From IMG/VR virus record IMGVR_UViG_3300033463_000364: a stretch of 40,880 nucleotides of DNA. One strand, given 5' to 3'. Shown one piece after another: positions 1 to 40,880 of this stretch (its first letter is position 1; each line of letters opens with the position of its first letter). Below the pieces are notes generated by a model. That model had not been told where the DNA came from. It searched no databases and saw nothing but the letters and a program-made list of their open reading frames with translations. The position numbers and the translations under genes were made by a program. This DNA comes from a virus.

Positions 1-765
<765 letters not shown>

Positions 766-775
766 GAGGCAATAG

Positions 776-982
776 ATGTTGTGGGGTAAGAAGAAGCCGC
801 CGGAGAGAAAGCCTCATTGCCAGTTGTGCAATCGGGATTTTGTAAGCAAAGAGGAAGATCGTCTTATCAACGAGCTTTCAGAGTGCCATAGATATGAGGG
901 GGTATCGGATATATGTGAGGACTGTGCTGCCGCTTGTGAACAGTACAGGACAAAGTATTTTTTGGATAATTTTAGGGGATAA
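776..982 (+). CDS. Small Cys-rich (zinc-ribbon-like) hypothetical protein
   Basis: 68 aa with CQLC ... CEDCAAAC; RBS GGAGG upstream. Confidence 0.45.
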   Translation: MLWGKKKPPERKPHCQLCNRDFVSKEEDRLINELSECHRYEGVSDICEDCAAACEQYRTKYFLDNFRG

Positions 983-984
983 TT

Positions 985-1392
985 ATGGATTGTGATAAGA
1001 GGGAGATACTTTTCAGAGGCAAGCGACTGGATAATGGTGAGTGGACACAGGGCTTTCTGTTCAAGATTTGGAACAAGGCTTTCATTCAATGGGGTACAAT
1101 CAATGGCTTTCCCGACATGAAAGAAGTAGACCCGGAAACAGTAGGCCAGTATACAGGTATTCACGACAGAAACGGAAAGCCGATTTTTGAGGGAGATTTT
1201 GTCAAGACTGATTTAGAGCGGCCTTATAACATCGTGGTCTTTAGAAACGGGTGCTTCTTGTTCAACTGCAATGATGGCGGCGAGGATTATTTTGACACAA
1301 TAGAGAATATATCAAGCCCGGAGGTTGTACAGGATGGCTACTGGGAAGTAATCGGCAATATTCACGACAACCCGGAGTTAAAGAAAAAATGA
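985..1392 (+). CDS. YopX-family phage protein
   Basis: FRGKRLDNGEWTQG ... VGQYTGIHDRNGKPIFEGD ... YWEVIGNIHDNPEL is the typical YopX signature. Confidence 0.75.
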   Translation: MDCDKREILFRGKRLDNGEWTQGFLFKIWNKAFIQWGTINGFPDMKEVDPETVGQYTGIHDRNGKPIFEGDFVKTDLERPYNIVVFRNGCFLFNCNDGGEDYFDTIENISSPEVVQDGYWEVIGNIHDNPELKKK

Positions 1393-1895
1393 CTCATCCA
1401 GAACTGTGCCGACTTGCAGCAGAACATTTTGTAAGAATGCTTGCTGTTTATGAAGTTAAGATACAGGGCCTGTCTGAGCTTCCAGATGTGATTACATGGG
1501 ACGGAGGCTGGACATCATGGGTATATGAAATAAAGCTGTCCAGATCGGACTTCCTTGCAGACTTGAAAAAGAAATGCAGGAAGGAAAAACGGCAGTGCGG
1601 TGATTACCGATACTATGTATGCAATGGCGATTTCATTAAGCCAGAAGAGCTGCCGACAGGCTGGGGGTTGTACTGGTACATTGACGGCAAGTTCTTATTC
1701 CAGAAGGGAAGTTGTGATCATTGCCCGCACATACGGCTTTATCAGCTTGAAAAAATGAGGCCATATGACCATAAAGCATGGCACCTGGAGCAGAGGATAT
1801 TGACTCACCAGTTGGTATGTGGTACTGCTTTCGGGCTGAAAAATATTGTTTTTGCCAAAAGATATAAAAGACATATTTTAGGGAGGGGAAAATGA
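1389..1895 (+). CDS. MmcB-like PD-(D/E)xK nuclease-fold protein
   Basis: ELPDVITWDG ... VYEIKLSRSDFLAD ... YRYYVC resembles the D..E.K core of the MmcB/VRR-NUC-like family (recollection). Confidence 0.5.
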   Translation: MTHPELCRLAAEHFVRMLAVYEVKIQGLSELPDVITWDGGWTSWVYEIKLSRSDFLADLKKKCRKEKRQCGDYRYYVCNGDFIKPEELPTGWGLYWYIDGKFLFQKGSCDHCPHIRLYQLEKMRPYDHKAWHLEQRILTHQLVCGTAFGLKNIVFAKRYKRHILGRGK

Positions 1896-2074
1896 GTGGA
1901 AATGTAAGTTCAAGCAGTGGAATAGGATTTGTCGGACTGCTTCAGGTGGCTTTTATCGTGCTGAAGCTGTGCGGAGTCATCGGCTGGAGCTGGCCTGTAG
2001 TGCTGCTGCCTGCGTTCATAGGCGCAGGGCTGTTCGTCATTGCCTTTGTCGCAGTAGTGTTCTTCAATCTGTGA
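1892..2074 (+). CDS. Small hydrophobic membrane protein
   Basis: 60 aa with two predicted TM stretches (GFVGLLQVAFIVLKL, LLPAFIGAGLFVIAFVAVVFF); ATGA coupling to the upstream gene. Confidence 0.5.
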   Translation: MSGNVSSSSGIGFVGLLQVAFIVLKLCGVIGWSWPVVLLPAFIGAGLFVIAFVAVVFFNL

Positions 2075-2075
2075 T

Positions 2076-2636
2076 ATGGCAATAGACCGCTACGCAACCC
2101 GGCACTGTCCTGTCCTGGTTTATTCTCCGGACGGCAATGTTGAGGAATATGTGTCCATATCGGAATGCGCAAGGGCAAGAGGACTGTCCGTGCAGCAGGT
2201 GAAGCACTACCTCCACCACGACTGCGCCGACAGTGCCGGGAATGAGTATGACATCCCGGTGACTGCCCCATGGTGCACTGCGGCACAGATTTCCCAGACT
2301 CCGGCAGGGGTTGTGGAACGGATAAGACTTATAAGAACTACGCCGGAATATGACTGGCGATTTGAGGAGGGGAAAATGAAGATCATACCTAAACAGGATT
2401 ATGTCCTGCTTGAGAGGCAGGAGGAGAGCAAGACAAAGAGCGGGCTTTATATCCCGGAGAGCCAGGACGCAAAGCTGCTCATAGGACTTGTGAAGGAAGT
2501 GGCCGAGAATGTGGAGTCCATAATGCCGGGACAGAAGGTTCTCTATCCGGTATCGGATGCCACCAGCGTAAAGGTTGACAGCAAGACTCTTTACCTTGTT
2601 CCGGCCGGATCCATCTATGCAGTGATGGAGGAATGA
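2076..2636 (+). CDS. Protein with C-terminal GroES/Cpn10-like co-chaperonin domain (possibly also made separately from internal ATG 2376)
   Basis: MKIIPKQDYVLLERQEESKTKSGLYIPESQ ... PGQKVLY ... LYLVPAGSIYAVMEE parallels GroES (IRPLHDRVIVKR..ETKSAGGIVL ... ILAIVE). A strong GAGGAGG RBS lies upstream of the in-frame ATG at 2376. Confidence 0.6.
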   Translation: MAIDRYATRHCPVLVYSPDGNVEEYVSISECARARGLSVQQVKHYLHHDCADSAGNEYDIPVTAPWCTAAQISQTPAGVVERIRLIRTTPEYDWRFEEGKMKIIPKQDYVLLERQEESKTKSGLYIPESQDAKLLIGLVKEVAENVESIMPGQKVLYPVSDATSVKVDSKTLYLVPAGSIYAVMEE

Positions 2637-2872
2637 TGCAGAGGTACGAGGACAGCGAGCGGGCTATTGAGCAGTCGGGCCGGGGAATGTGCCTGTCAAG
2701 GGATTACTTTGACGTGACGAACCGCTTCGGCAAGAGGTACAGGGCACGGATAATGCGCAGGGGCGGACACGACTACTGCTTTGTGTTCGCCACCATGCCG
2801 TCCATCAGGATTGAGGGAGTCTCCCCGACCTCCAGCGAGATAGACCGGGTGAGACAGTGGGAGGCTTTTTAG
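2633..2872 (+). CDS. Hypothetical protein
   Basis: 79-aa ORF, ATGA-coupled to the upstream gene; no recognisable motif. Confidence 0.4.
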   Translation: MMQRYEDSERAIEQSGRGMCLSRDYFDVTNRFGKRYRARIMRRGGHDYCFVFATMPSIRIEGVSPTSSEIDRVRQWEAF

Positions 2873-3405
2873 TGGCTAATGCCTACACTATTGATAAACT
2901 TGACCCCAAGACCAAGAAAGCTCTGGTAAAAGACATACTTTCCGGTGTGCCAGATAAGAAAATTGCGGACAATTACGGACTTGCCAAGAACTGTATTGCA
3001 AGATACCGGGAAAGCAAGCTGTTCAAGGCCGTTGCAGAGGTATGGGCAGAACAGAAGATGGATATTGCCCAGGGCTATGAGGCTAAGTTTGAGAATATCG
3101 CCAAGAGGCTTAATAAGGTGCTTGATGCGATAGACAAGGAGCTTGACCAGAGAGGTACAGGGGAGTACGACCTATCGGATCCGGACAGGGCAAGCTCTTA
3201 TGTCAAGATGCTCAATGACACCAGCAGAACGTTGCAGGCCAATATAAAGGAGCTTGCGCAAATACAGGGCGCAATAAAAGAGACTGTCACTATCCAAAAC
3301 AACCCGACCTTGATTCTTGCCCAGATAGGCCAGGTTGTGCAGCAGGCTTCCGGCAAGGAGGATATAATTGCCAGACTTAAGCAGCTTAGAAGGGCTAACC
3401 AATAA
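2857..3405 (+). CDS. terS: Putative terminase small subunit (start probably GTG 2872)
   Basis: N-terminal HTH-like segment (KKIADNYGLAKNCIARYRES), coiled C-terminus, position directly upstream of the large terminase. GGGAGG lies 7 nt before GTG 2872. Confidence 0.5.
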   Translation: MGGFLVANAYTIDKLDPKTKKALVKDILSGVPDKKIADNYGLAKNCIARYRESKLFKAVAEVWAEQKMDIAQGYEAKFENIAKRLNKVLDAIDKELDQRGTGEYDLSDPDRASSYVKMLNDTSRTLQANIKELAQIQGAIKETVTIQNNPTLILAQIGQVVQQASGKEDIIARLKQLRRANQ

Positions 3406-4318
3406 TCAGATAGACTGGCTTATAGGGTACTGGTCCCGGCAGGAGTATGTTAGACTGCTGGGCTTCCAGCCGTTCTCTTGGCAGGATGTTGTCCTGGCTT
3501 CCGTCAGCCCACGTATAATTATCAATGCGTCCCGGCAATCCGGAAAGAGTACAATCACATCCACATATCCATGCTGGACCGCCAAGTATACGGAAAAGAG
3601 CCTTTCAATAGTGCTTGCGCCCACCGAGAGCCAGAGCCAGGATGACATGGAGAAGGTACAGGAGTTCATTTTGAGCGACAACACCTACCCGCAGCATGAC
3701 CCGCCGGCAGCAACCCACGTGAAGGTGACAGAGACCAGAAGCAAGATAAGGGTAGTTCCGGCCACACAGAGCGCAAGAGGCAAATCAAAGCCGAATGTGG
3801 TTATCCTGGATGAGGCAAGCCAGATTGATGACCTTATCTATGCCGAGGTTGTAAAGCCTATGTTCACCGATAACCCCGGCAGGCTTATCCTCCTCTCCAC
3901 ACCGCACGGCAAGCACGGCTTCTTTTTTGATATTTTCTGCAATCCGAGGCCAAAGGACCCCTGGGAACGTTACGAGATCCGCAGCCCCTGGGAGCCGGTT
4001 GAGACACCGCACGGCCTTGACCTGGTGCCTTATATGGATGGCGATGAGAAAGCCTACCAGGAGGAGCGGGCCAAGCACGGCATAAAGGCGTGGTTTTCTC
4101 CCAGGCACCGGAACTATGACGAGCAGCTTGAGAACCTTTACGATATGGGAATACGTAAATATAAGCAGGAGTATTGCTGCGAGTTTGTAGAGACAGAGGC
4201 CAACGTGTTCTCCTATGCGGAAGTTGAGCGCATGTTCGGCCAGAAGGTGCAGGACACGCCGGAGGTGAAGGCGGCAAAGCCGAGCACCATTGATTTTTCA
4301 AGCATGGGGGCAAGATGA
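3368..4318 (+). CDS. terL: Terminase large subunit, ATPase domain ORF (start uncertain; TTG at 3368)
   Basis: Walker A-like NASRQSGKST, Walker B VVILDEASQ, then LLSTPHG coupling-type motif. Confidence 0.75.
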   Translation: MPDLSSLEGLTNNQIDWLIGYWSRQEYVRLLGFQPFSWQDVVLASVSPRIIINASRQSGKSTITSTYPCWTAKYTEKSLSIVLAPTESQSQDDMEKVQEFILSDNTYPQHDPPAATHVKVTETRSKIRVVPATQSARGKSKPNVVILDEASQIDDLIYAEVVKPMFTDNPGRLILLSTPHGKHGFFFDIFCNPRPKDPWERYEIRSPWEPVETPHGLDLVPYMDGDEKAYQEERAKHGIKAWFSPRHRNYDEQLENLYDMGIRKYKQEYCCEFVETEANVFSYAEVERMFGQKVQDTPEVKAAKPSTIDFSSMGAR

Positions 4319-5019
4319 AGGAATACACGCTTGTGTGGGACGTGGCAAAGCAGAACGACGCCACAGTTATCCAGATCTACCGCAGGACTCCCGAGTTCAT
4401 AGGGGAGCGGAACCAGAGGATGTTCGTATACAATGACCTGATATGGCAGACGATGTGGGAGCAGGTGCCATACACCGAGCAGGTGGAGCGGGTCTACACT
4501 CTCCTTGAGGGCGAGCAGCTGAAGAACAACAACCATCTGCTGCTTGACGGTACAGGAGTGGGCCAGGCCGTGGCCGACATAGCCAGGGCAAAGACTCTAC
4601 AGCCTCTTGAGATAGTCTTTTCTGCCGGGGTCAAGGAGCAGCCGCTCTACATGGGAGGTGCCGACAGGAGGTTTGGAGGTGGCATGGAGATGAACGTGCT
4701 CAGGGGCTGGTCCGTGCCGAAGGTCGATATGATAGACGCCGCAAAGGTGATGATGGAGCAGAACCGCATCCGGGTTGCGCCGGATATTCCATACGAGGCG
4801 ATGTTCAAGCAGCAGCTCCTCCACTTCCAGGGCAAGGTGAACGAGAAGGGGCACACCACATACGGCAATGACGAGATAGCAAAGCATGACGACTTTGTGG
4901 CAGCCTTCATAATGGCGCAATGGTGGTTCCGCAGGTGTGAGGCCGAGACGAAGGCCCTGGAACGGCCGGTGAAGAAGCAGACGGAGTACACCTGGAACCC
5001 CTTTGATTACACAATATAA
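4315..5019 (+). CDS. terL: Terminase large subunit, RNase-H-like nuclease domain ORF
   Basis: YTLVWDVAKQNDATVI, LLLDGTGVG and AKHDDFVAAFIMAQWW give the acidic-residue pattern of the terminase nuclease. The ATG overlaps the stop of the ATPase ORF (ATGA). Confidence 0.7.
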   Translation: MKEYTLVWDVAKQNDATVIQIYRRTPEFIGERNQRMFVYNDLIWQTMWEQVPYTEQVERVYTLLEGEQLKNNNHLLLDGTGVGQAVADIARAKTLQPLEIVFSAGVKEQPLYMGGADRRFGGGMEMNVLRGWSVPKVDMIDAAKVMMEQNRIRVAPDIPYEAMFKQQLLHFQGKVNEKGHTTYGNDEIAKHDDFVAAFIMAQWWFRRCEAETKALERPVKKQTEYTWNPFDYTI

Positions 5020-5032
5020 TACATAGAACCCA

Positions 5033-5066
5033 CAAAAGTGGCACATGGTCTCCCAAAAGTGGCACA
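5033..5066 (+). promoter_or_regulatory. Paired 13-bp boxes CAAAAGTGGCACA (5033-5045 and 5054-5066, 21-bp phasing), copy 1 of a 34-bp element
   Basis: Direct repeat read in the sequence. A near-identical 34-bp element is at 27775-27808. Confidence 0.6.
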
Positions 5067-5082
5067 CCGGGGGTTTTTTTTT
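5050..5082 (+). terminator. Possible intrinsic terminator after the terminase genes
   Basis: CTCCC (5050-5054) can pair with GGGGG (5069-5073), followed by T9 (5074-5082). The stem is weak and the loop long. Confidence 0.35.
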
Positions 5083-5102
5083 ATCGCAAGGTACTTGACA
5101 AT

Positions 5103-6758
5103 GTGCTCATGATTACAAAAGAACAGCTCCAGAAGCTGACCAATGCCAAGACTCAGCTTGAGACAGAGCGGGAAGTTTTCCTGCGGAAATGGAAGGACAT
5201 TGCCCGCCAGATGAGCCTTTCATACGGCGGCTGGGGACACGAGGCCACACAGAAGAGCCTGGACGATACAAAGAGCGTTTACGACAACACGGCCAACGAG
5301 AGCTCAAACCTGATGGCGGACGGACTCATGGGCTCCTGTTTCGGACGGAGCATAGCATGGTTCAAGATGATGTTCGAGGACGAGGAGAAGAACATAAACG
5401 AGGCCGCCGCAGGCTGGCTCTCCGACACCGAGAAACGGATATACAAGCAGCTCAACAGATCCAACTTCTACGACGAGGCCAGAACCTTCGTCCGTGGCGA
5501 TGCCGACTTCTCCACAGCAGTGATGTGGATGGGCGACGACACCACGGAAGGCATGCCGTTCTTCAAGTTCCTGCATCTCAAGGACGTATGTCTCATGGAG
5601 GACCGGTTCGGCAGGGTGGACACACTCTTCCGTGACTTCTGGCTCACCAAGGACGAGGCCATAGAGCTCTTCGGCGAGGACCGGCTCCCGGTGACTATAA
5701 AGCAGTCCGAGGACTACACGAAAAAGTGGAAGTTCTGCCAGTATGTAGGGCCTGCCGGACGCTTCAGGCTGAACGTGAAAGGCGAGGGAGAGTATATTTC
5801 TGTCTACTGGTGCGGAGAAAAGTGTGATGAGTCCATCAAGGAGGAGCGTTACGACGCCAAGCCTTTCGTGGCACTGAGATGGAACCGGGACCCGGAGGGA
5901 AGCGCATACGGCACCCAGGGACCCGGACTCATGCAGCTGTCAAACATCAAGACCGTGAATATTCTCTCAGAGAACCTGCTGAGAAAGTCACAGCTTATCG
6001 CCAGCCCGCCAATCAAGCGGACAGAAGGGCTGGTTATAAATATAAAACCTGCCGGAGTCACAGACCTGAAGGCAGGCGAGGACTTCGCACCGGTGAATGT
6101 GACCGGCGACCTTTCATTTACAGAGACCGAGCGGGAGCGGCTGAGGAACTGCATCAAGGAGGCTTATTATACAAACTTCTTCCTGATGCTTGCCAGATCT
6201 GTCGACAAGACAAAGACAGCCACAGAGGTCGCCGCCCTTATGAACGAGCAGAGCAACATCATGGCGGCATTCTTCAACAGGCTGGCCACAGAGTTCCTGG
6301 AGCCGGTGCTCCGGTTCGTATACGACCTTGAGTACAAGAACGGACGGCTTGCAGATCTCCCGGAGGAGATCAAGGGAGAGTTTGCTGGCAAGCCGCTCAA
6401 GATAGTGTTTGTCTCACCGATGTTCCTGATGCAGAAGCAGAGCCACGCAACAGAGCAGCCTATGAAGGCTCTGGCGCAGATTATGGCAATGGCCCAGGCT
6501 AACCCGGACATCCTGATGAAGATTGACTGGGACAAGACCGTGGACAACATCGCCGAGGGCTACAGCGTGAAGAAGGAGATACTGCTGGACGAGGAGAAGT
6601 ACAGACAGCTCAAGGAGTCCGTTGCACAGCAGAGGGCGCAGGAGCAGGCCATGGCACAGCGGATGGCAGAGGCCAAGATGGGTGCCGAGAATTACAAGAA
6701 CCTGAGCGGCGCACCGGAGCAGGGCAGCGCAGCGGAGGCGATGATCAATGGCAGATAA
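5103..6758 (+). CDS. Portal protein (T7 gp8-like head-tail connector); start GTG 5103 or ATG 5109
   Basis: 551 aa directly after the terminase. TATEVAALMNEQSNIMAAFFNRLATEFLEPVLRFVYDL parallels the T7 gp8 segment TAEEIRYVASELEDTLGGVYSILSQELQLPLVRVLL; Q/A-rich C-terminal tail. Confidence 0.7.
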   Translation: MLMITKEQLQKLTNAKTQLETEREVFLRKWKDIARQMSLSYGGWGHEATQKSLDDTKSVYDNTANESSNLMADGLMGSCFGRSIAWFKMMFEDEEKNINEAAAGWLSDTEKRIYKQLNRSNFYDEARTFVRGDADFSTAVMWMGDDTTEGMPFFKFLHLKDVCLMEDRFGRVDTLFRDFWLTKDEAIELFGEDRLPVTIKQSEDYTKKWKFCQYVGPAGRFRLNVKGEGEYISVYWCGEKCDESIKEERYDAKPFVALRWNRDPEGSAYGTQGPGLMQLSNIKTVNILSENLLRKSQLIASPPIKRTEGLVINIKPAGVTDLKAGEDFAPVNVTGDLSFTETERERLRNCIKEAYYTNFFLMLARSVDKTKTATEVAALMNEQSNIMAAFFNRLATEFLEPVLRFVYDLEYKNGRLADLPEEIKGEFAGKPLKIVFVSPMFLMQKQSHATEQPMKALAQIMAMAQANPDILMKIDWDKTVDNIAEGYSVKKEILLDEEKYRQLKESVAQQRAQEQAMAQRMAEAKMGAENYKNLSGAPEQGSAAEAMINGR

Positions 6759-7023
6759 AAGAACAACAAACCCGGAGCTCGAGATACGGCACATGTTCCA
6801 GAGTGTGTTCGGCACAGAGGAAGGTCGCATAGTGGCGGCCAACATTTTTGCCAACCTGGGCTTCTTCGAGACAGACCCCAGCCGGATAAAGCCGGAGCTC
6901 ATAGCGTTTGCGCACAGGCTCCAGCACGACATGGGGATAAATGTGGAGCCTAACTGGCACGACTACGTGGACAAGATGTTTGAGGCGTCCACAGATACAG
7001 ACCTGATCCATAAGGAGGACTGA
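6748..7023 (+). CDS. Hypothetical protein between portal and scaffold
   Basis: 91-aa ORF; overlaps the portal stop by 11 nt. Confidence 0.45.
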   Translation: MADKRTTNPELEIRHMFQSVFGTEEGRIVAANIFANLGFFETDPSRIKPELIAFAHRLQHDMGINVEPNWHDYVDKMFEASTDTDLIHKED

Positions 7024-7862
7024 TGAAGTTATTCAGATATTTTTTGGACGAGCCCACAGACCAGGGCGGAGGCGGGATTGACAATTTCATTCCCAAGGAC
7101 AACCCGGATGACAAGGGCAAACCGCAGGAGCCGGACAACCAGAAGCCTGAGAACCCGGCATGGACAAGCCAGCTCCCAAAGGAGACAAGGGAGAACGCTG
7201 ACATAATGAAGCGCATATCGGGGCACAAGAACATTGTGGACCTGGTGAACGCTTTAATCGCCAGCGAGGATGCGGGCAAGGATGCCCTGCACGTTCCGAC
7301 AAAGGACTCAAAGCCGGAGGAAGTCAAGGAGTTCTTCAAGAAGCTGGGAGTGCCGGAGAAGGCCTCGGACTACGCACTGTCCGACTACGACCTTGACACA
7401 GAGTCAATCAAAAAGACAAAGGAGATCTTCATGGAGGCCGCCCACCGGAGCGCACTCTCCAAGCGGCAGGCAGAGAACATGTGGATGAGCCAGGTGGCAC
7501 TCTACAAGGCAGTGGTGCAGATCAACGAGGCGGAGGCCGAGAAGCAGAAGGCAGCCTTCGAGCCTGCATACAGCAAGCTGCTTGAGGCGGAGTACCCGGA
7601 AGCCACCGAGCGGGACAAGGCGATGAAGAGCGAGATGGCACTCATCACCAAGTTCTCTCAGGAACTGGGCATAGGGAAGGCACTTGCTGACAGCGGACTT
7701 GCGAACAACGCAGAAGTCATGCACAAGCTGGCAGGCTATGTGAAGTCGCACACCCCGGACTTCATCCAGGGAGGCAAGGCTCCGCAGGCAAAGCATCCGG
7801 CGCACAAGGGCAAGTTTGACGATTATTCGCCGCAGTTCCTGGAAGCGGCAGGAGTGAGATGA
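7023..7862 (+). CDS. Putative scaffolding protein
   Basis: 279 aa, acidic, helical/coiled, low-complexity N-terminus. It sits between the portal and capsid genes, as T7 gp9 does. Confidence 0.55.
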   Translation: MKLFRYFLDEPTDQGGGGIDNFIPKDNPDDKGKPQEPDNQKPENPAWTSQLPKETRENADIMKRISGHKNIVDLVNALIASEDAGKDALHVPTKDSKPEEVKEFFKKLGVPEKASDYALSDYDLDTESIKKTKEIFMEAAHRSALSKRQAENMWMSQVALYKAVVQINEAEAEKQKAAFEPAYSKLLEAEYPEATERDKAMKSEMALITKFSQELGIGKALADSGLANNAEVMHKLAGYVKSHTPDFIQGGKAPQAKHPAHKGKFDDYSPQFLEAAGVR

Positions 7863-8017
7863 TGGGACTTCTTGATGAATTTCTTACAGATCTGAAGAAA
7901 GAACCGGAACCCGAGAAAAAGGAGCCGGAAAAAGGGAAAAAGGGAATGTTCGATGATGCTTATTCACAGGCATTCAGGGACTTATGCAATGGAAAAACCC
8001 CTCCGTCGGAGGGTTGA
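7859..8017 (+). CDS. Possible small charged protein (52 aa)
   Basis: The ATG overlaps the scaffold stop. Reads MMGLLDEFLTDLKKEPEPEKKEPEKGKKGMFDDAYSQAFRDLCNGKTPPSEG. Absent from the ORF track because it is under 60 aa. Confidence 0.3.
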   Translation: MMGLLDEFLTDLKKEPEPEKKEPEKGKKGMFDDAYSQAFRDLCNGKTPPSEG

Positions 8018-8132
8018 ATAAAAAGCATGGTGAAAACGGACCTTGAAGAAATAGCCTGGAAGCTTGACTGCGGCAGGTGAAAGGATAGAGGGGACAGTAA
8101 GCGATGCGCACTAAAAAGGGAGAGTAGACAAG

Positions 8133-9080
8133 ATGGCTACAATCATTTCTTATCAGCCAACCAATATTGTCGAGGCCCAGCGCAAAGCAGGCTTCACTAA
8201 TACGGCTGAATTTCTGGGGGAGATGGTGAAGATCAAGGATCTTCTCAAGTTCCTCCCGTTCCTTGAGGCCAACCATGGTTTCTTCCATGAGTGGACTGAG
8301 GCCAACAGACTGGGCAAGGGTAAGTTTGCCAAAGCCAACACAGCAATACCGCTGATCAGCTCTGGCTCTGACGTGCTCAGAGAGAGCGTTTTCCTGTATG
8401 AGGGTGAGTCACAGGTTGACAACCGCATTCTGGAGGGCGTAGAGGACAAGATGGCTGTCCGTGATGCAGAGGACGCCTCCAACATGGAGGGCTTCATGCA
8501 GGGATGGCTTGACGAGCTGTTCTATGGCAACGACCCTGACGGCTTCCTGGGACTTGCTGCGAGACGTGCAACCCCGGACTCAGACGTTACATGGGACGCA
8601 GGCGGATCCGGCGCAAGCTGTACTTCCGCATGGCTGTTCGAGTTCGGACCAAACGGTTTCAACATCCGCTATCCGAAGAACGCACAGCCTGGCTTCTCCA
8701 CCCAGGACAACGGGCTTGAGAGAGTCAACGCACCTGACGGAACAGGCCAGATGAAGGCATGGACCAGACTCTACAAGATGTGGGGCGGTCTACAGATCAA
8801 GCGCAAGCACGCTCTTATGAGAATGGGAAGCATCGACTCCGGACATCCATTCACAGCAGCGCAGTTCATCGAGATGAAGAACAAGCTGCCTTCAATGGGC
8901 CGGGACGCTGTGGCATTCTCCAACAGAGACGTCCACGCAATGATCGAGAAGGAGGCATGGAACAAGTCCAACATGGCTTATACCATCGTCGATTACGAAG
9001 GTTTCGGACCTGTGACAAGAGTCGTGGGTATTCCGATGCTCATTGAAGAGACAATCCTCTCTTCAGAGAGCGACATTTAA
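8133..9080 (+). CDS. Major capsid protein
   Basis: 315 aa with a good RBS, placed after the scaffold and followed by a decoration-like gene and a strong terminator. Size and position fit an HK97-fold MCP. Confidence 0.65.
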   Translation: MATIISYQPTNIVEAQRKAGFTNTAEFLGEMVKIKDLLKFLPFLEANHGFFHEWTEANRLGKGKFAKANTAIPLISSGSDVLRESVFLYEGESQVDNRILEGVEDKMAVRDAEDASNMEGFMQGWLDELFYGNDPDGFLGLAARRATPDSDVTWDAGGSGASCTSAWLFEFGPNGFNIRYPKNAQPGFSTQDNGLERVNAPDGTGQMKAWTRLYKMWGGLQIKRKHALMRMGSIDSGHPFTAAQFIEMKNKLPSMGRDAVAFSNRDVHAMIEKEAWNKSNMAYTIVDYEGFGPVTRVVGIPMLIEETILSSESDI

Positions 9081-9091
9081 GGAGGCATGCA

Positions 9092-9466
9092 ATGAAAGAT
9101 ACTCAGCTTTATTGCGGTATTATCGCAGCGGCCACCAAACAGACCAGGGCTTACTCAGCAGATGTGCTTGACCTGGGCGCAGCCTGCCACCTGGGAGACG
9201 TGCATGGACTCTATGCATGCTTCAGGCTGGGCGAGGATGTAGCTTCAGGAGACACCTACCTGTTCGAGCTTTATGACAGTGCGGACAACTCAACCTTTGC
9301 AAAGATTGTGGACAACGGCGCAGCCATCACCACAGGAAAGGCAGGGGACGTTATCTGCGTGCCTATCCCTAAGAACGTGAGACGGTATGTCAAGATGGCT
9401 GTCTACCCTGACAGCTCCGGCACACTTGATGCCCAGGACATCACCGGCTGGCTTGAGTTCAGATGA
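9092..9466 (+). CDS. Possible capsid decoration/cement protein
   Basis: 124-aa beta-rich ORF immediately after the MCP and inside the same terminator-bounded unit. Resemblance to Bbp16-type cement proteins is recollection only. Confidence 0.3.
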   Translation: MKDTQLYCGIIAAATKQTRAYSADVLDLGAACHLGDVHGLYACFRLGEDVASGDTYLFELYDSADNSTFAKIVDNGAAITTGKAGDVICVPIPKNVRRYVKMAVYPDSSGTLDAQDITGWLEFR

Positions 9467-9473
9467 TGGCGCA

Positions 9474-9498
9474 GGGCGGGGCAACCCGCCCTTATTTT
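9474..9498 (+). terminator. Rho-independent terminator after the capsid genes
   Basis: GGGCGGG-GCAA-CCCGCCC followed by TTATTTT. Confidence 0.8.
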
Positions 9499-9509
9499 GG
9501 AGGCTTTGA

Positions 9510-9698
9510 TTGAAAGTACGTTTTACCAAGAAATGTTATGTCGGCGGCGTTCTCCGTGACAGAGGGGAAGTGGCTGACATTGCGGACGCCGGGAAATATG
9601 GCGAGGTCTGCCAGGTGATAGAGGCTCCGGCTCCTGAGAAGAAGGCCCCGGAGGCAAAGCCCAAGGCAGACACAAAGACCAAGGGGTTTAAGAGATGA
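9510..9698 (+). CDS. Hypothetical protein (TTG start)
   Basis: 62 aa with a K/P/A-rich tail; GGAGG lies 7 nt upstream. Confidence 0.4.
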   Translation: MKVRFTKKCYVGGVLRDRGEVADIADAGKYGEVCQVIEAPAPEKKAPEAKPKADTKTKGFKR

Positions 9699-10276
9699 AC
9701 CTTATATATCCGAGACAGTGGCTGAAGATTGCCAACAGAGCTTTGAACCTGATAGGAAGCGAGAGCCTCCAGGACTTTGACGACGGCTCACAGGCTGCAC
9801 AGAACATAGAGGTGCAGCTCCCGGCGGCAGTGCAGGAGGTGATGGCCTACCATCCTTTCTGGTGTGCCAGGAAGCGGATGACGCTTGCTCCGCTGGCGGA
9901 CGCCCCTGCCTTCGGATATAAGTTCGCCTATGCGCTCCCTGCGGACTTCTGCTCTCTCGTGGAGGTCCACTCCGGGGATATGAAACTGAAAGGGGAAGAG
10001 TACTCAAGGGAGGGGAACACCATCCTTTCTGACGTGGAGAGCATGGGCATTGTCTATACTGCGCTCCCCGAGACGCCGGAGGCTCTTGTGCCTGCCGTCC
10101 AGGGTGCCATAGTGCACCTCCTGGCCTACAAGCTGGCACAGATAACCACAGCCAACGACGCCCTGACTGCAAGGCTCTTCCAGGAGTACCAGACATCGCT
10201 GGTGGAGGCTGTGAAGCGTGACGGCCAAGGCAGGGGCGACACAGACGGCGAGAGGCCGTGGACAGAGGGAAGATGA
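9695..10276 (+). CDS. Head-tail adaptor (T7 gp11 / tail tubular protein A-like)
   Basis: 193 aa (T7 gp11 is 196 aa). The pattern ANRALNLIGSESLQDFDDGSQAA ... W ... LPADF ... YSREGNTILSD ... VYT parallels the gp11 layout; synteny agrees. Confidence 0.5.
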   Translation: MNLIYPRQWLKIANRALNLIGSESLQDFDDGSQAAQNIEVQLPAAVQEVMAYHPFWCARKRMTLAPLADAPAFGYKFAYALPADFCSLVEVHSGDMKLKGEEYSREGNTILSDVESMGIVYTALPETPEALVPAVQGAIVHLLAYKLAQITTANDALTARLFQEYQTSLVEAVKRDGQGRGDTDGERPWTEGR

Positions 10277-12165
10277 GCAGCTATACAATACTCAAGGCAT
10301 CATTCCAAAGCGGGGAGATCTCTCCGTTCTTCGGAGGCCAGACAGGAAGCGAGATATACGCAAGCGGCGTGAGGAGCATGGAGAACGTGCTCCCGGACAG
10401 CTGCGGAGGCTTCAGAAAGCGGAATGGCACAGTGTACTTCCCTTCCCCGGACAGCTCAAAGCGGACAAGGTTGTTCGAGATATTCTGGGAGGGGGAGAGC
10501 TACCTCCTGGCCATGAACACCGCAACTACAGAGCTCTACAGGACTGACTTCTCAGGAGTGCCCACAGCACTCTGCACAATCACCACGCACACCGACTACA
10601 GCACCTTTGACATAATAAGCGAGATAAAGGCGAGGGTGAACAAGGGCGTGATGTACCTGGTGCACCATTCCTGCAAGCCTAAGACGCTGACAATAACAGA
10701 GTCCGGCGGAGTCTATTCGATGGCATTCGCCGATATGACCTTTGTAACATACAACGATGACGCAGACCGGGCGGCGGACTTCTCCACAGCGGGAAACTTC
10801 CCTTCATGCCTGGCATTCAAGGGAGGGCGGCTCTGGTTCGGGGCAACCGACAACCACCCAGCCACAGTCTGGGCCAGCCGGACACCGGAGGCAGGCGTGG
10901 ACCGCTACAACGACTTCACGCTGTACGACTGCCTGTTTGCCGTGTCTACGGACAGCACGGTGAAGCCGGAGAAAACCTACTACACCAAGAGCGGCAGCTC
11001 CTATGTCAAGGTGCAGAACCCGACAGGGAACCCTTCCACCAACCCGTACTACGAAAGATACAACTACGGACTGTACGCATCCCACGCCTTCGAGCTTGAG
11101 GAGAACGACATGTACGGCACCAGCATACTTTGGTTCGCAGTGCAGAACAGGGTGCTGGCAGGGAACCGCAGGGCGATATTCATGGACACCGGGGATGTGT
11201 CAAGCCCCGAGACCTTCGACATGACAACTGCGCTGAACACCGGGAGCTCCCCGGTCCAGGCAAGGACATACAAGAACTACATACTGTTCCTGGGTGCGGA
11301 CGGCAGGAAGCTGTACCTGCTTTCGTGGGAGAATGACTCCCAGACATTCACTCCGGTGGAGATCACCAGGAACGCCAGCCACCTTTTCAAGGGCGGCATA
11401 AAGGACTTTGACATAATGGATGACCCGGAGCTGATAATCTGGGTTGTCACCAACGACGGCCAGCTCTATTCCTGCTCCATGACGGCAGGTGTAGGCTGGG
11501 CAAAGCATCCAAGGGCTTCCGGGAAATACCGGGGGCTTGCGGTCGCAGGCGACAGCCACAGCCGTGTGTTCCTCGAGGTGGAGATGGACAGCTCATACCA
11601 CCTTGAGTATCTGGACATAGCGGGAGAGTCCGGGATATTCACCGACTGCTCCACTCTGTTCAACAACGGCGGGACACCTGCAAAAAAGATGCTGGTTGCG
11701 CCTCCGCTTGAGGGGCACACAGTGAAGATGTACGCAGACGGTGCGATATGGCCGGATGCAGTGCCGGAGGAGGAGAGCGGCGATGTGTACGCCAGCTACC
11801 TTGAGCCGGTGGACAAGGGAGTGATAGGGCTCCCGATAGAGAGCATGGTTGAGCTGTTCTCGCCGGAAATCCCGGCCAACGGCACCAGCATAGGAAAGAA
11901 GAAAAGGATAAGCAGTGTGACCCTGCGGCTCCTGGACTCCTTCGGCGGCTCCGTATCGGCAGACGGCGGGACAAACACCCTGCTGCTGTCCAGACGGTTC
12001 GGAGCATATTCATACGGCGAGGGCGTGGAGCTGGTGAGCGAGGATATGACCGTGGACATCATGGGCAAGATCACCACCACTGGGCGGGTGCAGATAAGCC
12101 ATGACTACCCGGTGCCGTTCAATGTACTTTCCGTGGGCACCAAGTTTGAGATAGGGGAGGTGTGA
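10273..12165 (+). CDS. Tail nozzle (T7 gp12 / tail tubular protein B-like)
   Basis: 630 aa. ATG 10273 overlaps the upstream stop (ATGA; the ORF track starts at 10258). N-terminus SGEISPFFGGQTGSEIYASGVRSMENVLPDSCGGFRKRNGTVY; synteny with gp12. Confidence 0.5.
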   Translation: MSSYTILKASFQSGEISPFFGGQTGSEIYASGVRSMENVLPDSCGGFRKRNGTVYFPSPDSSKRTRLFEIFWEGESYLLAMNTATTELYRTDFSGVPTALCTITTHTDYSTFDIISEIKARVNKGVMYLVHHSCKPKTLTITESGGVYSMAFADMTFVTYNDDADRAADFSTAGNFPSCLAFKGGRLWFGATDNHPATVWASRTPEAGVDRYNDFTLYDCLFAVSTDSTVKPEKTYYTKSGSSYVKVQNPTGNPSTNPYYERYNYGLYASHAFELEENDMYGTSILWFAVQNRVLAGNRRAIFMDTGDVSSPETFDMTTALNTGSSPVQARTYKNYILFLGADGRKLYLLSWENDSQTFTPVEITRNASHLFKGGIKDFDIMDDPELIIWVVTNDGQLYSCSMTAGVGWAKHPRASGKYRGLAVAGDSHSRVFLEVEMDSSYHLEYLDIAGESGIFTDCSTLFNNGGTPAKKMLVAPPLEGHTVKMYADGAIWPDAVPEEESGDVYASYLEPVDKGVIGLPIESMVELFSPEIPANGTSIGKKKRISSVTLRLLDSFGGSVSADGGTNTLLLSRRFGAYSYGEGVELVSEDMTVDIMGKITTTGRVQISHDYPVPFNVLSVGTKFEIGEV

Positions 12166-12166
12166 T

Positions 12167-13273
12167 ATGAGTGCTATTATCGCCGGCATAGGGCTTGCTT
12201 TAAGTGCTGCATCGATGATAGGCAGCTTTGCACAGGGACAGGCCAGCGCATCAGCGCAGAAGAAGGCACTCAAGCTCCAGCAGAAGCAGTTCGAGCTTGA
12301 CCTGAAGAAAACATACCTCTCAAGCCTTGACCAGCTCACACAGCTGGAGGGCGCATTTAAGGACACGCAGACCGCCATATTGCAGACAGAGAGCGACATA
12401 GCGAGTGCTGACGAGTTCCTGAAGTACAGGTACGACAACTACTATTCCACACAGCTTGCCGGAACGATAGAGAGCGGCATGGGGGAATACCAGACCCTGA
12501 TGCAGAACTGGCAGAACCGTGGAGTGCTCACCGCAGAGCGGGGGCAGACCGGAAGCACGGCCAGCATACTTGCGGCTATCCAGAGGCAGAGCCTTGCCAA
12601 CTTCGCAGGAGAGGACCTTTCCCTTGATGCAAACGGCGGCAGGTTCGGAGGCCTCTTGACAGAGCAGATAAGAGACCTTGAGGCAGAGAAGAAATCCGCA
12701 GAGAACCGGATAGACATAGGCAACCAGAGCCTTGCACTCTACCAGGACACCCTGAACGACTATCTCCGCAGCATAGGAACCACACTGGGCAGTGCTGTAG
12801 CCCTGGGCTATGACTCCGGGCAGTCCTATGAGGCCCTTGCAGAGCTGGTGGACCAGTACAAGGACTACTTCGGCGATGTATCGGAGTCCGAGTTCAACTC
12901 CATCAAGGCAGACCTCCTCAAGGACTATGCGCCTCTTGATTACAGAGTGACAAGCTACACCTATGAGACAGAAAGCGGCGGCGAGAGCCAGCACGGCGCA
13001 AATATCCACGAGCACACCGGCTATATCACCTGGGTTAAGAATGATGACGGCATGTGGGTGGCAGCAACAGGCGACCAACTGAAGAAACTCAAGAAGCAGT
13101 ACGGCAAGGATTATGTCAAGAACTATATAAACGCCAACGGAGTAGTGAACCTGGGCGACTACAACGCCAAAGCCAAAGTTAAAAATGGTGTCTACGGCTA
13201 TCAGCAGAACAGCATCTTCTGGAACGACACATTCCAGAAGAAGATTGAGAGCCTGGGCAGCCGTCCGATATAA
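12167..13273 (+). CDS. Internal virion protein (gp14 position), N-terminal TM helix
   Basis: 368 aa; MSAIIAGIGLALSAASMIGSF followed by coiled-coil. Assigned by position in the T7-like order. Confidence 0.4.
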   Translation: MSAIIAGIGLALSAASMIGSFAQGQASASAQKKALKLQQKQFELDLKKTYLSSLDQLTQLEGAFKDTQTAILQTESDIASADEFLKYRYDNYYSTQLAGTIESGMGEYQTLMQNWQNRGVLTAERGQTGSTASILAAIQRQSLANFAGEDLSLDANGGRFGGLLTEQIRDLEAEKKSAENRIDIGNQSLALYQDTLNDYLRSIGTTLGSAVALGYDSGQSYEALAELVDQYKDYFGDVSESEFNSIKADLLKDYAPLDYRVTSYTYETESGGESQHGANIHEHTGYITWVKNDDGMWVAATGDQLKKLKKQYGKDYVKNYINANGVVNLGDYNAKAKVKNGVYGYQQNSIFWNDTFQKKIESLGSRPI

Positions 13274-13282
13274 GGAGACAGC

Positions 13283-15868
13283 ATGATAGTACCAACAAAA
13301 GATTATACGCCGCTCAGGCAGGCCAACGCCGCAAGGACACAGGGCAAGAGGGCGCAGTTCGTAGCCCCTTCGCTGGAATATGAACGCCAGAGTCTTGAGA
13401 TAAGGAAGGAAGGACTCAAGCAGAAGGTGGGCGAGATCAAGTCCCAGGAGGGCTGGAACGCCTTCCACTTTGCCGTGGGCATGGGCCAGCTTGCTGTCAA
13501 GACGGCATCAGTGGTGGAGAACTACCAGCTCCAGAAGGCCGACAGCCAGGTAAAGACAAAGGTCTCAGACTACGAGACAGAGATGGCACGCCGCTGGTCC
13601 ACCGGTGAGCTTTCCGTTGACGAGAACGGCAACATACAGGGCCTTGACAGCCTGAACGAGTACCAGCAGCAGCAGCTTAAAGACATAGAAAGCAACAAGT
13701 GGTTCAAGAGCGTGAAGAACGCCGCAAAGGAAGCCCTCCAGGGTGTCTATGCGGAGAGAGAGAACACGATACTGAAGGGAATTTATGAGAACACCATAAA
13801 CAAGACTTTCCAGCAGGAGCAGGAGAACCTTGCCTCATATATCAACAACGATGCCTCACGGCTTGACTTCTCCAATGACAACGCCTACACGCTCACCGAC
13901 AGCTACATAGACAGCATGAAGAACATCACCACGGCAGACAAGACGCTCTTAAAGACACAGGCCCACAAGGAGATTGACCTGAAGCGTGCCCAGAACAGCG
14001 TGAGCGCAGTGGCAAGGGCAGGCGGATATGATGCAGCCATCAAGGTTGCCGACGCCTGGGTTGCGGACAAGAACTACGACCAGGACACAAGGGAGAACCT
14101 TTACAGCATCGCCGGGAAAATGAGCAGGCTGGCGACAAACCAGGCTATGGATGCCGGGCTTGAGTACATGGCAAAGGGGCTCACCACAGGCCAGAGTCCG
14201 GCAGAGCTCAGGAAAGCCGCCGACGACATGATGGCCGGGAAGCCGGAGGAGCAGAAGGAGGCTTTTATTTCCGGCATCAACAAGGCGCAGCTGCAATACT
14301 GCAACAACATAATAGCAGAGATAACAAAGGACATACCGGAAACACTGACCTCCGCAGATGTGGCTGACATGATAGACAGACTCAAGGAGCAGGGCGACTC
14401 CTTCAAGGGAAACCCCGACACAGAGAAGCTGCTGGACGACACAATAGCAAAATGGCAGCAGGCAGACCAGATACTTGTATCAAAGGACTACAGCGAGAAA
14501 TATGACTCACTGAAGAGCATATACCTTCCTCGCCTTATGGACGGATCCATGTCACCCAAGCAGGTCCTGGACATGATAGGCTCCGGCATGGAGATGGCAA
14601 AGGAGAACGGAGACAACAACAAGCTGGCCGCATACCAGCAGTTCAAGCAGGACGTGGAGAAGCAGGTGCTGGGTGACTTCGTGAACCCGGCAATCAAGGA
14701 AGCTGACCAGACGATAGCGGACACCATGAAGTGGTGGTACGGTGACAAGACTTTCAAGGGCAACCCTTACGTCAGGGGACAGTACAACGACATTGTGGCG
14801 GAGGCAGATGCCGCCATCATCGACCTGTGCATGAACAAGGGCAAGCTGTCCAATGCCGAGATAGAGAAGGTGGCCAACGAGGTGATGGGTCGCTATGCAG
14901 GCCAGGAGGCCGTGATGAGGGCAGCCGCAGAGGGTGATGGATATGTGGCAAGGCAGACCAGGGCGGCAGGGGCAGCCCAGAAAACAGCCCAGAAGGGAAC
15001 TGGAAAGGCAGCCCCTGAGCCGGAATACAGCAATCCTTCCATAGCAGACCTGAGCTCAAGCCTGCTGACGGCCATAAAATCGGAGAACAGTAAGCGGGAG
15101 ACATCGGAGAAGAAGGACGACTACAAGGATGCGGAAAAGTACGAGAGAAACGCCGCAGCCCTTACAAAGATACAGAAGGACTCACTGCCGCTTCTGGACG
15201 ACATGATGACAAAGATGCCGCCGAGCGGGCAGCAGGACTTTACAGACCAGATGAACGACCAGTATTTCATATTCAAGAAGGATCCTGCCGGTTGGCTTGA
15301 GAAATTCAACGAAACCAGGACATCGGACAAGGTGTCATGGATAGACAATCCGGGCGAGGACTATACCGTAAAGACATCATTCCAGAACATGAAGCTGTTC
15401 GACCCGGAGCTTGAGGCAATGTACCCGCTTGTGTCCGGCACACCGGAGGGGAGAGCCTATGCCGCAAGGCGGAACGCACTTGAGGAAGGAATGATAGCAA
15501 ATGTGGCGGCACAGCAGGGCCAGCCGATAGACCCGCTTGCCTGGGAACCTCCTATATACAGGCCCGATGCGGACGGCTTTGTATACATGAACGGCGACAA
15601 CATTTACAGGGTTGTCAAGGAAGGTGACGGCTTCATAGTCCAGATCCTGGGCGCAGGCGACAACTGGAACACAGTGGAGCCTCAGACAAAGCCTTATGAC
15701 AGCAAGACACCGGAAGGGGTTGACCTGATCAAGGACAAGAACAAAAAGAGCTTCGAGAAGATGACTGGAAAGGGCATCGCCACAAAATACTACAACCCAA
15801 AGACAGGCGAATACCAGGACACAGACCCTAACAAAGACCCAGACAAACCCTGGTGGTGGTGGAGGTGA
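13283..15868 (+). CDS. Internal virion protein (gp15 position)
   Basis: 861 aa, largely helical and charged. Assigned by position. Confidence 0.4.
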   Translation: MIVPTKDYTPLRQANAARTQGKRAQFVAPSLEYERQSLEIRKEGLKQKVGEIKSQEGWNAFHFAVGMGQLAVKTASVVENYQLQKADSQVKTKVSDYETEMARRWSTGELSVDENGNIQGLDSLNEYQQQQLKDIESNKWFKSVKNAAKEALQGVYAERENTILKGIYENTINKTFQQEQENLASYINNDASRLDFSNDNAYTLTDSYIDSMKNITTADKTLLKTQAHKEIDLKRAQNSVSAVARAGGYDAAIKVADAWVADKNYDQDTRENLYSIAGKMSRLATNQAMDAGLEYMAKGLTTGQSPAELRKAADDMMAGKPEEQKEAFISGINKAQLQYCNNIIAEITKDIPETLTSADVADMIDRLKEQGDSFKGNPDTEKLLDDTIAKWQQADQILVSKDYSEKYDSLKSIYLPRLMDGSMSPKQVLDMIGSGMEMAKENGDNNKLAAYQQFKQDVEKQVLGDFVNPAIKEADQTIADTMKWWYGDKTFKGNPYVRGQYNDIVAEADAAIIDLCMNKGKLSNAEIEKVANEVMGRYAGQEAVMRAAAEGDGYVARQTRAAGAAQKTAQKGTGKAAPEPEYSNPSIADLSSSLLTAIKSENSKRETSEKKDDYKDAEKYERNAAALTKIQKDSLPLLDDMMTKMPPSGQQDFTDQMNDQYFIFKKDPAGWLEKFNETRTSDKVSWIDNPGEDYTVKTSFQNMKLFDPELEAMYPLVSGTPEGRAYAARRNALEEGMIANVAAQQGQPIDPLAWEPPIYRPDADGFVYMNGDNIYRVVKEGDGFIVQILGAGDNWNTVEPQTKPYDSKTPEGVDLIKDKNKKSFEKMTGKGIATKYYNPKTGEYQDTDPNKDPDKPWWWWR

Positions 15869-18800
15869 TGATGGATTTCAGAGAGCAGTTCGAGATACAG
15901 AAGGAAAAAGACACAGCAAAGGAAGGTTCCTATCTCTCCTTTGAGGAGCAGTTCAGGCAGAACAAAGCAGTAAGGGACTCTTCCGGCATCACGGAACTTC
16001 TGAAAGCCAACATCAAGGACCCGGGAGAGGCCGCCGCAGTGGCAGGCATGACATACACCCTGGCCGACCACTTCAAACAGGATCCTGTCACGATCCTCAA
16101 GGACCTGCCGGGCTGGGCTGCAAAGTACAACGGAATTGTCAAAGATAACAAGGGAGCATGGCAGCAGATATGGGACGCCGCAAAGACCGGATGGGCCACA
16201 GACCGCCTGGGCCGGATAGGTTCTGCACTCATGGTGGACAGGACCCCGGAGGACAAACAGAGACTTATTGACGAGGCGGCAAGCATAAGGGCAGGCATTC
16301 CCGGCACCGAGGGCGACAGCCAGTCCCTGGGAATGAAGATAGCCACATCATCGGCAAACCTTCTGGGAACAATGGTGAGGCCGCTTGTCACCAACCTTCT
16401 CGTGTCAGCACTCATACCGGAGGCCAAGATAGGCGCAGTGATGGGTGACATCGCCAAAGGCATCCCGGCCATAGCCGGAAGAGCCGAGAAGGTGGCCGCC
16501 ATTGCCGCAAGAGCCACAGGGCACGGTGCTCCGTTCCTGGTGACATGGGCAGACACTGCACAGGTGGAGTCCGGAAACATCTACCTTGATATGCTTGATG
16601 CAGGCGTGGATGAGGATATTGCCCGGAAATACGCAGGGGTGCACGGTGCCATAGCCGGAGCACTTGAGGCGGCTCCGCTTGAGTTTGCATTCACGAGGAT
16701 GCCGGTATACAGAAAGGCAGCGCAGACAGCCTTCAACAGGCTCTGCGGAAGAGCAGTGAGCAAGGCAGGTGTGGCAAAAACAATGTCAAGCGCACTGTCA
16801 AACGCATTCATCAACATAGCCTCATCCACCCTATTCGAGACCGTTACAGAGGTGGCACAGGAAGGTTCGGCTGTATATTTCGAGAAGAAGGCCGCACTTG
16901 CACTCCCGGACGAGATCAAGGACGAGAAGCTGCGGAAGATGCTGCCGGAAGCCTACGGCCAGTGGCGGGCATACTATGAGCAGGAAGTGGAGGGCAGAAA
17001 GGACTACTACGAGGGCCAGGAATACAAGGACTATGTTGCCGACAGAGTGTGGGACGTGCTTGTGCAGACAGCACTGGGCACCGCTCCGCTCTCATTCCTG
17101 GGAGCATCCGGCCAGGCGATCTCCGATGTGAAGTACACACAGAGCATAAAGAAAGAGGCCGAAGTGAACCCCTCCAAGCTGAACTTCATAAAAAGGCACT
17201 TCAACGACAGGCAGTTTGACGAGATGCCGAAGGAGAAAAGGGCAGAGACCCTGGCACAGATTTACGAGGACTACCACAGCGGCGAGCGTGTGGATGCCGT
17301 TGACGGCAGCATCCTGGACACCGACTACATCAAGATAAACGAAAGCGAGGAGATGCCGGATGGCGAGGAACAGGCCAGCGAGGCACCGGCAGAACCGCCC
17401 AAGAGAAGAAAGGATAACAGACTCCACACCCAGGAGGCTATAATGCCGGAGAACACAGTGCATCACGATGACGGCTCCGTGTCAAAGATCATTCTGCTGG
17501 GCACTACGGTCAACGACAAGAGATATGGACATATAAACTTCACAATCAAGGACAACGACATAACCATAGACAGCGTGAAGATGCGGGCAGGACAGCAGGC
17601 TCTTACAGAGGAGTTCATCACAGACTTCATGCAGAGGTACAAGGGCTACAACATAAGCTGGGAGCCTGCATCGGAGGCGCAGAAGAAGATAAGAGAGAAC
17701 CTGCTCAACGTAAACAAGGGCACAAAGTACGAGGGGCAGCTCCAGCAGTTCTGGGGCAAGGGCGACCGGGAGCAGATAAACAAGACCGCAAGGCTTATTC
17801 AGGACAAGTTCAAGAACTTCACACCGGACCAGGCAATGGTTGGTGCAGAGCTCCTTGATCTTCTGGCACAGAAGCGGGGCAAGACCCTGAGCCAGCTTGT
17901 CAGCGACGACATGGGCAAGGGCGACATCAGGCTGGGCACAGTCCAGGAGGGCATAGAGCAGGGCGTTCTGGATGCAGACGAAGTGAAGAACAAGCGTGGT
18001 GCCATACAGTGGGCCGCCGATGCGGGCAAGGCTTTTATCTGGGTTGGAGAAAAGGGCGACTTCTCAACCCTGGGCCACGAGGTGACACACTTCGTGCTCA
18101 TGACAGACCCGGAGGCAGCCAAGGAACTGGCAGCCCAGCTCAAGGATGCAGCAGACACGCCGCAGTTCCGGCAGTACCTGGACGAGCACAGGAAGATAAT
18201 GGAGGGAGTCACCGAGAGCAAGAATGATATTGTCTCAAGCCTCACCACAGAGCAGATACTTGACCAGATAAAGAGCCTGCCTGATGAAGTGGAGAAGTGG
18301 ACGACAACACAGCACGAGATAGCGGCCGTCCTGGCAGAGACCTACCTCCAGGAGGGCGAGACATTCAACCCGGAGCTGAAGTCTCTTTTTGACAAGATAA
18401 TTGACTGGTTCCTGAAGATATACGAAATGCTGAAGCGCAAGGCCCACCTGAACGAGGGCATAATTAAGGCATACGACAATCTGTTTACAAAGAACCCGGA
18501 GCTGAAGGAGAAATACGAGGCGCAGCAGCAGGCCGAAGCCGCACAGCAGGGTGCCAGAGAGCAGGGCAAGACAATGTTCCAGGGAGCAACCCCAGAGGAG
18601 CTTGCAGAAGTCGAGAAACAGTACGCCGAAACCAAAGCCAAGTACAAAGGCACAGACCAATGGATGAAAGCCCCGAATGGCAAGCCTACAAAACTTACCG
18701 AGAGACAATGGGTGCAGGTACGGACACCTTACTTCATCCGTTGGTTTGGAGACTGGATTAACGACCCAGAGAACGCAAGCAAGGTGGTGGATGAAAATGG

Positions 18801-21800
18801 CGAGCCATTAGTTGTAGGACACGAAACAAATAATGATTTTACAACATTTGACCCAGAACAAACACAGTATGGTGCATTCTTTTTTGCAAAATATCCAAGT
18901 CAGAAACATCCTTATGGCAAAACAAGGATGGAAACATACCTAAATATCAGAAATCCATATATCATAGAAAGGGATGATTACCCATTCGCACACGAACTTA
19001 CCGATGATGTTAGAGAAGCTAATAATGGTAATGATGGGTCAATATGGATAGATACAGCAGAGGGAAGAAATGTTTATGTAGCCTTCTCCCCTAACCAGAT
19101 CAAATCCGCCACCAACAATGTAGGCACATTCTCTCATTCTAACCTTTCCATATTATACCAGCCAGCTTTCCATGGCTCTGGTGCTTCATTCGATAAGTTT
19201 GACACCGCTTTCATGGGTACAGGCGAAGGAGCGCAGGCTTTCGGGTGGGGTATCTATGCTTCACAGAGCGAGGGTATTGCCAGAAGTTATGCTAACCAAG
19301 CAGCCCAAAAACATGGTGATGATATTTTTGTTATTTCTAATACACCAGTTTCCGAGGAAGTAAACGGCTATATCCATAGAATAGCAAATCATCATAGCGT
19401 TAATAATCTTTATGATTATTCTGCTTTAAGAAAGGCTATCATTGAAAGAATTGAATATCTTGAAAAAACAGTAAACTCTTTTGAAATAGGTATTAAGGAT
19501 ATAGAAAATGCTTTAAGGCAAATAAAACGAAACCCCACAATGACACTTGAAGAGTTTGAAAAACAGTTTACAGATGCTTTTGATGTTCATATAAACGATT
19601 TTATTGCAGGGGCTAAACAGGAAGCATATAAACAAAAGAGAGAGGTTGAAATTAGCGATGTAGCAAATGTTTTACAAGATACACTTAACATCTCTCTTTA
19701 TCCAAGTTACGAAATATACTCTAATGAACTTGATGAACTTAAAAAACTTGATTTACAAAATATAGTATACCAAAAGGGTAGAAATCATCACAACCTTTAT
19801 ACAGTAACCATCCCCGATGACAACGGAAGCAATTATCTGTACTGGGATAAAGAATACACAGCAAAAGAATTTGACAAACTTGCAGAGAGAGTTATCAAAG
19901 CAAACAACCTTGAAGGGAAATGGGGTGCAGGTGATTTACTCCCATTTGATATTGAAGGTGAAGAAGAATTTAACCGCAACCCGACAGGTGAAGAAATATA
20001 TCATGCTATTCAAGATACTGCTGAAAGTCCCAAGACTGCATCAGAATATCTTAATCGTGCAGGTTTTGTAGGTATAGATTATCCAGCTAACAGTTTAAGT
20101 GGTGGCAATAAGTATGGCAAGCGTAACTTTGTAATCTTCAACGCCGATGACATCACAATAGACAAGCACACTATGTGGCAGAACGAGCTCCAGAGGGACA
20201 TCGAAGCCGACCTCATGGAACAGGCCAAGGGGCTGTCGCTTGACGAGTGGATAGACTTTAACAAGTTCCTGGGCGACGAGAACCTGACAGACGACCAGCT
20301 CAAGGCTATCTGGGAAAGGGCCAACAACGCAACCAAGACAGCCGAGGGTGCCACTGTCATATCTGCCGGGGCGATGACCGAGGAGGAGAAGGACACAGCA
20401 TTCTACAACCTTATGCAGACCGATGACGGCATAAGAAACTTCATCCGGGCACTCCGCTTCATGTATAACTTCATGAACGAGATAGACCAGCAGGGCGTGG
20501 GACAGGAAGATATTGAATATCTTGATAAAGTGCAGGAAACACTCAACCTGGCAAACAGCGCAGCACCGAAGATCACCATGATAGCCCAGGGCAAGACTCC
20601 GATAGAGGACATCAAGCCGGAGACAATCAAGAACATCCGGGGAATGATAGTGAACAACCTTACAGACTACCGGGACCTGTACGCAAGGGCCGCCGGCAGT
20701 GAGGATCTTGCCGTGTCCGGTGAAGCACTCCCGCTCATCCAGGAACCGACAGCAGAGACCCAGCGCATGAGCTTTGCCGAGAGGAAGGCTTTTGCCGACA
20801 GGATAGAGGCCCAGGAGCTGAAGAAGAAGATACTGAAAGGCGAGGAGACCTACGAGGGCGAGGCGCAGAAGGTTGTCAAATATCTGGACGGCGAGATAAA
20901 GAAAGGCGAAGTCAAGATAAAGGAACTCCAGGAGGACATCGGCCACAAGCGTGAGGCATTGAGCATGAAGGACAAGAAGCTCTTGAAAGATGCTGAAGAA
21001 AAGAAAGAGGTCGAGAAGAAGCTCAACAGGCTGAACGCAACCATCCGCTCAAAGCTGGACAAGGGTGTGCGCATATCCACAGAGGAATATAAGCGGCGTG
21101 ACAGCCTGATGGAGCGGCTTGACGTCCTCAAGGAAGCCACAGCCCAGCTGGTGAACCAGACAAAGGTAAAGGCCCTTGCAGACAAGCAGGATGCACTCCA
21201 GAAGCTGAAGGATAAATACAAGAAGGACATGGAGCAGCGGCGGCTTGCCAGGGAGATCATAGCATACAAGAAGAAGCTCTGGAACGGCATCATGCGGAAG
21301 GTGTCAAGGAACGTGAACTGGGAGCAGGCCGAGGTAATAAACGCAATCCACCGGCTGCTGGGCGACGTATCTGAAAGCACAAACGAAAACATCACCCTGG
21401 GTGGGAAGATCATGACCCTGAAGGAGTTCAGGGAGGGCGTCGACAAAGGAACCATAGAGGTGGCCGGACTCTCAGACTACCAGCTAAAACGCTACCTGAA
21501 CAAGACCCTTGCAGACTTCACGATCCAGGAGCTTGAAGAGCTCTACGACACAGTTCGCTATCTCACCAAGACAGGCCGCCAGGAATGGCAGGCCAAGGTT
21601 GACCAGCGGAACTACGAGGCCCAGCAGTACAGGAACATCCTCATCAACGAGATAATCAGCAGCCCGAAGTTCAAGGGGAATGAACCGCTGCCGGAGACCA
21701 CTGAGGCTATAAAGAAGAGCCGAGACCTTATGACCATGTTCAAGACAGCATGGTACAAGACCCTGAACATGGCAAGGAAAGCCCAGATCCTGGACAACGG

Positions 21801-23733
21801 CAGAAAAGCAATGGCATACAAGCTGCTTATCTCAGAGAAGCGGGACATACAGGATGCAGAATACAGAGCCATCCGCAACAGGATAAAGAAGATAGACGCA
21901 CTCATGGAGAAGCTGAAGGTTAAGCCGGAGGACTTCTACGAGCAGTTCACCCTTGATATTAAGGGACTCCAGGACAGCACATATACTCTGGCGCAGCTTA
22001 TCTATGGAGTCAAGGCACAGCTCGAGGAGCGCAACCGCCAGGCATTCGCCTACGGCAACCTGGTAAATCAGATCGAGAAATCAAACTACACCGACGAGCA
22101 GATTGAGGAGATAGGCGACAGACGTTACCAGCAGTTCACAGAGCAGGCCCAGAAGATACTTGACGGCAGGCAGAATGTGATGAAGATTGCCGAGGCTATC
22201 TGGGAGGACTGGCAGGACAGGGATAACTTCGACAGGCTCAACCGGGCAGCGATAGAGGAATACAACCAGCCTGTAAATCCAGTACAATTCTACATGCCGA
22301 TAGCAAGGAAGGACTTCAACGGCACCGAGCTCTCGCAGAAGATAGCCAACGACATATACAACATGAACGCAGGCAAGGGCATGACCTCCGTAGAAAAGGG
22401 CATGATCAAGGACAGAATAACCATATCTGCAAGGAACCAGCAGCCGGTTGACGCCGACTATTTCAAGCTGTGGTCCGACAGCGTGGCGGAGCAGGAGCAC
22501 TTCATAGCGACAAACGCCTATGTGCGGAAGCTCAACAGGATATTCAAAGCCCACGGAAGTAAGGACTTGCAGGCTTATATTCAGTCTGTATATGGCAATG
22601 GCATGCTGACCGACATAAACAACTTCATCAACGAGGTGGCAAATCCGGAGGTGAGCAACGACACCCAGGGCATAAACAGATACCTTTCAATACTGAGGGG
22701 TGCCTTATATCCTGCATACCTGGCATTCAAGGCAAGCTCCGTGATACTCCAGATGATAACATCCCCGGCCCCGTTCCTCCGTGAGGTGGGACCGCTTGAG
22801 CTGGCCAAGGGGCTTATACAGATGAGCATGCACCCGGTTGAGACCTGGAGATATGTGACAGGGCTCTCCTCCTTTATGGAGAACCGCTCGATGAACCCAT
22901 TCGTGGAGGAGATCAAGAAGCACTCCAAGGACTACACAAAATCCAAGGCGGGCAAGGCGTGGGACAAATTCCGGGAAGTTGGCACAGCCGGGCTCGAGAT
23001 GGCCGACAAGTGGGCTGTAACAGCCGGATGGCTTGCAGTGTACGACAAGAAGCATGATGAGTTCATCGAGAGTGGAATGACTGAGGAAGAGGCACAGGTA
23101 AAGGCTGTCAAGTATGCTGATGACGTGGTTTACGAGACACAGCCGCTGGGTGACAAGACAGAGCTCGCTCCGCTCTTCAAGGGCGGCAGCCCTGCATGGC
23201 AGGCATTCACACAGTTCCAGGTGAGCCTCAATGTTATCTGGAACAACCTGACCTATGATGTTGCAGTGGGCGATATAAACGGCCACGAGTACAGGAAGAT
23301 GATGGGCACCCTTATAGGCTATGCCCTTGCCGGGGCAATCCTCTATTCTGTCCAGGAGGGCTGGGGAACCGAGGACGACGACACCGCAGAGGAGAAGCTG
23401 CTGAAGATGCTCCGGGCAATCGCCTACGGCAGCACAACACAGTTCACAAGTGCAGTGCCTCTCTTGTCAAACAACGCCGATGCAATCGTTAAGAAGATGA
23501 TAACCGGGGAGAAATGGCAGTACAGGACAAACCAGCTTTATCCTGGCTTTGACGAGCTCACAATGGGAATTGCAACCACAGACTGGAAGAAGATACTTTC
23601 CGGTGCGGCCAAGTTGGGCGGCGTGCCTGTGAGCGGATCCAAGGAGTTCTGGCACGCCATCCACGGCAGGGAAGCTGGCGACTGGCGGCTCAAGCCCGGT
23701 GCATTCCTGGGAAGAAGAGACAAGAAAAAATAA
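15868..23733 (+). CDS. Giant multidomain (polyvalent) internal virion/ejection protein, gp16 position
   Basis: About 2,620 aa (ORF track from 15853; ATG 15868 overlaps the upstream TGA). HEVTH zincin motif at 18076-18090. ART-like module from about 18664 (APNGKPTKLTERQWVQVRTPYFIRWFGDWINDPENASKVVDENGEPLVVGHET ... NQIKSATNNVGTF). FHGSGASFDKFD...GTGEGAQAFGWGIYAS module from 19168. Long coiled-coils and C-terminal hydrophobic segments. Confidence 0.7.
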   Translation: MMDFREQFEIQKEKDTAKEGSYLSFEEQFRQNKAVRDSSGITELLKANIKDPGEAAAVAGMTYTLADHFKQDPVTILKDLPGWAAKYNGIVKDNKGAWQQIWDAAKTGWATDRLGRIGSALMVDRTPEDKQRLIDEAASIRAGIPGTEGDSQSLGMKIATSSANLLGTMVRPLVTNLLVSALIPEAKIGAVMGDIAKGIPAIAGRAEKVAAIAARATGHGAPFLVTWADTAQVESGNIYLDMLDAGVDEDIARKYAGVHGAIAGALEAAPLEFAFTRMPVYRKAAQTAFNRLCGRAVSKAGVAKTMSSALSNAFINIASSTLFETVTEVAQEGSAVYFEKKAALALPDEIKDEKLRKMLPEAYGQWRAYYEQEVEGRKDYYEGQEYKDYVADRVWDVLVQTALGTAPLSFLGASGQAISDVKYTQSIKKEAEVNPSKLNFIKRHFNDRQFDEMPKEKRAETLAQIYEDYHSGERVDAVDGSILDTDYIKINESEEMPDGEEQASEAPAEPPKRRKDNRLHTQEAIMPENTVHHDDGSVSKIILLGTTVNDKRYGHINFTIKDNDITIDSVKMRAGQQALTEEFITDFMQRYKGYNISWEPASEAQKKIRENLLNVNKGTKYEGQLQQFWGKGDREQINKTARLIQDKFKNFTPDQAMVGAELLDLLAQKRGKTLSQLVSDDMGKGDIRLGTVQEGIEQGVLDADEVKNKRGAIQWAADAGKAFIWVGEKGDFSTLGHEVTHFVLMTDPEAAKELAAQLKDAADTPQFRQYLDEHRKIMEGVTESKNDIVSSLTTEQILDQIKSLPDEVEKWTTTQHEIAAVLAETYLQEGETFNPELKSLFDKIIDWFLKIYEMLKRKAHLNEGIIKAYDNLFTKNPELKEKYEAQQQAEAAQQGAREQGKTMFQGATPEELAEVEKQYAETKAKYKGTDQWMKAPNGKPTKLTERQWVQVRTPYFIRWFGDWINDPENASKVVDENGEPLVVGHETNNDFTTFDPEQTQYGAFFFAKYPSQKHPYGKTRMETYLNIRNPYIIERDDYPFAHELTDDVREANNGNDGSIWIDTAEGRNVYVAFSPNQIKSATNNVGTFSHSNLSILYQPAFHGSGASFDKFDTAFMGTGEGAQAFGWGIYASQSEGIARSYANQAAQKHGDDIFVISNTPVSEEVNGYIHRIANHHSVNNLYDYSALRKAIIERIEYLEKTVNSFEIGIKDIENALRQIKRNPTMTLEEFEKQFTDAFDVHINDFIAGAKQEAYKQKREVEISDVANVLQDTLNISLYPSYEIYSNELDELKKLDLQNIVYQKGRNHHNLYTVTIPDDNGSNYLYWDKEYTAKEFDKLAERVIKANNLEGKWGAGDLLPFDIEGEEEFNRNPTGEEIYHAIQDTAESPKTASEYLNRAGFVGIDYPANSLSGGNKYGKRNFVIFNADDITIDKHTMWQNELQRDIEADLMEQAKGLSLDEWIDFNKFLGDENLTDDQLKAIWERANNATKTAEGATVISAGAMTEEEKDTAFYNLMQTDDGIRNFIRALRFMYNFMNEIDQQGVGQEDIEYLDKVQETLNLANSAAPKITMIAQGKTPIEDIKPETIKNIRGMIVNNLTDYRDLYARAAGSEDLAVSGEALPLIQEPTAETQRMSFAERKAFADRIEAQELKKKILKGEETYEGEAQKVVKYLDGEIKKGEVKIKELQEDIGHKREALSMKDKKLLKDAEEKKEVEKKLNRLNATIRSKLDKGVRISTEEYKRRDSLMERLDVLKEATAQLVNQTKVKALADKQDALQKLKDKYKKDMEQRRLAREIIAYKKKLWNGIMRKVSRNVNWEQAEVINAIHRLLGDVSESTNENITLGGKIMTLKEFREGVDKGTIEVAGLSDYQLKRYLNKTLADFTIQELEELYDTVRYLTKTGRQEWQAKVDQRNYEAQQYRNILINEIISSPKFKGNEPLPETTEAIKKSRDLMTMFKTAWYKTLNMARKAQILDNGRKAMAYKLLISEKRDIQDAEYRAIRNRIKKIDALMEKLKVKPEDFYEQFTLDIKGLQDSTYTLAQLIYGVKAQLEERNRQAFAYGNLVNQIEKSNYTDEQIEEIGDRRYQQFTEQAQKILDGRQNVMKIAEAIWEDWQDRDNFDRLNRAAIEEYNQPVNPVQFYMPIARKDFNGTELSQKIANDIYNMNAGKGMTSVEKGMIKDRITISARNQQPVDADYFKLWSDSVAEQEHFIATNAYVRKLNRIFKAHGSKDLQAYIQSVYGNGMLTDINNFINEVANPEVSNDTQGINRYLSILRGALYPAYLAFKASSVILQMITSPAPFLREVGPLELAKGLIQMSMHPVETWRYVTGLSSFMENRSMNPFVEEIKKHSKDYTKSKAGKAWDKFREVGTAGLEMADKWAVTAGWLAVYDKKHDEFIESGMTEEEAQVKAVKYADDVVYETQPLGDKTELAPLFKGGSPAWQAFTQFQVSLNVIWNNLTYDVAVGDINGHEYRKMMGTLIGYALAGAILYSVQEGWGTEDDDTAEEKLLKMLRAIAYGSTTQFTSAVPLLSNNADAIVKKMITGEKWQYRTNQLYPGFDELTMGIATTDWKKILSGAAKLGGVPVSGSKEFWHAIHGREAGDWRLKPGAFLGRRDKKK
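18790..20130 (+). other. AT-rich in-frame island inside the giant ORF
   Basis: Hand counts of 60-nt samples give 38% GC (18781-18840) and 28% GC (19381-19440), against 58% GC (18481-18540) in the flank. Confidence 0.75.
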
Positions 23734-23754
23734 TTTTATAAGGAGGAGAAGCAG

Positions 23755-25932
23755 ATGCTTACTACCACTATAACAGTGAACAGGTACCAGGTGTCCGGTA
23801 ACAGCTACACCATCGGGTTCCCCTACTGGAAGAAAGAAGAGATCAAGGCGAAAATCACGCTGTCTGACGGATTCATGCAGGATCTTGTCCTTGACACCGA
23901 CTATTCCGTAACAACGCCGAATGGCAACAACGGCACGCTCACCAAGCTGACCGCCTGGACAGGCGCAGCCAAGCTGACAATTTACAGGGAGAGCTCCGAC
24001 ACCCAGGACCTTGACCTAATCCAGGGCGGCAAGATGAACGCCGACACGCTGGAGAAAGGCCTTGACCATGCCATTGCAATCATTCAGGAGATACAGGAGA
24101 GCCTTTCCCGCTCCCTGAAAACCTCCATCGATGAAGCCGGAAGCGACATAGTGTTCCCGGACAAGGCGACAAGAGCCGGTATGCTGATAGGCTTCAACAA
24201 CACAGGTGAGAAGATCTCGCTCCGCAGCCTTGCGCAGTTCGATACAGACGTTTCAAACACTGCTGCAAACGCTTCGGCAGCAGCGGCATCCGCACTGCTG
24301 GCGCAGGACTGGGCCGACAAGCAGACCGAGGTGGTCCCGGGCGAGGACAGCGCAAAGACATGGGCAGGCAGGGCAAGTACCTCCGCCGGAAGTGCTTCCG
24401 TGTCAGCATACAACGCCGACAAGAGCGCAGAGGACGCCGAGGCATGGGCTGTGGGCCAGCGTGACGGCCAGGATGTTCCGGCCACCGACCCGACATACCA
24501 CAAGAACGCCAAATACTATGCAGAGCTTGTTTCACAGATTATCTCCGGCGCAATGAGATACCAGGGTGTGTGGAACATGACCGGGGCCACCGACTACTCC
24601 GGCATAGGCACACCACGACTCAAGGGCGACCTGTTCTACTGCCAGGGCTCTGCCGTGACCATTGACGGGGTGCTCTATACACAGGGCGACCTCATCATAT
24701 TCAACACCGATGTGGCATCCGGCGGCACAATCACCACAGCCGTGCTTGACAAGGTAGACAACACCGAGAGCCTGACTCCTGACAACCTGGCTGAACTTTC
24801 CAACAAGACCATTGACAAGAAGAAAAACACTGTCACCAACTCCCCGACTGTGATAAGTGAGGACACCACGCTGACACCTACCAAGGAGCTCAATGTGGTT
24901 ATCGACACAGCGGGAGTGCAGCTCACACTGGGCAACGGTCCTTATGCCGGATATGAGCTCAAGGTTCTGGCCGCAGCGGACAGCTCTGTGTTCTGCATAA
25001 CATCAGGAGGCAATCTTACAAGAAGGATAGGTGCAGGGTGCTGGACTTCCTTTATATGGGACGGAACCTGCTGGATCAACAGGCTGGGCGAGGTTGAAGG
25101 CGACCTTGAGCTGCATAACGAGATGCGGATGGTTCCAAAAGACATCACGGCATACTTCAATGACGGCTCCCTCTGGGACCGCCTCCACGGAACCAACGGT
25201 TATGCTCTCTTCGAGGATCTGTATGTGGGTGATTACTTCGACATGGGCAGGGCCGTCAAGTCTCCGCACTCCGGAAGCGGCGACGGAACACAGTGGGTGA
25301 CTATCGCCGGAATAGATGCGCTGTTCAATAACGGCTACAACGCAGACAACCCGGCTGATTATATCGATTATCACCACCTGGTTATGGTTCCGGGCAAAGG
25401 GCTGGACGGCTCCCTGACCTTCGGCACAGCCTACATGAACAGTACAAACGTTACAACCGGTGCATACTATGGCTCCTATATGCGGAGCACAATCATAGGA
25501 GATCCGGTGAGCACAACCCCTGGAACCTTCGGCGGAACAATCAACAGTCAGCTCAAGTTCATTTTCAAGGATCACTTGAAAACAACAAGAGAGCTGCTGG
25601 CTACTACCGTGGTGAATACATATTATAACCGGTTCGGCACCAACAGCGGCGCAAGCTCCGCATGGGCATGGTACCCATGCCAGGCAGTGCTCCTGAGTGA
25701 GATTGAAGTCTTTGGCTCTATCGCCTGGTCGTCCTCCGGTTTCGATACCGGAACAGGCAACCACTGGCTGCCTCTGTTCAAGAACAGCAGGGCAAGGAAC
25801 GGCAGAGTGACTTACTGGCTGAAAGACGTGGCCAGCTCGACCGGCTTCGTCTATTCCCACTACAATGGCTTTTCCGCCAACATCAACGCTTCCATTGTTC
25901 ATGGAGTTCGTCCCCGCTTTGTAATCTCGTGA
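23755..25932 (+). CDS. Tail fibre / receptor-binding protein, DGR target
   Basis: 725 aa with RBS AAGGAGG, in the gp17 position. The C-terminal 32 codons are the DGR variable repeat. Confidence 0.8.
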   Translation: MLTTTITVNRYQVSGNSYTIGFPYWKKEEIKAKITLSDGFMQDLVLDTDYSVTTPNGNNGTLTKLTAWTGAAKLTIYRESSDTQDLDLIQGGKMNADTLEKGLDHAIAIIQEIQESLSRSLKTSIDEAGSDIVFPDKATRAGMLIGFNNTGEKISLRSLAQFDTDVSNTAANASAAAASALLAQDWADKQTEVVPGEDSAKTWAGRASTSAGSASVSAYNADKSAEDAEAWAVGQRDGQDVPATDPTYHKNAKYYAELVSQIISGAMRYQGVWNMTGATDYSGIGTPRLKGDLFYCQGSAVTIDGVLYTQGDLIIFNTDVASGGTITTAVLDKVDNTESLTPDNLAELSNKTIDKKKNTVTNSPTVISEDTTLTPTKELNVVIDTAGVQLTLGNGPYAGYELKVLAAADSSVFCITSGGNLTRRIGAGCWTSFIWDGTCWINRLGEVEGDLELHNEMRMVPKDITAYFNDGSLWDRLHGTNGYALFEDLYVGDYFDMGRAVKSPHSGSGDGTQWVTIAGIDALFNNGYNADNPADYIDYHHLVMVPGKGLDGSLTFGTAYMNSTNVTTGAYYGSYMRSTIIGDPVSTTPGTFGGTINSQLKFIFKDHLKTTRELLATTVVNTYYNRFGTNSGASSAWAWYPCQAVLLSEIEVFGSIAWSSSGFDTGTGNHWLPLFKNSRARNGRVTYWLKDVASSTGFVYSHYNGFSANINASIVHGVRPRFVIS
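25828..25922 (+). repeat. DGR variable repeat (VR)
   Basis: Gap-free alignment to 26541-26635 gives 15 mismatches, all at TR adenines. Confidence 0.9.
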
Positions 25933-25941
25933 CTTTAATCC

Positions 25942-25967
25942 CCCACCCCATTGTGGGGTGGGTTTTT
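25942..25967 (+). terminator. GC-rich hairpin plus T5 just after VR (terminator and/or DGR target-recognition hairpin)
   Basis: CCCACCCCA-TTG-TGGGGTGGG followed by TTTTT, 20 nt downstream of the VR end. Confidence 0.75.
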
Positions 25968-25983
25968 GATAGGAGAATAGAAT

Positions 25984-26523
25984 TTGAGTGTACTGAAAAA
26001 CTTGAGAAGCCTGTCCAATATGGAATTTTACAAACAGGCTATCAGTATCAGGAAAACAATCACCACATGGCTTTTGAAGGACTTCAACACAAAGCCCAAC
26101 AAGAAATCCATAAAGATGATTATAAAAGACCTGGATGAGGAGGACGAGAAAATCCTCAATGAGGTTTTCGCCAAGTATGGAAAGACCCTCAATCAAGTTT
26201 TCCAGTCCGGCTATCCCCAGTGGTTTGTAGATTATGAAAGGGGCATCATATCAAGGTGCCTGTCAGATATAGTGCAGAATATCACCAGGGCTAATTCTAT
26301 CTATCCTGTCAATGATAATGAAGTGGAACTGCGGAGGTCGTTCCAGGATGTGGCAATAGCAGAGTGCTACAATTTATACCAGGAGCTGCAATATATTGTG
26401 TCTCTTTTTCCGTCAGATCTGAACAGGTTTATAAACCTGCTTGAGGAGGTGGAGAAAGAGGTGGTACTCCTGAAAGGCTGGCGCAAGTCCGGTAACCGGA
26501 CCGTCAAGGAAAAAGCAAAATGA
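25984..26523 (+). CDS. avd: Avd-like DGR accessory protein (start TTG 25984 or ATG 26020)
   Basis: Helical, basic C-terminus (LLEEVEKEVVLLKGWRKSGNR), located between the target gene and TR as in BPP-1-type DGRs. Longer than a typical Avd. Confidence 0.6.
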   Translation: MSVLKNLRSLSNMEFYKQAISIRKTITTWLLKDFNTKPNKKSIKMIIKDLDEEDEKILNEVFAKYGKTLNQVFQSGYPQWFVDYERGIISRCLSDIVQNITRANSIYPVNDNEVELRRSFQDVAIAECYNLYQELQYIVSLFPSDLNRFINLLEEVEKEVVLLKGWRKSGNRTVKEKAK

Positions 26524-26540
26524 AAAAGGGTGTCTTTTAT

Positions 26541-26635
26541 ATGGCCAGCTCGACCAACTTCGTCAATTCCAACAACAATGGCAATTCCAACAACAACAAC
26601 GCTTCCAATGTTAATGGAGTTCGTCCCCGATTTAT
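26541..26635 (+). repeat. DGR template repeat (TR)
   Basis: AAY-rich; would read ASSTNFVNSNNNGNSNNNNASNVNGVRPRF. Contains 30 adenines, 15 of which differ in VR. Confidence 0.9.
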
Positions 26636-26714
26636 GATGACATATGAAAAGGGTTTATGATCCGTATATGTCCACAAAGGAAAAGGCATCCTGTCCTGTA
26701 AAAAGGCGAATACA

Positions 26715-26760
26715 GCCGGCGATGCGGCCTGGTGCGCCAGGTGCCGCTGTAGACGCCGGC
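26715..26760 (+). ncRNA. Nested hairpin in the TR-RT spacer (probable part of the DGR RNA)
   Basis: GCCGGCG (26715-21) pairs with CGCCGGC (26754-60). This encloses GCGG/CCGC and CCTGG-TGCG-CCAGG. Confidence 0.5.
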
Positions 26761-26767
26761 TCTCTTT

Positions 26768-27823
26768 ATGCTGTTCTCAAGACTGCTTGATTTGAACAAT
26801 CTATATACCGCATTCTATAAATGTTCCCTGGGCGTGCGGTGGAAAGAGTCCGTGCAGAGATATGAGTCAAACGTCCTCCACAATATAAACAAGCTCAGAA
26901 AGCTGCTTATCCGTGGCACATACAGACAGAAGCCCTTTTATGAGTTCGATATTTGCGAGCGTGGCAAAATGAGGCACATCCGCTCTATTCATATTTCTGA
27001 CAGAGTCCTACAGAGAGCCCTGTGTGATTATGTCCTTAACCCGGTTCTCTTCAGATACCTGATATATGACAATGGCGCAAGCGTGAAAGGCAAGGGCGTG
27101 TCCTTTGCAAGAAACAGAATGAAGGTGCACCTGATGAGATACTACAGAAAGCACGGCAGCACCGGGTACATCCTGAACATAGACTACTCAAAGTATTTTG
27201 ACAGCATACCGCATGATTTATTGAAGCAGAAGATAGCCTCAAAGATCGATGACTGCAGGGTGCTTCGGCTGGTGAATTATCTCATAGACACATTCCCCGG
27301 TGACAAAGGGCTGGGTCTGGGTTCCCAGCTCTCCCAGACGTGCGGCATATTCTACCTCTCTGGCATTGACAATTTATGCAAGAATGTAAGACGCTGCAAA
27401 TATTATGAACGGTTTATGGATGATATTTGTATAATCCACCATGATAAGGAATTTCTGAGGACTCTTGAGTGTGAAATAATAAACGAAAGCCAAAAAATGG
27501 GGCTCAATGTGAACACAAAGAAAACCCAGATAATAAGACTCTCAAGAGGTTTTATATTTCTGAAGATACATTACTACATAACAGATACCGGGAGGATATC
27601 AATGGTGCCCGCAAAGAAAGCCTTTATCACCGAGAGGAGAAAGCTAAAGAAGCTGGCCGACAGGCTCCCGAAGGAGGAGCTTGAGAACCAGTATAAGGGG
27701 TGGCGGGGCAGCCTGGTAAAGTTTGACTGCCACAGAAGGCTGATTGAGACCGACAGAATTAAAAAGCAGATACTGAAAAGTGGCACATCACCTCCCAAAA
27801 GTGACACACAAAGGGTACCATGA
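26768..27823 (+). CDS. DGR reverse transcriptase
   Basis: ERGKMRHIRSIHISDRVLQRAL, ILNIDYSKYFDSIPH, GLGLGSQLSQTCG (the DGR-specific [I/L]GxxxSQ motif, 27320-27337), YYERFMDDICII (27413-27424) and GLNVNTKKTQI. Confidence 0.9.
   Translation: MLFSRLLDLNNLYTAFYKCSLGVRWKESVQRYESNVLHNINKLRKLLIRGTYRQKPFYEFDICERGKMRHIRSIHISDRVLQRALCDYVLNPVLFRYLIYDNGASVKGKGVSFARNRMKVHLMRYYRKHGSTGYILNIDYSKYFDSIPHDLLKQKIASKIDDCRVLRLVNYLIDTFPGDKGLGLGSQLSQTCGIFYLSGIDNLCKNVRRCKYYERFMDDICIIHHDKEFLRTLECEIINESQKMGLNVNTKKTQIIRLSRGFIFLKIHYYITDTGRISMVPAKKAFITERRKLKKLADRLPKEELENQYKGWRGSLVKFDCHRRLIETDRIKKQILKSGTSPPKSDTQRVP
27775..27808 (+). promoter_or_regulatory. Paired 13-bp boxes GAAAAGTGGCACA / CAAAAGTGACACA (21-bp phasing), copy 2 of the 34-bp element
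   Basis: Near-identical to 5033-5066, including the spacer (TNNNCTCC). Lies in the last codons of the RT ORF, upstream of the lysis cassette. Confidence 0.6.
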
Positions 27824-27851
27824 CCCCTTGACAAAATTTATTATATAGGCG

Positions 27852-28148
27852 ATGGCGAGCAGTACAATCATCGCTACAATTTTGACCTCATCAGTTATAG
27901 GCATTTTGATCAACAAGATATTTGACCTTATGGAACGCCGCAGCTCTTCAAACGAGGACTTCCAGTTACTTTTATTGAACGCAATCAAGCAGCAGGCAAG
28001 GGCAGCAATACATGACAGATACATTACTATAGATGACCTTGAAAGCCTGGAAAAGACATACGAGAGATACAAGAAAAGAAAGGGCAACGGCTATGCAGAC
28101 ACCCTGATGAAGAAGGTGCGTGCACTGCCGGTCCGGGAGGATATATGA
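27852..28148 (+). CDS. Membrane protein, possible holin
   Basis: 98 aa with an N-terminal TM (STIIATILTSSVIGILINKIF) and a charged C-terminus; ATGA-coupled to the endolysin. Confidence 0.4.
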   Translation: MASSTIIATILTSSVIGILINKIFDLMERRSSSNEDFQLLLLNAIKQQARAAIHDRYITIDDLESLEKTYERYKKRKGNGYADTLMKKVRALPVREDI

Positions 28149-28552
28149 CATTTGGTGAGTTCATCGTGAAATATCAGAATACAAAGGTTGACTTTGATGG
28201 GGTGGACGGTGCGCAGTGCATGGATCTCTACCGCCAGTACTGCAAAGACATGGGCATTCCACATACCGGCACTGTGAACCCGGACGGAGCAAAGGCCCTC
28301 TACCTGAAGTTCTCCGAGCGCAAGGAAAAGGAATACTTCAACAGGTTCAACTCCAACCTTGCCCGCTTCGGTGATGTCATCGTATGGGACAGGACGCAGA
28401 CAAACCCCTATGGCCATGTGGCTCTGGTGGTCCAGGCGTACCAGCAGGACAAGGTTCTGGTGTTCGAGCAGAACGGCTTTACGCAGAACGGAACACAGTT
28501 TGCTGTGCGTGACCTGAAGAGTGCCCTGGGTGTACTTCGGAAAAAAGCATGA
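28145..28552 (+). CDS. CHAP-domain endolysin (peptidoglycan amidase/endopeptidase)
   Basis: GVDGAQCMDLYRQY (catalytic Cys context) and NPYGHVALVV (His), typical CHAP spacing. Confidence 0.7.
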   Translation: MTFGEFIVKYQNTKVDFDGVDGAQCMDLYRQYCKDMGIPHTGTVNPDGAKALYLKFSERKEKEYFNRFNSNLARFGDVIVWDRTQTNPYGHVALVVQAYQQDKVLVFEQNGFTQNGTQFAVRDLKSALGVLRKKA

Positions 28553-28582
28553 TGTGTGTGAAATATAATAAGGAGATATGAA

Positions 28583-28759
28583 ATGACAAAGAAAATGTAT
28601 GCTTTAGTAAGCGGAATTATCGGTGGTGTGGGAGCAATCGCTTCTGCAATCGTATCTTACACAGAGCCTGCAATGGCCACTGCTATTCTTGCGGCTATCC
28701 CTATCGCTATCACAGCCGTCAACGAGATTATGATGCTGTTTGTGGTGGAGAAGAAATGA
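28583..28759 (+). CDS. Small two-TM membrane protein (holin-like), 58 aa
   Basis: MTKKMYALVSGIIGGVGAIASAIVSYTEPAMATAILAAIPIAITAVNEIMMLFVVEKK with RBS AGGAG. Absent from the ORF track because it is under 60 aa. Confidence 0.45.
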   Translation: MTKKMYALVSGIIGGVGAIASAIVSYTEPAMATAILAAIPIAITAVNEIMMLFVVEKK

Positions 28760-28941
28760 AGAGAATTATCCAGTCAATGTTTTCCGACAAGGAATGGGAC
28801 GCAGACGGCTGTAAGATTACAGGCTTCTGCATAGCATTGTGCGGGTGCGTGCTTTGTTTCTTGCATAATGACCTGGGCGTTCAGCTCGTATGGGCTGGTG
28901 GTGCTATGGTGGCTGGCAAGGCGATCCGGGAGAACACTTGA
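28756..28941 (+). CDS. Small membrane protein (holin/antiholin-like)
   Basis: 61 aa; ATGA-coupled; hydrophobic core ITGFCIALCGCVLCFL ... VWAGGAMVAG. Confidence 0.4.
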   Translation: MKRIIQSMFSDKEWDADGCKITGFCIALCGCVLCFLHNDLGVQLVWAGGAMVAGKAIRENT

Positions 28942-29120
28942 CTGAGAAACAGGTCGAAGCCTACCGCCGGAAGCTGGACGACCCGGAGTATATGAGCCGG
29001 GCAATAGACAAGCTGGCAGAGGAAGCGACAGAGGAGTTTTATGCAGAAAGAGTTAGTGGATATAGCGTTCAACAATTCCATTCGACAGATAAAAAAGGTA
29101 TCGTACCACAAGACGATTGA
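28938..29120 (+). CDS. Possible small protein (TTG start)
   Basis: LTEKQVEAYRRKLDDPEYMSRAIDKLAEEATEEF... in the frame of ORF 28890..29120. Overlaps the next gene by 80 nt. Confidence 0.25.
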   Translation: MTEKQVEAYRRKLDDPEYMSRAIDKLAEEATEEFYAERVSGYSVQQFHSTDKKGIVPQDD

Positions 29121-29691
29121 TGTTGTGTTTGGTGTATACCAGGGCGGCAGCTATGATGGCTGGCTGACGATAAACCTGAAACCGACATCAAGCCTTATTG
29201 ACAAGCTGATAAACGCCGTGGCCTTCGGCACACAGACCGGAGAAGGCCGGGTGCACGCCGGGTACTACAAGGAGATAGTTCACTACTGGGCCGAGTTCTG
29301 GGGTGCGATAACAAACGACAAGGACCTGGTTGCGGCGTCCTGCAAGGGCATACTCATTGCCGGGCGCAGCAAGGGTGCAGCAGAAGCCCTGCTCATAGCC
29401 GTGCGGATGTGGTCCCCGATGTACGATAAAAAGATAATTGTGGGAGCGATAGAACCGCCTCTGGTGTGCGACAAGGAATATGCCAGGTTTGCGGAGCAGG
29501 TGCTGGGCAAGGAGAATATCCAGTGGACATGCTATAAGAATGACATAGTGCCGGGAGTCCCGCCATGGTTCACATTCCCCGGAGTCAAGCACCAGATAGG
29601 CAAGCGGGGCCTGGGGCTCTCCATCAAGGACCATGAGACATCAACGACAAAGGAAGAAGTTATTTATAAAGGGCTGGGATATGTGGAATAA
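29041..29691 (+). CDS. Lipase class-3-like alpha/beta hydrolase
   Basis: RVHAGYYKE followed by ILIAGRSKGAAEALLIA (a G-x-S-x-G nucleophile elbow) resembles the Lipase_3 layout (VHxGF ... GHSLGGA). Confidence 0.45.
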   Translation: MQKELVDIAFNNSIRQIKKVSYHKTIDVVFGVYQGGSYDGWLTINLKPTSSLIDKLINAVAFGTQTGEGRVHAGYYKEIVHYWAEFWGAITNDKDLVAASCKGILIAGRSKGAAEALLIAVRMWSPMYDKKIIVGAIEPPLVCDKEYARFAEQVLGKENIQWTCYKNDIVPGVPPWFTFPGVKHQIGKRGLGLSIKDHETSTTKEEVIYKGLGYVE

Positions 29692-29998
29692 GATCATGGA
29701 GTGCTGCGGGTTCATACTGGCCTGCATAATGGCTATTTTCCTGGGCAAGCAGTATTCACAGAAGAAGGCTGCCGAGAAGGAGGCCAGGAAAGCCGAGGCG
29801 GAGCGCAAGGCAGCCGAGGAGCAGCTGAAGAAAGAGGCGGAGCGCAAGGCCACCGTACAGAAAATGAAAGAGGAGATTTTTAAAGATGCTGAAGAAAAGA
29901 AACAAAGTCTTAATACTGGCAGTGCTGCTGACAGGTTTAATGCTGCTAACGACATCCTGCGTCACAGAAACAAAGGTGGTGACAAAAGTAATCCATGA
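29681..29998 (+). CDS. N-terminal-TM coiled-coil protein (i-spanin-like architecture)
   Basis: MWNKIMECCGFILACIMAIFLGK followed by K/E/A-rich coiled coil. ATG 29681 is in the frame of ORF 29633..29998. Confidence 0.4.
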   Translation: MWNKIMECCGFILACIMAIFLGKQYSQKKAAEKEARKAEAERKAAEEQLKKEAERKATVQKMKEEIFKDAEEKKQSLNTGSAADRFNAANDILRHRNKGGDKSNP

Positions 29999-30185
29999 AC
30001 TGCCGGATGCAGAGTTCCCGGTGTACCCTGACCCGGAACCAGTCACTGTGGATCTGGCCACAAAGACTGTATCAATGCCGCTTTGGTACTACACTAAGAT
30101 AGCAGAGTACAAGGCAGATGTTGATAAAATCGAAGCACTCTTTGAAAACTTGCGGGAACTGAACGAAAAGGAAAATGCACAATGA
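29886..30185 (+). CDS. Predicted lipoprotein, start embedded in the preceding gene (o-spanin-like arrangement)
   Basis: MLKKRNKVLILAVLLTGLMLLTTSC has a signal-peptide n- and h-region and a Cys lipobox-like site, then a Pro-rich stretch. Overlaps 29681..29998 in another frame. Confidence 0.4.
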   Translation: MLKKRNKVLILAVLLTGLMLLTTSCVTETKVVTKVIHELPDAEFPVYPDPEPVTVDLATKTVSMPLWYYTKIAEYKADVDKIEALFENLRELNEKENAQ

Positions 30186-30466
30186 AAACTTCCGATGACA
30201 TAAAGAAGATAGTGGACAAAGACATGCACATACAGGTGCTCCGGGAGACGCTTACAGACCTCCGCATAGAGAACCTTTTCATAAAGAAGGTGGTGCTCAT
30301 CCTGTTTGTGATGCTGGCCTTTGCCATTGCCGGAATTTTTTTCCAGAGCATGTGGTACCAGCACAGGCTTTTCAGGTTCATGCAGGAATATGAGGTGGTG
30401 TCCGATGTGAATATGAACAACCAGGACAGCTATAACTCCGGAAGTATTATGATTGAAAGGAAGTGA
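30182..30466 (+). CDS. Single-pass membrane protein
   Basis: 94 aa; TM VVLILFVMLAFAIAGIFF; ATGA coupling. Confidence 0.4.
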   Translation: MKTSDDIKKIVDKDMHIQVLRETLTDLRIENLFIKKVVLILFVMLAFAIAGIFFQSMWYQHRLFRFMQEYEVVSDVNMNNQDSYNSGSIMIERK

Positions 30467-30469
30467 TGA

Positions 30470-30637
30470 ATGCCTACGAATATGTCATACACCAGGACAA
30501 TAAGACCGAAAGGCCGGACTCCGAAATTCACCATCCGGCAGGGGGTGACATACAACATCACCACCAACCCGGACGGGACTCCGAAGATCACCAAGATAGC
30601 GTACAGAAAGATAATAAAGAATGACAGCAAAGGTTAA
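30470..30637 (+). CDS. Possible 55-aa basic protein
   Basis: MPTNMSYTRTIRPKGRTPKFTIRQGVTYNITTNPDGTPKITKIAYRKIIKNDSKG fills an otherwise empty gap. No clear RBS. Confidence 0.25.
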   Translation: MPTNMSYTRTIRPKGRTPKFTIRQGVTYNITTNPDGTPKITKIAYRKIIKNDSKG

Positions 30638-30854
30638 GGCCGTCAACAGCTTCTTCCGGGCGGCCATAAAGCCGGAGGTTGACAGGCTCAAGGAGGACAT
30701 CGTTCTGTCCGACAGGCAGGAGGAGATATTCAACCGCTACTACATCCGCAGGCAGGATGTGAATTTCATTGCCGACACGCCGGGTGTCTGCTCCTATGTT
30801 GTCAACAAAGAGCTGAAGGTAATCCGGGAGAAGATCCTGAAAGTCCTTAATTAA
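30621..30854 (+). CDS. Sigma-70 region-4-like HTH regulator (candidate late-gene activator)
   Basis: LSDRQEEIFNRYYIRRQDVNFIADTPGVCSYVVNKELKVIREKI matches the LSxRQxxVF...IA...S..TV....A..KL pattern of sigma region 4 and ArpU/RinA-type regulators. Confidence 0.45.
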   Translation: MTAKVKAVNSFFRAAIKPEVDRLKEDIVLSDRQEEIFNRYYIRRQDVNFIADTPGVCSYVVNKELKVIREKILKVLN

Positions 30855-30967
30855 AAAATACCCGCTTTTCTTTAATAATTACATTCAAAAAATATCCATA
30901 TTAAATGCAATTTTAATACAAAACCTCCTTCCGTAATCCGGGTACATTGTAACCATCGGAGGTTGTT

Positions 30968-31387
30968 ATGTACCCATTTATGAACCCACAGTTCCCCATT
31001 CCACAATACCCGGCCAACTCATTCCCCCAGCAGAACACCAGCCCCCGGCTTGTGATAAAGCAGGTGGGAAGCATCGACGAGGCAAAGGGAGCGATCATAG
31101 ATCCGTTCTCCCTGTTCGTGTTCGTGGACTTCTCCTGCGGAAAAATCTATGTGAAAAAGATGGGAGAGAACGGACAGAGCGAGTTCTACATTTATAACCA
31201 GGAACAGGCACAGAAGCAGGTGGACCCTATGACAGAGATCCGCCAGAGGCTTGAAAAATTAGAGTCACTTTTAGGAGGCGGCAATGGTAAATCCGTTCCA
31301 GATATTTCAGGCAATGAAAAATCCGGTGCAGGCAATAATCAGCCAGCAGGCGGCGAGAATGCGCCAGGCCAACCCGGAACTGTATAG
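30968..31387 (+). CDS. Hypothetical protein (P/Q-rich N-terminus, G/N-rich tail)
   Basis: 139 aa; first gene after an AT-rich 113-bp gap. Its 3-prime 104 nt overlap the next gene. Confidence 0.45.
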   Translation: MYPFMNPQFPIPQYPANSFPQQNTSPRLVIKQVGSIDEAKGAIIDPFSLFVFVDFSCGKIYVKKMGENGQSEFYIYNQEQAQKQVDPMTEIRQRLEKLESLLGGGNGKSVPDISGNEKSGAGNNQPAGGENAPGQPGTV

Positions 31388-31511
31388 CCGGACCATGAAC
31401 CTTATCCAGGGCAAGAGCGAGGCTCAGCTCAAGGAAATAGCAGAGAACATGGCAAAGGACCGGGGGATAAACCTTGCGGATCTTGCCAAGCAGTTCGGTA
31501 TCAATCTATGA
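31284..31511 (+). CDS. Hypothetical helical protein
   Basis: 75 aa; strong RBS TTAGGAGGCGGCAATG. Confidence 0.5.
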   Translation: MVNPFQIFQAMKNPVQAIISQQAARMRQANPELYSRTMNLIQGKSEAQLKEIAENMAKDRGINLADLAKQFGINL

Positions 31512-31559
31512 GGCCGTCGGCCTTGATATAATGCTTCATATTGAAAGGAGAACAAGACT

Positions 31560-32177
31560 ATGGCAGACACAATTATGACCAATGATGGCTTCGGCTTCGG
31601 CGGCGGCATGGGTATCTTCGCCTTCTTCATTCTTGCACTGCTTTTCGGCGGCAACGGATGGGGCAACAACGGCAACGGAAACTCAAACGCTATCCAGGCA
31701 GACGTGAACAGAGGCTTTGACAACCAGAACCTCCAGGCCCAGACAAGAGACATTCTGGGTGCAGTCACCGGCGGCACAGCTCAGACAATAGCTGCAAGCA
31801 CAGCCAACGCTGCAAACGCAATCAACGCCATCAAGGACGGAAACGCAGCTCTCATCAGAGAGTTCGGCAACGTTGAGACTGCACTCACTGCACTGAGCGG
31901 AAAGCAGCAGGAATGTTGCTGCGGCATCCTCCGGGCAGTTGACAGCGTGAATTACAACGGTGCAATCAACACCGCAGCAATCAACGCAAACACCACAGCG
32001 CAGACCCAGAAGATCCTTGACGCACTTGCACAGTCAAAGATTGACTCTTTGCAGGCAAAAGTCCAGACTCTGGAGCTTGCACAGGCCATGGCCGGCGTGG
32101 TGAAGTATCCACAGGCAATGACCTATGGTGCCGGTCCCTCCCCATTCTGCGGATGCGGCTACGGTTATGCAGTTTAA
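31560..32177 (+). CDS. Membrane-anchored Ala/Asn/Gln-rich protein with Cys-rich C-terminus
   Basis: 205 aa. G-rich N-terminus plus TM (GMGIFAFFILALLFGG), a CCC motif, C-terminal PFCGCGYGYAV; followed by a terminator. Confidence 0.5.
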   Translation: MADTIMTNDGFGFGGGMGIFAFFILALLFGGNGWGNNGNGNSNAIQADVNRGFDNQNLQAQTRDILGAVTGGTAQTIAASTANAANAINAIKDGNAALIREFGNVETALTALSGKQQECCCGILRAVDSVNYNGAINTAAINANTTAQTQKILDALAQSKIDSLQAKVQTLELAQAMAGVVKYPQAMTYGAGPSPFCGCGYGYAV

Positions 32178-32227
32178 TCCCTTTTCAGGTTGAATTTTCC
32201 ATCCTTGAGGATGTTGACGATATCGTT

Positions 32228-32257
32228 GAGGGGAGGCCGGGCGCCTTCCCTCTTTTT
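32228..32257 (+). terminator. Rho-independent terminator
   Basis: GAGGGGAGG-CCGGGCG-CCTTCCCTC (one G-U pair) followed by TTTTT. Confidence 0.75.
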
Positions 32258-32271
32258 AAAGGAGGCAGCAG

Positions 32272-32583
32272 ATGACTTGCTGTAAATTCCCAAAGAGGCT
32301 GAGGGCTTCCTCAGTCACAACCACCGGCGGAGCGACCACTATAACAGTTCCAGGTTCCCCTGCGATAAACGCTGGCGACCTCGTGGACGTGCAGCTTTAC
32401 ACTGCAATACCTGACGGCACAGACGGAACCACGCTGACCATCACCAACGGCACACAGACAGGCTTCGTGATGGCTTGTGACGGAAACTACTACAGACCGC
32501 TTCCGCTTCGGAGCAGGACAATCCTAAGAGTCCAGTGGCTTGATGATCCGGCACACTGGCAGCTTGTGGGAGTGCGCAGATGA
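32272..32583 (+). CDS. Hypothetical beta-rich protein
   Basis: 103 aa; RBS AAGGAGG; T/G-rich. Confidence 0.45.
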   Translation: MTCCKFPKRLRASSVTTTGGATTITVPGSPAINAGDLVDVQLYTAIPDGTDGTTLTITNGTQTGFVMACDGNYYRPLPLRSRTILRVQWLDDPAHWQLVGVRR

Positions 32584-32867
32584 TTGACTGTATCAAGAAA
32601 ATCGCCACGCAGATAATCGATGAGCTTATGGACGGCCAAAAGTACATCGATGCGGCCTACAAGTACAGGGAGAGTCATCCGGAGCTGGCGGAGCTCTACA
32701 AGGAGCTGTCAGCCGACGAGCTGGGCCATGCCGAGAAACTTCACGAGGAAGGCTCCAAGATGATCGAGGGGAGCGACGACCACGACTCCAAGGTTATCTG
32801 GGACTGGGAGACCGAGCGGACAAACAAATGGCTGAAGGACATTAAAGTATTGCACGAGATGTACTGA
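32580..32867 (+). CDS. Hypothetical helical protein (ferritin-like E..H pattern?)
   Basis: 95 aa; ATGA-coupled; SADELGHAEKLHEEG segment. Confidence 0.4.
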   Translation: MIDCIKKIATQIIDELMDGQKYIDAAYKYRESHPELAELYKELSADELGHAEKLHEEGSKMIEGSDDHDSKVIWDWETERTNKWLKDIKVLHEMY

Positions 32868-32901
32868 CGGTGTATACTGTTAATGTCAATCATCACGACA
32901 A

Positions 32902-32944
32902 CCCCGGGGACTGCCGCTAACAGTCATAACCCGGGGCTTTTTTT
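32902..32944 (+). terminator. Rho-independent terminator
   Basis: CCCCGGG (32902-08) pairs with CCCGGGG (32930-36), 21-nt loop, then C and T7. Confidence 0.55.
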
Positions 32945-32945
32945 C

Positions 32946-33183
32946 TGATAGCACTCCTGATAGCAACACCCACTTGACAACCTACGATAATCACAATAAT
33001 CTACATTACATATGGGGTTTATTGTGATATAGCAATGCCACATGTGGAGAGCGGCTGGCCTGCTAAGGAAGTATACGGGTAACTGTATCGGGGGTTCAAA
33101 TCCCCCTCTCTCCGTTATGTAGTAAGGATTTACACGATATTGCAAATCCGGAGCAGACCCCCTATGATAGCAAAATGATAGCA
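32946..33183 (+). other. attP region: tRNA-Ser-like core flanked by four direct TGATAGCA arm-type sites
   Basis: TGATAGCA at 32946, 32958, 33165 and 33176, with a variant TGATATAGCA at about 33023. Immediately upstream of int. Confidence 0.65.
33059..33114 (+). tRNA. 3-prime half of a tRNA-Ser(GCU) (anticodon loop to discriminator); fragment, not a full gene
   Basis: CCTGCTAAGG (anticodon loop, GCT), long variable arm TATACGGGTAACTGTATC, T-arm GGGGG-TTCAAAT-CCCCC, acceptor TCTCTCC-G. No D-arm and no 5-prime anticodon-stem strand. Confidence 0.6.
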
Positions 33184-33196
33184 GGAGGTTTGAGAA

Positions 33197-34363
33197 ATGA
33201 ATTATCCTAAGCCGTTTAAAAGGGAGGGTTCCGCATCGCTTTTCTTCAACTACACCGACCCTCTGACCGGAAAGCGCAAGCTGAAGTCCACCGGCACGCC
33301 GAGGGTTGGCGAGAGCAAGGAGTTCATCAAGACTTTCATCGACAGGCTCACTCCCTCCGGCTCCATGACCTTCCGGGAGTATGCGTCCAGGTTCTTCTCT
33401 CCCGAGACAAACCCACGATACATCCGCTATAAGATGGCGGGCAAGCAGTACGGCATAGGCCACATCACGACCATGCGGCAGGTGCTGACAAAGCACGTTC
33501 TGTCAAGGCCGTTTGCAGACCTTGAGTTTGCATCCATAAACAGGGGCGATATCCTTGACCTTCTCATGCAGCTGGGCAAGGAGCTGAAGGACCACCCGGC
33601 TACAATCGACAACATCATAAAGTTCATATCATCAATATTTTCCGAGGCATACTACCGGGAGGATTTGAAATATAATCCGACGCAGAGGCTGACCAGGATA
33701 AACTATGACAAAGAGCAGAGGGAAGTCCTGACTCCGGATGAGATAAGGGAACTGTTCAAGGACCCCGGAACCTGGAGGCATAAACTTGATTATGATGTGT
33801 TCCTGTTCGCAGCATATACCGGGCGCAGGTGCGGCGAGATACTGGGGCTACAGTGGGACCAGATAAAGGACGGCTACTGCTACATAGACCGGGCATACAA
33901 CAGAGGGGAAAAGGGGCTGTCTGTCCCGAAGTGGGACAAGAAGGTTATGATACCGCTCTGCCGGACTCTTCTGGAGAGGCTGCCGGAGAGAGGGGAGAGC
34001 CCCTATGTGTTCACATACGAGGGGCACCCGCTGTCATTGAAATGGTGGGACCGTGCATCGAGGCGGGAGCTCAAGTGCCGCTTCCCCGGCAGGAATATTG
34101 TACCGCACTCCTTCCGGCACAGCCTGAACACAAACCTGATACTTGCGCTGGGAGGCCAGGAGATATTCGTGCGGAAATACATAGGATGGACCGAGAGCTC
34201 AAGGGACACTCAGGCGATATATACCCACATTAAGCCCAGGGACCTGAAGTTCATTGCCGACAAGATAGACGAGATGTACTGCCTTGAGCCGCTATCTCAT
34301 AACAATATTGAGAATGGCGATGGCGATGATGACAGTTCCGGCCAGGCCGTAGGGCCAGTATAA
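33197..34363 (+). CDS. int: Tyrosine integrase
   Basis: AAYTGRRCGEILGLQW (box I Arg), HSFRHSLNTNL (H-x-x-R), DTQAIYTHI (catalytic Tyr context). Confidence 0.9.
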   Translation: MNYPKPFKREGSASLFFNYTDPLTGKRKLKSTGTPRVGESKEFIKTFIDRLTPSGSMTFREYASRFFSPETNPRYIRYKMAGKQYGIGHITTMRQVLTKHVLSRPFADLEFASINRGDILDLLMQLGKELKDHPATIDNIIKFISSIFSEAYYREDLKYNPTQRLTRINYDKEQREVLTPDEIRELFKDPGTWRHKLDYDVFLFAAYTGRRCGEILGLQWDQIKDGYCYIDRAYNRGEKGLSVPKWDKKVMIPLCRTLLERLPERGESPYVFTYEGHPLSLKWWDRASRRELKCRFPGRNIVPHSFRHSLNTNLILALGGQEIFVRKYIGWTESSRDTQAIYTHIKPRDLKFIADKIDEMYCLEPLSHNNIENGDGDDDSSGQAVGPV

Positions 34364-34552
34364 TGCAGGCAGGAGTACGCCTGCAACTATTCCGGCAATC
34401 ACACACAGGGTGGTGCTGCCTGTCTCCGATGCGGCCACTGCGAGAGCTGCGCCGCCAAAAAAGACTATGCCCACTGCTGTCATAATCAATAGATCTTTTG
34501 TTTTTCTGCTCATACCCATATCACCCGGCCACCGTATTCGATCCGTGGCCAT
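34292..34552 (-). CDS. Small membrane protein downstream of the repressor (start probably 34519 or 34513)
   Basis: Two TM stretches (LLIMTAVGIVFFGGAALAVAA, LCVIAGIVAGVLLPAL). Co-oriented with the repressor; the tail overlaps the int 3-prime end convergently. Confidence 0.4.
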   Translation of the reverse strand: MATDRIRWPGDMGMSRKTKDLLIMTAVGIVFFGGAALAVAASETGSTTLCVIAGIVAGVLLPALYWPYGLAGTVIIAIAILNIVMR

Positions 34553-34862
34553 CCCTTTTTTCCTTCCTTAATCCTTGCAGCATCCGGCGCACGGTGTCAA
34601 GCTCATCGTCACCCAGGCCCCGGCACAGCTCTATTATCTCCCGCAGCTTGAACGGCATGTCCTCATCCTCTCCTGTGACCAGGAGACGCACCGAGACACC
34701 GAGCCTGTCTGCAATCATCAGAGCAATATCAACTTTAGGAATTGTTTTCTTTGCTATCCAATCACAGACCCTGCCGCTTGAGTGGCCGGTACAGTCTGCA
34801 ATATCCTTCTGCTTTACTCCCTTCTCGTTCATCAAGGGCAGAGTATTGTCCCAGAAACTCAT
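34521..34862 (-). CDS. XRE/CI-like HTH repressor
   Basis: LMNEKGVKQKDIADCTGHSSGRVCDWIAKKTIPKVDIALMIADRLGVSVRLL is the canonical HTH_XRE pattern. Divergent from the early operon. Confidence 0.8.
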   Translation of the reverse strand: MSFWDNTLPLMNEKGVKQKDIADCTGHSSGRVCDWIAKKTIPKVDIALMIADRLGVSVRLLVTGEDEDMPFKLREIIELCRGLGDDELDTVRRMLQGLRKEKRDGHGSNTVAG

Positions 34863-34888
34863 ATCACCTCCGCCCCTCCCATATATTT

Positions 34889-34894
34889 AGTATA
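34889..34894 (-). promoter_or_regulatory. Possible -10 box (TATACT on the minus strand) of the repressor promoter
   Basis: The minus strand reads TTGTATACT about 25 nt upstream of the repressor RBS/ATG. The -35 is poor. Confidence 0.3.
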
Positions 34895-34912
34895 CAATAG
34901 TTTGGCGAAAAA

Positions 34913-35013
34913 AACTTCACTTTCGAAAAAAAAGTTATAAAAAAGTGCTAAAAAGTGTTGACAAAACTCCGATAATGAAGTTAAGATAGGTTGTAAACTT
35001 CAAAAGCGAAGTT
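34913..35013. promoter_or_regulatory. Operator cluster: AACTTC / GAAGTT half-sites
   Basis: AACTTC at 34913 and 34996; GAAGTT at 34977 and 35008; AAAGTT at 34931. There is a perfect palindrome AACTTC-N6-GAAGTT at 34996-35013. Confidence 0.6.
34958..34987 (+). promoter_or_regulatory. Sigma-70-type early rightward promoter (TTGACA-N18-TAAGAT)
   Basis: TTGACA at 34958-63 and TAAGAT at 34982-87. The -10 overlaps a GAAGTT half-site. Confidence 0.5.
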
Positions 35014-35024
35014 AGGAGGAAGTT

Positions 35025-35177
35025 ATGACAGAGGCAGTGATCCATATTCCAGAAAAGCTGCATGGAATATTAGTTGCCTACAAGAAAGGCGAAGGTGTCA
35101 ACATCAGAAAGCAGATTGAAATACTGGTGAAAGAAAATCCCAGATATGCAGATTATGTGAAAGAGGCATCCAAATGA
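35025..35177 (+). CDS. Small Cro-like/RHH-like early protein (50 aa)
   Basis: RBS AGGAGG; MTEAVIHIPEKLHGILVAYKKGEGVNIRKQIEILVKENPRYADYVKEASK. First gene of the rightward operon. Under 60 aa, so absent from the ORF track. Confidence 0.45.
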   Translation: MTEAVIHIPEKLHGILVAYKKGEGVNIRKQIEILVKENPRYADYVKEASK

Positions 35178-35377
35178 TGAAATTCTACTGCATCAACGAG
35201 GTTGCAGAACTCCTGCATGTGTCACGCTGGACAATCAGCCTGGCATGCAAGCCCGACAGGCGCACGGGGCTGGCGAAGCTGGCCAACCACCGGCTGGGCA
35301 AGCGCATCATCATTTCTGAAGAAGATCTCCAGGAATATCTTAAATCGATAAGAACTGAGGCTTTGAACCCAGTCTGA
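35174..35377 (+). CDS. xis: Excisionase-family / MerR-like HTH DNA-binding protein
   Basis: FYCINEVAELLHVSRWTISLACK ... GKRIIISEEDLQEYL is the typical Xis/HTH_17 pattern. Confidence 0.6.
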   Translation: MMKFYCINEVAELLHVSRWTISLACKPDRRTGLAKLANHRLGKRIIISEEDLQEYLKSIRTEALNPV

Positions 35378-35432
35378 AATACTCCTTTTACAGCACCCTG
35401 GGCCGTGACAGGGGGAAGGAACCACGGCACCC

Positions 35433-35547
35433 GGTGTGAACGGATGGAGGCGGGGAACGGACTCCTCGCTGTTCTGATGCGTCCCGGACAGTTTAAGTAT
35501 TTTCTGTCACGGTCTGCCTCCTGCTGGTTCGACTCCAGCACACACCA
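35433..35547 (+). ncRNA. Candidate structured RNA with tRNA-like T-arm and acceptor end (non-canonical; not a standard tRNA)
   Basis: GCTGG-TTCGACT-CCAGC (35523-39) then ACACACC-A. GGTGTG (35433-38) can pair with CACACC (35541-46). An internal 8-bp stem (35446-53/35514-21) encloses two hairpins. Total 115 nt. Confidence 0.35.
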
Positions 35548-35631
35548 TAGCCCTGGCTCCGTTGGTAGAAGGGGCACACCCGGTACGTTGTGCCGGGAGA
35601 TTTTAGGAATGATTAATAAAATGTTTGCTTG

Positions 35632-35663
35632 AAAAAAAAAGCCGCCAGCGGCAACTGGACGGC
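35632..35663 (-). terminator. Intrinsic terminator oriented for leftward transcription (A9 + hairpin on the plus strand)
   Basis: The minus strand reads GCCGTCCAG-TTGCCG-CTGGCGGC followed by T9. Confidence 0.5.
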
Positions 35664-35689
35664 AAACATCAAAAGGATGGTTAAAGTAT

Positions 35690-36202
35690 ATGACAAATAC
35701 AAACGCATGTCAACAGAAAGCAACCAGTAACAAACAAGAACAAGAAAAAGAAATGTGGATCGAGAGAGAAGAGGCCAGATTGACACTTCTCAGAAATCAC
35801 CCAGGACTGAAAGCGATGCATGCCATCGGCCCGGACTGCGAGGCATGGGGTTATGTCCTTGCGTGCAAAATGGTGGACGGCAAAGATATCTTTGATGACC
35901 TTTTGGAAAACATCAAGTCTGCCCTGTATGGGCTCGATGCTTACCTTGCCAACATGATCATGCTTGCAAACAACATTGACTCCTTCAAGGAATACCTCAA
36001 GCCGGAGTATGAAATAGAGTTCCTTATTACAGGTAAGATCGGTGGTGCTGTTTCCCGGCTTGAGGCCACAGCTCTTTATGTGCAGGAAATGCTTAAACAG
36101 AGAGATGAACAAGAGCGTAAGTGGATAGAGGAAAGAGAAAAAAAACAGCCGCATCCAATATTTGCCAACATCCTTGACTCTATGAAAGGAGGCAAAGCAT
36201 GA
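35690..36202 (+). CDS. Hypothetical protein
   Basis: 170-aa ORF; first long gene after the non-coding region. Confidence 0.5.
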   Translation: MTNTNACQQKATSNKQEQEKEMWIEREEARLTLLRNHPGLKAMHAIGPDCEAWGYVLACKMVDGKDIFDDLLENIKSALYGLDAYLANMIMLANNIDSFKEYLKPEYEIEFLITGKIGGAVSRLEATALYVQEMLKQRDEQERKWIEEREKKQPHPIFANILDSMKGGKA

Positions 36203-36354
36203 GCAGATACCAGAGATACATGGATAATCACGATTACTACGAGACCGAGGCACGAGAAGCTAAGGACGTGATCAAGCAGCAGTTGTTCAGGATCCTGGCA
36301 ACATTTTGGAAAAAGAAGGCACTCTCGCTCAAGATTGAGGAGGCTCTGCGGTGA
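36199..36354 (+). CDS. Small hypothetical protein (51 aa)
   Basis: ATGA-coupled on its 5-prime side and GTGA-coupled on its 3-prime side, filling the gap exactly. Reads MSRYQRYMDNHDYYETEAREAKDVIKQQLFRILATFWKKKALSLKIEEALR. Confidence 0.4.
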   Translation: MSRYQRYMDNHDYYETEAREAKDVIKQQLFRILATFWKKKALSLKIEEALR

Positions 36355-36842
36355 ACTGGATTGACAAGGACTACTATGGCAACATGCAGAATGTCTGCAT
36401 GGACACCATAGAGGACGCCCTGGACATGGGGGTGACAATCCGTTTCCGCAAGTGTGAGCACGGGCTTGTAGGTTCTGACAGCTTTGCAAGGTGGGGAACG
36501 ATCCGCACCGAGTGGGAGCCGTTACGGAGCATGAAGCAGCTTGATGATCTCGCAGAGTGGTCATACGACAGGCTGGGTTGGAAATGGGTGGAGCTCTCAT
36601 ACCACCTCACAGACGGCCAGCATGTTCTACTTGAGGCCAAGGCAAAGACAAGAGACGAGATTCTTCGGAAGGAGATGCGGGCTGAACACGAGGCATGGCT
36701 CAAGGAGCAGGAGATAAAAGAGACGGCACTTCTTAAAAAGAAGCCCTGGCTTGCAGATCCGGACCCATGCTTTGACATGGCCAAAGAGTGTGCAGAGGGC
36801 TATTTTTATAACAGACAGATAGCACCAGAAGCGGTGTGTTAA
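36351..36842 (+). CDS. Hypothetical protein (GTG start)
   Basis: 163-aa ORF. Confidence 0.45.
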   Translation: MNWIDKDYYGNMQNVCMDTIEDALDMGVTIRFRKCEHGLVGSDSFARWGTIRTEWEPLRSMKQLDDLAEWSYDRLGWKWVELSYHLTDGQHVLLEAKAKTRDEILRKEMRAEHEAWLKEQEIKETALLKKKPWLADPDPCFDMAKECAEGYFYNRQIAPEAVC

Positions 36843-36861
36843 TTAAATATCGGAGGATAAT

Positions 36862-37158
36862 ATGACAATCGATAAAGACAAAAAGTACATTGTAAGAAGC
36901 GTGGGAGCCGGGCTTTTCTTCGGCTATATCACTGAGAAAGACGGCGGCGAGGTCACCATGAAAGAGGCCAGAAATCTGTGGAAATGGGCTGGTGCAAGTA
37001 ATGTGAACGAGCTGGCGCAGACCGGCACACAAAGACCTGATGACTGCATGTTTACCATGCCGCTGGATGAGGTGGTGCTTCTCAATGTATGCGAGATAGC
37101 GACCTGCACACCCGAAGCAAGGGCAAGCCTTGAGGCGGTGCCGGTATGGAAAGCCTGA
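36862..37158 (+). CDS. Hypothetical protein
   Basis: 98 aa; RBS GGAGG. Confidence 0.5.
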   Translation: MTIDKDKKYIVRSVGAGLFFGYITEKDGGEVTMKEARNLWKWAGASNVNELAQTGTQRPDDCMFTMPLDEVVLLNVCEIATCTPEARASLEAVPVWKA

Positions 37159-37880
37159 TAAAAGAATTTATTAGCGACGGCTCCGGCTCCGGCTACGGCT
37201 CCGGCTCCGGCTCCGGCTCCGGCTACGGCTCCGGCGACGGCTCCGGCTACGGCTCCGGCGACGGCTCCGGCTACGGCTCCGGCTCCGGCTCCGGCTACGG
37301 CTCCGGCTCCGGCTCCGGCTCCGGCTACGGCTCCGGCTCCGGCTCCGGCTCCGGCTACGGCTACGGCTCCGGCTCCGGCTACGGCTCCGGCTCCGGCAGA
37401 GATATTAAAAAGATCAACGGCATGGATGTGGTAGTGCTGGACGGTGTATATACCGTTGCCCAGCGTATGAGCAGAGGTGTCCTCCGAGGCTTCATTTTTG
37501 ACAGAGGTTACCGGCTTGTACCATGCGTGGTGGTTCGCAACGGCACCACCTTTGCGCATGGAGAGAATATCCGGGACGCAATGAACGCACTCCGGGAAAA
37601 GCTCTACGACGATATGAGCGAGGACGACCGCCTGGCCGCATTCTGGAGCGAGCACAACTGGCATGACACTTACACCGTTGAAAACTTCTACAGGTGGCAC
37701 CACATATTGACAGGAAGCTGTGACATGGGCCGCCAGCAGTTCTTCAACCAGCACAACCTTACCATGGAAGAACGGCATACTGTGAAATGGTTTATAGAAC
37801 TGACTAAAAACGCATACGGAGGCGATGTGATAAAACGCCTCAAAGAGAGAAAATATGACAAGCAACAGCGAAATATATGA
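37146..37880 (+). CDS. Protein with N-terminal (GSGSGY)n low-complexity domain and a globular C-terminal domain
   Basis: 244 aa. Residues about 11-84 are only G/S/Y/D. The C-terminal 160 aa are ordinary sequence (RWHHILTGSCDMGRQQF...). Confidence 0.6.
   Translation: MESLIKEFISDGSGSGYGSGSGSGSGYGSGDGSGYGSGDGSGYGSGSGSGYGSGSGSGSGYGSGSGSGSGYGYGSGSGYGSGSGRDIKKINGMDVVVLDGVYTVAQRMSRGVLRGFIFDRGYRLVPCVVVRNGTTFAHGENIRDAMNALREKLYDDMSEDDRLAAFWSEHNWHDTYTVENFYRWHHILTGSCDMGRQQFFNQHNLTMEERHTVKWFIELTKNAYGGDVIKRLKERKYDKQQRNI
37176..37397. repeat. Hexanucleotide tandem array (GGCTCC/GGCTAC/GGCGAC), 37 units, 222 bp
   Basis: Read directly. Only the codons GGC, TCC, TAC and GAC are used. Confidence 0.95.
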
Positions 37881-38604
37881 CAGCCTCCGGCGTCCCCCGA
37901 AGTGGGCTCTCCGGGAGATCAAGGACGGCAACCTTAAAGGCAAGACCGATATAAACCCACAGTGGCGTTTCGAGGCCATGACCAAGGAGTTCGGTCCTGT
38001 AGGCATCGGCTGGTGGCATGACAAGCCGACATTCACAATCTATGACGGTGCCAACGGCGAGAAGATTGTGCTGGCAGAAGTTAACGTGTTCGTTCTGGAG
38101 AGGGAGTCCGGCGAGCCTTCCAAGCCTATCTATGGATGTGGCGGCTCCGTGCTGGTGAATAACTTTTCCAAGGCTGGATTTAAGAGCAACGACGAGGCAT
38201 TCAAGATGGCTCTGACAGATGCATTCTCATACGCATTCAAGGAGCTGGGAGTGGCAGCTGACATATACGCAGGGAAGTGGGACGGAAGTAAGTATACGGA
38301 TGCGGCAAAGGAAGAGCCGCAGGCGCAGCAACCGGCACAGGCCAAGGCTACGGCAGAGCCGAAGAAGCAGCCGGTGAAGGCCACCAAGGAGCAGATAGAC
38401 AAGATGGCGAAGCTGGCCAAGTCATTCAACCAGAAGGAGCTTGACGAGTTCAAGGCCAAGTATAACGGCGACCCTGCGGGAATGATAGACGCAATGACCA
38501 AGGCAAGGGCCGCAAAGTTTGAGGCCGGGACACTGCACCAGGAAGAAGCCGGGGAACCGACCCCGGAGGAATTTGATGATGACTCAAAGGAGCTTTATAA
38601 ATGA
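37855..38604 (+). CDS. Rad52/Sak-like single-strand annealing protein
   Basis: AMTKEFGPVGIGWW ... GCGGS ... DEAFKMALTDAFSYAFKELGVAADIY matches the Rad52/22 family core. Adjacent to ssb. Confidence 0.6.
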   Translation: MTSNSEIYDSLRRPPKWALREIKDGNLKGKTDINPQWRFEAMTKEFGPVGIGWWHDKPTFTIYDGANGEKIVLAEVNVFVLERESGEPSKPIYGCGGSVLVNNFSKAGFKSNDEAFKMALTDAFSYAFKELGVAADIYAGKWDGSKYTDAAKEEPQAQQPAQAKATAEPKKQPVKATKEQIDKMAKLAKSFNQKELDEFKAKYNGDPAGMIDAMTKARAAKFEAGTLHQEEAGEPTPEEFDDDSKELYK

Positions 38605-38972
38605 ACGATCTTAACATGGTATTGATCACCGGCAGGCTCACGAAGGATGCCGAGCTGAAGTACACAAAGGCAGGGGACCCGGTGGCCGGGTTCTCCCTTG
38701 CAGTGAACCACAGCAAGAAGGATGCAAACGGCCAGTGGGTAGACGAGCCCGACTACATAGACTGTAAGATGTGGAGAAAGCAGGCCGAGACTCTATCCAA
38801 ATATTTAGTGAAAGGCAAGAAGATACTTGTCAACGGCGAGTTCCGGCAGGAGAAATGGACCGACCAGCAGGGCGCACAGAGATCACGGCTGATAATGAAT
38901 GTCACCATGATGCAGTTCATGGGCCCGGCTGACGGCCAGGGTAAGTTCAACGACGAAGGCATACCGTTCTGA
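38601..38972 (+). CDS. ssb: Single-stranded DNA-binding protein
   Basis: NMVLITGRLTKDAELKYTKAGDPVAGFSLAVN ... OB-fold pattern, and an acidic tail ending DEGIPF. Confidence 0.9.
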   Translation: MNDLNMVLITGRLTKDAELKYTKAGDPVAGFSLAVNHSKKDANGQWVDEPDYIDCKMWRKQAETLSKYLVKGKKILVNGEFRQEKWTDQQGAQRSRLIMNVTMMQFMGPADGQGKFNDEGIPF

Positions 38973-39724
38973 TGGATAAGTATTACTTTTTCAAGAGTTA
39001 TCACACAGCTTTGAAAGACCTGAAGGCATCCACAAGGTATGCAATACGAGAGGCTATAGACGAGTTCATGTTTGAGGACAAACTTCCGGTCTTTACAGAC
39101 AACCTGTCCAAGTCCATCTGGTCGCTTCTCCTTCCTACTCTCCACAAATCCAAAGTCAGGTATGAAGCTGGCAAGCAAACCTTTAGCAAAACCCAAGCAA
39201 AAGTGGAGCAAAACCCAAGCAAAAGTGGAGCAAATCAAGAGCAAAGTTCAAGTTTGCTTCCAGTTTGCTCTTCCAAGGAAAAAGGAGAAAGGAAAAAGGA
39301 GATAAATAATACCCCCATTATCCCCCAAGGGGGAGTCGCTTCCGCTTTCGACAAATTCTGGGAGGCTTATCCCCTGAAGAAAGGCAAGCAGGCGGCGAGA
39401 AGAGCTTTTGACCGGGCAAGGAAGCTCACCACCCTTGATAATATGCTTTCAGCAATAAGAAAGCAGAAGGGCTGGGAACAGTGGACAAGGGACAACGGCA
39501 AGTACATACCGCATCCTGCCACCTGGCTCAACCAGGGAAGGTGGGACGACCAGAGCGATGTGGACACAGAGCCGGAGAAACCGGCTCCGCCGCCGAGACT
39601 GGAAGCCTGCCCGCTGTGCGGATCAGCGGACTTCCGGCAGCGCGTCGATTATGGAATATGTAATGCGTGCGGCAAGGGTTTTTCATGGTATGGCTGGAAG
39701 AAAATCTGGAAGGAGGACAAGTGA
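38972..39724 (+). CDS. Putative replication initiator / replisome organiser
   Basis: FDKFWEAYPLKKGKQAARRAF ... WEQWTRDNGKYIPHPATWLNQGRWDD is a motif common in phage replication proteins (recollection). C-terminal CPLC...CNAC zinc ribbon. Iteron array inside the gene. Confidence 0.5.
   Translation: MDKYYFFKSYHTALKDLKASTRYAIREAIDEFMFEDKLPVFTDNLSKSIWSLLLPTLHKSKVRYEAGKQTFSKTQAKVEQNPSKSGANQEQSSSLLPVCSSKEKGERKKEINNTPIIPQGGVASAFDKFWEAYPLKKGKQAARRAFDRARKLTTLDNMLSAIRKQKGWEQWTRDNGKYIPHPATWLNQGRWDDQSDVDTEPEKPAPPPRLEACPLCGSADFRQRVDYGICNACGKGFSWYGWKKIWKEDK
39174..39269. repeat. Iteron array (candidate origin): 7 direct AGCAAA at exact 11-bp spacing plus 2 inverted copies
   Basis: AGCAAA starts at 39174, 39185, 39196, 39207, 39218, 39229 and 39240. 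TTTGCT is at 39253 and 39264. Exact 22-bp tandem duplication at 39185-39206 / 39207-39228. Confidence 0.6.
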
Positions 39725-40038
39725 TGTTTTCACAGAAAACTTTGAAGTTGATAAACGATGCAGCCCTGGAAGAGCACGAGAACGCCAAGAAGAACTGGGG
39801 CGAGAAGTACCACAGCAAGCACGAAGCCTGGGCCGTGCTCCACGAAGAGGTGGGCGAAGTCAGGAAGGACTACAAAACAATTAAGAACCTGGAGAAGTGG
39901 CTCTGGTCGTCCATAATAAACAATCAGACTCCGGACATCCGGCTGATGATGGAGCTGGCAGAGTCGGCAAAGCACCTGGCGATGGAGGCGTGCCAGGTTG
40001 CGGCTGTGTGCAGGAAGATGATTGAAGGAGCGGAATGA
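39724..40038 (+). CDS. Possible MazG-like nucleotide pyrophosphohydrolase-fold protein
   Basis: HEAWAVLHEEVGEVRKD resembles the E..E..E metal-binding helix of MazG-like proteins. ATG 39724 overlaps the upstream TGA. Confidence 0.35.
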   Translation: MFSQKTLKLINDAALEEHENAKKNWGEKYHSKHEAWAVLHEEVGEVRKDYKTIKNLEKWLWSSIINNQTPDIRLMMELAESAKHLAMEACQVAAVCRKMIEGAE

Positions 40039-40256
40039 TGGCTTTTCATGTTGATTTATTCATAGGCTGTGTCAGGCAGATGCGGAGTGCCCAGAAGCAG
40101 TATTTCAAGACAAAGGACTACGCATCACTGCTTGAGGCAAAGAAGCAGGAGGCAGAGGTTGACCGGCAGCTGCGGGAGCTGGATGCGGACAAGGAAAGGG
40201 AGCAGCCCGGCTTTGATTTTGGAGGACAAAGCCATGCCATTTATGAGGTGGGTTAA
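40035..40256 (+). CDS. Hypothetical protein
   Basis: 73 aa; ATGA-coupled. Confidence 0.45.
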   Translation: MMAFHVDLFIGCVRQMRSAQKQYFKTKDYASLLEAKKQEAEVDRQLRELDADKEREQPGFDFGGQSHAIYEVG

Positions 40257-40401
40257 GACCCCGGATGGATATAAGCCGGTGGAAATGACTGATGAAGAAG
40301 TGAAAGCACAAAACTTTATGGCTAAACGAAAAAACGCAGAGATATGGTTGGATGAAGCATCAGAAATGGAGAAGCGAGAAAAGGAGGAGCAGACAAAATG
40401 A
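40234..40401 (+). CDS. Hypothetical small protein
   Basis: RBS GGAGG 8 nt upstream of ATG 40234 (frame of ORF 40069..40401). Reads MPFMRWVKTPDGYKPVEMTDEEVKAQNF... Confidence 0.4.
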   Translation: MPFMRWVKTPDGYKPVEMTDEEVKAQNFMAKRKNAEIWLDEASEMEKREKEEQTK

Positions 40402-40616
40402 TTAGTTATTATCCAAACGCAATGCACCTGAACGAGGCTTTTGATAAAGCCTTTGTCTATGAGCAGGGGAACCCGGAGCAAGAAAGGGCAGCGCAACAGA
40501 TCTATGAGCTCTGCGCAAAGATATACAAGGTCGGCTTCCGGGACGGCGTGGATAAGATGACACAGAATGTGGTGAAGATGCTGAGGGAGAGATATGGCAC
40601 ACAAGATACTGATTGA
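40398..40616 (+). CDS. Hypothetical protein
   Basis: 72 aa; ATGA-coupled. Confidence 0.45.
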   Translation: MISYYPNAMHLNEAFDKAFVYEQGNPEQERAAQQIYELCAKIYKVGFRDGVDKMTQNVVKMLRERYGTQDTD

Positions 40617-40742
40617 GCTTGACGAAAAGACAGAGGCGTATCTGCGGGGCCTTGCCAAGAAGATGGGCAAGACTATCCAGCAGGCTGCCGGGGAGATTGT
40701 GAAAACATTCTTTGAGGCATACGAGAACGCAAGGAAGAAGCA

Positions 40743-40746
<4 letters not shown>
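40594..40746 (+). CDS. Small RHH-like protein (50 aa) directly upstream of the methyltransferase
   Basis: MAHKILIELDEKTEAYLRGLAKKMGKTIQQAAGEIVKTFFEAYENARKKQ. Its stop overlaps the methyltransferase ATG (ATGA). Confidence 0.4.

Positions 40747-40880
<134 letters not shown>

Follow-up and report, generated by a model that had tools for sequence, protein, structure and literature searches.

A diversity-generating retroelement with a variable tail-protein target in a temperate phage of gut Firmicutes

The 40,880-nucleotide viral DNA analysed here (the window) almost certainly carries a complete diversity-generating retroelement (DGR) of a temperate gut Firmicutes phage, apparently active at the population level; the host is probably a member of the Lachnospiraceae. 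DGRs of this kind are already well known, and the present one is an ordinary example of such systems. All of its features lie on the plus strand, in the order target(VR)-avd-TR-RT, as in the prototype DGR of Bordetella phage BPP-1 (mtd-avd-TR-brt). A sequence-only reading had proposed a complete DGR acting on the C-terminus of a tail fibre, and this proposal is upheld by the adenine pattern of the VR/TR pair, the variation among seven related contigs, the RT family, RNA covariation and a hairpin downstream of VR.

Pairwise alignment within the window joins positions 25828–25922 to 26541–26635 without gaps at an offset of 713. All 15 mismatches fall on adenines of the downstream copy (30 A, 28 C, 23 T and 14 G), and none of its 65 non-adenine positions differs (hypergeometric P = 1.4e-9). 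These counts equal those first reported for the 95-bp pair, and re-alignment revealed no mismatch at a non-adenine position. A repeat search returned the same pair as 25829–25925 and 26542–26638. Three mismatches (25828, 25917 and 25921) show the same VR/TR difference in all seven related contigs and are therefore fixed, IMH-like boundary differences, so that only 12 of the 15 originally taken as a mutagenesis signature retain that meaning. With these three left out, 12 of 12 interior mismatches still fall on TR adenines (P = 8.5e-8). The mutagenised interior of VR occupies 25829..25916, with substitutions spanning 25834 to 25905, and the non-coding TR occupies 26542..26638, comprising a core (26542–26629) and an IMH*-like 3′ end (26630–26638). 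In the VR frame, TR contains 12 AAY codons, one fewer than the approximately 13 initially counted, and its interior has 27 adenines. Nine AAY codons are altered in VR, to GGC, TAT, CAC, TAC, TTT, GCC, ATC, ATT and CAT, a list identical to the earlier one. Both the adenine-specific TR-to-VR transfer and the AAY codon design are shared with BPP-1. The window holds a single VR, with no second copy found. VR is not literally the last 95 bp of its gene, as had been stated, because the stop codon lies at 25930–25932; VR ends 10 nt ahead of it and encodes residues about 693–721 of the 725-aa target.

To place this pattern in natural variation, the window contig was compared with six sister contigs from other gut metagenomes (n = 7), whose target proteins are 95–97% identical. 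Five distinct VR haplotypes occur among the seven contigs. Across these haplotypes, 74 of 75 VR changes are A-to-N (34 to G, 22 to T and 18 to C) and one is C-to-T, and 26 of the 27 interior TR adenines are altered in VR. Variable columns amount to 30.7% in VR, 9.5% in the rest of the target gene and 6–10% in flanking genes, while TR is 100% identical in all seven contigs (0/88 columns variable). Only 1 of 61 VR columns at non-A TR positions varies. The prediction that VR polymorphism would be confined to TR-adenine positions while TR stayed invariant thus held, with the seven contigs compared in place of read mapping. This haplotype diversity is taken to show DGR activity in the lineage and says nothing of its rate. 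It is rather improbable that the cassette is a relic, non-functional after past VR diversification, with old inherited alleles accounting for the contig differences. VR is indeed not distinct in every sample, being identical within two contig pairs from different samples (L064 and L065; L066 and L068), but five VRs are present among genomes with such similar target proteins, and the non-coding TR is invariant next to neighbours that vary at 6–10% of columns. Moreover, none of the three ORFs (RT, avd and target) is disrupted, the catalytic and signature residues are in place, and the non-A VR positions still match TR, implying repeated overwriting.

The reverse transcriptase of this apparently active DGR (26768..27823, 351 aa) matches RVT_1 (E = 9e-17) and phrog_1423 (E = 6.7e-77). 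The motifs noted from the sequence are present, GLGLGSQLSQ from residue 181 (LGSQLSQ, 184–190) and FMDD at 216–219. DGR RTs carry [I/V/L]GxxxSQ, as opposed to QGxxxSP (PMC7826257), and the window RT has the former. Its closest solved relative is Bordetella bRT (8ub7), albeit a distant one (77 bits, E = 1e-20), with group II RTs at 1e-9; bRT residues F66, R74 and I76 align with F60, R69 and I71. The expectation that the enzyme would stand apart from retron and group II RTs was thereby borne out. Among viral RT relatives, 45 of 62 combine the VR-avd-TR-RT layout with a mismatch bias towards adenine of 80% or more, as do 6/6 genome loci. It is extremely improbable that the gene's 3′ end was simply duplicated, in tandem or dispersed, and then diverged neutrally beside an unrelated retron, group II or defence RT. 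In favour of such an origin, the top NCBIfam profile for the RT is group_II_RT_mat, followed by weaker Drt and retron matches, and no DGR-specific family was returned among the NCBIfam matches. All of these, however, are far under their cutoffs (93 vs 300 bits for the best), and Rfam searches returned no intron RNA domains and no retron msr/msd. Neutral duplication is refuted by the adenine-only re-alignment (P of about 1e-9), the relationship to bRT together with its LGxxxSQ-type motif, the seven-contig pattern and the layout and asymmetry seen in relatives.

Between VR and TR, as for Avd/PF05635-type proteins, lies an avd-like accessory gene (25984..26523, 179 aa), whose TTG start is supported by conservation of the N-terminal residues MSVLKNLRSLS across the family. 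A match to phrog_3206 ('Avd protein of DGR') has E = 2.6e-4 for the protein itself and is shared by 25 of 34 relatives (best 6.5e-7); this is the single sequence-level link to Avd, as neither a Pfam search nor the Avd sequences in the PDB gave a match. AF2 predicts a helical bundle (pLDDT 75), for which Foldseek ranks 2gsc and 2rld highest (prob 1.0) and also returns Bordetella Avd 4dwl (prob 0.84), with E-values of only 0.1–0.4; against these bundles, four predicted long helices superpose (prob 0.84–1.0, TMt 0.66–0.81). Phage 'Avd-like protein' entries are the top BFVD matches (prob 1.0, TMt 0.80). The model and family matches support a long-form Avd-like four-helix bundle, at the family and fold level only, and it is at this level that the earlier description of an Avd-like helical protein stands, given the modest PHROG match and the lack of a Pfam one. 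Unlike canonical Avd, which is shorter by about 50 aa, and Avd/PF05635-type proteins generally (shorter by about 50–70 residues), the protein has a predicted inserted helical segment; compared with BPP-1 Avd, the extra ~45-aa segment covers residues about 36–78.

The 3′ end of VR is IMH-like (25906..25925). It consists of GTTCGTCCCCG, an 11-nt adenine-free G+C-rich block identical in VR and TR, followed by C at 25917 and G at 25921, where TR has A and A in 7/7 contigs; VR/TR homology decays beyond these positions. The counterpart in BPP-1 is IMH/IMH*, likewise an A-free GC-rich stretch followed by TR/VR mismatches, although there the block is 14 bp and GC-only (PMC3240598), and by this analogy the VR end here may serve the same function. 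Further downstream, a GC-rich 9-bp hairpin followed by T5 (25942..25967; stem CCCACCCCA, loop TTG, stem TGGGGTGGG) is a candidate DGR target-site hairpin/cruciform that may also act as target-gene terminator. A plain terminator is plausible as well, because T5 comes next. Similar GC-rich hairpins, mostly without T-runs, are found 14–43 nt past VR in 14 of 20 compared loci, their position conserved and their stem sequences differing. The BPP-1 DGR has, and requires, such a hairpin/cruciform downstream of VR (PMC3240598); in contrast to it, the loop here is the 3-nt TTG, and sense-strand loops of the clade read YTTGY/TTGC, not GRNA.

RNA elements surround TR. An 11-bp long-range duplex brackets it in the centroid fold, formed by the cPRT-Stop-like 5′ strand GGGUGUCUUUU (26528..26538) and the 3′ strand AAAAGGCAUCC (26681..26691), the latter preceded by an invariant AAGGA motif (26677–26681). 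Across 17 distinct relatives, cognate strands pair at a mean of −13.6 kcal/mol vs −5.3 kcal/mol for non-cognate ones (permutation p <= 5e-5). Directly 3′ of TR, a stem-loop (26639..26672) has compensatory changes in 6/6 outer pairs, and a long two-part GC-rich stem-loop (26714..26761), for which Rfam returned no match, has them in 16/17 pairs. Over the entire TR-to-RT spacer, 22 of 26 pairs show compensatory changes, and the structure is 94.7% paired, a value attained by 0/500 shuffles and compared with 28–49% in slid controls. These covariation-supported stem-loops and the TR-bracketing duplex match the elements of the Bordetella DGR RNA, in which the stem-loop after TR binds Avd and a long stem-loop precedes the RT (10.1101/2023.10.23.563531). 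By position, the first stem-loop may bind Avd, and the second lies just upstream of the RT start, where an RT-binding stem-loop would be.

In the mechanism we propose, with RNP assembly, cis-priming and cDNA integration modelled on BPP-1, a transcript of the avd end, TR and spacer would fold through the 11-bp duplex and the two conserved spacer stem-loops and form a complex with the RT and the Avd-like protein. During cDNA synthesis on TR, the RT would read C, G and U correctly but insert random nucleotides opposite A, and the resulting cDNA would then take the place of VR, at the target gene's 3′ end. Targeting would rely on the A-free, GC-rich IMH-like end and on the GC hairpin downstream, and the TR/VR mismatches beyond that end would keep transfer one-way. 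The outcome would be 12 NNY-randomisable Asn codons and two further codons on a constant scaffold. By this count the receptor-binding tip could take ~15^12 x 16 forms, or about 2e15.

The 725-aa product of the target gene (23755..25932) is a tail protein or tail fibre, and the gene is the last structural one ahead of the DGR and lysis genes. Receptor binding by the variable tip of the protein is likely by analogy with BPP-1. Residues 1–123 match PHROG tail/tail-fibre families (phrog_1640, E = 1.3e-15; phrog_6518, E = 7.7e-11), and the remaining 600 aa match no annotated family. Over the last 85 aa there is a weak resemblance to DUF6273 (PF19789, E = 0.0022) that, at 18.3 bits, misses the curated Pfam cutoff of 23.5. 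The AF2 model of the tip, a candidate for a C-type-lectin-like fold, was poor (pLDDT 52) and yielded no usable fold matches and no PDB match. Similarity to Mtd of BPP-1 was not detected, although in both systems VR forms the C-terminal part of a tail-fibre-type protein; the hosts here, unlike that of BPP-1, are probably Gram-positive gut anaerobes. Since the fibre-type matches cover only the N-terminus, and DUF6273-type DGR targets of gut phages include non-fibre proteins (PMC10743442), the DGR could diversify another virion-surface or adhesin protein, such as a decoration or mucus-binding, tentaclin or Hoc-like protein. We consider this unlikely, as the N-terminal anchor matches several tail-fibre/tail-protein PHROGs (E down to 1e-15), the gene closes the tail module, and the C-terminal position of VR is that of fibre-type targets, tentaclins having theirs at the N-terminus (PMC10743442).

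Among the closest known systems are also DGRs of gut Firmicutes phages, in which DUF6273 has already been reported as a DGR target (PMC11792537, PMC10743442). We compared the element with those of Faecalibacterium phages Lelie, Roos and Pioen, nd4/nd12 and Roseburia phage Shimadzu, with which it shares a human-gut, temperate, Clostridia-type character and a VR at the C-terminal end of a DUF6273-like region, the match being sub-threshold only here. At the nucleotide level, the cassette resembles none of the phage records in the collection. The target also differs in its length and N-terminal tail-fibre anchor, theirs being either short and single-domain or a tentaclin with an N-terminal VR. The RTs belong to the same broad group, with identities of at most 42% (Shimadzu 42%, nd12 37%, Roos and Pioen 35%).

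Position-by-position comparison of the variable repeat at the 3′ end of the target gene (VR, 25828-25922) with the downstream template repeat (TR, 26541-26635) gave no gaps and 15 mismatches, every one of them at an adenine of the downstream copy. That copy holds 30 adenines among its 95 bases, and none of its 65 non-adenine positions differs, so that this pair departs from identity only at adenines of a non-coding template, as expected of a diversity-generating retroelement (DGR). These numbers exactly reproduce those of the sequence-only reading, which had proposed a complete DGR mutagenising a tail-fibre C-terminus; both its observation and its interpretation are right, small corrections apart. 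By the hypergeometric distribution, the probability of adenine-only mismatches is 1.4e-9 for all 15 and 8.5e-8 for the 12 of 12 interior ones. A repeat search of the window recovered the pair independently as 25829-25925/26542-26638, and a search of both strands found no second or remote VR copy in the window. In the frame of the 725-aa ORF (23755-25932), nine template AAY codons appear in VR as GGC, TAT, CAC, TAC, TTT, GCC, ATC, ATT and CAT, exactly as claimed; the template contains 12 AAY codons rather than about 13, and VR stops just short of the gene end. The reading of all 15 mismatches as products of mutagenesis has to be narrowed. Those at 25828, 25917 and 25921 are identical in all seven contigs compared (the window and six sister contigs) and are therefore fixed boundary differences, leaving the 12 interior mismatches, all on adenine, and an observed mutagenised span of 25834-25905.

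The sister contigs (L063-L068), from other gut metagenomes, were reached through the target protein cluster, which at 90% identity comprises six sequences. Their target proteins are 95-97% identical to that of the window, and about half of the amino-acid differences fall within residues 694-716, at Asn-templated positions. TR is identical in 7/7 contigs, and VR occurs in five distinct haplotypes with a total of 75 differences from TR. Of these, 74 are A-to-N changes (34 G, 22 T, 18 C), the exception being a single synonymous C-to-T, and 26 of the 27 interior TR adenines have been replaced in one haplotype or more. In the cassette alignment, variable columns amount to 9.5% in the target gene upstream of VR, 30.7% (27/88) in VR, 6.3% in avd, 0/88 in TR, 4.3% in the spacer and 9.4% in the RT gene, making the non-coding TR more conserved than any neighbouring gene. 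Only one of 61 non-adenine VR positions varies, the others being kept matched to TR. Repeated copying of TR over VR, in that direction alone, would be expected to leave just such a frozen TR and TR-matched non-adenine sites in VR. The expectation that variation would be confined to VR sites templated by adenine, with TR invariant, thus holds across seven contigs, the population-level counterpart of the read mapping originally proposed, and it is at this level only that the data speak for continuing mutagenic retrohoming. The lone non-adenine difference lies at the equivalent of 25842 (ACC to ACT) in L064 and L065, which come from different samples, and is either an ordinary post-homing point mutation or a rare RT error at a non-adenine base. 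Pattern scans with the TR adenines masked as N returned no matches in the viral, genome and metagenome contig collections.

The RT ORF (26768-27823, 351 aa) matches RVT_1 (E = 9e-17) and PHROG 1423 (E = 6.7e-77). Its best solved relative is the Bordetella phage enzyme bRT (8ub7, E = 1e-20), with group II RTs following at 1e-9 or weaker, and in NCBIfam the sole matches, to group II, Drt and retron families, fall far below threshold. The motif [I/V/L]GxxxSQ is the signature of DGR RTs, group II and retroviral enzymes carrying QGxxxSP instead (PMC7826257). The IGSLTSQ of bRT aligns with LGSQLSQ at residues 184-190, and its YMDD with an intact FMDD at residues 216-219. Residues F66, R74 and I76 of bRT align to F60, R69 and I71 of the window RT; adenine mutagenesis in bRT is promoted by R74 and I181 (PMC7826257). 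The motifs and the closest solved homologue point to an enzyme of the DGR clade, as had been claimed, rather than to a retron or group II RT.

Between VR and TR lies an ORF (25984-26523, 179 aa) whose conserved N-terminus supports a TTG start. The protein gave no Pfam, NCBIfam or PDB sequence or profile match, and its match to PHROG 3206, 'Avd protein of DGR', is weak (E = 2.6e-4); 25 of the 34 members of its family match the same PHROG, the best at 6.5e-7. AlphaFold2 modelled it (pLDDT 75) as four long helices with an inserted segment at residues ~36-78. With modest E-values throughout, the model matched PF05635-type bundles 2gsc and 2rld (fold-match probability 1.0), phage proteins named 'Avd-like' (probability 1.0, TMt 0.80) and Bordetella Avd 4dwl (probability 0.84, TMt 0.66). 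The PHROG match and the four-helix-bundle fold agree with the Avd-like helical protein proposed upstream of TR, and we accept the product as a probable Avd of atypically long form, bearing in mind the weak sequence match and the modest fold E-values. The extra ~45 aa separate helices 1 and 2 of the bundle, were modelled with low-to-moderate confidence, and are kept across the 34-member family. In one Avd relative (P0277) the called ORF runs on into its TR, so that the C-terminus reads '...NANNNGNANYNRAGNANGYVRPRF', and on L063 and L068 a 46-aa ORF is called over TR (window 26520-26660); since the template is non-coding, both calls are most likely artefacts.

In the spacer RNA (26639-26767), which separates TR from the start of the RT gene, RNAalifold on 15 relatives predicted a stem-loop directly 3′ of TR (26639-26672) and a long two-part stem-loop (26714-26761). 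Compensatory changes were observed in 22 of 26 pairs. The structure leaves 94.7% of cells paired, against 74% in shuffles (0/500 reaching the observed value) and 28-49% when partners were slid. In the centroid fold, an 11-nt strand just upstream of TR, GGGUGUCUUUU (26528-26538), pairs with AAAAGGCAUCC (26681-26691), forming a duplex that brackets TR, and relatives form the same duplex from different sequences. As MAFFT misaligned the short upstream strand, column-wise pair counting was replaced by an alignment-free permutation of duplex energies: cognate strands averaged -13.6 kcal/mol versus -5.3 kcal/mol for non-cognate ones (permutation p ≤ 5e-5), and the cognate partner ranked first in 15/17 cases. 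A relative locus, L069, was mis-anchored in this test by the AAGGA rule, an error that works against the result. A local GGA/UCC helix (RNAalifold helix 2) was rejected, being invariant and better explained as part of the long-range duplex. TR is thus surrounded by structured RNA with covariation in both the stem-loops and the bracketing duplex, as in other DGRs.

Cryo-EM of the BPP-1 ribonucleoprotein (RNP) revealed an Avd-binding stem-loop, a 'cPRT Stop' duplex and a bRT-binding stem-loop, and similar RNA elements were predicted in 207/278 Avd-type DGRs (10.1101/2023.10.23.563531). The post-TR stem-loop, the bracketing duplex and the long stem-loop found here occupy corresponding positions and, by analogy, the two stem-loops may bind Avd and the RT, respectively. 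AAGGA (26677-26681) is invariant just 5′ of the spacer strand of the duplex; in all relatives it is followed by a short stem-loop and then by an A-rich GGCGAAUA-like motif (26705-26713), an arrangement resembling the 'stem-loop followed by adenosines' of the cPRT Stop element. Rfam contains no family for the spacer RNA, its sole match (SCARNA11, opposite strand, E = 0.56) being attributable to chance.

At the 3′ end of VR, the two repeats agree throughout an adenine-free, G+C-rich stretch, GTTCGTCCCCG (25906-25916). In 7/7 contigs the fixed differences come next, with C at 25917 and G at 25921 in VR where TR has A at both, and beyond them homology is lost. The layout parallels that of BPP-1, where (GC)14 plus the IMH/IMH* arrangement sets directionality (PMC3240598), and by analogy the stretch with its fixed mismatches may act as an IMH/IMH*-like directionality element. 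Sixteen nucleotides past the repeat, a perfect 9-bp GC-rich hairpin with a T5 tail occupies 25942-25962. GC-rich hairpins lie 14-43 nt after VR in 14/20 loci (the window and 19 relatives). Their position is kept, their stems differ in sequence and most have no T-run, which argues that the hairpin is conserved as a structure and not merely as a terminator. For BPP-1, a hairpin/cruciform is needed for retrohoming (PMC3240598), and the inverted repeat found here stands at the place expected in a DGR. Across the clade (L001-L074), the 5′ arm of the post-VR hairpins is rich in C and the 3′ arm in G, and the sense loops, YTTGY/TTGC, are GCAA-like on the antisense strand; a T-run follows the window's hairpin only. 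BPP-type phage DGRs carry sense-strand GRNA tetraloops (PMC3240598), from which the window loop differs in both sequence and length.

The proposal of a complete DGR comprising RT, Avd-like protein, TR and VR is therefore upheld by the adenine bias, the sister-contig variation, the RT, the Avd and the RNA. An invariant template faces a copy that differs from it at adenines and is homogenised elsewhere; an intact DGR-type RT is accompanied by an Avd-like partner, conserved RNA structures surround TR, and a conserved DNA hairpin follows VR. If the element works as the Bordetella system does, the RNA would wrap an RT-Avd complex, cDNA synthesis would be primed in cis from the spacer and halt at the bracketing duplex, and the adenine-mutagenised cDNA would replace VR via the GC-rich IMH-like end and the hairpin.

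An uncultured temperate gut phage is documented here, from its sequence alone, to carry a DGR with all the textbook parts, with the tail-fibre tip rewritten and the template frozen in natural populations; it should be of use for annotating this phage family and for reasoning about host range. The state of knowledge is unchanged, since gut-phage tail-fibre DGRs have already been described in large numbers, and good documentation exists for phage tail-fibre DGRs, among them those of gut Firmicutes phages that act on DUF6273-type targets (PMC8144416, PMC11792537, PMC10743442). Mildly new are only the long-form Avd, the hairpin-loop pattern of the clade and the clean support that covariation lends to the RNA elements flanking TR, which, in a lineage far from Bordetella, favours the elements proposed as universal from the BPP-1 cryo-EM work. 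We entertain, as a rather doubtful idea, that these loci form a distinct sub-lineage of DGRs in gut Lachnospiraceae-type phages, marked by the long-form Avd, the antisense GNRA-like YTTGY/TTGC loops and a DUF6273-like tip that neither Pfam nor AlphaFold2 resolves. Were such differences functional, the details of RNP assembly or of target-site recognition, for example which DNA strand presents the hairpin loop, would not be those of the Bordetella paradigm.

Only residues 1-123 of the target match tail protein/tail fibre families (phrog_1640, 6518, 13893 and 13980; E = 1e-15 to 3e-3). The gene closes the tail module: a head-tail adaptor, a major head protein, a tail protein (phrog_376, 10258-12165) and a 2626-aa ORF precede it, and a CHAP-domain endolysin comes after it. 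The N-terminal tail-attachment domain and this position identify a tail fibre, with a putative role in receptor binding. The 2626-aa ORF (15853-23733, plus strand), directly upstream, matches only PHROGs of unknown function; its 2618-aa homologue on L063 has a precomputed match to PF18760 ART-PolyVal.

The C-terminal 285 aa of the target belong to a family of 751 database proteins, many of them free-standing (~320-340 aa). Pfam and NCBIfam gave nothing on the target; its last 85 aa match PF19789 DUF6273 at E = 0.0022 (18.3 bits, under the 23.5 cutoff), and 13/90 target relatives match that domain, the best at 2.6e-5. DUF6273 has been linked to the C-lectin fold (PMC10743442), and for this tip the link comes from the literature alone. 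An AlphaFold2 model of the last 285 aa, based on a 90-sequence alignment of relatives that share ~50% identity with the query and resemble each other, was poor (pLDDT 52, below 50 over VR), and neither a usable Foldseek match, owing to the poor model, nor a PDB profile match was obtained for the C-terminus. With so poor a model, the originally proposed test for a C-type-lectin-like tip failed technically and is not a negative result. Fourteen codons are open to adenine change, the 12 AAY (15 amino acids each) plus AGC and ACC (4 each); by arithmetic from this count the theoretical tip repertoire is ~2e15 protein sequences, large as had been supposed, with the number of AAY codons behind it corrected.

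Among 62 IMG/VR loci with RT relatives (34-59% identity), 45 contain a repeat pair whose mismatches are at least 80% adenine-biased, mostly in the VR-avd-TR-RT layout; where no pair was detected, the locus is in most cases cut off upstream. The six genome loci reached via the Avd family all exhibit the same pattern. The genome matches come from MAGs assigned to Butyrivibrio, Lachnospiraceae, Clostridiales and Treponema and from a single bin with a Prevotella label, and one Avd relative is named from Mediterraneibacter faecis. The Prevotella-labelled match, L069 (CAVGBY010000006.1, 'uncultured Prevotella sp.'), is the closest in the species-genome collection, with 62% Avd identity and an unchanged DGR layout; its label probably reflects the mis-binning of a phage contig. 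A megablast search with the cassette detected no nucleotide similarity to any GenBank phage; at the protein level, the closest RT of a named phage is that of Roseburia phage Shimadzu (42%), with those of phage nd12 and Faecalibacterium phages next.

Downstream of the RT, the window encodes a small PHROG-4105 protein (within 27852-29691), the CHAP-domain endolysin (28145-28552), a Lipase_3-domain protein (29041-29691; Pfam match from a sister contig) and a tyrosine-type integrase (33197-34363). No tRNA genes were found in the window. The taxa of the relatives, the named phages and the integrase place the element in a temperate phage of gut Clostridia, whose host is probably a member of the Lachnospiraceae. 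At 40,880 nt, against 40,889 nt for the longest contig carrying the target protein, the window may represent a near-complete genome.
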